DNA from: a virus | IMG/VR virus record: IMGVR_UViG_3300045988_101705 | DNA length: 34,706 nt | Direction: 5' to 3' (one strand) | Shown here: piece after piece, positions 1-34,706 of the stretch | Layout: every line of letters starts with the position of its first letter | How positions within the stretch are numbered: position 1 is the stretch's first letter | Notes under the pieces: generated by a model | Told to the model about the DNA's origin: nothing | Seen by the model: the letters and a program-made list of their open reading frames with translations, nothing else | Database searches by the model: none | Position numbers and translations under genes: made by a program

Positions 1-119
1 CGGTTTGTATCGCTTCCACGGCCAGATCAAGGGCTGTTTTATAAATGCCTGTTAATTCTTCGTGCAGTGCTTCCGGATCGTGGTTTTCTTTCACGCCGAT
101 CCAGAAATTATTCATTAAA
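1..119. repeat. Terminal overlap copy 1 (identical to 34588..34706)
   Basis: Base-for-base identity read directly. It lies inside a coding region, so it is an assembly/circularity overlap rather than a packaging repeat. Confidence 0.95.
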
Positions 120-277
120 ATGTCAAGGTTTCCCGCTTCTTCCTTTGCTTCCTCTGCTTCTTCCAGAATTACCGCGAAGGCTTCATGTGTGGAATTAAAA
201 AGCGGGAACTTCTGGTTTGCTGCTTCCAGTTCCTTGTCGATAAGTCCGTAAAGGTCGCGTTTTACAACGTCGCTCAT
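1..277 (-). CDS. Hypothetical early protein, 5' part. The ORF wraps the window edge and continues at 34587..34496 (122 aa in total).
   Basis: ATG at 277 preceded by GAAAGGAGATCTAACC. The frame stays open to base 1, and 277+92 nt is divisible by 3. The motif FNSTHEAFAVILEEAEEAKEE weakly resembles all-alpha MazG-like NTP pyrophosphohydrolases. Confidence 0.6.
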   Translation of the reverse strand, partial: MSDVVKRDLYGLIDKELEAANQKFPLFNSTHEAFAVILEEAEEAKEEAGNLDILMNNFWIGVKENHDPEALHEELTGIYKTALDLAVEAIQT

Positions 278-299
278 GGTTAGATCTCCTTTCTGTCTC

Positions 300-575
300 T
301 TAAACAATGCCGTGATAGTTATTTTCGGCGCAAATACGGTTGAAGTCGTCCAGAAGGTCGTCACGGTACCGGCTTACTTCTAAAGCCTGATAGCCTGCGT
401 CGTAAAGGCTGTTTTTTATCGCCTGCCATTTTGCGCCTATGTATGTTTCCAGATAATCGTTAAAATAAACCGTGTTCGGTTCAAATACCGTAAGGCCCGT
501 TTTTGGATCTGTGGCCCTGCGTCTACGCTTCTTCTTTGCCGGTTCCTCTGCTGCCGGCGTGTTCTGTCTCTTCAT
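300..575 (-). CDS. Hypothetical protein (91 aa, basic N-terminus)
   Basis: ORF track entry packed in the minus-strand gene string. Its start overlaps the 3' end of the methyltransferase C-terminal frame. Confidence 0.5.
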   Translation of the reverse strand: MKRQNTPAAEEPAKKKRRRRATDPKTGLTVFEPNTVYFNDYLETYIGAKWQAIKNSLYDAGYQALEVSRYRDDLLDDFNRICAENNYHGIV

Positions 576-1018
576 GCTCTTTTTCCTTTCCGAAAATAAC
601 CACCATAGACGGGAACGGCGCCGCGTCCTTGCAGCCGCCGAATTTCAGGCGGCCTTTAATGAAGCGAATTTCCGCTTTGTGGTATATGTAATCGTGAAAA
701 AACCTTGTGTCAGTGCGCGCCGGAATAAGCGCAACGACAACCGTTCCGGGCTTCTTCGCTTCTTCGTAACACTTCCGGATCCATTCGCCCGTTGTTTTTC
801 GGCCGTATGGTGGATTGCAGAAGACGCAACGCCCCCCCCCAATCCTTCAAAAGTCCGTTTTCCTCTTTTGTGAAATATTCCTTACACTTCGCGTTTTCTG
901 CGTCTGCGCAAGGATCCAGATCGAAGTGAAATTCTTCGTCCAGTTTGTCGAAAAAGTCCTGTGGTGTCGCCCAGTCTTCCTTTGTGCTACTGAATAGGGC
1001 TTTACTTAATTGTGCCAT
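523..1018 (-). pseudogene. Phage Dam-type DNA N6-adenine methyltransferase (NPPY class), frame broken in a G9 tract
   Basis: The N-terminal frame reads MAQLSKALFSSTKEDWATPQDFFDKLDEEFHFDLDPCA...DWGG. After the G9 run (832-840) a different frame reads RCVFCNPPYGRKTTGEWIRKCYEEAKKPGTVVVALIPARTDTRFFHDYI and ends at TAG 523-525. Eight Gs would fuse the two frames. Confidence 0.8.
832..840. repeat. C9/G9 homopolymer at the methyltransferase frame break
   Basis: Counted directly: g at 831, then nine c. Confidence 0.95.
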
Positions 1019-1038
1019 GGTTAGATCTCCCTTCATTG

Positions 1039-1185
1039 TTACCACTGGCCTTCTAATGCTGCGCATTTCCCGGCCAGAAAATAGTTATAATCTTTGCAAT
1101 GCTCCGGGCCTTTACATTCCTTCTTCTTTCCTTCGTAAAATTCCCGGCATAGTTCGCAAAATTCACATTCGCTTTCTTTTCTCAT
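1039..1185 (-). CDS. Small Cys-rich protein (48 aa)
   Basis: My own translation gives MRKESECEFCELCREFYEGKKKECKGPEHCKDYNYFLAGKCAALEGQW. It is tightly packed between neighbouring genes and is below the ORF-track size cut-off. Confidence 0.4.
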   Translation of the reverse strand: MRKESECEFCELCREFYEGKKKECKGPEHCKDYNYFLAGKCAALEGQW

Positions 1186-1188
1186 TTT

Positions 1189-1293
1189 CTAAATACCGCC
1201 GATATTCATGATCGTTAAAATCACAAATACAACCGCCGCGGCCGCAACCGCAAACAATAAAATAAATAATATGATCCAGTCTACAATGTTCAT
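1189..1293 (-). CDS. Small single-pass membrane peptide (34 aa)
   Basis: My own translation gives MNIVDWIILFILLFAVAAAAVVFVILTIMNIGGI. An AAAGG SD lies upstream. Confidence 0.4.
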   Translation of the reverse strand: MNIVDWIILFILLFAVAAAAVVFVILTIMNIGGI

Positions 1294-1303
1294 TTTTCGC
1301 CTT

Positions 1304-1597
1304 TCAAATACAGATCTTGTAATACAGTTTCATTTCCAGATCTGAAAACTTATAGTCCGGCGCCTGTTCCGGTTCGATCGGGGCCATAAGGCCGCGCGCC
1401 TTCCAGTCCTTCGCCCGGATCTCCGGATCTATTCTGAAAGATACCATTTCCGCTTCCAGAATGTCTGGTGAAAGGTCCGCGGCGCCTTCATGAACTAAGG
1501 CGCCCTTGTAACCTGCGAAAAGGACTTCTTCGCCCTTTACAATCTTGATCCGGTCCGGGTTCGTTATCTTTTCCAGAAAATCTTTTACCGTAATCAT
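1304..1597 (-). CDS. Hypothetical protein (97 aa)
   Basis: ORF track entry. ATGA start/stop overlap with the upstream gene at 1594-1597. Confidence 0.6.
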   Translation of the reverse strand: MITVKDFLEKITNPDRIKIVKGEEVLFAGYKGALVHEGAADLSPDILEAEMVSFRIDPEIRAKDWKARGLMAPIEPEQAPDYKFSDLEMKLYYKICI

Positions 1598-1830
1598 GCA
1601 GTCACCGGATAGATCCAGATCTTGAAGATATACTTTCCGGCGTTCTCTGTATCTGCTGTCGGCTGAATGAATTTCACTTCGCGATCCAGTAATTCTTCGT
1701 GATCTCTGATTTTTACGGATCTATCTTTGAAGGCCGGTTCTGTTTCGCCTTCTTCGATAATGTGTAAAACCTGCGCCGGTCCTACTAAGGTTAAAAACTC
1801 TTTCAAAGGCAAGTTCATTTTTCCTTTCAT
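1594..1830 (-). CDS. Hypothetical protein (78 aa)
   Basis: ORF track entry. SD GGAAGGGAGAA upstream of ATG 1830. Confidence 0.6.
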   Translation of the reverse strand: MKGKMNLPLKEFLTLVGPAQVLHIIEEGETEPAFKDRSVKIRDHEELLDREVKFIQPTADTENAGKYIFKIWIYPVTA

Positions 1831-1849
1831 GCTGTGTTCTCCCTTCCTG

Positions 1850-2239
1850 CTAATTTCTCGAAGTTGCTATTCCAAGTTCTAAAGCGATCCGGAACATTCC
1901 TTCGGCCTGTTCGCGCGGAACTCCATTTTTCACGCTGTTTTCGATAATCTCCGAAATTGCAAACGCCAACATTTGCGCGATCAGATTGCTATCCCCTACC
2001 ACCTGCACCAGTGGTGGCCGGTTCTCGTCAATGCTTATTACATGGAACCCGGCCTTTTCTTTTAATCTGAACGCCTGTCCTTCTTTCAGGCGGGCTTTGA
2101 ACTCTTCTTCGGATCCCGCTTCTTTCAGGTCGTCAATAGAAGGCGCCTTCTGTCTTTCTTTCTTCATGCTCTGCCCCCCCCCGAAGCCGAAGCGGCCTTC
2201 AATGAATGTTCTAAATGCGTCGTAATTGTTGTTACTCAT
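1850..2239 (-). CDS. Hypothetical protein (129 aa) containing an in-frame G9 tract
   Basis: I prefer the internal ATG at 2239 (MSNNNYDAF...), which is preceded by AAAGGAGATCAAACC. It ends in TAG at 1850-1852. The G9 run at 2174-2182 encodes GGG. Confidence 0.6.
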   Translation of the reverse strand: MSNNNYDAFRTFIEGRFGFGGGQSMKKERQKAPSIDDLKEAGSEEEFKARLKEGQAFRLKEKAGFHVISIDENRPPLVQVVGDSNLIAQMLAFAISEIIENSVKNGVPREQAEGMFRIALELGIATSRN

Positions 2240-2256
2240 GGTTTGATCTCCTTTTC

Positions 2257-2571
2257 TTATAAAAAGTCTTCTACAATCTGCCGGGCGAAGTCTTCCGCTT
2301 CCTCTTCGTCGTATGCTTCGTCGTTGCAATATTGAAGCCAGTGTTTCCATTCGTGGGCCACGGTTTCGATCATGCTTTCTTCGCCGCCCGGTAAGTCGTC
2401 GGCAATATAGATCTTTTCTTCTGGTGGAACAAATACGCCAAAGCCTATTGATCCGTCCGGTCCTTCTATGCTGTCGTAGCCTTCCAAGAACTCCACTTCC
2501 ACTTCTCCGGATCCTTCCGGTGGTGGGTAATGCTTCCGCAGGTAATCTACAACGCCATATTTTCTTTTCAT
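2257..2571 (-). CDS. Small HExxH motif protein (possible zinc metallopeptidase-like)
   Basis: Motif VAHEWKHWLQ. Start chosen at MKRKYGVV (2571); the longer ORF reaching 2637 would overlap the upstream gene. Confidence 0.45.
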   Translation of the reverse strand: MKRKYGVVDYLRKHYPPPEGSGEVEVEFLEGYDSIEGPDGSIGFGVFVPPEEKIYIADDLPGGEESMIETVAHEWKHWLQYCNDEAYDEEEAEDFARQIVEDFL

Positions 2572-2585
2572 TTGCCGTTTTCCTT

Positions 2586-3389
2586 TCAAAATAATGTCAA
2601 CTGCTGCGCCGTCTTCTCTGTCTTCTGGTTGCACCATATAACTTCCCGGCGCTGCTGCGCATTCTGTGCGTAATTTATCCGTTCTTCCCGGTACCAGTCT
2701 TTCAGGCGTTCTTCGTATAGTGGCGAAGAATAACCGCTGATAATTGCCAGGCCTTTGTGCTGCAGCAATGCTTCCAGTAATACTTCGTGATCCTCGTCCG
2801 TCATTTCATGCCGGTACTGTTTCCGGCATCTGGTAGAAAGAACGTAAGGTGGATCGCAATAGATCAGAACGTTTTCAAAATTGAACTTCTTGATCACTTC
2901 TACCGCCGGGCGGTTCTCTATCTGTACGCCCCGCAGGCGTTCCGCTGCTTCCATTATCTTTTCCGGTATCTTGCACCAGTCCGCGGCCGCGTAGGCCCTT
3001 TCCCTTCCCTAAACGTCCAGTTTCCACCCTACTTTCTCGCCCTGTGTCCTGAACCCGTGGCCCATGTTTAGGCGCGTGTAAAACAGAACTGCTTTTTCAA
3101 GGTCGTTTTCTGGTTCTTTCTGGTATGCCATTTCGTAGGTTTCCCGTGAATATGGTGTAAAGTATATTTCGCGGGCCAGACGTTCCGGATCGTTCCGGAT
3201 CTGCCTGAAAAGGTTTACCACTTCGCCGTCAAGATCGTTTATTGTCTCAATGTCTGATCGTGGTTTATTGAAGAAAACGCCGCCAGAACCGAAGAACGGT
3301 TCTAAATAACTGTGATGTTCTGGAAAGTGTGAAATTATCCAGTCCGCGGATCCCCACTTGCTACCCGGATATTTCATAAGCGCTTTCAC
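2586..3389 (-). pseudogene. D12-class DNA adenine methyltransferase (Dam-like) interrupted by one in-frame TAG
   Basis: The N-terminal part has YPGSKW and EPFFGSGGVFF (FxGxG). The C-terminal part has IYCDPPY. Both parts are in the same frame (3389 and 2954 are both 2 mod 3) and are separated only by TAG at 3009-3011. Confidence 0.8.
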
Positions 3390-3487
3390 TGTTTATTCTG
3401 GTTCGCAAGGTGTACGCCGAAGGCCACAAGGCCAACCGTGGCGGCGGCTGCTCCCGCGATAAAACAAATAATTCCTACCGCTACCAT
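3386..3487 (-). CDS. Small hydrophobic membrane peptide (33 aa)
   Basis: My own translation gives MVAVGIICFIAGAAAATVGLVAFGVHLANQNKQ. SD GAAAGGAGAATGAAAC lies upstream. Confidence 0.4.
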   Translation of the reverse strand: MVAVGIICFIAGAAAATVGLVAFGVHLANQNKQ

Positions 3488-3502
3488 GTTTCATTCTCCT
3501 TT

Positions 3503-3946
3503 CTACCCTCTGCGTGTGGCTTCCTCTGCCGCTTCCAGAATACTTTCCGCGGTTACTTCCGGCGGTTCCTTTTCCGTGTTTTCCTGCTCCTGTTCTGTGG
3601 CTTCCTGCTCCTGTTCTGTGGCTTCCTGCTCCTGTTCTGTGGCTTCCTGCTCCTGTTCCGCTTCGTCCTCTGCCGGTCCGAACTTCGCTTCGATCTGCTC
3701 TATCACTCCCTGCAGTCCCTTTTCAAGTTCTTCTGTGTCGAGAGTAACGGCCACAACCGTTCCCGGTTCCTTCGGCGCCGTCTCTTTCTTTCCGGTCATT
3801 GTTTCCCTGATAAACCGGTGTGGAACGTCGCAATTTACGGCGTTCATAAGTGTTTCATACTGTGCCGCCTGCTTTACCAGTGCGAAGAACTCTGAAAACT
3901 TCACTTCGGTTCTGTCCTCTTTTCCGAACACGTCAACTAAACTCAT
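3503..3946 (-). CDS. Acidic protein with EQEQEAT heptad repeats (147 aa)
   Basis: ORF track entry. ATG preceded by GAAAGGAGATCTAACAAA. The repeats are encoded by the 21-bp tandem array. Confidence 0.65.
   Translation of the reverse strand: MSLVDVFGKEDRTEVKFSEFFALVKQAAQYETLMNAVNCDVPHRFIRETMTGKKETAPKEPGTVVAVTLDTEELEKGLQGVIEQIEAKFGPAEDEAEQEQEATEQEQEATEQEQEATEQEQENTEKEPPEVTAESILEAAEEATRRG
3581..3660. repeat. 21-bp tandem repeat, about 3.8 copies (ttcctgctcctgttctgtggc)
   Basis: Three perfect units at 3581-3643 plus a partial unit. The array is in frame within CDS 3503..3946. Confidence 0.9.
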
Positions 3947-3950
3947 TTTG

Positions 3951-4124
3951 TTAGATCTCCTTTCTTTGGGTGAAATTGTATCTATAAAACAGGCGCGGCG
4001 CCTTGCGTCGTCCTCTTTTATAATTAAGGTGTCTTATTACCTGCCGGATCCTGCCGACTTCTTCCGCGGTCAGGCCGTCGCCGGTAATCTCGAAAATAAC
4101 TTTTCTTTCCGGTCGTTCTTTCAT
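3951..4124 (-). CDS. Hypothetical basic protein (57 aa)
   Basis: Start chosen at MKERPERKV (4124), which has an ATGA overlap with the upstream ORF stop and an AAAGGAA SD. Confidence 0.45.
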   Translation of the reverse strand: MKERPERKVIFEITGDGLTAEEVGRIRQVIRHLNYKRGRRKAPRLFYRYNFTQRKEI

Positions 4125-4324
4125 GGCTTCACTATTCCTTTCATAATTTCCAGAACGCGGGTAAAAGAACAATTCCGGAAGCGCGGATCCTTTTCGTATT
4201 CTGATCCGGCTGTTATGTAGCCGTAATGTGGGATCGTAATGTCGGCATGAAGGCCGGCGTTCTTCGGATCGTAGGGCGAACCGTTCCGGAACTCTACCCG
4301 GTGGCCGTTCGCTTCTATTGTCAA
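4121..4324 (-). CDS. Hypothetical protein, start uncertain
   Basis: The track starts it at TTG 4324, which has no SD. The frame stays open upstream to about 4494, past a good SD at about 4440, with no canonical start codon. Confidence 0.35.
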   Translation of the reverse strand: MTIEANGHRVEFRNGSPYDPKNAGLHADITIPHYGYITAGSEYEKDPRFRNCSFTRVLEIMKGIVKP

Positions 4325-4521
4325 GGTTCTTTTGTTGGCCTTCGCTCCCGGTACGTCGTGCAGCGCTGCCGCGAACGTGTGAAAGTCGTCTTCCGAATAC
4401 TTACGAAGGCTTCTAAAAATAATAATCTTCGTTGCAAATTCTCCTTTCTTCCCCTGCTGCCTTCTTCCGTGGTAATACGGAAGTGAAAGCGGCGTTGTTT
4501 TTCACGATCTGATCTGTGGTT

Positions 4522-4767
4522 TTACTGATCTGTAGCGTCGGCGCCGTCTGTTGTTTCTTCAATGGGCGGCCGCACTATGTAGCCGTGTCGATCCAGTGCG
4601 TATTCGCTCGGCCGGCATGGTGTGGCGCTTATCCATGACGAAAGTTGTTTTTCCATTCTGTCTAAAATATCCCTTACTTCTAAATAGGTTCTTCCGTCGC
4701 CGATTTTCTTTAATGTCTGATAGGCCAGAACGGCTTTTTCGTTTTCTCTTTCTTTGGCGGCTTTCAT
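4522..4767 (-). CDS. Hypothetical protein (81 aa)
   Basis: ORF track entry. The only strong SD (GAAAGGAGCGTGAACC) lies about 30 nt upstream of the ATG. Confidence 0.45.
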   Translation of the reverse strand: MKAAKERENEKAVLAYQTLKKIGDGRTYLEVRDILDRMEKQLSSWISATPCRPSEYALDRHGYIVRPPIEETTDGADATDQ

Positions 4768-4864
4768 GTAGTCTTCTGTTTTTTGTCCACCGGTTCACGC
4801 TCCTTTCTCTTTTCTCCCTGCTGCCTTCGTGGTATGATAAAGAAAAACCGAAAGGCGGGGTTGT

Positions 4865-5137
4865 ATGCTTAATAAAAAGCAAGTTAAATTTTTGAAATAC
4901 ATTTCAAAAGCCCGTAATGTGTCTGATGTTGTAAAAAAATTCCCTAAGACACGCGAAAACCAAAGTATTTATGATGTTAATTTTTCAAAATACTTCGATC
5001 GGCTCCCCGGTGATCTGTTTCAGATCAACGACGCCGGAAGAGATCTTTTGAACGCTTCTTTTTCTGAACGATTTTCGGCGGCTCATTCTTTTTGTTTGTT
5101 TATTTGGCAAATAATAGAAAAGCTGTTAAAACCGTGA
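4865..5137 (+). CDS. Hypothetical plus-strand protein (90 aa), possible moron
   Basis: AT-rich ORF in the opposite orientation to its neighbours. SD AAGGCGGGG and an upstream TGgTATGAT extended -10 at 4829-4837. Confidence 0.4.
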   Translation: MLNKKQVKFLKYISKARNVSDVVKKFPKTRENQSIYDVNFSKYFDRLPGDLFQINDAGRDLLNASFSERFSAAHSFCLFIWQIIEKLLKP

Positions 5138-5372
5138 TTATTACACCTTCTATATAAAGCGGAATTAAAAGTTTTTTTATTGCCTGTTGAACTTCCACTG
5201 GAAGTTCTTCTTTTATGATTTCTTTTGTCAGCCCTTCCACTGGAAAAAAACACGGGTAGTCTTTCCGCGCCTGTTTCCAGTCTGCCGCCGCAAGAAAGCA
5301 ACCGGCGCGAAGTTCGCACTTCCTGCAGTCGTTTTCTGCAAAATTGTTTATTTTTTCTATTTCCTTCTGCAT
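5100..5372 (-). CDS. Hypothetical protein with a C-terminal transmembrane segment (90 aa)
   Basis: ATG preceded by GAAAGGAGCGTGAACC. C-terminus reads IEGVIITVLTAFLLFAK. Confidence 0.55.
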   Translation of the reverse strand: MQKEIEKINNFAENDCRKCELRAGCFLAAADWKQARKDYPCFFPVEGLTKEIIKEELPVEVQQAIKKLLIPLYIEGVIITVLTAFLLFAK

Positions 5373-5387
5373 GGTTCACGCTCCTTT

Positions 5388-5606
5388 CTATGCTGCTTCG
5401 TTTCCGAAAAGGTCTTCAAAAGAACATTTATAGAACTTCATAAGTTTTACAATTTCCGGAAGTTCAAATTCTACTTCGCCGCGAAGTCTTCTTCTTACGC
5501 TGTCTTCGCTGATTTCCAGAGCGCGCGCAATGTCTGCCGTTGTCGTCCCGTTGTATGCCATTTTCGCCCGAAGTTTCGGGAAAATAATTACAAGTGGTTT
5601 TGCCAT
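5388..5606 (-). CDS. Cro-like HTH DNA-binding protein (72 aa)
   Basis: HTH-like TTADIARALEISEDSVRRRL. Divergent from the repressor gene across an operator-rich region. SD GAAAGGAGAACAGACC. Confidence 0.6.
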   Translation of the reverse strand: MAKPLVIIFPKLRAKMAYNGTTTADIARALEISEDSVRRRLRGEVEFELPEIVKLMKFYKCSFEDLFGNEAA

Positions 5607-5628
5607 GGTCTGTTCTCCTTTCCTTTGT

Positions 5629-5759
5629 AAACGCTATCTGCGTTTTCTGTATGATTGAATAATAAACGCTAATTGCGTTTTTGTCAAGTGTGTTTTGTAA
5701 CAATATTATTACTATTTGCGTTTATTTCTCTTTACAAAACGCATATTTGCGTTTATAAT
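5629..5759. promoter_or_regulatory. Lysis/lysogeny switch: three AAACGC-N5/6-GCGTTT operators within divergent promoters
   Basis: Operators at 5629-5645, 5664-5680 and 5737-5754. Plus-strand promoters: TTGTCA(5681)-17-TATTAT(5704) and TTTACA(5731)-17-TATAAT(5754). Minus-strand promoter: TTGACA(5687..5682)-17-TATTAT(5664..5659). Confidence 0.7.
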
Positions 5760-5791
5760 AAAATCAGTTAAAAGAAAGGGGGTGTTTTGGA

Positions 5792-6205
5792 ATGGCAAAG
5801 GAACGGACCACCGAAGCCCGCGGGCCTGAATATCTCGAATTTGGCGCCAATCTTACGAAGCTAAGAAAAGCGCGTGGCCTTTCTCAATCAGAGACGGCCG
5901 CCGCGCTCGGTATTACTCAAAGTACATACGCCGGTTGGGAAACCGGTACCCGCAAGGTGCAACTTTCCACCATGCTTCAACTATCAGAATATTTCGGTGT
6001 ATCTGTTGACGTTCTGATCGGTGTTCAAAAATTAACGGTTCCAACTACCGACGAACGCGCCTTCGACTTAAAGGAAAGTGAAAAGAACTTGATCTTGACC
6101 TTCCGGAAGCTAAACCGCGAAGGGAAGCAAAAACTTTGTGAACGTGCCGACGAACTTCTGGATCTCGGTTACATTCAAAAAGGGGACGCTGCAAAAATGG
6201 CATAA
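5792..6205 (+). CDS. CI-like XRE-family HTH repressor (137 aa)
   Basis: LRKARGLSQSETAAALGITQSTYAGWETG is a classic XRE HTH. SD AAAGGGGGTG. Located next to the integrase. Confidence 0.8.
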   Translation: MAKERTTEARGPEYLEFGANLTKLRKARGLSQSETAAALGITQSTYAGWETGTRKVQLSTMLQLSEYFGVSVDVLIGVQKLTVPTTDERAFDLKESEKNLILTFRKLNREGKQKLCERADELLDLGYIQKGDAAKMA

Positions 6206-6423
6206 AATACCGAACTTGTAAAATCTCGGAAAATGTCATTGAATTAAACTTCATAAAAAAATAAACGCCCCACGGCTGCAACCGCAAGGCGTTTATATAG
6301 ATGTTACCCGTCAACCCGTAGGGGCTGCGCTATGGTAAAACCTACCAAACTTTATTATAGCATAGGCCCCCGCAATTTGAAAGGGCTTATTTTTTTACGC
6401 CCTTTTTTCAAGGTGGTGTTTTT

Positions 6424-8205
6424 ATGGCTTATGCTGCTATGAGAAAAGCCGGACTGGTACCAGAAGCGGCACCCGATCTTCGGACCGTGGCGTTATACGT
6501 CCGGGTGTCTACCGGCTATCAGGTAGACAAAGACAGTCTTCCTTTTCAGAAGAAAGAATTAAAAAACTACTGTGAACACGTCCTTCACATTGATAAAAAC
6601 AGAATAGAAGTATTTGAAGACGCCGGAAGGTCCGGAAAGAATACCAACCGCCCCGGCTTTGAACGTATGATGAAGAAAGTTCGCGCGGGCCAGATCTCCC
6701 ACGTTATCGTTTATAAGATTGATCGTATTTCCCGAAATCTGGTTGATTTCTCTTTAATGTATGATGATTTTAAGTATAACCGCGTTACCTTTATTTCGCT
6801 GAACGAACAATTTGACACCAGTTCCGCGATCGGTGAAGCGGTCCTGAAAATTATTCTTGTATTTGCCGAACTGGAACGGAAACTGACAAGTGAACGCGTG
6901 AAAGACGTTATGATCGGGCGCGCTCTCTCCGGCCAGTGGAACGGCGCCCGCGTCCCGTTTGGGTGGGAATGGGACGAAGAAACAAAGTTCCCGAAGCATA
7001 GTGAAACGGAAGCCGTGTTCGCCCGGCTTATGTATGATCTTTACGAAGAAACGCGTTCCACCTGCAAAGTACGGGACTATTGCAACACGCACGACGTACC
7101 GACGAAGCGCGGCGGCGAATGGACTTCTAAAACCGTCGCCGACTTTATCCGAAACCCTATGAACCGCGGCGACTACCGTTACAATTACCGGGAAAGCGCC
7201 CGCGGCCGTAAGAAGCCAGAAGAAGAAGTGGTGTATATTGAAGGCGTGTTCCCGCCACTGGTACCCGTGGAACAATGGGACCGCTGCAGCGCAATCATGG
7301 ACCATAACGCGGCCGTAAGGTGTGCGCCGGGCGTTCCGCACAAAAAGAAGCACGTTCACCCGTTCGCCGGTCTTCTCGTCTGTGGTGCCTGTGGCGCGCC
7401 GTATCAGGTAATAAAACAGGATAAGCCGCGGGAAAATGGCTTTTCGCCTTCTCTTTACCGGTGCGGCAACCGGTACCGGAAGCGTTCGTGTACTGCTGCC
7501 GGCTGCAGCGACGTTGTACTGGGGCCGTTCGTTTTCAATTATGTTTCGTCCATGGTCCGGGCGGTAAACCTGCGAACGAAGATCAAGACACCCAAAGAAC
7601 TGGAACGTCTGCTTCTTTCCGGTCCAGAATTTCAAAACGTGGCCGGGATCGCGTCGGAAGGCTTGAACGCTACTTTCGCCCTTCTGTCTGGCCGTCCTGC
7701 TGCCGGTGGTCCTTCTTATGCTCCGGATCTTCTGACTGCTCCCGCCGGCTCTGTGAACGCCGGTGAAGTGGAAGAAATAAGGCAGCAAATAACCCGGCTT
7801 GAACGTGCAGCCGAACGCCTGAAAAAAGCGTATCTATTCGACGAAAACGCAATGAGTGAAAAAGAATATCTGGAAACAAAGATCGCCCTTGATACGGAAC
7901 GGGTGCAGGCTGAAAACCGATTGAAGGATCTTTCCGAAGCGACATTTTCCACCGACGCCGGGGAACTGTCCTTCATTAAGTCCGCTTCTTCTTTCCTGCT
8001 TGCGCACCGGATCCAGTCCGTGGATCATATTGTTTATAGTGACTTCGCGCCGCTTGTCGGAAATGAAACAATGCGCGACTTTTTGAACCTGATAATCGAA
8101 AAGATCGTGATCCGGAACGGACGCCCGGAAGAAATCACTTTCAAAAATGGACTGACACATATTTTTCTATATCGTGATGAAACGGCCGAAAACGTACCGA
8201 AATAG
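6424..8205 (+). CDS. Large serine recombinase (phage integrase, 593 aa)
   Basis: Resolvase-type N-terminus VALYVRVSTGYQ...GRSGKNTNRPGF...YKIDRISRN, a Cys-rich zinc-ribbon region CGACG...YRCGNRYRKRSC, and a coiled-coil C-terminus. Confidence 0.9.
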   Translation: MAYAAMRKAGLVPEAAPDLRTVALYVRVSTGYQVDKDSLPFQKKELKNYCEHVLHIDKNRIEVFEDAGRSGKNTNRPGFERMMKKVRAGQISHVIVYKIDRISRNLVDFSLMYDDFKYNRVTFISLNEQFDTSSAIGEAVLKIILVFAELERKLTSERVKDVMIGRALSGQWNGARVPFGWEWDEETKFPKHSETEAVFARLMYDLYEETRSTCKVRDYCNTHDVPTKRGGEWTSKTVADFIRNPMNRGDYRYNYRESARGRKKPEEEVVYIEGVFPPLVPVEQWDRCSAIMDHNAAVRCAPGVPHKKKHVHPFAGLLVCGACGAPYQVIKQDKPRENGFSPSLYRCGNRYRKRSCTAAGCSDVVLGPFVFNYVSSMVRAVNLRTKIKTPKELERLLLSGPEFQNVAGIASEGLNATFALLSGRPAAGGPSYAPDLLTAPAGSVNAGEVEEIRQQITRLERAAERLKKAYLFDENAMSEKEYLETKIALDTERVQAENRLKDLSEATFSTDAGELSFIKSASSFLLAHRIQSVDHIVYSDFAPLVGNETMRDFLNLIIEKIVIRNGRPEEITFKNGLTHIFLYRDETAENVPK

Positions 8206-8516
8206 CGAAAAAACGTACACAAACGCGGCTGAAATGTTCAAAAACCGGCGTTTTCCGTTTTATTGCAACGGTTAGGGGCGTGTAAGGTCCCCGGCTTTCA
8301 GTGGTGGATCTTTATTTGTGGCCGTAGTACAGAAACGCGGGTTTAACTCTCCCACGGCGCCCGGTTCACATTAAACCCGGCCGGAACCTGTCAAACAACA
8401 TTACAACGCCCCCGTTGCAACCCGTCAACATTTACAAGGGCTTCGGACCTTCGCACCGCCCGCGGGCCGGTGTGGCTGTTTTAATTGCCGGGCGGCCTGC
8501 TGCCGCCCTGTGGCTG

Positions 8517-8702
8517 TTATTGCACTTCTTGAACGCTCGTCGTGCTTACTGCTGTTGTATCTGTCCACCTTGCCTTCTTGTCTATCAGAAGAAGGCCGTT
8601 GTAATCTACGTCTATTACTTTGTACTTCTCGTTTTCATATATGACCGTTTTTCCGATCCACTGTTTTTTCAATTTCTCGATCCATTCTTTATATGTTCCC
8701 AT
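8517..8702 (-). CDS. Hypothetical protein (61 aa)
   Basis: ORF track entry, third gene of a small minus-strand operon. Confidence 0.5.
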   Translation of the reverse strand: MGTYKEWIEKLKKQWIGKTVIYENEKYKVIDVDYNGLLLIDKKARWTDTTAVSTTSVQEVQ

Positions 8703-8743
8703 GTTTTCACCCGCCGGGGACTGCTGCCCCGGCTCTCCTTTCT

Positions 8744-8992
8744 TTATGCGAATAATTCTTCCAGTTTTTCCCGCTTACCCTGTACCATGGCGCGGGCTGT
8801 TTTTATGTCAATCTGTCCGGCGGTAATCTTTACAACCTCTTCGGCTGCTGCTGTGAAAAGTCTGTATTCTTCTTTGTATGCTTCGTCGAAGGCCGCTTCC
8901 TTCTCTTCGTTTTCCGGATCCAGATCGTAGGCCTGATCTGCTGCGTTCGCTCTTTCCTCTGCTTCTCTTAATTTCTTTAATAACTCTTTCAT
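8744..8992 (-). CDS. Hypothetical helical acidic protein (82 aa)
   Basis: ORF track entry, second gene of the small operon. Confidence 0.5.
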   Translation of the reverse strand: MKELLKKLREAEERANAADQAYDLDPENEEKEAAFDEAYKEEYRLFTAAAEEVVKITAGQIDIKTARAMVQGKREKLEELFA

Positions 8993-9037
8993 GTTCTCTT
9001 TTCCTTCCCGCCGGGGCGTCGGCCCCGGCTTTATGTT

Positions 9038-9199
9038 TTACAGTGCGGTTTCGATAAACTCCGTCGCTGCCTTTATTGTTTTGAATGTGTGGAACTCCCG
9101 GAAGCCCCGGCCCTCTCTGATGTTTACATGATAAGCGCCGCGGGTTCCTTTCATTCTCTTTATTTCATATCCTTTAACTACCTTTACTACTTCGTACAT
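9038..9199 (-). CDS. Hypothetical small protein (53 aa)
   Basis: My own translation gives MYEVVKVVKGYEIKRMKGTRGAYHVNIREGRGFREFHTFKTIKAATEFIETAL. SD AAGGCGG. Sits directly downstream of a strong minus-strand promoter. Confidence 0.4.
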   Translation of the reverse strand: MYEVVKVVKGYEIKRMKGTRGAYHVNIREGRGFREFHTFKTIKAATEFIETAL

Positions 9200-9254
9200 A
9201 TCGTTACCGCCTTTCTAAGTGATTGTTTATTTTTATTTCCCTTTCGTTAATATT

Positions 9255-9283
9255 ATATTAGCATACGTTTATATAAATGTCAA
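9255..9283 (-). promoter_or_regulatory. Sigma-70-like promoter for the 9199..8517 operon
   Basis: TTGACA (9283..9278), 17-nt spacer, TAATAT (9260..9255), within an AT-rich region that carries TTAGCAT(A/T) repeats. Confidence 0.55.
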
Positions 9284-9381
9284 CACTTTTTATTAGCATT
9301 TATTTATATTTTTTTCGTTGACTTTAATATTTAATTAGTGTATGCTTATATTATAAAAATAATATGAAGGTGGTGTTCTCT

Positions 9382-9573
9382 ATGATGAAATATTATAAAC
9401 TCTTCGATCTGCTGACGCGTCGGAACATGAAGAAAACAGATCTTCTTCCTATAATCTCCGCGCCGACGCTTGCGAAGCTGTCAAAGGGTGAAACCGTCAA
9501 GACTGACGTTCTTTGTAAAATCTGCGATTTTCTGGACTGCCAGCCCGGCGACATAATGGAATATGAGAAATAA
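9382..9573 (+). CDS. Small XRE/YozG-like HTH regulator (63 aa)
   Basis: MMKYYKLFDLLTRRNMKKTDLLPIISAPTLAKLSKGETV... The SD GAAGGTGGTG favours ATG 9382 over 9364. Upstream TTGACT-17-TATGCT promoter. Confidence 0.6.
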   Translation: MMKYYKLFDLLTRRNMKKTDLLPIISAPTLAKLSKGETVKTDVLCKICDFLDCQPGDIMEYEK

Positions 9574-9576
9574 AAA

Positions 9577-9625
9577 AGATCCGGACCTGTAAGAAATTCT
9601 TACAAGTTCGGATCTTCATTTTTCC
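9577..9625. terminator. Long hairpin terminator between convergent genes
   Basis: agatccggacctgtaagaa / ttcttacaagttcggatct forms a stem of about 18 bp with 2 mismatches, followed by tcattttt. Confidence 0.6.
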
Positions 9626-9640
9626 TTTATTTATGCGGGT

Positions 9641-9844
9641 TTATACCGTCACGGGTTCAGGGTGCATTTGACACCCGAAGGTCCTTGAACACGCGGTCAA
9701 AGGGCGGCCCAGTTCTTCCGATTTCTCTTTTACATATTTTCTGCATTTCTTTATAAAATAATACTGTCTTTCCGGTTCTGTTGTCGGTGCCGGTCCGTTA
9801 ATATCTATCTTTTCCAGTTTCTTTTCTAATTCTTCATCAATCAT
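9641..9844 (-). CDS. miaB: Truncated 5' fragment of a miaB-like methylthiotransferase gene (67 aa), probable att-flanking replacement end
   Basis: ...ERQYYFIKKCRKYVKEKSEELGRPLTACSRTFGCQM carries the TFGCQMN N-terminal signature of MiaB/RimO-family enzymes. It then diverges (HPEPVTV) and stops. Confidence 0.5.
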   Translation of the reverse strand: MIDEELEKKLEKIDINGPAPTTEPERQYYFIKKCRKYVKEKSEELGRPLTACSRTFGCQMHPEPVTV

Positions 9845-9881
9845 TCTTTGTATTACCTTTCCGCATAATATAACAGATTTT

Positions 9882-9910
9882 ACTATACCACGGGCGGGGT
9901 GAAAAATCAA
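9882..9910 (-). promoter_or_regulatory. Promoter for the miaB-like fragment
   Basis: TTGATT (9910..9905), 17-nt spacer, TATAGT (9887..9882) with a TG extended -10. Confidence 0.5.
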
Positions 9911-9947
9911 TGAAGCGTAAATTTTCAGAAAATATTCGCAAACAATA

Positions 9948-9973
9948 AACCCCGCCTTTTATTGACGGGGTTT
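9948..9973 (-). terminator. Rho-independent terminator after the endolysin gene
   Basis: Minus strand reads AAACCCCGTCAATAAAAGGCGGGGTTT followed by ATTGTTT. Confidence 0.6.
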
Positions 9974-10038
9974 CGGTGATATATTTTCCTTTTTTCTTGA
10001 CTTTCAAGGGGTTTTCATGAACTGTCGATAGTTACGTT

Positions 10039-11847
10039 TTACGCTTTCTTTGCGTAGTCAAGGGAAACCCAACCGTTACGGCCTGCGGCGTAGGCTTTCA
10101 GTAAGCCCCATTTTGAAGCGCCGGGGCCTTCTGCTTCCTCTACGATTGTAAAGGCTCCCTTTCCTGTGTAGACGGGTTTTCCTTCTTTCTTCCAGTAGTC
10201 GAACGTTGTTCCCGGTCCTTTCCTGATACGAAGATCCGAAGTCGTCACGCTCACTTTGTATTCTGCAGCAACCGGCGCCGCCGGTGCTTCCGGGTAGATC
10301 CTGTTTCCGTCGTTGTCAAAGACATAATAACCGGCGTTTTGCTTTGCCAGTTCCACGGCGTTTTCTCTATCCTTAAAGGCTCCGATCTGGCTTGCCGCGT
10401 CCTTCCAGTCCTTTCTTACTCTGAAATAACCGGTTCCCACTGTGCTTGCCTTCTGTTCCGGTGTTGCCTTGAATGAAACATAGTCCGGAACGGCTGTTAT
10501 ATAGGCCGCTGCCCCGCCGTCGTTGATCTGGTACCATTTTTCATCTTTGGAAATTCCGGTAACTGTGAAGGCTGCGCCGTTTTTTACAACCTTCTTCACA
10601 TTTCCGGAAGTGAACGAAGGCGTTGTTCTCACGTTCAGGCCGTCGGATCCGGTATAAATTACCGTTACCGCACCAGAAAGCGCCTTCACGCCCTGCGCTC
10701 CCGTATCTGTAACCGCGGGCGATCCTGTAACTGAAATGTTACCGCCTGCCATGGATGCTTTTACGTCCTTTCTGAACTGATCCATTGTCAGGCCGTACTT
10801 TTTCCAAATATGCTCAACGTCTGCGTGGTTTGTGGCGTACCCGCGGGCGTGTCCTTCCGAATGGGAAAGAATAACGCCGTCTTTCTCCGGGTTCCACCCG
10901 AACTTCTGGCACAAATACGCGAAGTATTCCACGGCGTTTCTGTAATTTTTCAGAACAACCGCTTTCGTGTTGCTGCCGTCGGAAAGTTCGATCCACGACG
11001 CGCCGCCGGTATATTTAATCGTGGCCGGCTCTGTCATTTCTACGCCGATATGGGTATTATTACAACTTCCCTTCGGCCCGCTGCCGCCATGCCAGTTTCT
11101 AACGGCCGTTTTCTTTTCCGGATCGATCGGAAGTCCCACGTAAACTTCCCCGGTGTGCTGAATAACCGCGTGAACGCCGGCGCCGGCGTCTGCGCGGTTC
11201 TCGTTGTTAATTATGTTCATTGCTTTTTCGCAAGGGCAACCGATAGAATGAAGATAAGGGCCGATCGGTTTGATCGTGCGCCCGCCTGTCAAACACGGGC
11301 TTTTCTTCATGGTTGCGTCAATGATTTTAATATTCATATTCTGCCCCGCTTCCTGTGTGTCGTACTGCGTCAAGTTCCATTTTTCTATAATGGAACATAT
11401 TTTTGAAACGTAATTATTGTCCGTCGCATAGCCGCCGGCCTTTACGATCTGGATCGCTTTCTTGTAGTCTCTTTCGCCCACAAGTCCCACATATCGAAGG
11501 ACGCTTCCTTTCTTCGCTCCCGCTAAGTAATCGGAATGATCCTTGATACTTTCGGCCATGCTCTCATATTTTCGGAACGCTGCCGTTATTGTGTAGACTT
11601 CGCCGTTCGGCTTCTGTTCGTTCGTTTCCTTTGTGTAGGTCTGGCCGCCCCAATCGGACGGCCAGTTATTGTCGGAAAGTTCGGCTTTCATTCCGAAAAT
11701 ATTATTCGCGTTCACTGCAAGTTCTCTTGTGCCATACCCGCTTTCAAGTATTCCCTGCGCTGTCGTGAGACTTGCAAGGATCCCTGTTTTTTCCATATTG
11801 GCGCGGGCCTGCTCCCCTAACAGTGAAACAAATTCTTTTTTCGTCAT
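10039..11847 (-). CDS. Multidomain endolysin: N-acetylglucosaminidase + amidase_2 + SH3b-type wall-binding repeats (602 aa)
   Basis: AQGILESGYG...NIFGMK (glucosaminidase), HSIGCP...NTHIGVEMTEP (amidase_2/PGRP type), and C-terminal SH3-like repeats. Start at MTKKEF has an ATGA overlap with the holin stop. Confidence 0.8.
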   Translation of the reverse strand: MTKKEFVSLLGEQARANMEKTGILASLTTAQGILESGYGTRELAVNANNIFGMKAELSDNNWPSDWGGQTYTKETNEQKPNGEVYTITAAFRKYESMAESIKDHSDYLAGAKKGSVLRYVGLVGERDYKKAIQIVKAGGYATDNNYVSKICSIIEKWNLTQYDTQEAGQNMNIKIIDATMKKSPCLTGGRTIKPIGPYLHSIGCPCEKAMNIINNENRADAGAGVHAVIQHTGEVYVGLPIDPEKKTAVRNWHGGSGPKGSCNNTHIGVEMTEPATIKYTGGASWIELSDGSNTKAVVLKNYRNAVEYFAYLCQKFGWNPEKDGVILSHSEGHARGYATNHADVEHIWKKYGLTMDQFRKDVKASMAGGNISVTGSPAVTDTGAQGVKALSGAVTVIYTGSDGLNVRTTPSFTSGNVKKVVKNGAAFTVTGISKDEKWYQINDGGAAAYITAVPDYVSFKATPEQKASTVGTGYFRVRKDWKDAASQIGAFKDRENAVELAKQNAGYYVFDNDGNRIYPEAPAAPVAAEYKVSVTTSDLRIRKGPGTTFDYWKKEGKPVYTGKGAFTIVEEAEGPGASKWGLLKAYAAGRNGWVSLDYAKKA

Positions 11848-12332
11848 TTTGCCGCCCCTTCTTCCTGCGCTGCTACCTCTTCCAGTGTTTCCGGTTCTTC
11901 CGCTTCTTCGTCTGTCGGAAGTTCGTCTGTGTACTTCTGCAGAAATGCCTTTACAGTCTGCCAGATCTTCTTTACTGGAAGGCCGCAAAGATACATATTT
12001 TTCAAAATGCTTATGATCTCATAGGCCACAAAAAGGATCGCGAAGAACTCCATTGTTCCGATCCTGTCTACCGCCATTACTGCGCGCACTTCCTGCGGAA
12101 TGAAGCCGATCAGGTTCACCGCTACAATATGATCCACTGTAACCAGTGCAAGAAGGCAAACTAACATTCCGCATTTTCTGATCGCGCCGTTGATCCCGAA
12201 ATTAGAATTGAACCTTCTTTCCTTGATCGCGCGAAGAACTCCGAAAATCGTATCGATCACCACCGCGATCAATACTAACTGCAAAAATGTGTTTCCCGCT
12301 GCTTCCGCATAGATATGAATTAACTTTTCCAT
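11844..12332 (-). CDS. Holin (phage_holin_4/TcdE-like, 162 aa)
   Basis: Several TM segments, an acidic C-terminal tail, and a position immediately upstream of the endolysin. SD AAAGGTGGTG before ATG 12332. Confidence 0.75.
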   Translation of the reverse strand: MEKLIHIYAEAAGNTFLQLVLIAVVIDTIFGVLRAIKERRFNSNFGINGAIRKCGMLVCLLALVTVDHIVAVNLIGFIPQEVRAVMAVDRIGTMEFFAILFVAYEIISILKNMYLCGLPVKKIWQTVKAFLQKYTDELPTDEEAEEPETLEEVAAQEEGAAK

Positions 12333-12360
12333 GTTTTTCACCACCTTTCTTTTATAAAGA

Positions 12361-12402
12361 TAATAAAAGGAAAGGGCGGCAATTTCTGACCTGTTTTCAG
12401 GC
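12361..12402 (-). promoter_or_regulatory. Candidate late promoter copy a (18-nt motif + 19 nt + TATTAT) upstream of the holin gene
   Basis: Minus strand reads CCTGAAAACAGGTCAGAA-ATTGCCGCCCTTTCCTTT-TATTAT. It shares motif and spacing with copies b and c. Confidence 0.5.
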
Positions 12403-13431
12403 CGTCGCCTTCCTTTCCTTGATTTCTTTTACTTTCTCCTTCGTTTCTTCAATCAGAATATAGCTGTCGGCGTGTTTCATGTGGCCGAACCTGCTTTCGA
12501 TCGAACGGTCGAAGTCTTCCAGTTCTACTTCCCCGGTGTCGAAGGCTTTTAATAATTTCTTTAGGCGCCGCATGGCGTCCTTTCTTACCCTCTTGTGATC
12601 TTTGAAATGAATATACCCTACGAAGTTTATTCCGTTCTTTGCTGCAAGGATCGTTGTCTTCGGGTTCAGTTCCAGTTTTAATTCCCGACGAAGAAATTCT
12701 TCTATCAGTTCCAGAACGTGCCGCAACTCTTCCGGATCCTCTGATAATATTATAAAGTCGTCCATATAGCGAACATAATATTTCATTTTCAGGACGTGTT
12801 TTACATATTGATCCAGTTTGTTCAAGTATACGTTCGCGAATAGCTGTGAAGTAAGGTTCCCGACTGGTATTCCCACACCCGGCGGGAAAATACCGTTGTG
12901 ATCTATGATCCGATCCAGAATTTTCAAAAGTGCTTTATCTGAAATATACCGCCGGATCTCTTTCTTTAATACGTCGTGCGCTACGCTCTGGAAATAGTGG
13001 TGTATATCTCCCTTTATTGCATAGATTTTCTTCCCCTGTACCACTTCCAGTTCATAAAGCCATTTTGAAAGGGTGTCGCTTGCTTCGTGCGCGCCCTTCC
13101 CTTTCCTGCAGGCGTATGAATGGAAAATGAACCGCTTTTCAAAAATCGGTTCAATGATATTTACGATCATGTGTTGAATTACACGATCGAAGAACGGAAG
13201 CGCCATAATAATTCTTTCTTTTGGCTCCCACACTTTGAAAATTCTATACTTTCCCGGCGTATAGTCACCGCTTTGTATGGCGTCTATTGCTTTTTGAAGG
13301 TTGTCTTCCCTGTTCTGCTCAAACTCCAACACTTCCGGGCGAAGTCTTTTACATTTCCGGGCCTTCATGTACGCTTTGATCGCGTTCGGGAAAGTACAGA
13401 TTTTACTTATTAAGTTTTTAATTGTTTTCAT
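12397..13431 (-). CDS. DGR reverse transcriptase
   Basis: IPVGNLTSQLFANVYL (the [LIV]GxxxSQ motif typical of DGR RTs) and the YVRYMDDFIIL YxDD box. Adjacent to TR and avd. The start could be 13431 or 13452. Confidence 0.9.
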   Translation of the reverse strand: MKTIKNLISKICTFPNAIKAYMKARKCKRLRPEVLEFEQNREDNLQKAIDAIQSGDYTPGKYRIFKVWEPKERIIMALPFFDRVIQHMIVNIIEPIFEKRFIFHSYACRKGKGAHEASDTLSKWLYELEVVQGKKIYAIKGDIHHYFQSVAHDVLKKEIRRYISDKALLKILDRIIDHNGIFPPGVGIPVGNLTSQLFANVYLNKLDQYVKHVLKMKYYVRYMDDFIILSEDPEELRHVLELIEEFLRRELKLELNPKTTILAAKNGINFVGYIHFKDHKRVRKDAMRRLKKLLKAFDTGEVELEDFDRSIESRFGHMKHADSYILIEETKEKVKEIKERKATA

Positions 13432-13623
13432 GTTTGCCCTACCGCATTTCACCCCATTTCAGGCCTACTTTTCGGCGGTGCCTTTGTTTTTTCGTCCGGC
13501 TTCTCTCCGGAACGGGAACGGCCTTCCGGCCGTCTGTGCAAACCGTCTGACTATATATTTTGATTATTCATATATAACCCTTGCCGTGGATCCGGAGATC
13601 GCGCGGTCTATGCGATTTTACAA

Positions 13624-13750
13624 GTCACACACGCACCACACGCCAATGTTGCCGTTGACGTTCCACGGGTAATTGTTGGCGTTGACCGCGCGCGAACCGT
13701 CGTGAACGCCGTTGTTCCAATTGCCGCCGCCAATGAGCGCGTGAAGTGCG
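13624..13750 (-). repeat. DGR template repeat (TR)
   Basis: 127 bp aligns with 14248-14374 at a constant offset of +624. There are 13 mismatches, 12 of them at plus-strand T (coding-strand A) of this copy. It is non-coding and lies between avd and the RT gene. Confidence 0.9.
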
Positions 13751-13774
13751 AATTAACGGTTGCCCCAAATTTTA

Positions 13775-14188
13775 TTATTTTCTCTTATTTTCTGCGATCG
13801 ACTTTATCAGGCCGCCGATCTGCGCGCCGATCGCTCCGGTCTGTTTGGCACAATAGAAATAGGCGTCTTTGTTCATGGCTGAATATCCCAGATCGTAAGC
13901 AAGCCGGATCTTTCGTACCAGTCGTCTTTTTAAGCGGTCGGCCGCGTACAAGTGACTTGCTACCTTTGTGATCTCAAACATTTCTATTTCGTCCAGTATT
14001 CCGTCGATACTTTCCCGAATATCCTTTTGCAGCGTGAATTTTTCATAGTGCGGAAATTTCTTCATTTTCTCATGAAGGTACACTGAAAAATCATAGGCCA
14101 TTTGGTGCGCTTCGGTGTGGGTGTAGTCCATTTGTGCGGTTTCCTCTTTCCCCTGCGTCGCGCTTTTACTTCTGCTTTGATATGCCAT
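13775..14188 (-). CDS. avd: Accessory variability determinant (Avd-like, 137 aa)
   Basis: Small, helical, basic protein in the canonical position between the target gene and TR. Sequence includes HQMAYDFSVYLHEKMKKFPHYEKFTLQKDIRESIDGILDEI. Confidence 0.75.
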   Translation of the reverse strand: MAYQSRSKSATQGKEETAQMDYTHTEAHQMAYDFSVYLHEKMKKFPHYEKFTLQKDIRESIDGILDEIEMFEITKVASHLYAADRLKRRLVRKIRLAYDLGYSAMNKDAYFYCAKQTGAIGAQIGGLIKSIAENKRK

Positions 14189-14209
14189 GTTCTATTCTCC
14201 CGGAAAATA

Positions 14210-14232
14210 GGGGCTGCCCTTTCGGGCGCCCC
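14210..14232 (-). promoter_or_regulatory. GC-rich hairpin with a GAAA tetraloop just 3' of VR (DGR target-recognition-type hairpin and/or terminator)
   Basis: Minus strand reads GGGGCGCCC-GAAA-GGGCAGCCCC: 9 bp with one bulged A. It sits 16 nt beyond the VR end and 7 nt beyond the stop codon. Confidence 0.6.
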
Positions 14233-14238
14233 TTCTGC

Positions 14239-15351
14239 TTACTGCGCGTCACACACGCACCACACGCCAATGTTGCCGTGGACGCTCCACGGGTAAACGG
14301 TGGCGCCGACCGCGCGCGAACCGTCGCGACCGCCGTGGTTCCAATGGCCGCCGCCAAGGAGCGCGCGAAGTGCGGTATTTGACGGAATATAGGCGTCACC
14401 ATAGCCCGCGCCCAGTACGTCGTACCAGTTCCACGCGGAAGCCGTAGGATCCAGACAAAATTCATCAAGCCACTTCCAAACGTTACCCACCAGATCGCGG
14501 ATATTAAGCGCCGAAATAGCGTTCGCAACATATCCCGTTTTCTGGCGTCCAGTGTTTCCGGTTGCGCTCCATGCGTAGGTGTTGTTTGCGTCCTGACCTT
14601 CCGGGGATCCTGCTGCCGCCTGACAAAATTCTGCATAGGTCGGAAGTCTCTTTCCTACGCGGCGGGCTTTCTCGTTTGCAATATACCAGTTCAGGCCTTC
14701 CGTTCCGGTGATCGGGTTCGCGTTATACTTCGACTGCAGGCCCTGACTTCCATTGTCGGAAGAAAGGTAAATATCGCCCCACAATCCATTCCCAAGGTAA
14801 ACCATGCCGGAAGGATCGTCGCACTTCGGGCGGTGCTTTGTGGTCCATACGCTGTTCGGAATAATTCCGTTGTATACGTTGCCCTGCCAACCGCTGCCGT
14901 TTTCTGTTCCGCTGCTGTTGATCGGGTTTCCAAGTGCGTTCACATAGCGACACTTTCCATAATGGAAACCACCGATCTTTCTGCTGTTGTCTGCTGTGTA
15001 CCCGGAAGGGTAAGTGGAATTTTTAGAAATTACAAAAACTTCGTCGCGGTCCACGGTGTCGGATCCGTTGGTCGGATCGCAACAATAAATATAATAGTCC
15101 GTTCCCATTTCAAACCCGGAACCAGTGTCAAGGTTTGCCGTTGTAAGGTTTGTTAATACGGTTTTGAATACAGAAGAACCGACGGCGATCAGGACGCCGG
15201 CCGCGATCGTGATCTGGTTCGGTGTGGCTGCTCCCGCTGCTGTGATATACTGCGCCTTCTGTGATACAATGTCGCTCATGGCTGACAGTTTTTCCGTGGT
15301 GATCTTTGCCTTCGTGTTCATCATTGTTTCATCATAAAGAAAAAATTTCAT
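14239..15351 (-). CDS. DGR target protein, tail-module receptor-binding candidate with FGE-sulfatase/C-type-lectin-like C-terminus (370 aa)
   Basis: C-terminal VR, a GNVWKWLDE motif (GNVWEW-type, FGE/CLec fold) and a position after the fibre genes. SD AAAGGAGAAAAACAC before ATG 15351. Confidence 0.8.
   Translation of the reverse strand: MKFFLYDETMMNTKAKITTEKLSAMSDIVSQKAQYITAAGAATPNQITIAAGVLIAVGSSVFKTVLTNLTTANLDTGSGFEMGTDYYIYCCDPTNGSDTVDRDEVFVISKNSTYPSGYTADNSRKIGGFHYGKCRYVNALGNPINSSGTENGSGWQGNVYNGIIPNSVWTTKHRPKCDDPSGMVYLGNGLWGDIYLSSDNGSQGLQSKYNANPITGTEGLNWYIANEKARRVGKRLPTYAEFCQAAAGSPEGQDANNTYAWSATGNTGRQKTGYVANAISALNIRDLVGNVWKWLDEFCLDPTASAWNWYDVLGAGYGDAYIPSNTALRALLGGGHWNHGGRDGSRAVGATVYPWSVHGNIGVWCVCDAQ
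14248..14374 (-). repeat. DGR variable repeat (VR)
   Basis: Cognate of TR. Encodes the last 42 codons (ALRALLGGGHWNHGGRDGSRAVGATVYPWSVHGNIGVWCVCD) before the final AQ-stop of the target protein. Confidence 0.9.
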
Positions 15352-15367
15352 GTGTTTTTCTCCTTTC

Positions 15368-15805
15368 TTACTGCTGCAGGTCTGCTTTGATTGCTTCCAG
15401 TTCTTCTTCCGTCATTCCTAACGTGTCGTAAACGGAAGGTGTGTTCGTGATCTTGATTGCTTCGGAACCGGCCGCGATCGTTCTCGAAAGTGTGATCTTT
15501 GTCTTTTCCTTCTCTGCCTTTCCGGATCCGTCCGGTTCTCCGTCGATATGCTCCACGCTCTGAATGGTTGCAGTTACGCCGCCGGCCGTAACCTTTGCGC
15601 CTGCTGCCGCTTCGTTGCAATATGTAACCGTCACCGTCTTTTTATCCTCTGATAATTCGCGGATCGGGCAAATAATAAAATTCTGGTTTTCGATCGCTTC
15701 GATTGCTTCCAGAAGGTCGGCCGCCTGCAACTGTCCGGCGTCCACCATGTCTTTACAGTTCTTCACGTCCTGCGCTGTTTTTAATACTTTCGGGAATCCT
15801 TTCAT
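15368..15805 (-). CDS. Hypothetical tail-module protein (145 aa)
   Basis: ORF track entry between the fibre-like gene and the DGR target. Confidence 0.6.
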   Translation of the reverse strand: MKGFPKVLKTAQDVKNCKDMVDAGQLQAADLLEAIEAIENQNFIICPIRELSEDKKTVTVTYCNEAAAGAKVTAGGVTATIQSVEHIDGEPDGSGKAEKEKTKITLSRTIAAGSEAIKITNTPSVYDTLGMTEEELEAIKADLQQ

Positions 15806-15825
15806 AGTGTCTTTTTCTCCTTTTC

Positions 15826-16893
15826 TTAATTTTTAGATACATACGCGCCAACATAGCCACCAACGGCTGCGAAAGCGTTTTTGTCGTAAATGGTGAAGTT
15901 CAACGTTTCCGTTGTCTGTGTGTGGTCCAGAACGAAGGTTTTCGGGATAATTAACAGGTTGTCGGCCTGCGGCTCTACTTTGTAGGTTCCTGGCTCTGTC
16001 AGGTAGGTTTTGCCGCCTGCTGCATACGTCGCCGTTGTAACCGTTCCGGAATTTTCGTTCGTAATGTCGATCAGGATCGCTGCCGTTTCCTTTGACTGGT
16101 TTTCAAACATGATCTTCGTTGCCAGATTTTCAAAGTTTGCCTGCAGCGCATTTACTGAAAACCACAACGCGGCCGCCGCGTCTTTCGATAACTGATCCTT
16201 GATCCGGTTGTAAAGATCCGTGAAAAGTTCTTCCTGCTGCCCCGCGTAGGTTTCAAACTGGTTTTCCATGTTGTGAAGGGCTGCCGTTCCCTGATCCTCT
16301 AAGTTCGTAATCGTGGACTGGTAGGCATTGAACTCTTCCGTGATCTGTGCCTGATACTTCTGGAAGAACGCCTGAAACTGTGCTGTGATCTGCGAAAAAT
16401 CAATTTCTTTTACGGTTGCCATTACCCACCCGCAAACGTCGGCGTTCATTCGTGTATCTGTTATATTGTCCTGCGTGATCTTGATCGCTCCGACTTCCAC
16501 CCTGATTTCTGCCAGTTTCAGATCGTGGATCGCTTCGGTCCTTGTAATTTCCGGTGCTACCGGGTTTTTGCTGAAACCGCCGGTTTCGATCAGAATATAG
16601 AAGTCGCGTTCCGTGTCGTCCCTTCGCAAGATCACGTTGTCGATACGGGCCAACGTTCCGGACGCTTTTTCAAGGGTGAAGATCTGCGCCTGTTCAAAAT
16701 GCTTTGTCTTTCCCTTGATATTTACATAGCCGCCGCCGACGCTTATATTCATACCGTCGCCCGTGGCCGTCACGGCGAAGCAATTATTAAAAACGCCTGT
16801 TGTGAAGAATGGCAAAAGCCATTCACTCATGCTGTCGGCATTGTAAACGCGGTCGCCGTTTCTGGAATTATAGAAATTCGCATACTGTCCCAT
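15826..16893 (-). CDS. Tail fibre / baseplate upper protein-like (355 aa)
   Basis: N-terminal GDRVYNADSMSEWLLPFFTTGVF motif typical of siphophage fibre/BppU-type proteins. Position after the Tal-like gene. Confidence 0.55.
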   Translation of the reverse strand: MGQYANFYNSRNGDRVYNADSMSEWLLPFFTTGVFNNCFAVTATGDGMNISVGGGYVNIKGKTKHFEQAQIFTLEKASGTLARIDNVILRRDDTERDFYILIETGGFSKNPVAPEITRTEAIHDLKLAEIRVEVGAIKITQDNITDTRMNADVCGWVMATVKEIDFSQITAQFQAFFQKYQAQITEEFNAYQSTITNLEDQGTAALHNMENQFETYAGQQEELFTDLYNRIKDQLSKDAAAALWFSVNALQANFENLATKIMFENQSKETAAILIDITNENSGTVTTATYAAGGKTYLTEPGTYKVEPQADNLLIIPKTFVLDHTQTTETLNFTIYDKNAFAAVGGYVGAYVSKN

Positions 16894-17937
16894 TTATTTG
16901 TCGCTCCAATCTATTTTTTCGGGTAATGCGTCGCCCATGGTCGGTACTACATACATTCCCCCGTACTCATATACTTCTTGAAGTTCTGTGATCCTCTGGT
17001 TTAATACGATCCCCCATTTCTTTTTCTTTACCGTCACAATATCCCCCAAGTCGTAATGTGTTTTATATTTGAAATTTATGTCCGCTTCGGTTTCGCACTC
17101 CACACTTTCAGAAACAACATTCGCCGCTAATGTTTCCCGGCCGCGTTGTGCCAGTGCTGCTTTGTATGCTGCGTCTGTCAATCCTTCGCTTTGAATGTCC
17201 TTCGCGTCCACGAAAATTTCCCGAAGATCTAACCCGGTGCCGCCGCCAACTTCCACATATACGCGGGCGGCTCCTTCGCCTTCCCCGCCGACGATCGCTT
17301 TTGTCCTGTACTGTTGATCGTTATATTTATAAATAACGTTGTTTAGGTTGTTGTAACTCTCCGAAAAGATAACGCGGGAATTGATACCCTGCGCCGTGGT
17401 CCTGTCGGTCCCTTTGTAGGTTTCAAATATAATTTTCCTGTTCCGGAAGTCTGGCCGGAAGCGATAACCGATCGTTCCGGCCTTTGCCAGTTTTGTTTCG
17501 TAGGTCATAAGGTTTTTCATAGTCGCTTGAAACTCTACTGTTTCCGTGAAACCATTTAAGGTTCCCAACTCCACAAGCGGGATCGCCGTCACTCCTGAAA
17601 GAAGGTTCCTCATGGCAACTTCTATTTTCCCGGAAAAATTCACGGTTGATTTTATCAGGCGTCGATCCATGTAGGACGAAAGAAAGCGGCCTTTTGCTGT
17701 GATCTCGTTTTTCAGATCGCTTTCTTCGTTCTCTATGTCTTCAATCACTCCCGCTTCGCTGCTGCCACGTTTGGAAATAATGTTTCCTTTTGCCAGTAAG
17801 CGAAGGTTTTGTTCTGTGATCGGGGCGTGGATCTCGAAATTTCCCGGTTCGTAATATTTCCGTGTCCAGATCAAAGAAGTGTGGTTTTCGATCACTCCCT
17901 TGAAATTCAGATCGCGATCGTAAATTCTTACTTCCAT
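16894..17937 (-). CDS. Tail-associated (Tal / Sipho_Gp37-like) protein (347 aa)
   Basis: The N-terminus MEVRIYDRDLNFKGVIENHTSLIWTRKYYEPGNFEIH resembles Gp37-like minor structural proteins. Located after Dit. Confidence 0.55.
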   Translation of the reverse strand: MEVRIYDRDLNFKGVIENHTSLIWTRKYYEPGNFEIHAPITEQNLRLLAKGNIISKRGSSEAGVIEDIENEESDLKNEITAKGRFLSSYMDRRLIKSTVNFSGKIEVAMRNLLSGVTAIPLVELGTLNGFTETVEFQATMKNLMTYETKLAKAGTIGYRFRPDFRNRKIIFETYKGTDRTTAQGINSRVIFSESYNNLNNVIYKYNDQQYRTKAIVGGEGEGAARVYVEVGGGTGLDLREIFVDAKDIQSEGLTDAAYKAALAQRGRETLAANVVSESVECETEADINFKYKTHYDLGDIVTVKKKKWGIVLNQRITELQEVYEYGGMYVVPTMGDALPEKIDWSDK

Positions 17938-17938
17938 A

Positions 17939-18811
17939 TCACACCCCCAGATAACGGAACCTGTAAGAAACGGTAACGTTCAGGTAATCTTCGCCGGCGT
18001 CTGCCGTATATCGGATCGTGTTTGTTCCATGCTGCAACTGTATAAAGTCGCTGTCTTCGTCCAGATACTCGTTGATCTCCTGTTTTACGCCGTCCCTTAC
18101 AAGGTACACCGCTTTGTTATTTGTTTCTGTGGTAATAATCACCACGTCGCCGGCATTGATAGAAAAGGATCTGACTTCGTTTCCGATCTTGATAAATTCG
18201 CCGCTTTCTGCATGATATACGGCCGGGTTTATTACCGGTCCTTCCGCTTCCAGTGTGACGGTTATTCCGATATTGTCCGCAGCGCTGTCGTTCTCGATCT
18301 CTTTCAATACTTCGGCCGTTCTTTCCGCGAACGGCTCTTTCTCTTCCAGAAATTCGTGTGGCCATTCAAAAAGGCCCGTCCAACTTGCCATAGATACGGA
18401 AATATCTTCAAGATCCCGGAAGAACGGATCCGGGCAAAGAAGGGAAATACTGAAATTTCTAACCACTCCCGCTTCGTCAATGTCGATCCCTTCCACTTTG
18501 TAGTCAATCACGCGGGTTTCGTTGCCTTCTATGTAGGTGAAAAGGCCGGTTGACTTCGGTTTGAAGCATTTGTAAAGTAGATCCCTGTTTGCCTGATAGT
18601 CTCGTTCCATTTGTGCCGTTATTACAATGTTTCTTTGTTTTGTTGTGCTTCCCTGATACGTGGAACCGTCCACCATGGTATTTTCCGACGTTACAACGTT
18701 ATTCGACACCGTGTAAATACCGTCTACCGATACAAGGAAGAACGGTTCAAAGGAATAGTTAAATTCCACTTGAACCCCGTCTTCATTCTTGCAAATAATT
18801 CTTTTCGCCAT
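17939..18811 (-). CDS. Distal tail protein (Dit-like, 290 aa)
   Basis: Position immediately downstream of the tape measure gene, and size. Confidence 0.6.
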   Translation of the reverse strand: MAKRIICKNEDGVQVEFNYSFEPFFLVSVDGIYTVSNNVVTSENTMVDGSTYQGSTTKQRNIVITAQMERDYQANRDLLYKCFKPKSTGLFTYIEGNETRVIDYKVEGIDIDEAGVVRNFSISLLCPDPFFRDLEDISVSMASWTGLFEWPHEFLEEKEPFAERTAEVLKEIENDSAADNIGITVTLEAEGPVINPAVYHAESGEFIKIGNEVRSFSINAGDVVIITTETNNKAVYLVRDGVKQEINEYLDEDSDFIQLQHGTNTIRYTADAGEDYLNVTVSYRFRYLGV

Positions 18812-18814
18812 TTA

Positions 18815-21706
18815 TCAACCCCCCTGTAACTGTAAAACCATGTTTCGGGTTGCGTTTCGTGTCTGGCGGGCTGTCTCATACGGCGAAAGGGCCTTCGGGC
18901 TTGTAATGTTGACATTCTGAACAAAACTTTTCCCGCCGCCTTCTGCTGTTTCAAGTGCCGTATTCCTTGCCGAAGCCGTAAGCGGTGTTACAACCGCTTC
19001 GCCGTTCACCATCTGGATCAACTCCGGGCCTGCTTCTGCCATAATGGCTTGACCGTTTTTCAAAACGCCGCCCTTTGCCAGACGCGGAAGTGATACTTCG
19101 CCAACGTGTCCGATACTTACGCCCGGAATATCGTTGATAACGTCGATCGCGCCGTTAATGAAGCTGATCGCCTTATTCACCGCACGTTCTGCGGTTGCAA
19201 GGGCGTTGTTCATGGCTGACTTGAAGGCGCCGCCGATTGCTTCACCGATATTTGTTCCGACATTTGTAAAAATGCCCTTGATCGTGTTCCAGATCCCCGA
19301 AAAGAAGGATCCAATATTGCTAAACACGTTTTTAATATTCGTGTATGCTTCCGTGAATTTTGTGTAAAACCATGATCCAACCGTTGAAAATACGGACTTA
19401 ATATCTGTGTATCTATCGTTGAACCACTGGCCGATCGCGGAAAATACGTTTTTCACGTTCGTATAGGCATTTTGAAACATGGTTTGAAACCACGTCGCCA
19501 CGGTTGACAGGGCGTTTTTAATGTCCGTCCACCTGGCCGCGAACCACTGGCCGATCCCCGAAAAGATCGTTGTTATTGCCGTGTAGGCTGCGCGGAACTT
19601 GTCCGCAAACCACGCGCCGACGCCCGAAAAGATCGAAACAATCCCGGACCATATATCAGAGAAAATTTTCTTCACATTGACGCCGAACGTCTGAAAGAAT
19701 GTGATTATATAATTCACTACCGCCGTTATAAGATTTTTCACAATCTCAATCAGGTTTTTCAGTGCTGCTTCTATGTACTGGCTGAACCCGTCCAGATCGC
19801 CCCGGAATAGTGCCATAAATGCGCTAATAATGTTACTTACAAAGTCGATCGCATTTTTCACCGCTGAAACGATCGGCGCTACTGCTGAAAGTGCGCCCTG
19901 TATCACCGCCATAACGTAGGTCGTGAAAAACTGGAATACAGGCTTCAATTTTTCCATTAAATTTTTGAAACTTTCGCCCAACTGCTGCAAGATCGGTTTT
20001 ATTTTCTCGATTGTTTCCGAAACGCTCTTTTTAATCTCTGCGAAGGCTTTATCTACCATTTCGCGGAACCAGTCGCACTTCTTATACATCAATACGAAGC
20101 CCGCCACAAGCGCCACCACGGCCGCGACAACGGCCCCGATCGGGTTTGCTGATAAAATAGCCCACAAGCCTTTCCCGGCCGTTCCTGCCGCCTTGAATAC
20201 GCCCGATATTTTAGAAAATGCCCCGATCGCCTTCGATACTCCCGAAGAAAGTTTCCCGAAAATAATTAAAGCCGGCCCGATCGCTGCCACTACCGCGCCA
20301 ATCTTTACGATCGTTTCCTTCTGCGTGTCGTTCAGGTTCTTAAACCACTGTGAAAAGGCTTTTACCTTTTTCACCACGCGTTCCAGAGCTGGCGTTGCTG
20401 TCTGCATTAAGGTATTTCCAAGATCTGCGCCTGCTACTTTCAAATTGTTAAGCGCAACTTTTGCCTGATCTGGCGGATCCAGTGTCGCGTTGAATGTGTC
20501 TTCGACTACGTTTCCGTAATCTGATAAGGCGCCGGAAAGATCGTCGATAGAAAGGCGGCCTTCCCTGATCGCCTGCGTCATTTCTGCGGCGCCCTTCTTT
20601 CCGAATAACTCCGTCGCTGCCTGCAGTGCGTCTGTTTCGCTGCTTGCGTTTTTGATCTTCTCGATCGTTTCGCCCAGTGCGTCTTTTAGATCCTTTCCGT
20701 CCGCTGTCGCGTTCTGCTGCGCCTTCTTCAATCCTGCAAGCGCTGTTGTGGCGTCCACGCCGTTCGCTTCAAACTGTGCAAGTAAATTTACCGAAGACGT
20801 GAGATCAAGGCCCATTTCCTTTAATGTGGCGCCGTTGGTCTGTAATGTATTCTGCAGCGTGTCCATGGAAATTCCCGTGTCTTGCCCTGCTTTTGTAAGA
20901 AGGCCCAACACTTCGCCGGTGTGGCTGCTGTCAACGCCGAATTTCGTCATTATGGCGTCTACGCTGTCGATCGCGCCGTTTAAGTCCGTTCCGTTGATCT
21001 CTGAAAACTGAATGAATTTTGAAGAAAGGTCTTCAAGTTCTTTTCCGGTAGAACCGAAGCGGGTGTTTACCTCTCCGATCGCAATTCCGGCCGTTTCCGC
21101 TTCTGTTGGAAGCGAAGTAAAAACGGCGTCCATACTGTCTTGTAAGCCGTCCAACGCTTCCCCAGAAGCGCCCGTTTTTGTTATGATCGTATCGTAACCG
21201 GCGTCTAATTCATTAAATGCCGCGATCGAAGCGGTCCCGATCCCTGCGATCGCTCCTGTCACTGGAAGAAGTTTCTTTCCCAGTGCTTCGGACTTTTCGC
21301 CAATCTTTCCGGCGATCTCTCCCACCTTTTCAAGTGTTGAATTGCTGTCCTCTGCTGCCGTTTTCAGGTTTTTCAGGTCTGCTTCTGTCTTTACGATCTC
21401 TCTTTGCAAAGCCCGGTACTGTTCTTCCGACACTTCGCCGTTTTCAAACTGCTTCTGAACCTGTGCTTCTGCCGACTTCAAAACGTCCAGTTTTTCAGAA
21501 GTAGCGGCCACGGCTTCTTTTAGAAGCGTCTGTTTCTGTGCCAGAAGTTCCGTATTTTTCGGATCCAGTTTCAGGCCTTTTTCGACTTCTTTTAATTCTT
21601 TCTGCAGATCGCGCGACTGTTTATTGACGCCCGAAAGGGCTTTATCTAACTTCGTAGTGTCGCCGCCGATCTCAATGGTAATTCCTTTTATTGTGCTTGC
21701 TGCCAC
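18815..21706 (-). CDS. Tail tape measure protein (963 aa)
   Basis: Largest ORF, with a coiled-coil N-terminus, TM-like central block and repeated FSxIGxWF units. GTG start. Confidence 0.9.
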   Translation of the reverse strand: MAASTIKGITIEIGGDTTKLDKALSGVNKQSRDLQKELKEVEKGLKLDPKNTELLAQKQTLLKEAVAATSEKLDVLKSAEAQVQKQFENGEVSEEQYRALQREIVKTEADLKNLKTAAEDSNSTLEKVGEIAGKIGEKSEALGKKLLPVTGAIAGIGTASIAAFNELDAGYDTIITKTGASGEALDGLQDSMDAVFTSLPTEAETAGIAIGEVNTRFGSTGKELEDLSSKFIQFSEINGTDLNGAIDSVDAIMTKFGVDSSHTGEVLGLLTKAGQDTGISMDTLQNTLQTNGATLKEMGLDLTSSVNLLAQFEANGVDATTALAGLKKAQQNATADGKDLKDALGETIEKIKNASSETDALQAATELFGKKGAAEMTQAIREGRLSIDDLSGALSDYGNVVEDTFNATLDPPDQAKVALNNLKVAGADLGNTLMQTATPALERVVKKVKAFSQWFKNLNDTQKETIVKIGAVVAAIGPALIIFGKLSSGVSKAIGAFSKISGVFKAAGTAGKGLWAILSANPIGAVVAAVVALVAGFVLMYKKCDWFREMVDKAFAEIKKSVSETIEKIKPILQQLGESFKNLMEKLKPVFQFFTTYVMAVIQGALSAVAPIVSAVKNAIDFVSNIISAFMALFRGDLDGFSQYIEAALKNLIEIVKNLITAVVNYIITFFQTFGVNVKKIFSDIWSGIVSIFSGVGAWFADKFRAAYTAITTIFSGIGQWFAARWTDIKNALSTVATWFQTMFQNAYTNVKNVFSAIGQWFNDRYTDIKSVFSTVGSWFYTKFTEAYTNIKNVFSNIGSFFSGIWNTIKGIFTNVGTNIGEAIGGAFKSAMNNALATAERAVNKAISFINGAIDVINDIPGVSIGHVGEVSLPRLAKGGVLKNGQAIMAEAGPELIQMVNGEAVVTPLTASARNTALETAEGGGKSFVQNVNITSPKALSPYETARQTRNATRNMVLQLQGG

Positions 21707-21709
21707 CTG

Positions 21710-22317
21710 CTATTCACCGCCCCTTCGTTTGAACTTCTCGCGAATGGCCTTTCGGTCCGGTTCTGTTTGTGAAATTCGCCAACAATTTTCAAGGTATTTT
21801 CTGCCTTCCTTTGTCTGGTTCATTTCGTGAATAAACGCTTCGCGCATGAAGAAAAGGTATAGATCAAGGTCCAGTTCTTGCACCTGCCATATATTCAAAC
21901 CGGTGTAGTCAATCACCAGTTTTTCGCCGCGTGTGAGTGTTTTATAATACACCCCTTCGTTATCCCCGCCGGGATAGAAGGGGATCTTTAGTTTGGGTTA
22001 TTCTTTACGCCGCCCGCGAACTCCATGTAAGCGTCGATCAGCGCTTCCATTTCCTCGGTGTCGTAATCGTCCGTGATCTCTTTCGTCGTCACCTGCTCCC
22101 CGGTCATATTGTGGGAAAGAATTTCGGCGCAAAGGCCGCCCAGTGTGTCCATGGCGTCTTCTGCCGTCATGCTGTCCGTGTCCATTTCCTGCAGCGCTGA
22201 CAGTTTTTCAAACGTCTTTTTCATAGGCATTTTCACGATCAGTTTTCTATTGTCTTTCAGTGTTACGGTCATGAATGAACGCTTCACCTTGTTAAAATCA
22301 AAGCTTAAATTCGCCAC
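21710..22317 (-). CDS. Tail assembly chaperone G-T fusion made by -1 programmed frameshift
   Basis: The -1 frame is open from 21997 through the 21710..21952 ORF. The slip site C_CCA_AAC lies directly before the G stop codon. Confidence 0.7.
21988..22317 (-). CDS. Tail assembly chaperone G (109 aa)
   Basis: Position between the major tail and tape measure genes. Ends just after the slippery heptamer. Confidence 0.75.
   Translation of the reverse strand: MANLSFDFNKVKRSFMTVTLKDNRKLIVKMPMKKTFEKLSALQEMDTDSMTAEDAMDTLGGLCAEILSHNMTGEQVTTKEITDDYDTEEMEALIDAYMEFAGGVKNNPN
21991..21997 (-). promoter_or_regulatory. -1 frameshift slippery heptamer CCCAAAC
   Basis: X_XXY_YYZ pattern in the G frame (CCA AAC), followed directly by TAA. 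Confidence 0.7.
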
Positions 22318-22384
22318 GCTAATTTCTCCTTTCTACTAAATAACGGCAAGGCGTACCCGCCGCCCTGCCGTTATGGTTTTGCTT

Positions 22385-22936
22385 TTATACTGCTGCTGCT
22401 TCGCTCTCTGTCATTTCCTCTTCGTACATAAGAAGGGTTCCTTCTTCGTCCATAGGAAGGGCTGTGATCTCTTCGTCCACAACGGTTTCTTTGTCTTTCT
22501 CGAAAGATATTGTAAAGCCCGCCTGATTGTTTCCGACGATCATTACCCAAATATCGCCGTCCACCGCGTCTTTGTGGTGAAGACAAATAACATAGCGCGC
22601 GCCCTGTCTGTTGTCGATACCACCGATCTTTACAGTGCGGCGTTTCTTCGCCTTGTCTTCTGTAACTCTGGCGGTGTCGCAAAGGTATTTGAACTTGTTC
22701 CCGTCAAAGGTCATAATTCCCGTTTTCAGGGTTACTTCCTCTTCTGTTACGATCGTTTTGCTCTTCTTTCCAGTGTCGTCCTTTGCGGTGTAGAAAGAAG
22801 GTTTGTATTCCACGGACGCGCCGCCGGAAATATAGGCCATTAAATTTTCAGGCTTGCAAATATCTGCAGTCACCGGAACGGTCGAACCGTCGAAGGCCTG
22901 AATATACACATCAGCGCTTCCAAGAATTATTCTTTC
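22385..22936 (-). CDS. Major tail protein (183 aa)
   Basis: Position upstream of the chaperones. Start MERIILGSADVYIQ preceded by GAAAGGAGAACAGAGC. Confidence 0.7.
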   Translation of the reverse strand, partial: ERIILGSADVYIQAFDGSTVPVTADICKPENLMAYISGGASVEYKPSFYTAKDDTGKKSKTIVTEEEVTLKTGIMTFDGNKFKYLCDTARVTEDKAKKRRTVKIGGIDNRQGARYVICLHHKDAVDGDIWVMIVGNNQAGFTISFEKDKETVVDEEITALPMDEEGTLLMYEEEMTESEAAAV

Positions 22937-22953
22937 CATGCTCTGTTCTCCTT

Positions 22954-23292
22954 TCATTTTTTCTGTGTGATCGTGAAGTCGTAGGCCGTCTGTGTTGTGT
23001 CTTCCTGTGGTATCTGTGCTTGATACTTCCGAAACTCAACGTCGAACAAAACCTTTTCTTCGATCTGTTTTTCCAGATCCGGATCTGCTTTTCTCTCTGT
23101 GTAAAGTTCCAGTGATCCTTCAATCTCCCGGATCCGGTTTTTGGTATCGTCGCCCCGCTGCCTTTCCGTGGAAAGGTACACAAGAAACGGGGGATCCGGT
23201 ACCGGTTTTTTATTTGTTGCCGTGAACTGATTTCGCGCAATCGGAAGGCCTAACCCTTCGGCGCGTTTTATGATTTCTTCAAACGTCGTCAC
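22954..23292 (-). CDS. Tail completion / head-tail joining protein (112 aa)
   Basis: Synteny only. Confidence 0.5.
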   Translation of the reverse strand: MTTFEEIIKRAEGLGLPIARNQFTATNKKPVPDPPFLVYLSTERQRGDDTKNRIREIEGSLELYTERKADPDLEKQIEEKVLFDVEFRKYQAQIPQEDTTQTAYDFTITQKK

Positions 23293-23663
23293 CTTCCGAT
23301 CGCTCCTTTCACTTTGTCTTCAAATTCTGCCGCGGCTTTTTCCTCTACCGGGCGAATATGTTCGATCGCTTTTACTCTGCGTCCGTCGCGGCCGACGTGT
23401 CCTTTTTCAAGAAGGTGTGTCAACTGATAATCGGTCTTGTTGTAAACCGTGTTTCGTTTGGAACTCTTGCTTTCGTAAGTGTTCTTTTTGGCCCACCCCT
23501 TCGCATAAGAACCAGTTAAAACCGGGCTTGTGCTTTTCAACTCCTGAACGGCTTCTTCGGCCACTTCGTCGGTTGCTTTTTTGATCGCGTCCGCTACTTC
23601 CTGCGAATACTCGCTAAGCCCCTGCGCCAATTCCTGCGCAAGTTCACTAACCTTTATACCCAC
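23289..23663 (-). CDS. HK97 gp10-family tail component (124 aa)
   Basis: Synteny plus a typical ...GHVGRDGRRVKAIEHIRPVEE... C-terminal region. Confidence 0.55.
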   Translation of the reverse strand: MGIKVSELAQELAQGLSEYSQEVADAIKKATDEVAEEAVQELKSTSPVLTGSYAKGWAKKNTYESKSSKRNTVYNKTDYQLTHLLEKGHVGRDGRRVKAIEHIRPVEEKAAAEFEDKVKGAIGR

Positions 23664-23926
23664 TATCTGTTCCCTACTCTCTGCCCTGCGTACACTTCGA
23701 TCTTGTCGTTTGCTTTCGGGCCATACGTCCGGTACACCGTCAAGCGCTCCGAACCGTACAGAACGACGTCTTGACCGGTGTATTCGTTCGCGAAAACCTC
23801 AAACATATAGCGGGCTTTCATTCCCTTTTCACCTGCTGCCGCGTATTCATCACGGCCGATCGGGTTCACTGTCGCGAAAATCTTCACTTTCACGTCTTCT
23901 TCGCGGGTTTCTCCCTGATCTATCAA
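23663..23926 (-). CDS. Head-tail adaptor / head closure protein (87 aa)
   Basis: Synteny and size. Confidence 0.5.
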   Translation of the reverse strand: MIDQGETREEDVKVKIFATVNPIGRDEYAAAGEKGMKARYMFEVFANEYTGQDVVLYGSERLTVYRTYGPKANDKIEVYAGQRVGNR

Positions 23927-23931
23927 TGTTA

Positions 23932-24222
23932 TTACTGCGTCGATCTGTACTCACCGCCTTTTATTTTGGTTAAGATCATGTTGTAACTGTTCATTAACCG
24001 TTCGTGGTTTGCGTCCATGCTATAATTTGCCTTGACATAAGTTAGAACGGCTTCAATTATCAACGGATCTTCCGGGGCTTTCAGGTATTCTTCCGCGACA
24101 CCTATTCTTTTCAGGTCTGCCAGTGCAAAGTCAACGTAACGGAAAATGTCTTCGTCCAGTTCGTCCGTTGACATTTTCCGCGTTCGTAACTTTGCGGCCG
24201 CCTTTAACTCGTCAATCGTCAT
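23932..24222 (-). CDS. gp6-like head-tail connector (96 aa)
   Basis: The N-terminus MTIDELKAAAKLR...DEDI is typical of gp6/QLRG connector proteins. Located directly after the capsid gene. Confidence 0.6.
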   Translation of the reverse strand: MTIDELKAAAKLRTRKMSTDELDEDIFRYVDFALADLKRIGVAEEYLKAPEDPLIIEAVLTYVKANYSMDANHERLMNSYNMILTKIKGGEYRSTQ

Positions 24223-24247
24223 AAGAAGCCGCCTTTCCTGTTATTGC

Positions 24248-25459
24248 TTACGCTGACGCCGGGCGTTTTACTCTGATGAAGCCATTGTGGGCCGCTACGG
24301 CACCGCCTGCGAAAATGTCCGCGCGGTATGCGATCTGTCCCTGCTTGAACTTATAATCAAGGGACTTTCTGGCGTCAATGTCGGAAAAGATCGCCATTTC
24401 GTAGTTGCTTAACGGTCCGTATGCCATGCAGTAAACGATCGCCTTTGTCTGCGTGTCTGTGACTGCTCCACAAGCGGAATTGATAACATACGGTACACCG
24501 TCGATCGTGCCGGTGTTTCCATGGTTCACAATGGTATAAACCTTTCTTCCCTGCTTGTCGCGAAGTTTCGCGAAGGCTTTCAGATCTCTTTTGTTCAGGA
24601 TCAGAACTGCAGCGTCTTCCACGTCCTCGTCGCCGCCGAAATCATAGATAATATCGTCCAGTGTTCCGTCGTCGATCGCTGTTTTTTCAAGATCGGTTGC
24701 CGGGTCGATAACCTGATCTTTTGTTTCTGTAGGGTTGTGGAAAATTCCTTTGAACTTTCCGGAAGTTCCGTCACCGATCAGGATCTGGCGGCTCATGTAT
24801 CTACGGATCGCCTTTGTTACGGATCCTTCCACTACGCCGTCATAGTCCGCGTTCGGAAGCTTAATCATTTCTTCCGGTTCCTCGGTGTATGCGGTGATCT
24901 TCTGTTTCTCGATCGTTACGTAGCCGAAAACGGGTTCTGTTGCGTTGTAGTCGCCGCCTTCTACGGTGCCGCCTGCTCCGTCGCCGTAGGACTTAACATA
25001 ACCCCTCTGGTATGTCTCGCCACCGTTTAACGGAATAGATGTTACGCGATCCACAAGGGAAGAAACGTCGTTAAAGGTTTCTTTCACATCTGCCGCGCTG
25101 TGTGTCGGTGTTACGGTCTGACTTACGGAAAGGGCGTTCTTTACGCCGAAGGTTTTCTTTGCGGAAAACTTGACTGCCTTTCCGTCTTTGATGTTCTGTC
25201 CGCGTTCCTCTCTGGCCTTGTCCTTTACTTCTTCGCCTTTTTCGCCGCCGGTCGGCTCTGCGCCGCCTTCTGCGTCTTTTGCGATACCGGCCAACTTCTC
25301 GCGGTTCTTTACGTCGTCCAGAATACCGGTGATCGTGGTTGCTTCTTCCAGAAGCGCGTCAAGGTCTTTTCCTGCTGCTGCCTGCGCCTGTGTGTTCAGG
25401 TCTTTCAGGCGATCTTTTAATTCTTTGACGCTCATTTTTACAAGATCTTCGTACTTCAT
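24248..25459 (-). CDS. Major capsid protein, HK97 fold, with N-terminal delta/scaffold domain (403 aa)
   Basis: Coiled-coil N-terminus, size, and position after the ClpP-type protease. Confidence 0.85.
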   Translation of the reverse strand: MKYEDLVKMSVKELKDRLKDLNTQAQAAAGKDLDALLEEATTITGILDDVKNREKLAGIAKDAEGGAEPTGGEKGEEVKDKAREERGQNIKDGKAVKFSAKKTFGVKNALSVSQTVTPTHSAADVKETFNDVSSLVDRVTSIPLNGGETYQRGYVKSYGDGAGGTVEGGDYNATEPVFGYVTIEKQKITAYTEEPEEMIKLPNADYDGVVEGSVTKAIRRYMSRQILIGDGTSGKFKGIFHNPTETKDQVIDPATDLEKTAIDDGTLDDIIYDFGGDEDVEDAAVLILNKRDLKAFAKLRDKQGRKVYTIVNHGNTGTIDGVPYVINSACGAVTDTQTKAIVYCMAYGPLSNYEMAIFSDIDARKSLDYKFKQGQIAYRADIFAGGAVAAHNGFIRVKRPASA

Positions 25460-25462
25460 GTT

Positions 25463-26221
25463 TTATTCTCCTTCCATAATTGCTTTGACAGCAAGATCGC
25501 GGATCTCCTGTCTTTTTCTCGCGGCTGCTTCCTCTGCTGCCTGCTGCTCCGGATCGTGTCCGTCCTTTGCGATTTTTAATTTTTCCGGGACCTTGCAGCG
25601 GGCTTTCTTCATGTAGTCCCCGACTGCTGCCGCGTATTCCTTCGCTTCCGTGGTCTTTACCTCGAAATATTCCGCGGCTTTTTCCCCATTTAACCAACTT
25701 TCGGCGTCCATTAACGCTTCGATCTGGTCGATTGTTACACCTTCTTTCAGGTGTTCGGCGTATATGTTCAAAATTCCGGTTCTGATCTGGTCCAGATCGT
25801 CGGCCATTTTTCGCATATCTGCCGCGTTGCCTTCGCAATAACTCCACGGGTTATGGATCATTAAGAAGGCGTTTGAAGGAATTTCCGGTGGTTCGCTTCC
25901 TGCGAACGCAAGGATCGAAGCGATTGAACCGGCCAGACCGTCAACATAGACTTTTACGTTCGCTTTTGCTGCGTGGCGCTTAATCATGTTATAGATCGCG
26001 ATCCCGGCAAATACGGAACCGCCGCCGGAATTAACGTAAACGTTCAGATCTTTTCCTTCCTGCTCCGAAAGGAAATTCTTGATCGCGTCCGGGTACTGGT
26101 CTTCGTCTTGCCATGCTCCCCACCAGTCGGAAACAATGTCACCGTAGAAATACAGATCCGCGCTTGTCTCCGTTTGATTTTTAAAAGTAAAACCTTTAAG
26201 TGTTGGCATTTCTTTTTTCAC
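25463..26221 (-). CDS. ClpP-family prohead maturation protease (252 aa)
   Basis: VNSGGGSVFAGIAIYNMI...VDGLAGSIASILAFAG...MIHNPW. Confidence 0.85.
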   Translation of the reverse strand: MKKEMPTLKGFTFKNQTETSADLYFYGDIVSDWWGAWQDEDQYPDAIKNFLSEQEGKDLNVYVNSGGGSVFAGIAIYNMIKRHAAKANVKVYVDGLAGSIASILAFAGSEPPEIPSNAFLMIHNPWSYCEGNAADMRKMADDLDQIRTGILNIYAEHLKEGVTIDQIEALMDAESWLNGEKAAEYFEVKTTEAKEYAAAVGDYMKKARCKVPEKLKIAKDGHDPEQQAAEEAAARKRQEIRDLAVKAIMEGE

Positions 26222-27485
26222 CGCCTTTCATAATCACCGGCACGAACATTTTCAAAATTTGAATTGCCGTCGCCGCCTGCTGCCCTTCACCTGCTGCCGG
26301 CGGTTCTTCGGATCCGGATCCGGGACCTGCGCCGCCGTTTGCCTGTCCTGTCTGGTAAAGGCTTTGATCGTCTGCCTTCACATAGTTCAGACTTACCATT
26401 CTCACGTCACCGTCTTCGATCGGCTCATAATACATTAGTTCCCTGTATTCGTTGATCGTGATAATTCCGCGGTCGTACAGGGTAGAACCGATCGTGGCTC
26501 TTGTCTGTAACGTCGCGTATTGCAGCCGGTTAGAAGTGAAAATGATTTTGTTTCCGAAGCCGCGTTCGCGCTCTGTTAATAACTTGAAAGTAAATTCAAG
26601 GGATAACTGCAGGGCGATCGGCTCGATCACGCTTTCATAAAAGGCGTTCCACTCCGCTTCTGTGAACTTTGACATTAAAATGTTTTCATTCACGTTGTAA
26701 TAGCGGTATAGGTTGTCACGTAAATACTGGCTTTGTATCGTCGGAATGTTCGGCGTTCTCTGCGTGATTTCGTGAAACTCCATGGTATTATCAAGGCCGC
26801 CTATGCCGCCGTCGTTTTCGGCGCTCATGTATGCCGCCTGAAACTCCTGAACCTTCTTTTTCAGTTCGTCTTCGTCTGCGAAGTTGTTGTATTTCAGGTA
26901 GCCTTTTAAGTTTGCCGAATTTTTCACGGTATTTTTCAAGGCTTGCCCGGTGGCGTCCAGTAATTCAAGGGTTGTCTGTATCGCCTGATCCGGCGGTGTA
27001 CCTATAAAGCGTTTTTTACTGAACCGGGCGCGAATATGGATCACGCTCTGATATGGCAATACATACGTTTTCCCGTCGTAGTCCCAAGTGAACCGGAATA
27101 AAATATTTCCGTCGTCGTCTTCATAGATCCGGAAGGAAGACACCGTAAGCGGTACGATCTGTTTTACCTTCGTGAAGTCCTCGTTATACATCACCGCCGC
27201 GAAGGCGTTCGACTTTCTAACCAGTGTCGCCGCCATTTTGTAAAGTGCGTCGTATGCTGATAACTCCGGCGCCCACCTCAAAGAAAGAAGGCGGGCCAGA
27301 TAGTCGTCTTTTATTGTCATTCCGCGGGCGTCTTTTCTCATAACCTGCGGCGTTAATTTCGCCACGTTTACCGCTATGCAATTTTCGATAGATCCTATAA
27401 TGTCGCTATCGTCCAGACCGCCCCCGGCTGAATATTCACCGCGGATCGTGAAGATCGGGCTATACTTGAAACGCCTATAATTCAA
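26196..27485 (-). CDS. Portal protein (HK97 family, about 429 aa), start uncertain
   Basis: Size and position between TerL and the protease. The track start is a TTG with no SD. The frame is open 10 codons further upstream, behind a GGGGGGTGA SD-like run. Confidence 0.8.
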   Translation of the reverse strand: MNYRRFKYSPIFTIRGEYSAGGGLDDSDIIGSIENCIAVNVAKLTPQVMRKDARGMTIKDDYLARLLSLRWAPELSAYDALYKMAATLVRKSNAFAAVMYNEDFTKVKQIVPLTVSSFRIYEDDDGNILFRFTWDYDGKTYVLPYQSVIHIRARFSKKRFIGTPPDQAIQTTLELLDATGQALKNTVKNSANLKGYLKYNNFADEDELKKKVQEFQAAYMSAENDGGIGGLDNTMEFHEITQRTPNIPTIQSQYLRDNLYRYYNVNENILMSKFTEAEWNAFYESVIEPIALQLSLEFTFKLLTERERGFGNKIIFTSNRLQYATLQTRATIGSTLYDRGIITINEYRELMYYEPIEDGDVRMVSLNYVKADDQSLYQTGQANGGAGPGSGSEEPPAAGEGQQAATAIQILKMFVPVIMKGGEKRNANT

Positions 27486-27562
27486 AAAATCTTTTATAAT
27501 TCCCGTTTGTCTTCACCCCCCTGTTCTTCGTCCTGTAATTCCGGTTAAATTTCCATGCTTCA

Positions 27563-27604
27563 ATCGTACAAAAAAAGATCGTGAAATTCTGACCTACTTT
27601 CAGG
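27563..27604 (-). promoter_or_regulatory. Candidate late promoter copy b (18-nt motif + 19 nt + TACGAT) upstream of the portal gene
   Basis: Minus strand reads CCTGAAAGTAGGTCAGAA-TTTCACGATCTTTTTTTG-TACGAT. Confidence 0.45.
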
Positions 27605-27606
27605 CA

Positions 27607-27633
27607 GCAAAAAAGAAGGCCGAAGCCCTCTTT
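27607..27633 (-). terminator. Rho-independent terminator directly after terL
   Basis: Minus strand reads AAGAGGGC-TTCG-GCCTTCTT followed by a T run. Confidence 0.6.
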
Positions 27634-29310
27634 TTACGCTGCGTTTGTAAGTTGTCTCCCGATCTCTTTGTGGAATTTCATTTTCACGGTCAACGCGTCG
27701 AAGATTGACACGGCGCCGTCTATGTGTGCGCGCTTTTCCAGTTTTACCGGCTTCATGCGGCTGTCGTTTATGTTAATATCAACGGCCACGTTCAAAAGGT
27801 GCGCGCGAAGAAGATTATTTTCGCCCAGACAGTACGCCCCGTCTTTCAAGTCACCTTCAAAGGTATGTAATACCGGTGTAAGGTTTGTTCCCTGATATAC
27901 GTCGTCCATGTGAAAGCCCGCTTCTTTCATTTCCTGCACCAGATAGCCCGCACAATAACGGTCATAGCCTACTTTTAACGGTTTGATCTTGTAAACCTTT
28001 ACAAGTTCAATAAACCAGTTAAACACGTCTTTGTAGTCCACCTGATGTTCTCCGGATATTTTCAAGAAGCCTTGCTGTTCAAAAATGTTGTACGGAACAT
28101 TTTCTTCGTTGATCGCCACTTTGAAGCGTTCCCGCGGCATGAAGAATTTTGTAATAACATAGTTCTTCCCGTCCTTTTCGATAATGAGCGAAGCGGCCGT
28201 AAGGTCCGTCGTTCTGGAAAGGTCAATTCCTGCCACGCAATAGCACCCGCGGAAGTCTTCAAGGGTGAAGTGCTGTCCTGCTGCCTTTTCTACGTCCACA
28301 TAGTCAAGCCATGCAATCGAAGAATTTTGTTTGATATTGCAGAACTTTGTCAAGAACTCTGCTTTTGCTGCAAGTGATTTCTTTGCGACTGCGATCTTGT
28401 CTTCGTAGTATTCCCACAATACAGAAACGCCCAAGTTCGGGTTTGACTTCTCCAATTCTTCGCGGGTGTCCCACTTTTCCACGTCGTCAATGATAAACAG
28501 GAACGGAAGAAGGCGTTTTTCCGTGTCGCCCTTTCCTCTGCCTTTCAGGAACGCCGTTGATCGCTTCATAAGTTCGTCATAAATGCCGTCGTTCTCATAT
28601 CCTGCAGTGGACGTTGACAAAATAAGCGGTTGTTTTCTGGCTCCCAGTGCCGACGCCATAACGTCGTATTGTTTCAAGCCCTGATCGCCCGGCCATGCTT
28701 CCATTTCGTCGTTTAGAACAAAGTGTGGGTTGAAACCGTCGGACTTTTTAGAGTTGAACGCGATCTTCTTTATGGTTGTGTTGAACTCCTGAATATAAAT
28801 ATCCGAACGGCGTTTCTTGCTAATCTCGGAAAGTTCTTCGTCCTGCTGCACAATCTGGTAAAATGCGTCGTATGCAAGATCGGCCTGCTCCAATTTCGGG
28901 GCCAGACAGTACAGTTTCGCGCCGTATTCTCCGTCTATATATGCCATGTATGCCATGATCGCGGCGGCGAATAGGGTTTTACCGTTCTTTCTTGCAACTA
29001 CCAGAAAAACTTCCCTGAATTGCCGGTACCCGGTGTTTTTGTCCAGAATACCGAAGATCGCGGAAACGATCGCTTTCTGCCACAATTCCAACTTTAGAAG
29101 GTCGTTTCTGCCTTCTGAATGGTGACAGTAGTTTTCTATGAACTTGATCGCCTTGTTGGCCTTCTTTTGGTCGAAAACCCATTCCCCGTTCTTGATACCC
29201 TCAACCAGAATTTTATAGATCGCTTTGATCCATTTACCGGCCCGAATACGCCCCGACGTGATCGCGTCGTGGTATTCAAAAATATAATTATGTGCCTGCT
29301 TATTCATCAC
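27634..29310 (-). CDS. terL: Terminase large subunit (558 aa)
   Basis: Size, position after terS, and a Walker-A-like VVARKNGKT. Confidence 0.9.
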   Translation of the reverse strand: MMNKQAHNYIFEYHDAITSGRIRAGKWIKAIYKILVEGIKNGEWVFDQKKANKAIKFIENYCHHSEGRNDLLKLELWQKAIVSAIFGILDKNTGYRQFREVFLVVARKNGKTLFAAAIMAYMAYIDGEYGAKLYCLAPKLEQADLAYDAFYQIVQQDEELSEISKKRRSDIYIQEFNTTIKKIAFNSKKSDGFNPHFVLNDEMEAWPGDQGLKQYDVMASALGARKQPLILSTSTAGYENDGIYDELMKRSTAFLKGRGKGDTEKRLLPFLFIIDDVEKWDTREELEKSNPNLGVSVLWEYYEDKIAVAKKSLAAKAEFLTKFCNIKQNSSIAWLDYVDVEKAAGQHFTLEDFRGCYCVAGIDLSRTTDLTAASLIIEKDGKNYVITKFFMPRERFKVAINEENVPYNIFEQQGFLKISGEHQVDYKDVFNWFIELVKVYKIKPLKVGYDRYCAGYLVQEMKEAGFHMDDVYQGTNLTPVLHTFEGDLKDGAYCLGENNLLRAHLLNVAVDININDSRMKPVKLEKRAHIDGAVSIFDALTVKMKFHKEIGRQLTNAA

Positions 29311-29689
29311 GAAGCGCCGCCAATTTTGAAACTTTTTTCTTCTCTTTTGGCGGTAAATATTCGATCAACTGGTTAATAATTTGGGTATATTGCCGCGCGT
29401 ATTTTTCATAAATTGCCGTTGAAGGGTGGGCTTTTATGAATTTCTGCGAAGCGTTTTTCGTTTCGGTTGTCAGGCCTTCTTTTTTCAATTCTGTTTTGGC
29501 CTGCAGAAGTGCGACTTTCAGGAAGGCCGCTTCGTCAATCACTGAATTTACAAGGGTTCGCCGGTCCTCGTCTTCGATCCCCGCGAACATTTCAGAAAGT
29601 TTTGCTTTCTCTTTCTTTATCCTTCCTTCTGTCAGATAATTAGTTCTTTTTTGTGGTTTGTTTTTCGTTGTCGTCGTATTTTCTGGCAT
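29300..29689 (-). CDS. terS: Terminase small subunit (P27 family-like, 129 aa)
   Basis: Position between the HNH and terL genes, with a helical, basic N-terminus. SD AGAAGGGGGG. Confidence 0.7.
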   Translation of the reverse strand: MPENTTTTKNKPQKRTNYLTEGRIKKEKAKLSEMFAGIEDEDRRTLVNSVIDEAAFLKVALLQAKTELKKEGLTTETKNASQKFIKAHPSTAIYEKYARQYTQIINQLIEYLPPKEKKKVSKLAALRDE

Positions 29690-29814
29690 ATTTTAACCCC
29701 CCTTCTATGTGCGCGCGACTTGCAGAGTTTTTTTGACCTCACTCCCTCGGTTCTCTTTGGAAGGCCCGAAATAGAAATACCGGGGGGGTGGGGTTCGTGG
29801 AATGGAAAAATATT

Positions 29815-30138
29815 TTATTTGCTTTCGATCAAATTTCCTTTTGCGTCGAACGTGTAGCGCTTCGCCTTCGCCTTGTGCTGTCTGTTGTGGTGTTCATCAC
29901 ATAACAGTTCCAAGTTATCGAAGGACAACGCCACCGCCGGATCGTTTATGTTCTCCGGTGTCAATTCTTTTTTGTGGTGAACTATTATTCCGGGGTTGAT
30001 GTCTTCAACCCTTCGCGCTCCGGCCAGAACTTCGGCCATGCAACGTTCACACCTGCCGCACTGGAACCGGTAATATGCGTCGCGTGTCTTTCTCCACTCC
30101 TTCGACGTATAGAAACCGTTTGTCCATTCTTTCGCCAT
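29815..30138 (-). CDS. HNH endonuclease (packaging-associated, 107 aa)
   Basis: CGRCERC...IIVHHKKEL...NLELLCDEHHNRQH. Start MAKEW is preceded by GAAGGTGA. Confidence 0.85.
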   Translation of the reverse strand: MAKEWTNGFYTSKEWRKTRDAYYRFQCGRCERCMAEVLAGARRVEDINPGIIVHHKKELTPENINDPAVALSFDNLELLCDEHHNRQHKAKAKRYTFDAKGNLIESK

Positions 30139-30154
30139 TCGTTCACCTTCTTTC

Positions 30155-30196
30155 ATTCTATCCAACGGCGCCGGCCTTTTCTGACCTACTTTCCTG
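30155..30196 (-). promoter_or_regulatory. Candidate late promoter copy c (18-nt motif + 19 nt + TAGAAT) upstream of the HNH gene
   Basis: Minus strand reads CAGGAAAGTAGGTCAGAA-AAGGCCGGCGCCGTTGGA-TAGAAT. Confidence 0.5.
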
Positions 30197-30551
30197 GCGC
30201 CTGCTGCCTGCTGCCGCCTTCTGGTTCTATGATCTCCATGTGTACCGCTATCAGATAACAGAACTCCTTCCGGTATTCGTAGAACAACCGGCGGCAACAA
30301 TACGTTTCCCCTAACAGCTCCCAAGGTGTGTTATATAACAGGCTTGTGTATAGTTTGTCGATAATGTGGCGCCGGACCTCTGGATCTGTTCCTTCCAGTG
30401 GCAATTCCTTTTTTGCTGCCTTTATCGCTTCCGCTGCCTTTCTGTCGAAGTCTGTATGTTTGCCCGCCCTGCGCCTGCTCTGCCGCTTCTGGTCGCCGTG
30501 AACGATCGCTTTTACTATTTTCTTTGTGTCTTCGTCTATCGTGTGCGCCAA
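30186..30551 (-). CDS. Hypothetical protein, positional candidate for a late-gene transcriptional activator (121 aa)
   Basis: It occupies the slot just upstream of the HNH/terminase genes where RinA/ArpU-type activators sit in Firmicutes phages. No motif was recognised with confidence. Confidence 0.3.
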   Translation of the reverse strand: MAHTIDEDTKKIVKAIVHGDQKRQSRRRAGKHTDFDRKAAEAIKAAKKELPLEGTDPEVRRHIIDKLYTSLLYNTPWELLGETYCCRRLFYEYRKEFCYLIAVHMEIIEPEGGSRQQAPGK

Positions 30552-30578
30552 CCGTGGCGGCCCCCTTTCCCTGTGTGT

Positions 30579-31154
30579 TTATACTATCTCTGTACCTTCA
30601 AGGTACTTCCAGAACTCCGCTTCTGTTTCCCCGTCCGAAGTTCTTCTTCCTGCCATAAGATAACAACAATCATTTCCCCAGTACACGAACGGGGCTTCCG
30701 GACTTATTGCACACGGTCCGAACGGCTCCGTTTCTCCGTTTTCGTAGTCAATAGATTTCAGGTCGATCAGATCCAGAAACATTTCTGACACCGCGCAAAC
30801 GTTCCCTTTCTCTGCCTGTAAGATCCGGATCAATGTTTTTCCCTGCTGCTGCATGATGTTCGTTACTCTATAATCTATCGTGCAACGTTTGAAGGCTTCC
30901 GGAAGATTGAAGATCTCTTTCTGTTCAATTTCGTACTGGTTCCCGAAGTCTTTTTCTGCTTTGAATACTTCACCGACTGCCGGAAGTTCGCCGCATAATT
31001 CAATAACGGCCGCTTTGGCTTCTTTCGGGAACATTCCCGCTTTGAACCATAAAACCCACCAACCGGAAGAAAGGTAATAGCCTTCTTCCTCTTCGTCTGT
31101 TTCCGGCGTATGCCCTACCGTAAGGCCTGCGCCTGTGTATGCTGATTTCAACAT
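30579..31154 (-). CDS. Hypothetical protein (191 aa)
   Basis: ORF track entry. Confidence 0.55.
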   Translation of the reverse strand: MLKSAYTGAGLTVGHTPETDEEEEGYYLSSGWWVLWFKAGMFPKEAKAAVIELCGELPAVGEVFKAEKDFGNQYEIEQKEIFNLPEAFKRCTIDYRVTNIMQQQGKTLIRILQAEKGNVCAVSEMFLDLIDLKSIDYENGETEPFGPCAISPEAPFVYWGNDCCYLMAGRRTSDGETEAEFWKYLEGTEIV

Positions 31155-31184
31155 TCTTTTCAGTACCGTTTTTTTTGAAGAACA

Positions 31185-31682
31185 TTATTTCTTCCCCCTC
31201 TCTTTGTTTGCTTTGAAGAACTGGCACTTTTCACACGGCGCCCAGTCTACGGCCACACCTTCGCAATATCCGCACATTTTGAAAGCGTGTTCACAATTCA
31301 CCAGATCAAACCCTTCCCCGCGGGCCAGATAATGCCGGATCACTTCGCGGGCCTGTTCTGCTCCGTATGCCACCGCCGTTTTGTAGCCCTGCTCCCGAAG
31401 AAGCGCCATAAACTCTTCTTGTGCTTTTGTGGTCTTCCCTTTCCCGAATTTCATTTCGATATACAGACCATGGAAGCCGCGGCGCGGAACTGGTAAAGAC
31501 AGATCCGGAACGCCTGTTTTCATTCCTGCCGCCTTCAATACCGGCCCATTTGTCCGGATCCCTTCGTTCGGTATGTGGTGAAGAAGCCGTAATTCCGGAA
31601 CGTATTCTTCGTTCGCTCTGGCCCAGTTTATAAGGCCGATCTGTTCCGTTGTCTCGGAACGTTTCATGTTTGCAAGGTTCAT
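31185..31682 (-). CDS. VRR-NUC domain nuclease (165 aa)
   Basis: GVPDLSLPVPRRGFHGLYIEMKFGKGKTTKAQEEF matches the VRR-NUC PD-(D/E)xK core. A Cys-rich C-terminal tail follows. Start at MNLANM with SD AAGGGAGAAAAGG. Confidence 0.65.
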   Translation of the reverse strand: MNLANMKRSETTEQIGLINWARANEEYVPELRLLHHIPNEGIRTNGPVLKAAGMKTGVPDLSLPVPRRGFHGLYIEMKFGKGKTTKAQEEFMALLREQGYKTAVAYGAEQAREVIRHYLARGEGFDLVNCEHAFKMCGYCEGVAVDWAPCEKCQFFKANKERGKK

Positions 31683-31702
31683 TTTCCTTTTCTCCCTTCG
31701 TT

Positions 31703-32668
31703 TCAATTCCGCACCATGCGGGCGTATATGTAAAAGGCCGCCGTAACTCCGTTGTATTTCACTTCGGCGTCAAGGAATTTATAACCCGGATAGGCCTTTT
31801 CCATTTCGGCTTTTAATGCTTCGTAATCGTGGGCCATGCGCTCAACGGTCCTTTTTTTGAACTTTGAATAACTTCTGGTAGGTTCTTTCGGTTTTACAAG
31901 GTTCTTTGAACCTCTCCATTTTCTCTTCCCCTTCCTGTTGTTCATCATGTATGTAGCAACGCCCGAAAGAAGAAAGTCTTTATCTGGCTTTATGCGGCGG
32001 GTGTTGGATCTTTCCCCTTTTGTCCACAATCCTTCTAATTCGTCCCGGTTTATCCCCTGCCCCGTCATGATAATGTGGACGTGCGGGTGTTCTGCTCCGT
32101 CTACCACTGGAATAATTAAATACTTGATATTCTCCCGGCCTGCCTTTTTCTGTCTGTAATTTATCTTGCGAATAAAGTTCGCTATATCTCGATCGGCTGC
32201 CGCTTCATCTGCCGGAATGTGTTCTTTGTCCCATGTGAACGTACACCATAGATCGTTTTCGCCGAAATTTATATTTGCAAGGCGTATAAAATAGCGTCTT
32301 GAATTTTTGTCATTCAGATTTTTTTGTGAAGGTTTGCTTTCTCTGCCCTTCTTCGTGTGTGGAACGTCCGCTTTGTGACAGAACGACGGGTAGATCTGCG
32401 CTTCCAGTAATTCCGATCCGCTTTGAAGGTTCTTCGCCTTCGTGGTTGTGGTTCTGTAAAGGCTTTCCACTTTCCCTTCTTTCAGTAGCCGTTCCAGTTC
32501 CCATTCTTTTAATTTCTCCTGCTGCTCTTTCCACTGCTCTTCATAGTCCGGAACCTGCGGCGGGTGTTCCTTCTCAAAATTCTTTCTTGCTTTTTTCTGT
32601 ATGTCGCGATCCAGATCCACCGGGAACGCTTCTTCATAGTCGTAATTATCGAATGTCTTTCTTTTCAT
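31703..32668 (-). CDS. HUH-type rolling-circle replication initiator-like protein (321 aa)
   Basis: AEHPHVHIIMTG (an HUH motif like Rep_1 HPHxHvL), with upstream LWCTFTWDK and downstream GVATYMMNNRK. Confidence 0.5.
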   Translation of the reverse strand: MKRKTFDNYDYEEAFPVDLDRDIQKKARKNFEKEHPPQVPDYEEQWKEQQEKLKEWELERLLKEGKVESLYRTTTTKAKNLQSGSELLEAQIYPSFCHKADVPHTKKGRESKPSQKNLNDKNSRRYFIRLANINFGENDLWCTFTWDKEHIPADEAAADRDIANFIRKINYRQKKAGRENIKYLIIPVVDGAEHPHVHIIMTGQGINRDELEGLWTKGERSNTRRIKPDKDFLLSGVATYMMNNRKGKRKWRGSKNLVKPKEPTRSYSKFKKRTVERMAHDYEALKAEMEKAYPGYKFLDAEVKYNGVTAAFYIYARMVRN

Positions 32669-32893
32669 GTTCCCCCGCCTTTCCCTTCTCCCCTTCCTCT
32701 ACGGATCCAGATCTCAAAATATAAAAATATATACTTCGTCGATTTGCTAATACCCATTACAAGGACGGTAAAGGAAAATACTTTATATATAAGAAGAAAG
32801 TCTGTTCGACTGCTGCCGTTTTCTTCCTGCTGCTGAATTGCCCGGCCGCTTCTATTTTGCGTCCGGGCTTTCATTTAATAGAACATTTGTTCT

Positions 32894-33130
32894 TTATTTT
32901 GTTATTGCCTTTCGTGGCTTTTCTTCGTGCTTTACTGTCAGGCCTGTTTCGCCGTCGCTAATATGCACCGCTTCCGGAAGAAGAACAACTTCCTTCGTTC
33001 CTTTGGAATACATCATTTCAAAACACGGCGCCGTCTTGTTTCCCTCTGGCGTGAAACACGCTTCGATCCGGATCTCAAAATCTCCCGGAAGCCCTTCTGT
33101 AATTTCTCTAAATTGTGCAAGTGTAACCAT
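32894..33130 (-). CDS. Hypothetical protein (78 aa)
   Basis: ORF track entry. SD GAAGGAGAAAAAG. Confidence 0.55.
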   Translation of the reverse strand: MVTLAQFREITEGLPGDFEIRIEACFTPEGNKTAPCFEMMYSKGTKEVVLLPEAVHISDGETGLTVKHEEKPRKAITK

Positions 33131-33584
33131 TGTCTTTTTCTCCTTCTTCGTTATTCAGTAATCTTTCTATTTCCGGCGGTAATTCTCCGAAGATCCGACG
33201 GCACTCTATAAGGGCCTTGCGAAGTTCTGCGTTTTCCTGCGCCGCTTCGTTAAGTTTCCTTCTATAATTGCCGCCCGCGTCTCGCGCCTGTTCCAGTAAT
33301 TCTTCCAGTAATTCTTCCAGTGCTTCTTTTTCTGCGTTCAGGTTGTCCGTTGTCTCGAAAAAGGCTTCTTTATACTCTTTCAGTTCCTTTTCTGCTGCTG
33401 CGGCCCGGCCTTCTGCTGTTGTGCGGTCGTAGTCTTCCGCGGCCACGGTTTCGACTAAATATATAAGATAGCCGCCGCTTGTCTGCCCCGTTGCTTCCAT
33501 CTGTAAAACAACCTTTTCAATGTTCTTTACATTGTCCGTTCCTACTACTGCATAAATGCGGCTTTTCTCATGTGTTTTTACCAT
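33108..33584 (-). CDS. Hypothetical coiled-coil protein (158 aa)
   Basis: ORF track entry. SD GAAAGGCGGGGAAAG. Confidence 0.55.
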   Translation of the reverse strand: MVKTHEKSRIYAVVGTDNVKNIEKVVLQMEATGQTSGGYLIYLVETVAAEDYDRTTAEGRAAAAEKELKEYKEAFFETTDNLNAEKEALEELLEELLEQARDAGGNYRRKLNEAAQENAELRKALIECRRIFGELPPEIERLLNNEEGEKDNGYTCTI

Positions 33585-33611
33585 TGACTTTCCCCGCCTT
33601 TCTGATATAAT
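33584..33611 (+). promoter_or_regulatory. Near-consensus plus-strand promoter, antisense to the early operon
   Basis: TTGACT (33584-33589), 16-nt spacer, TATAAT (33606-33611). Confidence 0.45.
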
Positions 33612-33617
33612 GATTTT

Positions 33618-33676
33618 AGGTTAGATTTCCAATGAACGGACTTGAAAAGGCCCCCGCCTTTCAAGCCCGTTTTTTT
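33618..33676 (+). ncRNA. Candidate small RNA of about 59 nt with an anti-SD seed and intrinsic terminator
   Basis: Promoter 7 nt upstream. Seed GGUUAGAUUUCC at 33619-33630. Hairpin cttgaaaagg/cctttcaag at 33641-33665, then T7 at 33670-33676. No ORF. Confidence 0.35.
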
Positions 33677-33677
33677 G

Positions 33678-33950
33678 TTACTCATTTTCAAGTCTTTCAC
33701 GTTCCCCCGCGCTGATATAGTGAAGAACCCGTAAGATCTGGCCGCGCTGTTCTCTGGTAATCTCTCCGACTGCTGCCGCCTGATCCGCGGTTCCTGCATA
33801 ATATCCGGTGTGATATTCCAATTCCTGCAGCGTCCCGCAATTTGTCAGGGTGAATATTGCCAGAAGAATTTCGCTTGTTCTCTTTCTCTGCCTTCTGGCC
33901 CTGCTGTTTCTTCTTGCGATCCTGATCGCTCTTTTAATTCTTTTCCACAT
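33678..33950 (-). CDS. Hypothetical basic protein (90 aa)
   Basis: Start MWKRIK is preceded by AAAGGAGATCTAACC. Confidence 0.55.
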   Translation of the reverse strand: MWKRIKRAIRIARRNSRARRQRKRTSEILLAIFTLTNCGTLQELEYHTGYYAGTADQAAAVGEITREQRGQILRVLHYISAGERERLENE

Positions 33951-34356
33951 GGTTAGATCTCCTTTTCTCAAATTCTGCCTTGTCGATCGGGTTTGCGTAT
34001 GGGTTAAAACCGAACATTCCGGCCGCGTGTCTGTACGGAACCGGGTTTACTGCCTTGTCGTCTATGTAAATGTCGGCGTTTATCTTTCTGCAGTCGTTCT
34101 TGTATAGGTCGATCAGTTCCGGAAGGTTCGCGTTTACTGTGTCGAATGTCAGGCCGTGGGCCTTGCACCACTCCACCGCTTCTTCCAGAAGGTCGCCTTC
34201 TCTGTTTGTCCATAAGATCAGGCGGGCGCCTGCTGCCTGCTGTTCTTTCAGGTGTTCGATCAGGATCTCGTTTTCCTCTCCAATCTCCGGCCACGCCTGC
34301 TTGCAAAGTGTCCCGTCAAAATCTACGGCTATTACCTGATTTCCGTTAATGTCCAT
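33934..34356 (-). CDS. HAD-superfamily phosphatase/nucleotidase-like protein (140 aa)
   Basis: VIAVDFDGTL (DxDGT motif I) ...LILWTNRE... IYIDDKAV. Confidence 0.55.
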   Translation of the reverse strand: MDINGNQVIAVDFDGTLCKQAWPEIGEENEILIEHLKEQQAAGARLILWTNREGDLLEEAVEWCKAHGLTFDTVNANLPELIDLYKNDCRKINADIYIDDKAVNPVPYRHAAGMFGFNPYANPIDKAEFEKRRSNHVEKN

Positions 34357-34499
34357 TAACTCGCCTTCCTTTCCTGCTTCCGGTCTGCCATTAAAGACAA
34401 GTTAAGCGGCTTCATATTTCGGATCGCGTCGTTTAGCTGCGTTTCATTCGTGATCCCCATTTCTGCCAGTGCTGCTTCGATCGCTTTTCTCTGGTTCAT
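34356..34499 (-). CDS. Small hypothetical protein (47 aa)
   Basis: My own translation gives MNQRKAIEAALAEMGITNETQLNDAIRNMKPLNLSLMADRKQERKAS. ATGA and TAATG overlaps couple it to both neighbours. Confidence 0.45.
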   Translation of the reverse strand: MNQRKAIEAALAEMGITNETQLNDAIRNMKPLNLSLMADRKQERKAS

Positions 34500-34706
34500 A
34501 ATTCACCCCGCCTTTCTGTCTCTGATAAGCATTGATCCACGGCCCGAAGGTCTATACTGCTAATAATGCCTTTCCGGGCCATGGCTGCGGTTTGTATCGC
34601 TTCCACGGCCAGATCAAGGGCTGTTTTATAAATGCCTGTTAATTCTTCGTGCAGTGCTTCCGGATCGTGGTTTTCTTTCACGCCGATCCAGAAATTATTC
34701 ATTAAA
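34496..34706 (-). CDS. 3' part of the wrap-around gene that starts at 277 (34588..34706 duplicates 1..119)
   Basis: Same reading frame across the circular junction. Stop TGA at 34496-34498. Confidence 0.6.
   Translation of the reverse strand, partial: LMNNFWIGVKENHDPEALHEELTGIYKTALDLAVEAIQTAAMARKGIISSIDLRAVDQCLSETERRGEL
34588..34706. repeat. Terminal overlap copy 2 (identical to 1..119)
   Basis: Same as copy 1. Confidence 0.95.

Follow-up and report, generated by a model that had tools for sequence, protein, structure and literature searches.

A phage-borne copy of the miaB 5' end at the probable attachment site of a large serine-integrase phage of Lachnospiraceae

The stretch of DNA analysed here (hereafter the window; IMG/VR record IMGVR_UViG_3300045988_101705, 34,706 nt) begins and ends with an identical 119-bp direct repeat (1-119 and 34588-34706), which indicates that it is a complete phage genome of 34,587 bp, assembled as a circle and in the free-phage (attP) arrangement. 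The features around the locus of interest follow one another in the order lysin, terminator, promoter, a copy of the 5' end of miaB, and integrase (Table 1). The phage appears to be a temperate virus of siphovirus type with a Lachnospiraceae host, probably Roseburia or a close relative. Searches of a cultured-phage collection and of deposited phage genomes gave no nucleotide match to the window and only five weak protein matches, to unannotated faecal contigs. The integrase has the resolvase catalytic domain, the recombinase domain and the zinc ribbon that define a large serine integrase, and its end lies 1,436 bp from the ORF that holds the miaB fragment. This agrees with the original prediction, made from the letters alone, which had placed the fragment at the lysin end of the genome and 1.4 kb from a serine integrase. 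In a lysogen, the rebuilt miaB would adjoin the genome end marked by the endolysin.

Table 1. Features of the miaB locus and its surroundings in the window
Feature	Position	Strand	Remarks
Large serine integrase, 593 aa	6424..8205	+	Convergent with the miaB fragment; Resolvase 3e-35, Recombinase 7.5e-19, Zn_ribbon_recom 4e-9
Hairpin with 30-nt arms, putative bidirectional terminator	9566..9626	.	Between the HTH gene (9364-9573, +) and the miaB fragment (-)
Conserved phage-side motif TAAACCCGCATAAATAAAGGA	9623..9643	-	Includes the stop codon; identical or near-identical in L111, L112, L274 and L275, partly in L009
Approximate attP, ~50 bp around the break	9640..9695	.	From junction comparisons; extent inferred
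Phage-specific tail HPEPVTV and stop	9641..9664	-	Beyond the homology break; putative phage-side arm of attP
miaB 5' copy, 60 codons (MIDEELEK...TFGCQM)	9665..9844	-	82% BLASTP identity, E=5e-35, to L031 MiaB residues 1-60
Predicted sigma-70-type promoter of the miaB 5' copy	9882..9910	-	TTGATT 9910-9905, 17-nt spacer with TG, TATAGT 9887-9882
Intrinsic terminator after the lysin gene	9947..9973	-	Predicted; would insulate the fragment promoter from lysis-gene transcription
Endolysin, 649 aa (glucosaminidase + amidase_2 + SH3)	10039..11988	-	Domain search
DGR reverse transcriptase	12397-13452	-	
DGR template repeat	13624-13750		
DGR Avd-like ORF	13775-14188	-	
DGR variable repeat	14248-14374		3' end of a 370-aa ORF (14239-15351, -)

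The ORF can be read on the minus strand as 67 aa from an ATG at 9844 or as 89 aa from a TTG at 9910, with its stop codon at 9643-9641. The ATG is the real start, because homologues begin there and the TTG overlaps the promoter. The earlier reading of a 67-aa ORF in this place, ending in HPEPVTV, was confirmed by translation (MIDEELEKKLEKIDINGPAPTTEPERQYYFIKKCRKYVKEKSEELGRPLTACSRTFGCQM-HPEPVTV, then the stop). The conserved part is a leader of the Lachnospiraceae MiaB type followed by the beginning of the MiaB core as far as its first conserved Cys. The MiaB assignment, first made from the family motif, has a measured basis: residues 2-61 of the fragment match residues 1-60 of a 494-aa Roseburia protein at 82% identity (BLASTP, E=5e-35). 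For that protein, from the Roseburia sp. MAG locus L031, the score on TIGR01574, the equivalog model for MiaB, the tRNA i6A37 methylthiotransferase, is 525 bits, where the cut-off is 355 bits. A second match, to Hominiventricola MiaB, has 70% identity (E=2e-26), and by sequence homology the fragment belongs to a bona fide MiaB. Searched alone against Pfam and NCBIfam it gave no match, because its overlap with the family models is only ~7 residues; in full-length relatives TIGR01574 starts at residue 53-57, at TFGCQMN. The window ORF is without the complete UPF0004, radical SAM and TRAM architecture, ending 7 residues past ...GCQM, and the three domains are complete only in the attR chimeras of relatives described below. 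It is a 5' fragment and not an enzyme.

The DNA comparison places the end of the homology precisely. A blastn match to the Roseburia miaB locus covers 9665-9890 of the window, that is, part of the promoter, the 5' UTR and the 60 codons, and its last base, 9665, is the G of the ATG in ...FGCQM (CAAATG occupies 9670-9665). A break right after CAAATG (9665-9670) had been predicted, and a homology search of 9641-9910 had been proposed as the check; in that search Roseburia miaB aligns to 9665 and then diverges. A protein search with the window ORF returned 230 matches with E down to 6e-37, among which the window's exact protein is absent and the best match has 96% identity. The best 120 of the 230 are all short (48-118 aa), and many come from contigs of ~34 kb. 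The block TG(T/C)CA(G/A)ATG is common to 68 truncated and 82 full-length versions, and the two classes diverge directly after it. All 82 full-length genes continue with AAY GCN MGN GAY (N-A-R-D), whereas the 68 truncated forms run into tails of 3-12 codons that are unrelated to MiaB, with the Asn codon lost in 25 of them. Frameshifts and premature stops are absent from all 68 short forms and from the attR forms. Two database entries for 'short MiaB' proteins (P0058 and P0117) are frameshifted genes and not att junctions, a one-base shift turning ...EADFVI into ...GRFCNL, and a truncated MiaB call is not always the mark of a prophage.

The fragment had also been credited with its own promoter, TTGATT-17-TGgTATAGT, which was predicted again here at 9910-9882. 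As a single call this is weak, with 5 sites found against 1.9 expected in the region. Its position is kept across lineages, however: of the 14 phage-supplied copies examined, 10 have a promoter matching at 10-11 of 12 bases, placed 214-228 nt upstream of the junction. The window's version is also found in L111, L112 and L031, at 217-219 nt from the junction, and other lineages have TTGAAA-17-TATAAT.

Related loci show the same gene end in several contexts. Most of the 80 matches in species-representative genomes are full-length, uninterrupted miaB genes with conserved host genes upstream. Wherever the locus of a truncated copy extends far enough, a homologous serine integrase (54-85% identity) follows closely downstream, encoded on the opposite strand; from the other direction, 44 of 61 related integrase loci in IMG/VR (about 54-85% identity) have a miaB fragment alongside, and integrase homologues beside a miaB fragment also occur in L001, L048, L274 and L275. 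The free-phage order of lysin, promoter, fragment and integrase is found in the window and in L111, L112, L274, L275, L276, L006-L008 and L009. Integrase-side (attL) junctions, in which host genes and the host's own 5' stump are followed by a phage tail and the integrase, were read in L001, where the stump follows mutL-miaA on a 370-kb contig, in L048, where it follows the usual host neighbours, and in L172 and L140. Lysin-side (attR) junctions were read in L003, L012, L031 and L082; here phage tail and lysis genes, with a lysin directly upstream in each case, lead into a promoter and a 5' copy in frame with a full-length MiaB, and host genes follow (mutS in L012, ruvA-ruvB in L031). The rebuilt attR proteins are 488-503 aa long, and all that were tested pass TIGR01574 with 525-542 bits. 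A single host stump is found with three different phage tails and integrase types (L023, L024 and L027), and several phage lineages therefore use the site. L114 and L022 were considered as phage copies identical to the host copy in L037, and were left unused: the contig ends inside the fragment, which may be an attL.

Further evidence comes from pairs of loci that represent the substrate and the product of one recombination. Across such pairs, identity between attP and attR is 97-99% as far as ...CAGATGAA(C/T), past which the two sequences part. The phage loci L275 and L276 match the Roseburia sp. MAG locus L031 at 98.8-99.6% identity over up to 2,461 nt; the match stops 4 nt past the ATG (at ATGAATG), where L031 continues as an intact 494-aa MiaB. 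This pair is close to the window: the L275 integrase is the nearest relative of the window's (84.9% aa identity), and the prophage tail genes of L031, which together with an amidase precede its miaB, have 77% nt identity to window 18404-22906. In a second pair, the phage loci L006 and L008 and the lysogen L012 are ~99% identical through the lysin, a small HTH gene, the promoter and the fragment to ...TGTCAGATGAAC, past which the phages read PVIENY and stop while the lysogen reads ARDSEKL.... A third case has both prophage ends on one contig, ~51.6 kb apart, in IMGVR_UViG_643886116_000001, an identifier with the form of a genome record. One end (L172) holds the host stump and the integrase, and the other (L003) holds a GH25 lysin and a phage-type 5' copy fused to a 503-aa MiaB. 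The L172 and L003 copies have only 59% nt identity in the last 150 nt, and the L140 and L012 copies, on two contigs of one genome record, have 68%; the phage copy is therefore not simply the host's own.

These relatives (L275/L031, L006/L012, and L172 with L003) thus show attP x attB giving attL and attR, with exchange at a short core. The junctions were what the original prediction had asked for, and in them related serine-integrase prophages are flanked by two miaB halves, as expected for insertion inside the gene. The evidence for that comes from close relatives and not from a lysogen of the window phage; an IMG/VR motif scan and a protein search found no lysogen of this phage or of one more than 90% identical to it. 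That the phage supplies a replacement 5' end is likewise seen in the relatives, where attP and attR agree up to the break and MiaB at attR is full-length.

On the evidence of these relatives, it is very likely that the window phage integrates in host miaB by means of its serine integrase and that the phage-borne 5' end rebuilds the gene. The attP site would lie at the 3' end of the phage-borne promoter, leader and first 60 codons, and attB would lie in host miaB at the F-G-C-Q-M-N codons, where the conserved MiaB core starts. Recombination of the two by the large serine integrase would create attR at the lysin end, with the phage promoter and 5' copy in frame with the host's remaining ~430 codons to give a full-length MiaB, and attL at the integrase end, where the host promoter and 5' stump would be closed after 3-12 phage-encoded residues. 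In the window phage the HPEPVTV tail with its stop would serve that purpose. The phage carries a duplicate of all that lies upstream of the crossover, so that the gene would be rebuilt at the lysin end. We infer from the sequences that the window phage itself would integrate in this way, that the phage promoter would fire in the lysogen, and that the chimeric MiaB would be active.

The position of the crossover can be narrowed by comparing junctions. They put it in ...TGTCARATG(A), and the core shared by attP x attB junctions in relatives is ...TGTCAGATG(A). The block common to attP and host genes is TTCGGGTGTCAAATG (9679-9665), and on this comparison the crossover must lie in it or next to it; the core had been predicted near 9655-9675, a range that includes the homology break at 9665. 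When 46 phage-type and 80 host-type sites were scanned for dyad symmetry, two centres competed, both of them weak, and the candidate crossover dinucleotides would be 9668-9667 (A-A, at the CAA/ATG boundary, the R-A step) or 9673-9672 (TG, in the Cys codon). Inverted repeats found by hand (GGGTG/CACCC and ACCG/CGGT) gave inconsistent centres and were discarded as a guide. Polymorphisms between attL and attR in L003/L004/L172 and in L140/L136 did not narrow the position further. The Cys of GCQMN, which we take to be the first ligand of the N-terminal iron-sulfur cluster of MiaB, would explain the invariant nucleotides and hence a dependable landing site.

One base in this block sets the window apart. 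The Gln codon of ...GCQM (9668-9670) is CAA in the window, L111, L112 and L274. The 82 full-length miaB genes sampled have CAG without exception, as do 64 of the 68 truncated copies. Neighbouring wobble positions vary freely. If the CAA/CAG base lies in the crossover dinucleotide, the natural host would carry an allele unseen in this sample. No miaB gene with CAAATG was found in IMG/VR, and 101 loci with it were found in metagenomes, none with a window-like N-terminus or leader. On the phage side, the motif TAAACCCGCATAAATAAAGGA is a candidate outer attP arm or accessory-protein site. Its carriers for which integrases were measured (L112, L274, L275 and L009) have integrases 68-85% identical to the window's, and the sequence between the motif and the core is variable. 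A scan of IMG/VR with this phage-side motif gave no match to a window-like attL or attP.

We asked of the copy how far it is maintained as coding sequence, with dN/dS computed over its last 48 codons. For the window copy the ratio is 0 against L111 (dS 0.11), 0.10 against L031 and 0.09 against L112 (dS 1.75), and the medians are 0.22 for phage-linked copies and 0.19 for native genes. The phage copy thus appears to be under purifying selection, with dN/dS about 0.1, and intact reading frames, family scores and dN/dS together suggest that miaB stays functional after integration. The low dN/dS could in part reflect repeated re-copying of host genes rather than selection on the phage copy. With selection or copying alike, the module reaching a new host would be an intact 5' end with its promoter.

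A separate observation concerns the phage locus L009 (~5906-6174) and L035 (~9912-10180), the uninterrupted miaB of Hominisplanchenecus faecis CLA-AA-H246, which are ~95% identical over exactly 268 nt. This module comprises the promoter, the 5' UTR and the 60 codons, and the flanks are unrelated on both sides; a match limited to the module points to recent copying between phage and host. Next to the core, the left arm of attP and the host arm are identical in 30 of 30 bases in this pair. It is conceivable, though on balance unlikely, that the phage's arm of attP is a live copy of its host counterpart, with exchange between the two still going on. Were that so, attP would equal attL and attB would equal attR on that side, a departure from the canonical rule by which large serine integrases tell sites apart; these integrases would need either to take site identity and directionality from the opposite half-site alone, or to catalyse a reaction that is reversible by nature and requires no directionality factor. 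The promoter and leader of miaB in gut Lachnospiraceae would then be rewritten through cycles of integration, gene conversion and loss by homologous recombination. In same-genome pairs, by comparison, the arms differ beyond position -18, and the puzzle of identical arms may therefore dissolve; gene conversion, prophage loss by homologous recombination or assembly collapse may explain it.

Other explanations of the fragment have to be weighed against integration with rebuilding of miaB. The module looks host-derived, promoter included, as the 268-nt match of L009 and L035 illustrates, and serine integrases need only about 50 bp of attP; it could thus be a passive scar, host DNA acquired by imprecise excision and kept because its last ~25 bp form an attP arm, with the rebuilding of miaB incidental and without selective value. 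We hold this to be improbable, since ~245 bp of promoter, 5' UTR and 60 codons have been kept in phages whose integrases have diverged to 54% identity, the position of the promoter is conserved, the short and attR forms are free of frameshifts and stops, and dN/dS is ~0.1-0.2 with dS up to more than 1. A reading in which the fragment is not phage-borne, the window being a prophage circularised by the assembler and the ORF the host's truncated 5' stump (attL), draws on the fact that an assembly graph closes into a loop where near-identical direct repeats longer than the k-mer flank a prophage. An overlap like the 119-bp terminal one is typical of assemblers, and more than 100 nt can be the same in phage and host copies. 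Such a collapse is highly improbable here: the fragment is contiguous with both lysin and integrase, and is so again in six independent contigs (L111, L112, L274, L275, L276 and L009). Moreover, the lysin-end copy differs from the host stump in both lysogen genomes in which the two can be compared (L003/L172 and L012/L140), and these phages therefore carry a copy of their own.

The 67-aa product might instead act alone, for example as a MiaB-leader decoy that disturbs the enzyme of the infected host or the partners of that enzyme, as its predicted promoter, its ribosome-binding site and its conserved sequence would allow. This is barely credible, as the conserved part ends exactly where the host homology ends, the tails beyond are unrelated between lineages, every attR fuses the copy in frame to miaB, and the Pfam and NCBIfam searches give no independent fold. 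Integration into miaB with repair of the gene by the phage-borne 5' end remains the reading that we prefer.

Read in this way, the system has several known counterparts. Phage 21 and e14 integrate in icd, where attP holds a copy of the displaced gene end and the target survives integration. In such tRNA-gene and 3'-end integrators, which use tyrosine integrases, a 3' end is replaced and no promoter is needed; here a 5' end is replaced, so that a promoter and a translation start must be supplied. Serine-integrase prophages are better known for splitting a gene, as A118 does in comK. SPbeta in spsM and skin in sigK are further cases (PMC4191935, PMC5025042). The miaB phages share with all three an attB inside conserved coding sequence and an attP adjoining the integrase gene. 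In those systems, though, the gene is inactive in the lysogen and restored by excision, as a regulatory switch, whereas attR here keeps a full-length MiaB. Active lysogeny, in which the target is inactive while the element is integrated, does not describe these prophages, whose attR MiaB passes the equivalog cut-off.

The closest parallel is the group of prophages and islands with dusA-specific integrases, which insert in the 5' end of a tRNA-modification gene and bring a replacement; Farrugia et al. (2015, PMC4482086) reason from the sequences that the enzyme is left intact. The relatives of the window phage share with them the 5'-end insertion and the in-frame replacement supplied by the element. 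The dusA islands have tyrosine integrases and occur in Proteobacteria, while here large serine integrases of Lachnospiraceae phages target miaB, and what replaces the 5' end is a copy of 60 codons, clearly homologous to the host's and equipped with a promoter of its own. The miaB system is thus an analogue of the dusA islands and not a member, because the window integrase is a serine recombinase rather than a tyrosine integrase of the dusA-island type. According to the same study few tRNA-modification genes are known as targets; rimO (MiaB-like), mnmE and rluA are named, and miaB is not (PMC4482086). According to a catalogue of large serine recombinases (Durrant et al. 2022, PMC10083194), a single conserved target gene is often common to distantly related integrases, and that pattern recurs here with miaB. 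The catalogue treats target genes as disrupted, whereas miaB is rebuilt, and the text and eight supplement files searched contain no mention of MiaB, UPF0004 or methylthiotransferase (PMC10083194). Full-text literature searches found no report of miaB as a prophage or serine-integrase site. The principle is therefore known from the dusA islands, and for the target gene miaB and the serine-integrase type we found no published report.

The phages described here form a large, previously undescribed clade of human-gut Lachnospiraceae phages, represented by dozens of metagenomic contigs and several genomes. A single attachment site, in a part of miaB that is highly conserved, serves their serine integrases, and the gene is preserved. 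With these phages, miaB would join the few tRNA-modification genes in which phages are known to land, and they would clearly exemplify repair of the target, in place of splitting, by a phage with a serine integrase. Roseburia and its relatives are hard to engineer, and an integrase and attP with a natural attB conserved across genera are a possible tool for non-disruptive integration in them. The fragment may also be usable as a host-assignment marker for these phages, because it tracks the host's own miaB leader.

Some further features of the window lie close to the attachment site. A 1.4-kb insert (8206-9640) separates the integrase from attP and has no counterpart in L112 and L275, the closest relatives. 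Within it are small minus-strand ORFs (8517-8702, 8744-8992 and 9038-9199) and the HTH_26 gene at 9364-9573 (+). The HTH gene and a 53-aa ORF of the insert recur at 82-91% identity beside a 61%-identical integrase in L023 and L027, and the insert therefore looks like a mobile cassette. In the sister phage L275, HicA/HicB toxin-antitoxin genes adjoin the integrase (L275:4487-6173). Beside the lysis genes the window has a complete diversity-generating retroelement (DGR; 12397-15351), whose template and variable repeats differ at 13 positions, 12 of them at template adenines; the DGR reverse transcriptase is also present in the relatives L021, L111 and L274.

Follow-up and report, generated by a model that had tools for sequence, protein, structure and literature searches.

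A diversity-generating retroelement, most probably of the BPP-1 type, in a temperate siphovirus of human gut Lachnospiraceae

The window analyzed here, the whole 34,706-nucleotide stretch of IMG/VR virus record IMGVR_UViG_3300045988_101705, is a complete 34.6-kb genome of a temperate siphovirus, and the same phage is also seen as a prophage of Lachnospiraceae. With a probability of roughly 0.93, this phage of the human gut carries a canonical diversity-generating retroelement (DGR) of the type known from Bordetella phage BPP-1. A complete DGR had been proposed in a preliminary description of the sequence, and its four constituents, namely the reverse transcriptase (RT), the template repeat and variable region (TR/VR), Avd, and the target protein, were each tested and passed. 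The features of the element, with the evidence for each, are as follows.

15351..12397, minus strand: DGR cassette in the order target-avd-TR-spacer-RT
14239..15351, minus strand: target gene, Mtd-like tail protein of 370 aa (Pfam, PDB, and PHROG matches)
14248..14374, minus strand: VR, the final 42 codons ahead of Ala-Gln-stop (gapless 127-nt repeat of the TR)
14248..14270, minus strand: IMH-like 3' end of the VR, TTGGCGTGTGGTGCGTGTGTGAC (identical copy in the TR at 13624-13646)
14209..14233, minus strand: GC-rich hairpin/cruciform with a GAAA loop (DNA fold and conservation in the family)
13775..14188, minus strand: avd, 137 aa (PHROG, profile, and hhalign matches)
13756..13766, minus strand: 5' flank of the TR, GGGGCAACCGT, upstream strand of a predicted long-range RNA duplex (covariation)
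13624..13750, minus strand: TR, non-coding, 26 adenines (repeat alignment)
13432..13623, minus strand: spacer of the DGR RNA, 192 nt, from the TR to the RT gene (alignment of 18 diverged relatives)
13584-13606, minus strand: predicted UCCG-tetraloop hairpin immediately 3' of the TR (covariation and separate folds)
13572-13579 with 13549-13556, minus strand: predicted A/U hairpin (alignment of the 18 relatives)
13518-13533, minus strand: predicted lineage-specific hairpin inserted in the long-range duplex
13507-13511 with 13495-13499, minus strand: predicted hairpin, followed by an A-run at 13481-13494
12397..13431 (alternative GTG start at 13452), minus strand: DGR RT, 344 aa from the ATG (Pfam, PDB, and PHROG matches)

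All three open reading frames exist where the preliminary description had placed them, and the motifs that it had read in the translations, IPVGNLTSQLFANVYL (the [LIV]GxxxSQ motif) and YMDD in the RT and GNVWKW in the target, were each found again. The gene order target-avd-TR-RT holds as well, as does the location of the cassette between the tail genes and the lysis genes: upstream lie genes for the tape measure protein, Dit, a Gp37-like protein, and two structural proteins, directly after which the target follows as the last gene of the tail module, and downstream lie genes for a holin and an endolysin. The phage encodes a serine recombinase, and its prophage form is present in the cultured Lachnospiraceae isolate MGYG-HGUT-00092 (a UHGG genome). 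Comparison of the cassette with GenBank phages by megablast yielded no match; in a protein search, the nearest RTs in deposited phage genomes, those of Bacillus phage BalMu-1 and Clostridium phage Saumur, were 42-44% identical.

The target protein and its variable region

The TR (13624-13750) and the VR (14248-14374) form a direct repeat of 127 nt that aligns without gaps at an offset of 624. The two copies differ at 13 positions, 12 of which are minus-strand adenines of the TR, and upon re-alignment this bias was highly significant (hypergeometric p = 5e-9, given 26 A in the 127-nt TR). All 12 adenine mismatches fall in codon positions 1 or 2, and the changed codons, seven Asn (AAC/AAT), two CAC, and one ATT, encode H, S, V, T, G, R, H, H, L, and R in the VR. 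Seven Asn codons had been counted in the TR; this is the number altered in the VR of the window, and the TR contains nine in total. The remaining mismatch, a T>G that results in V341G, is of a rare kind, with four non-adenine mismatches among about 370 across the family. The 21-nt 3' end of the repeat occurs twice in the window, compared to 0 occurrences expected, so that there is one TR and one VR; no second VR or remote target was found within the window. Read in the frame of the VR, the TR cannot yield a stop codon by any substitution of its adenines, which give the VR a coding capacity of 6.3e14 protein variants.

The identification of the target as an Mtd-like protein is borne out by the match to the structure of Mtd (PDB 1yu4; 1.6e-16, residues 37-368 on 68-376), with a full-length alignment to 1yu0-1yu4, and by the above-cut-off match of residues 40-156 to Pfam mtd_2nd (7e-33). 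The C-type-lectin-like C-terminal domain, previously suggested from the GNVWKW motif, was recovered as Pfam FGE-sulfatase (1e-6, 29 bits against a cut-off of 23.3), and the protein matches PHROG 11262, "tail protein" (1.1e-72). The scaffold of the VR resembles that of BPP-1 Mtd (GG.W.., GSRA, NIG, and VCD). Unlike the rest of the protein, the N-terminal domain is not alignable with Mtd, its first 36 residues having no counterpart there.

By homology and gene position, we infer that the target is a receptor-binding protein, and diversification of the VR would then most likely retune receptor binding. An alternative is that the DGR is real and that the diversified protein plays another role, at the virion surface or in the lysogen, where it could bind, for example, a host glycan, mucus, or an immune factor. 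The ligands of DGR targets with the C-type-lectin fold are varied, the N-terminal residues lack an Mtd counterpart, and the function is read from homology and gene position only. We nevertheless consider such a role unlikely, because the homology extends over the full length of Mtd, the tropism determinant of BPP-1, the PHROG assignment is to a tail protein, and the gene directly follows those for Dit, the Gp37-like protein, and the structural proteins at the end of the tail module.

Turnover of the variable region among relatives

Relatives were collected through the RT, leaving the VR unconstrained, which yielded eight near-identical genomes (the window and seven loci) and a ninth, L081. In the eight near-identical genomes, 98 of the 102 TR-to-VR mismatches are located at TR adenines, as are 9 of 9 in L081. 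Across the six genomes that align without gaps, 28 of the 127 columns of the VR are variable (22%) compared to 1 of 127 in the TR (0.8%), and the flanks of the VR vary at 0-5% of the columns (2-5% for the flanking genes). The wider family comprises 68 loci with a TR/VR pair of at least 105 nt and at most 20 mismatches, nearly all of these at TR adenines.

A second set consisted of 39 contigs from human gut metagenomes, in which 41 of the 43 TR copies are identical and 32 distinct sequences were found among 33 VRs. The pattern used for this search barred non-A changes in the last 75 nt, and this part was therefore left out of the statistic on adenine bias; in the first 52 nt, which are free of that constraint, 149 of 153 mismatches fall on adenines. 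These first 52 nt and the set found through the RT are thus the unbiased sources for the statistic, and approximately 97% of the differences in the near-identical genomes and metagenome contigs map to TR adenines. Variation is also seen at a synonymous third-position A (in GCA), in 10 of 32 VRs, and this suggests that the pattern arises from mutation and not from selection. The heterogeneity confined to TR adenines that had been predicted for read mapping was accordingly seen, here by comparison between samples.

IMG/VR UViGs, the isolate MGYG-HGUT-00092, and the metagenome-assembled genome UMGS1206 share 95-98% nucleotide identity with the window over the cassette and carry an identical TR; judged by these identities, they are the same phage lineage as the window, each with a different VR. 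Given that genomes differing by 2-5% elsewhere each have their own VR, whereas 41 of 43 TR copies are identical, turnover of the VR appears to be fast relative to genome divergence. At the level of the lineage, these between-sample differences argue that the DGR is active in nature. Large surveys of DGRs exist for the collections that hold these genomes; to our knowledge, none of the uncultured relatives has been described individually.

Two relatives depart from this pattern: the VR of L082 is frameshifted and that of L079 is rearranged, so that decay does occur in the family. L079 carries a 61-nt tandem duplication that covers the VR's 3' end, the stop codon, and the 5' arm of the hairpin downstream of the VR; the copies meet inside the GAAA loop and differ from each other only where the TR has an adenine. 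It is conceivable, but doubtful, that this duplication is a natural footprint of the DNA step of DGR homing. Provided that the duplication is genuine rather than produced by assembly, it suggests that the loop of the hairpin is where target DNA is opened and where cDNA can be attached, and the implication would extend to the element in the window because the same hairpin is present in it.

Target-site signals and RNA scaffold

The 3' end of the VR (14248..14270) is G/T-rich and contains a single A that is never variable. Variation is seen at A103 of the TR in 10 of 32 VRs and at A125 in 0 of 32; the 3' limit of information transfer thus falls within this segment, which we infer to be the functional equivalent of the IMH of BPP-1. 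The repeat itself offered no definable difference between IMH and IMH*. In BPP-1, the A-free 3' end of the repeat is instead a (G/C)14 tract. The hairpin at 14209..14233 begins 14 nt past the TR/VR homology and 5 nt past the stop codon of the target, and consists of a GAAA loop on a 10-bp GC stem that has a single bulged A; a T-run follows (DNA fold -12.7 kcal/mol, z = -2.45). Its position is constant in the family, with stems that differ by compensatory changes and loops of GAAA, GGAA, GGGA, or AAAA. A GC hairpin with a GAAA loop also follows the VR of BPP-1, in which homing needs a GC stem of 7-10 bp and a GRNA loop located 4-34 bp from the VR (PMC3240598), and the stem, loop, and distance of the hairpin in the window agree with these values.

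An alignment of the spacer and the TR flanks from 18 diverged relatives supports a common RNA scaffold of 28 pairs, with 96.4% of the cells paired compared to 32-59% when the partners were slid; 16 pairs show compensatory change, and the observed values were matched by 0 of 500 shuffles. In this model, 13756..13766 pairs with 13541-13546 and 13514-13518 through 11 pairs, joining the two flanks of the TR in a duplex that corresponds to the "cPRT Stop" duplex of the BPP-1 RNA (94-100% of the cells paired in the 18 sequences, 5 pairs with compensatory changes). The hairpin just 3' of the TR, which is likewise present in the BPP-1 RNA, formed in 9 of 10 diverged sequences folded separately, with UCCG or UACG tetraloops. 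The spacer is longer than that of BPP-1 (192 versus 140 nt), and the long-range duplex in the window contains the inserted lineage-specific hairpin. An Avd-binding stem-loop and a stop element have been described in BPP-1, with predictions for another 207 DGRs (10.1101/2023.10.23.563531), and the layout of the scaffold agrees with these two elements of BPP-1. The covariation offers independent support for the generality of the RNA architecture seen in BPP-1 by cryo-EM.

Two other structures were discarded. The long-range structure of minimum free energy obtained for the spacer alone had no support in the family alignment and was replaced by the covariation model. A GTTA-TGAC pairing returned by RNAalifold spans the artificial junction left by removal of the TR, and was rejected because pairing of 13756-13761 with 13541-13546 shows compensatory changes. 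The priming nucleotide and a template-primer duplex were not located with duplexfold, and no priming site is claimed because the partners differed between relatives.

Judged from these alignments, purifying selection acts on the RNA and hairpin elements, accompanied by compensatory changes. This bears on the possibility that the element is a fossil, once active and now silent in this phage, with between-sample VR differences that go back to old, inherited polymorphisms. The VR evidence is indeed a comparison between samples, the VRs of L082 and L079 are damaged, and no sigma-70-like promoter stands out ahead of avd-TR-RT, the scan for promoters and terminators having found nothing that exceeds the shuffled expectation. 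Against this stand the intact open reading frames, the conserved catalytic and adenine-mutagenesis residues of the RT, the different VRs of closely related genomes next to a nearly invariant TR, and the selection on the RNA and hairpin elements, which together make a silent element very improbable.

Avd, the reverse transcriptase, and comparison with known DGRs

The small protein previously proposed to be Avd-like matches PHROG 3206, "Avd protein of DGR" (2.2e-16). Its family profile matched BPP-1 Avd alone in the PDB (4dwl, 2.9e-4; 8ub7_B), hhalign gave a probability of 93.3%, and the matches to Pfam bAvd (3e-9) and NCBIfam DivGenRetAVD (4e-10) were significant, both under the curated cut-offs. 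A single-sequence AlphaFold model consists of four helices at low confidence (pLDDT 52.8), too poor for a fold search, and profile methods were used for this reason.

The RT proved to be of the DGR type, as had been read from its motifs (VGNLTSQ and YMDD). Its top match among solved structures is the BPP-1 RT, bRT (8ub7; 2.4e-55, residues 11-335), compared to 4e-18 at best for group II intron RTs and no better than 1e-4 for retron RTs; it also matches Pfam RVT_1 (2e-24) and PHROG 1423 (1.9e-128). In the alignment, equivalents of bRT residues K29, F66, R74, I76, D138, G182, Q187, and D215/D216 are kept, and I181 is replaced by Val. Group II intron RTs, the next-best structural matches (about 1e-17 to 1e-18), have the RT fingers and palm in common with this protein; unlike those elements, the window lacks an intron RNA and maturase or endonuclease domains, and contains a TR/VR pair and Avd.

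An alternative in which the RT is that of a group II intron, retron, or defence system, and the 127-nt repeat arose separately by duplication of the tail gene's 3' end, can practically be dismissed: its top NCBIfam match is group_II_RT_mat (TIGR04416), yet at 149 bits against a cut-off of 300 and over the RT part alone; the many matches to DRT-class RTs in PADLOC reflect generic RT similarity, and such RTs are often labelled "retron-type" in GenBank phages, whereas NCBIfam retron and Drt matches are all far under their cut-offs, bRT is ahead of any group II, retron, or DRT RT by about 37 orders of magnitude, the RT has the IGxxxSQ-type motif, Rfam finds no RNA family in the window (including group II intron or retron RNA), the neighbors are Avd, a tail protein, and a holin, the RT frame does not extend past the thumb into a maturase or endonuclease domain, and divergence only at the adenines of one copy is not expected from a plain duplication.

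Under the BPP-1-type reading, and by analogy with that phage, an RNA that runs from the 3' end of avd through the TR and the spacer would fold into a scaffold made of the duplex between the TR flanks, the tetraloop hairpin 3' of the TR, which probably binds Avd, and further hairpins. A complex of RT and Avd would copy the TR into cDNA with misincorporation opposite template adenines, and the cDNA would replace the VR, guided by the A-free 3' end of the repeat and the downstream GC hairpin with its GAAA loop.

Temperate gut phages are well known to carry DGRs with Mtd-like targets. The prototype, the DGR of BPP-1 (mtd-avd-TR-brt), shares the gene order, and its proteins are the best matches of the RT and target among solved structures and the only match of Avd. 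The phage described here differs from BPP-1 in its host, a Gram-positive gut member of the Lachnospiraceae, in being a siphovirus with a serine recombinase, and in the divergence of its proteins, the RT match being clear and Avd detectable only by profile. Closer in setting, by description, are the prophage DGR of Eubacterium rectale DSM 17629 (Fig. 5 of PMC3240598) and that of Clostridium clostridioforme LM41 phi3, with an FGE-sulfatase protein, Avd, and RT (PMC11318856); these share the host family, the prophage location, a target of the FGE-sulfatase type ahead of Avd and RT, and a GRNA-loop hairpin, and were listed or annotated in the literature, not analysed.

The DGR in the window is a clean but ordinary example of a well-known system and reveals no new principle. 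Through it, an Mtd-like tail protein could end in any of about 6e14 sequences over its last 42 residues, none of them with a stop codon. Nearly all human samples with this phage show a VR of their own, and the phage occurs in two distinct GTDB species representatives; a modest reading is that it may use the DGR to move between Lachnospiraceae hosts. A TR that is fixed over dozens of human samples, with a different VR in nearly each, makes this a very clean natural example, and the combination of a complete genome, a prophage in a cultured isolate, and VR turnover recommends the phage as a practical model of how DGRs drive tropism switching in Gram-positive anaerobes of the gut.

Organization of the cassette and identity of its proteins

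An exact 119-nt direct terminal repeat (1-119 and 34588-34706) shows that the window is a complete phage genome, circular or terminally redundant, with a length of 34,587 bp. On the minus strand, genes for terminase, portal, protease and major capsid protein are followed by those for the tape measure protein, Dit, a Gp37-like protein and two structural proteins, then by the diversity-generating retroelement (DGR) cassette, and then by a holin and an endolysin with glucosaminidase, amidase_2 and SH3 domains, in agreement with the original placement of the cassette between tail and lysis genes; a large serine recombinase is encoded on the plus strand. The ORF list and the repeat finder place all four DGR parts, present and intact, where the preliminary description had them:

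15351..14239, minus strand: target ORF, 370 aa
14248-14374, minus strand: variable region (VR) of the target gene
14188..13775, minus strand: avd (accessory variability determinant) ORF, 137 aa
13624-13750, minus strand: template repeat (TR)
13431..12397, minus strand: reverse transcriptase (RT) ORF, with an alternative GTG start at 13452

The target matches the Pfam families "Mtd second domain" (7e-33) and, over the cut-off, FGE-sulfatase, is a tail protein in PHROGs, and can be aligned over nearly its full length with the crystal structures of Mtd from Bordetella phage BPP-1, the prototype DGR (1.6e-16), the VR scaffolds of the two proteins being visibly alike; these matches support the FGE-sulfatase-type fold first proposed for it. 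The element most likely hypermutates the surface at the C-terminus with which this Mtd-like tail protein would bind its ligand, and by analogy with Mtd the protein probably functions in receptor binding; that a real DGR here diversifies something other than the receptor-binding protein is unlikely.

The RT matches Pfam RVT_1, and its top match among solved structures is the BPP-1 reverse transcriptase, bRT (8ub7, 2.4e-55 over residues 11-335); group II intron RTs score far worse, at about 1e-17 to 1e-18, as do retron and defence RTs, as expected from its initial assignment to the DGR type. Read against the published structure description, the bRT alignment shows that the equivalents of bRT K29, F66, R74, I76, D138, G182, Q187 and D215/D216 are kept and that of I181 is valine; the motifs quoted earlier, IPVGNLTSQLFANVYL and YMDD for the RT and GNVWKW for the target, were all found. 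Against the specific RT families of NCBIfam and PADLOC, the protein gives only sub-threshold or generic RT matches.

Judged on its single sequence, Avd is the least secure of the protein assignments: matches to Pfam bAvd and NCBIfam DivGenRetAVD are significant yet under the curated cut-offs, and no direct PDB match was found. The Avd-like character originally ascribed to this protein is supported by its match to PHROG 3206, "Avd protein of DGR" (2.2e-16), and by a 15-member family profile for which BPP-1 Avd is the sole match in the whole PDB; the hhalign probability is 93%. The predicted model has four helices, at low confidence.

Several further features of the genome were recorded. Directly upstream of the target lies a 145-aa ORF (15368-15805, minus strand) that lacks a Pfam or PHROG match; its position is kept in close relatives, so its product may act in tail fibre assembly or as an adaptor. 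As called mechanically, the endolysin ORF (10039-11988, beginning with TTG at 11988) shares 145 nt with the holin ORF (11844-12344; both minus strand), and the true endolysin start is probably an internal ATG before MTKKEF. At 3567-3671, within overlapping ORFs of the early/lysogeny region, a 21-nt unit, TCCTGTTCTGTGGCTTCCTGC, is repeated in tandem four to five times, probably as part of a repetitive acidic stretch encoded on the minus strand. Within the tape measure gene (18815..21706) there are four diverged 39-nt repeats at 19270-19635; internal repeats are common in tape measure proteins.

Adenine-specific change in the variable region

TR and VR form a gapless 127-nt pair with a spacing of 624, and its 3' end was found at only two sites in the window, which leaves a single TR and a single VR. 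On the coding strand they differ at 13 positions, 12 of them TR adenines, and re-alignment thus sustained the reported bias (hypergeometric probability 5e-9, with 26 adenines in the 127 nt of the TR); the remaining T>G difference (14330 in the VR, 13706 in the TR) causes V341G (Val341Gly). Every adenine mismatch falls at position 1 or 2 of a codon in the target frame, and the codons altered (seven Asn, two CAC and one ATT) are exactly those listed at first. The TR encodes nine Asn codons in total, offers no adenine whose substitution creates a stop codon, and has a coding capacity of ~6.3e14 peptides.

An RT-based search, which left the VR unconstrained, recovered eight IMG/VR contigs whose RTs are 99-100% identical, seven of them containing both TR and VR. 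Among eight near-identical genomes (the window and these seven, 95-98% identical over 3.6 kb), the VR is different in each, and TR adenines account for 98 of the 102 TR-to-VR mismatches. In a further genome, that of an isolate (L081, MGYG-HGUT-00092), the figure is 9/9. In the six of the eight genomes that align without gaps, one of 127 TR columns is variable versus 22% of VR columns, compared with 2-5% in flanking genes and 0/59 in the VR-avd gap. TR/VR pairs with the same bias occur at 68 loci of the wider family.

A metagenome pattern scan added 39 human-gut contigs, which were pooled with the earlier loci. Of 43 TR copies, 41 are identical and two have one change, and 32 distinct sequences were found among 33 VRs. 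Because the scan pattern allowed no change at non-A positions over the last 75 nt, bias was scored on the first 52 nt only, in which adenines make up 11 positions and account for 149 of 153 mismatches. The predicted variation at TR-adenine positions is therefore seen between samples and genomes, the VR turning over while the TR stays nearly constant; a fossil element is very improbable.

The sole third-position, synonymous adenine (in GCA) is variable in 10 of 32 VRs, a frequency close to that of the other adenines, which indicates that the pattern arises from mutation rather than from selection on the protein. A125, the last adenine, two bases before the homology ends, is invariant and A103 is variable; this places the 3' limit of information transfer within the A-free block TTGGCGTGTGGTGCGTGTGTG, paralleling BPP-1, in which cDNA synthesis begins inside the TR. 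Across family VRs, the 366 changes at TR adenines comprise 68% A>G, 17% A>T and 15% A>C; non-A differences (T>G, C>A, C>G) amount to ~1-4%, each in a single genome.

RNA and DNA structures flanking the repeats

Conserved cis elements surround both repeats, all on the minus strand:

14233..14209, minus strand: DNA hairpin, beginning 14 nt past the homology end and 5 nt past the stop codon
13766..13756, minus strand: GGGGCAACCGT, just 5' of the TR, forming an 11-bp RNA duplex (element 1) with spacer segments 13546..13541 and 13518..13514
13606..13584, minus strand: RNA hairpin with UCCG tetraloop and bulged bases, 17 nt past the TR (element 2)
13579..13549, minus strand: A/U-rich RNA hairpin (element 3)
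13511..13495, minus strand: RNA hairpin followed by an A-run (element 4)

The RNA structure was drawn by hand, guided by RNAalifold, on an alignment of TR flanks and spacer from 18 diverged relatives. Its 28 pairs are formed in 96.4% of cells, against 32-59% with partners slid by 1-3 columns, and 16 show compensatory changes; none of 500 shuffles reached the observed values. In separate folds, 9/10 diverged homologues form the element 2 hairpin. A small hairpin, ACGGCC-GGAA-GGCCGT (13518-13533), inserted in the 3' strand of the long-range duplex, is confined to the lineage of the window and two relatives (L009, L010); three others (L011, L083, L048) have different insertions there, and the rest of the subfamilies have none. 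This layout matches that of the BPP-1 ribonucleoprotein as described by cryo-EM: immediately 3' of the TR is a stem-loop that binds Avd and is capped by a UNCG or GNRA tetraloop, and the two TR flanks pair in a "cPRT Stop" duplex, after which come a stem-loop and adenosines. The same study predicted these features in 207 other DGRs (10.1101/2023.10.23.563531). The priming nucleotide was sought in this RNA and could not be located.

The DNA hairpin has a GAAA loop on a 10-bp stem (nine G-C pairs) with a single bulged A, and is found in all subfamilies, with differing but complementary stems and GAAA, GGAA, GGGA or AAAA loops. It fits what BPP-1 homing needs, namely a 7-10 bp GC stem with a 5'-GRNA loop located 4-34 bp from the VR; such a hairpin was noted there too in a prophage of E. 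rectale, a member of the Lachnospiraceae (PMC3240598). By analogy with BPP-1, RT-Avd would self-prime cDNA synthesis on the folded RNA, the 3' block and hairpin would guide integration, and tropism switching may be the outcome.

Two relatives have aberrant VRs. In L079 (IMGVR_UViG_3300045988_107758, 3116-3235), a 61-nt segment that takes in the end of the VR on its 3' side, the stop codon and the hairpin's 5' arm is tandemly duplicated. The junction falls inside the GAAA loop, the copies differ at TR-adenine positions only, and the hairpin is intact only in the second copy; this could be an aberrant product of homing or an assembly artefact. In L082, a near-identical prophage in the MAG UMGS1206, the VR (3060-3184) has a 2-nt deletion (GGTTCGCGCGCG to GGTGCGCGCG) that frameshifts the last ~30 target codons, giving a 366-aa ORF, and could reflect genuine decay or an error in a consensus built from a mixture of VRs.

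Standing of the element and host distribution

The best explanation for these observations is a working BPP-1-type DGR, to which we assign a confidence of 0.93. A non-DGR RT lying beside a chance repeat can be dismissed, given that every sequence-level test for DGR membership was positive, the tests for a group II intron, a retron or a defence RT were negative, and Rfam detected neither group II intron nor retron RNA in the window.

Integrated copies of this phage, with RTs 99-100% identical, lie in the genome of the cultured human-gut Lachnospiraceae isolate MGYG-HGUT-00092 and in UMGS1206, which represent two different GTDB species and carry different VRs, hinting at a host range that spans species. 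The whole cassette also has more distant counterparts in Diplocloster, Petralouisia and Acetatifactor, as well as in many Lachnospiraceae MAGs. DGRs are common in gut phages. No close deposited phage genome was found (best RT identity 44%), and Lachnospiraceae prophage DGRs of the same architecture have already been published (PMC3240598, PMC11318856); the element is therefore a further example of an established type, of modest interest and with nothing in it to surprise a specialist. It nevertheless provides an unusually clean natural DGR data set, and one that exists in a cultured isolate.

Follow-up and report, generated by a model that had tools for sequence, protein, structure and literature searches.

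A conserved box at the -35 position marks a candidate class of late promoters in a temperate phage related to Lachnospiraceae prophages

Positions 30,155 to 30,196 of a 34,706-nucleotide viral DNA (IMG/VR record IMGVR_UViG_3300045988_101705; the whole stretch is here called the window) hold, on the minus strand, a short block followed at a fixed distance by a hexamer that resembles a -10 element, and the same combination recurs at two other places in the window. What is placed three times in one phage genome at so exact a distance, and which protein would read it? An earlier note had proposed that an 18-nt motif lying 19 nt upstream of a TAnnAT hexamer marks a phage-specific, perhaps late, class of promoters.

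The element and the genes that it precedes

Re-reading of the sequence recovered all three minus-strand copies (a, b and c). The positions first given for them are right for b and c and 1 nt too high for a, where the first nucleotide of the 18-mer is at 12401. As first described, the 15-mer GAAAGTAGGTCAGAA is identical in copies b and c, and in every copy exactly 19 nt separate GTCAGA from TAnnAT. The core of the 18-nt motif holds in relatives but its first 3-4 nt (CCTG/CAGG) do not, and the CCTG/CAGG mini-palindrome was accordingly rejected as a part of the element. The boxes and hexamers of the candidate promoters are as follows.

30172..30192, minus strand: box of candidate promoter Pc, AAAGTAGGTCAGAAAAGGCCG (from sequence, shuffles and conservation); core AGGTCAGAA of copy c at 30187..30179
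30155..30160, minus strand: -10-like hexamer of Pc, TAGAAT, 16 nt before the HNH ATG (30138)
27580..27600, minus strand: box of candidate promoter Pb, AAAGTAGGTCAGAATTTCACG, between terL and portal; core AGGTCAGAA of copy b at 27595..27587
27563..27568, minus strand: -10-like hexamer of Pb, TACGAT
12377..12397, minus strand: box of candidate promoter Pa, AAAACAGGTCAGAAATTGCCG, between the DGR reverse transcriptase and holin; core AGGTCAGAA of copy a at 12392..12384
12360..12365, minus strand: -10-like hexamer of Pa, TATTAT, 27 nt before the holin ATG (12332)

Both reading by eye and a pattern scan find AGGTCAGAA-N18-TAnnAT three times in the window, always on the minus strand and in the orientation of the genes that follow. 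Dinucleotide-preserving shuffles of the window give an expectation of 0.01 matches to AGGTCAGAA-N18-TANNAT, and three matches were reached in 0/100 shuffles. The 15-mer pattern GAAARYAGGTCAGAA has three exact matches, again all on the minus strand; with up to two mismatches allowed, 0.32 matches are expected and five were reached in none of 100 shuffles. A search with TCAGAA-N18-TAnnnT gave no further copy on either strand of the window. Rfam and tRNA scans of the window were empty, and megablast of the window against GenBank phages gave no match.

The window is a temperate siphovirus-like genome, and the genes that bear on the element all lie on its minus strand. Their order is replication initiator, VRR-NUC, 191-aa ORF, ORF121, copy c, HNH, terS and terL, followed by a hairpin with U6, copy b, portal and the genes up to the DGR, and then copy a, holin and endolysin.

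31703..32668, minus strand: replication initiator
31185..31706, minus strand: VRR-NUC
30579..31154, minus strand: 191-aa ORF with no function assigned
30186..30551, minus strand: ORF121, candidate late activator or specificity factor (121 aa, TTG start, 14.1 kDa, pI 8.97)
27634..30138, minus strand: transcription unit 1 (HNH, terS, terL)
29815..30138, minus strand: HNH endonuclease
29300..29689, minus strand: terS
27634..29310, minus strand: terL
12397..27506, minus strand: transcription unit 2 (portal, structural genes, DGR)
12397..13452, minus strand: DGR reverse transcriptase
10039..12344, minus strand: transcription unit 3 (holin and endolysin)
11844..12332/12344, minus strand: holin
10039..11988, minus strand: endolysin
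9973..9947, minus strand: terminator-like hairpin closing unit 3

The portal gene has a probable ACG start at 27506. The protease-, capsid-, head-tail-, major-tail- and tape measure-like ORFs of unit 2 are named by their usual position, the family scan of its structural genes having covered portal and the DGR-linked tail protein only; the DGR comprises an Mtd-like target, Avd, TR and RT. This context agrees with the original placing of the copies upstream of the holin-endolysin, portal/structural and HNH-terS-terL genes, and the gene content of the three units suggests that they are expressed late. Two of the copies run into the preceding gene: copy c contains the ORF121 stop, TAG at 30188..30186, an overlap already reported, and the 18-mer of copy a contains the TGA (12399..12397) with which the DGR reverse transcriptase ends.

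The anatomy of the element was drawn from 18 non-redundant sites, with the hexamer numbered -12 to -7, collected by a pattern that fixed T-36, AGAA at -34 to -31, T-12, A-11 and T-7. Upstream of the hexamer the sites conserve AAA-N2-AGGTCAGAA-WT-N3-CG, a box of roughly 21 bp from -44 to -24 whose core lies at -39 to -31. At positions that the pattern left free, A-44 to A-42 are found in 15-18 of the 18 sites, A-39 and G-38 in 16, C-25 in 17, G-24 in 16, T-29 in 14 and A-8 in 15, and the spacer from -23 to -13 is essentially free. Within the box there is a degenerate dyad, GGTCA-N4-TGACC, centred near -31.5, of which the left half is strong and the right half weak.

The block occupies the position of a normal -35 element, as had been claimed. 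A consensus promoter scan found no TTGACA-like -35 at 16-18 bp upstream of the hexamer at the three sites, where the hexamers are CAGAAN or TCAGAA. The same scan found no strong canonical promoter in the late intergenic gaps and did find a canonical TTGACT-16-TATAAT preceded by TG elsewhere in the window. The positions read most strongly by sigma factors of the sigma-70 family are T-12, A-11 and T-7. All three are kept in the hexamer, which was thus aptly called -10-like, though they are also positions that the site pattern itself fixes. Independently of that pattern, 22 of 23 distinct occurrences of GGTCAGAA in 1.18 Mb of related loci (both strands) carry TAnnnT exactly 18 nt downstream; the remaining one is about 9.6 kb downstream of ORF121, at the far end of the L193 locus.

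Conservation of the element and co-variation with ORF121

Related loci were gathered through ORF121 homologues in IMG/VR, GenBank and GTDB and supplemented by loci anchored on holin. IMG/VR was also scanned twice for exact patterns of 14-15 specified bases; most of the matches listed were due to chance, and the scans were of use only after a blastx filter against the window proteins.

Copy b is the most widely conserved of the three. It is present in the terL-portal gap of every ORF121-bearing lineage in which that gap could be read, over a range of ORF121 identity of 35-100%, and occurs with four core variants; its block is always 19 nt from TAnnnT, and the spacer and flanks diverge. Failure of the motif to recur at equivalent positions in relatives had been named as grounds for abandoning the promoter reading. 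On the contrary, the motif is conserved there in phages whose ORF121 is only 35-77% identical, and the spacing is invariant over a variable spacer sequence. Five lineages (the window group, L192, L012-L031, L011 and L134) have copy c where ORF121 meets HNH; L194-L205, in which the stop of ORF121 directly adjoins the start of HNH, lack it. Copy a is kept in the close relatives L153-L159, and a copy also stands before unrelated lysis cassettes in L061/L127 and L190; the cassette of L061/L127, a phage of the L013 type, consists of two small membrane proteins and a GH25/LysM-like endolysin. A possible fourth site, GTTCAGAAG...TAATAT (in L153 at 13599), lies antisense within a gene, lacks the flanking conserved positions and was set aside as chance.

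An uncultured Clostridiales bacterium and a Lachnospiraceae isolate carry prophages with ORF121 98-99% identical to that of the window. Locus L193, with ORF121 99% identical, is from the cultured Lachnospiraceae isolate MGYG-HGUT-00092 (contig CABIZF010000005). Less closely related phages are found in Roseburia, Acetatifactor and other Lachnospiraceae, and a few in other Clostridia (Clostridium, Ruminiclostridium and Christensenella).

The four variants of the box core track four variants of ORF121's most conserved predicted C-terminal helix.

GGTCAGAA: helix CRRLFYEYR, in five lineages (window, L192, L011, L013, L134)
TATCAGAA: helix CRSLFY, in L194 and L032
CGTCATTC: helix YRGQFYQYR, in L196-L202
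TGGCACAA: helix SRGTFYTYAR, in L204 and L205

The co-variation is drawn from about four lineage groups that are not phylogenetically independent. Arginine at residue 88 changes to serine alongside a change of GG to TA in the box, which is what a base-contacting arginine would be predicted to produce.

ORF121 as the candidate reader of the box

Gene context, conservation and promoter features all support the proposal of a phage-specific promoter class. The three copies probably form a single class of activator-dependent promoters, peculiar to the phage and with a sigma-A-type -10, that would drive the late genes, and ORF121 is the likeliest protein to bind the box. The element itself is well supported computationally, and the role of ORF121 as its activator is predicted from the position of its gene, the properties of the protein and the co-variation with the box. 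Initiation at the three sites, the late timing, the binding of ORF121 to the box and the mode of activation are what we infer from these features.

ORF121 is the last gene of the replication/early cluster and the sole gene always found directly before HNH, the 191-aa ORF and VRR-NUC coming and going between relatives. Its family is small. It forms 81 clusters at 90% identity, and among 1.84 billion representative proteins a profile search found about 74 at the 50% identity level, none of them linking the family to an annotated one. No member has a more informative source name than ‘hypothetical protein’, and those homologues that could be placed in genome assemblies come almost entirely from Lachnospiraceae and other Clostridia. 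In two lineages (the fused forms P0083/P0085) the domain is joined to a second domain of about 100 aa and keeps the same slot. The extra C-terminal domain of P0083 had no matches in a word-indexed search, and tblastn of it against the window gave only hits with E >= 0.6.

The AF2 model of ORF121 is confident and all-helical, with five helices (pLDDT 85; 87 for an equally confident model of the C-terminal domain). The C-terminal pattern ‘sRRxFYxYRkxF...VAxxMG’ resembles a helix-turn-helix by eye only. Pfam, NCBIfam and PHROG scans assigned neither ORF121 nor 32 homologues to a family. The earlier note had pointed to the gene as lying in the slot of RinA/ArpU-type late activators. The slot is indeed the same, but no likeness to RinA, ArpU or sigma region 4 was found in sequence or fold: Pfam and NCBIfam scans of 33 members (ORF121 and 32 homologues) at E <= 1 gave no RinA, ArpU, Sigma70_r4, DUF1492 or LtrC, and hhalign of family alignment A2 against 80alpha RinA, the one regulator covered by direct profile comparison, gave a probability of 0.3%. 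PDB sequences searched by profile yielded nothing beyond ribosomal-protein noise. The full-length model had no significant Foldseek match in the PDB (best E 0.6) or in BFVD, where the matches were uncharacterised phage proteins (best E 0.013); with the C-terminal model, the only match was a DeoR-operator complex (8r7y_A, E 4.8, TMq 0.55).

The promoters could be real and yet be read by an alternative sigma-like factor, either ORF121 as a minimal sigma or surrogate for region 4, or a host sigma, with the box as its -35. The strictly bipartite build of the element, its rigid spacing and the centring of its core at -35 would suit such a factor, and the late promoters of SPO1 have a similar layout, with CGTTAGA, about 18-19 bp and then GATATT. 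Sigma factors also recur among the sub-threshold Foldseek matches of the ORF121 model, including sigma-E, RpoS region 2 and T4 gp55 in the PDB and phage sigma-like factors in BFVD; all of these sigma matches, however, have E > 0.5 and a TM of about 0.2-0.3, and neither Sigma70_r2 nor Sigma70_r4 of Pfam matches any of the 33 family members at E <= 1. At 121 aa ORF121 is too small to contain both sigma-2 and sigma-4, the -10 follows the sigma-A consensus pattern, and a box of about 21 bp with a partial dyad is larger than a sigma-4 footprint. A host sigma is opposed by the fact that the box varies in step with a phage protein. The consensus sequences of sigma-H, -E, -K, -F/G, -B and -D, as known to us, fit neither the box nor its spacing, and these host factors were rejected. 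A sigma-like reader is therefore unlikely.

Terminators, unit structure and comparison with known systems

Two of the copies are closely associated with hairpins.

27606..27635, minus strand: intrinsic-terminator-like hairpin with U6, directly after the terL stop and before the Pb box
12367..12420, minus strand: strong hairpin enclosing the Pa box, with a U-rich tail (12366..12355) that contains the -10

The hairpin on the Pb side has an MFE of -24.1 kcal/mol for an 81-nt stretch, and the copy b box starts 5 nt after its U-run; an equivalent hairpin and T-run precede copy b in L192 and L013. The Pa hairpin (-26.1 kcal/mol, z -4.4, 0/200 shuffles) can be read as a terminator that overlaps the promoter. 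Copy b of L032 and L196-L202 is similarly arranged, with the box inside the terminator hairpin (z -4.7 and -5.9 for L032 and L196), the U-tract as the spacer and the hexamer next.

Such hairpins raise the alternative that the block acts at the RNA level, as part of a terminator or as the target of antitermination or processing, with the late genes expressed by read-through of one long transcript; many phages control their late genes by antitermination, and the enclosure of the box at copy a and in L032 and L196 would fit. An antiterminator target would be expected to show a hairpin and U-tract at every copy, with the block placed to prevent termination. This is not the arrangement found. The copy b box of the window, like those of L192 and L013, is placed 3' of a complete terminator and its U-tract, where binding could not prevent termination, and copy c is without a U-tract in any lineage. 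The place of the box in the hairpins varies (loop, 3' arm or outside), so that there is no common RNA structure, and the window has no Rfam family match. The invariant T-A-N3-T exactly 19 nt downstream is also left unexplained. Given where the box lies with respect to the terminators, and its fixed distance to TAnnnT, an action through RNA was rejected as very unlikely.

The box might instead be an operator at which a repressor silences weak late promoters, for instance in the lysogen, or a packaging or recombination site. It overlaps the polymerase-binding region and has partial dyad symmetry, and the window does encode proteins of the appropriate kinds.

5792..6205, plus strand: HTH_3 repressor-like protein
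6424..8205, plus strand: serine recombinase

The copies, however, stand only at the heads of the late units and not at the lysogeny switch, and the box co-varies with ORF121 rather than with the lysogeny module, which differs between otherwise near-identical relatives. With no -35 match or extended -10, the promoters should be weak and there would be little need to repress them. A cos or pac site would be single, not threefold with one copy before holin. A role of this kind is thus highly improbable.

That the repeat is chance or a purely historical duplication without function is effectively refuted by the shuffle statistics and by a spacing that stays fixed across lineages with differing spacers and flanking genes, even though the GGATAGAATG of copy c is similar to GGATAGAATGGCG, which in distant relatives joins the ORF121 stop to the HNH start, so that part of the copy c hexamer could be inherited sequence.

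Under the favoured reading, activator-dependent late promoters, the -10 hexamer would be recognised by the host sigma-A polymerase, which on its own should use promoters without a -35 hexamer poorly. A phage protein bound to the box, most probably ORF121, would recruit or retain the polymerase and so replace the contact between sigma region 4 and the -35; the partial dyad suggests that it may bind as a dimer. ORF121 would be made from the early/replication operon, and its accumulation would then time the switch. The three copies would start the packaging unit, the virion and DGR unit and the lysis unit. Each unit is expected to need its own copy because terminators after terL and the DGR reverse transcriptase separate the units, and since these terminators precede or overlap copies b and a, the genes downstream need a new promoter. 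The arrangement can be read as one in which units are closed by terminators and reopened by one class of promoter, with the two sometimes overlapping to save space.

Pc presents a complication in that it lies very close to the gene that follows: no more than 11-16 nt separate the hexamer from the start codon of HNH. The Shine-Dalgarno sequence of L013-type phages and L011 falls after the hexamer but before the point where transcription is predicted to begin, so that the Pc transcript would carry HNH almost leaderless. HNH may be poorly translated from Pc transcripts, which would mainly serve terS and terL; alternatively, HNH may rely on read-through from ORF121.

A box in place of the -35 has a precedent in the middle promoters of T4, where a box of about 9 bp stands at a fixed distance from a sigma-70 -10 and is read by a phage protein in place of sigma region 4, as part of the MotA/AsiA system of sigma appropriation. 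The box position is alike in the two systems, but box sequence and spacing differ, and no MotA or AsiA homologue was found among the window ORFs scanned.

The closest parallels in gene position are the regulators of the Ltr superfamily (RinA, ArpU, LtrA/sigma70_r4, LtrB/DUF1492 and LtrC), which act at terS promoters of temperate Firmicutes phages (PMC3152322, PMC3753634, PMC13123087). These are small (about 130 aa, about 15 kDa) and basic, a description that also suits ORF121, and their genes likewise close the early cluster and are followed directly by those for packaging (PMC3753634); the ORF121 homologues, including the fused P0083/P0085, occupy this same slot. The promoter has a sigma-A-type -10 in both cases, and each Ltr regulator is specific for its own control region, which is mirrored here by the co-variation of box and helix. 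There is, however, no detectable similarity of sequence or fold (the direct profile comparison being with RinA). The Ltr proteins use upstream repeats, at -107 to -42 in Phi13 and more than 155 bp upstream for RinA, in contrast to a single box of roughly 21 bp at -35. The Ltr papers describe a single late promoter, whereas here there are three copies separated by terminators, and in the published Ltr systems terminators do not overlap promoters as they do here.

Alt of the lactococcal phage TP901-1 is also a phage activator of a late promoter upstream of terS in a temperate phage of Firmicutes, but it has repeats from -76 to -32 at one promoter in place of a single box at three (PMC3152322, PMC13123087). 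Several late promoters sharing one activator box, fixed relative to a sigma-70 -10 and without a good -35, are known for P2 Ogr, Mu C and P1 Lpa; Ogr is a zinc protein that binds at -55, C binds from -30 to -55 and Lpa acts at -22 with the host SspA (PMC3152322). Those activators are unrelated, and the box here is centred near -31 to -35. Their phages infect Gram-negative hosts, and the host here is a Gram-positive anaerobe.

There is a stronger but tentative reading, somewhat less probable than its denial, in which ORF121 founds a previously unrecognised family of late activators, with the box read at -35 in place of sigma region 4, a regulon of three promoters separated by terminators, and at least four matched classes of protein and box. 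The specificity classes in that case would be R88 with GG, S88 with TA, and so on. If this were true, it would amount to a naturally occurring collection of activators with matching promoters, orthogonal to one another, for gut Clostridia that are genetically intractable.

Conceptually there is no new principle here, but a familiar kind of phage control in a new guise. Lachnospiraceae are dominant commensals of the human gut, and late-gene control in their phages is, to our knowledge, unstudied. If confirmed, the promoter class proposed here would provide compact promoter/activator pairs with distinguishable specificities as possible genetic tools in Clostridia, and it would give a function to an unannotated protein family. 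It would also mean that the picture of ‘one Ltr, one late promoter’ drawn from staphylococcal phages is not general, and it would supply a sequence rule by which late promoters and transcription units can be recognised in a set of gut prophages.

Overlap of terminators with the box

The conserved block that takes the -35 position of the putative late promoters (the box) lies within a terminator hairpin at three sites, two of them the copy between terL and portal in related phage loci (L032 6195-6250 and L196 12945-13005) and the third the copy between the reverse transcriptase and holin genes of the window (12355..12420). Terminator and putative promoter overlap at all three, where the U-tract also serves as the promoter spacer or holds the -10. 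Loci from L045 onwards came from IMG/VR scans for exact patterns in which 14-15 bases were specified. These gave at least 120 matches; most of the matches listed were unrelated contigs, and the informative ones among them were confined to contigs from the human gut that carry a homologue of terL, portal or ORF121.

ORF121-like proteins and the HNH-terS gap

Two metagenomic phages encode a protein, P0083 and P0085, in which a domain like that of the candidate late activator ORF121 is followed by an additional C-terminal domain of ~100 aa (fused ORFs at L206 3754-4416 and L207 5255-5914). The fused genes occupy the ORF121 slot, with the replication initiator on one side and HNH on the other. The extra domain consists of a coiled-coil-like linker and then '...DSExRQIIxxxYxDPxGRxxWQQVAxxM...YTADYCR'; a Pfam scan of it gave no match and a homologue search retrieved none. 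In the window, HNH and terS are separated by 125 non-coding nt (29690..29814, minus strand), a gap that contains no copy of the box. Phages of this HNH-terminase type often have their cos site near this position.

The portal start codon

An ACG codon (27504..27506, minus strand) is the probable start of the portal gene. A Shine-Dalgarno sequence, GGGGGTGA, is present at 27520..27513 (minus strand), 6 nt 5' of the ACG, and an in-frame TGA (27515..27513) closes the portal frame just 5' of this codon. The first canonical start, TTG at 27485, is 27 nt from the Shine-Dalgarno sequence. In alignment A3 the portal-start column holds ACG in six lineages (the window, L192, L013, L011, L111 and L032), and elsewhere ATG (L194 and L201), GTG (L196) or TTG (L204/L205), and the codons 3' of it are conserved as G-I/L-I-K/R-D-F/L.

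Other features of the window

A complete diversity-generating retroelement (DGR) closes the tail module (12397..15351, minus strand).

Components of the DGR (all minus strand)
14239..15351, target gene, Mtd-like/FGE-sulfatase-fold
14248-14374, VR, inside the target gene
13775..14188, Avd
13624-13750, TR, 90% identity to VR across 127 nt
12397..13452, reverse transcriptase

A D12-class N6-adenine DNA methyltransferase is present as two ORFs (2586..3389, minus strand), each matching a different part of the Pfam model, a split suggestive of a frameshift, an error in assembly or a pseudogene.

Methyltransferase ORFs (minus strand)
3009..3389, N-terminal part
2586..2954, C-terminal part

A short ORF at 710..1066 encodes a Dam-like fragment.

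The early region carries a near-consensus sigma-A promoter (33584..33611, plus strand; TTGACT, a 16-nt spacer and TATAAT after TG; 11/12 matches) on the strand opposite to the early genes, which may be part of a divergent early/lysogeny switch.
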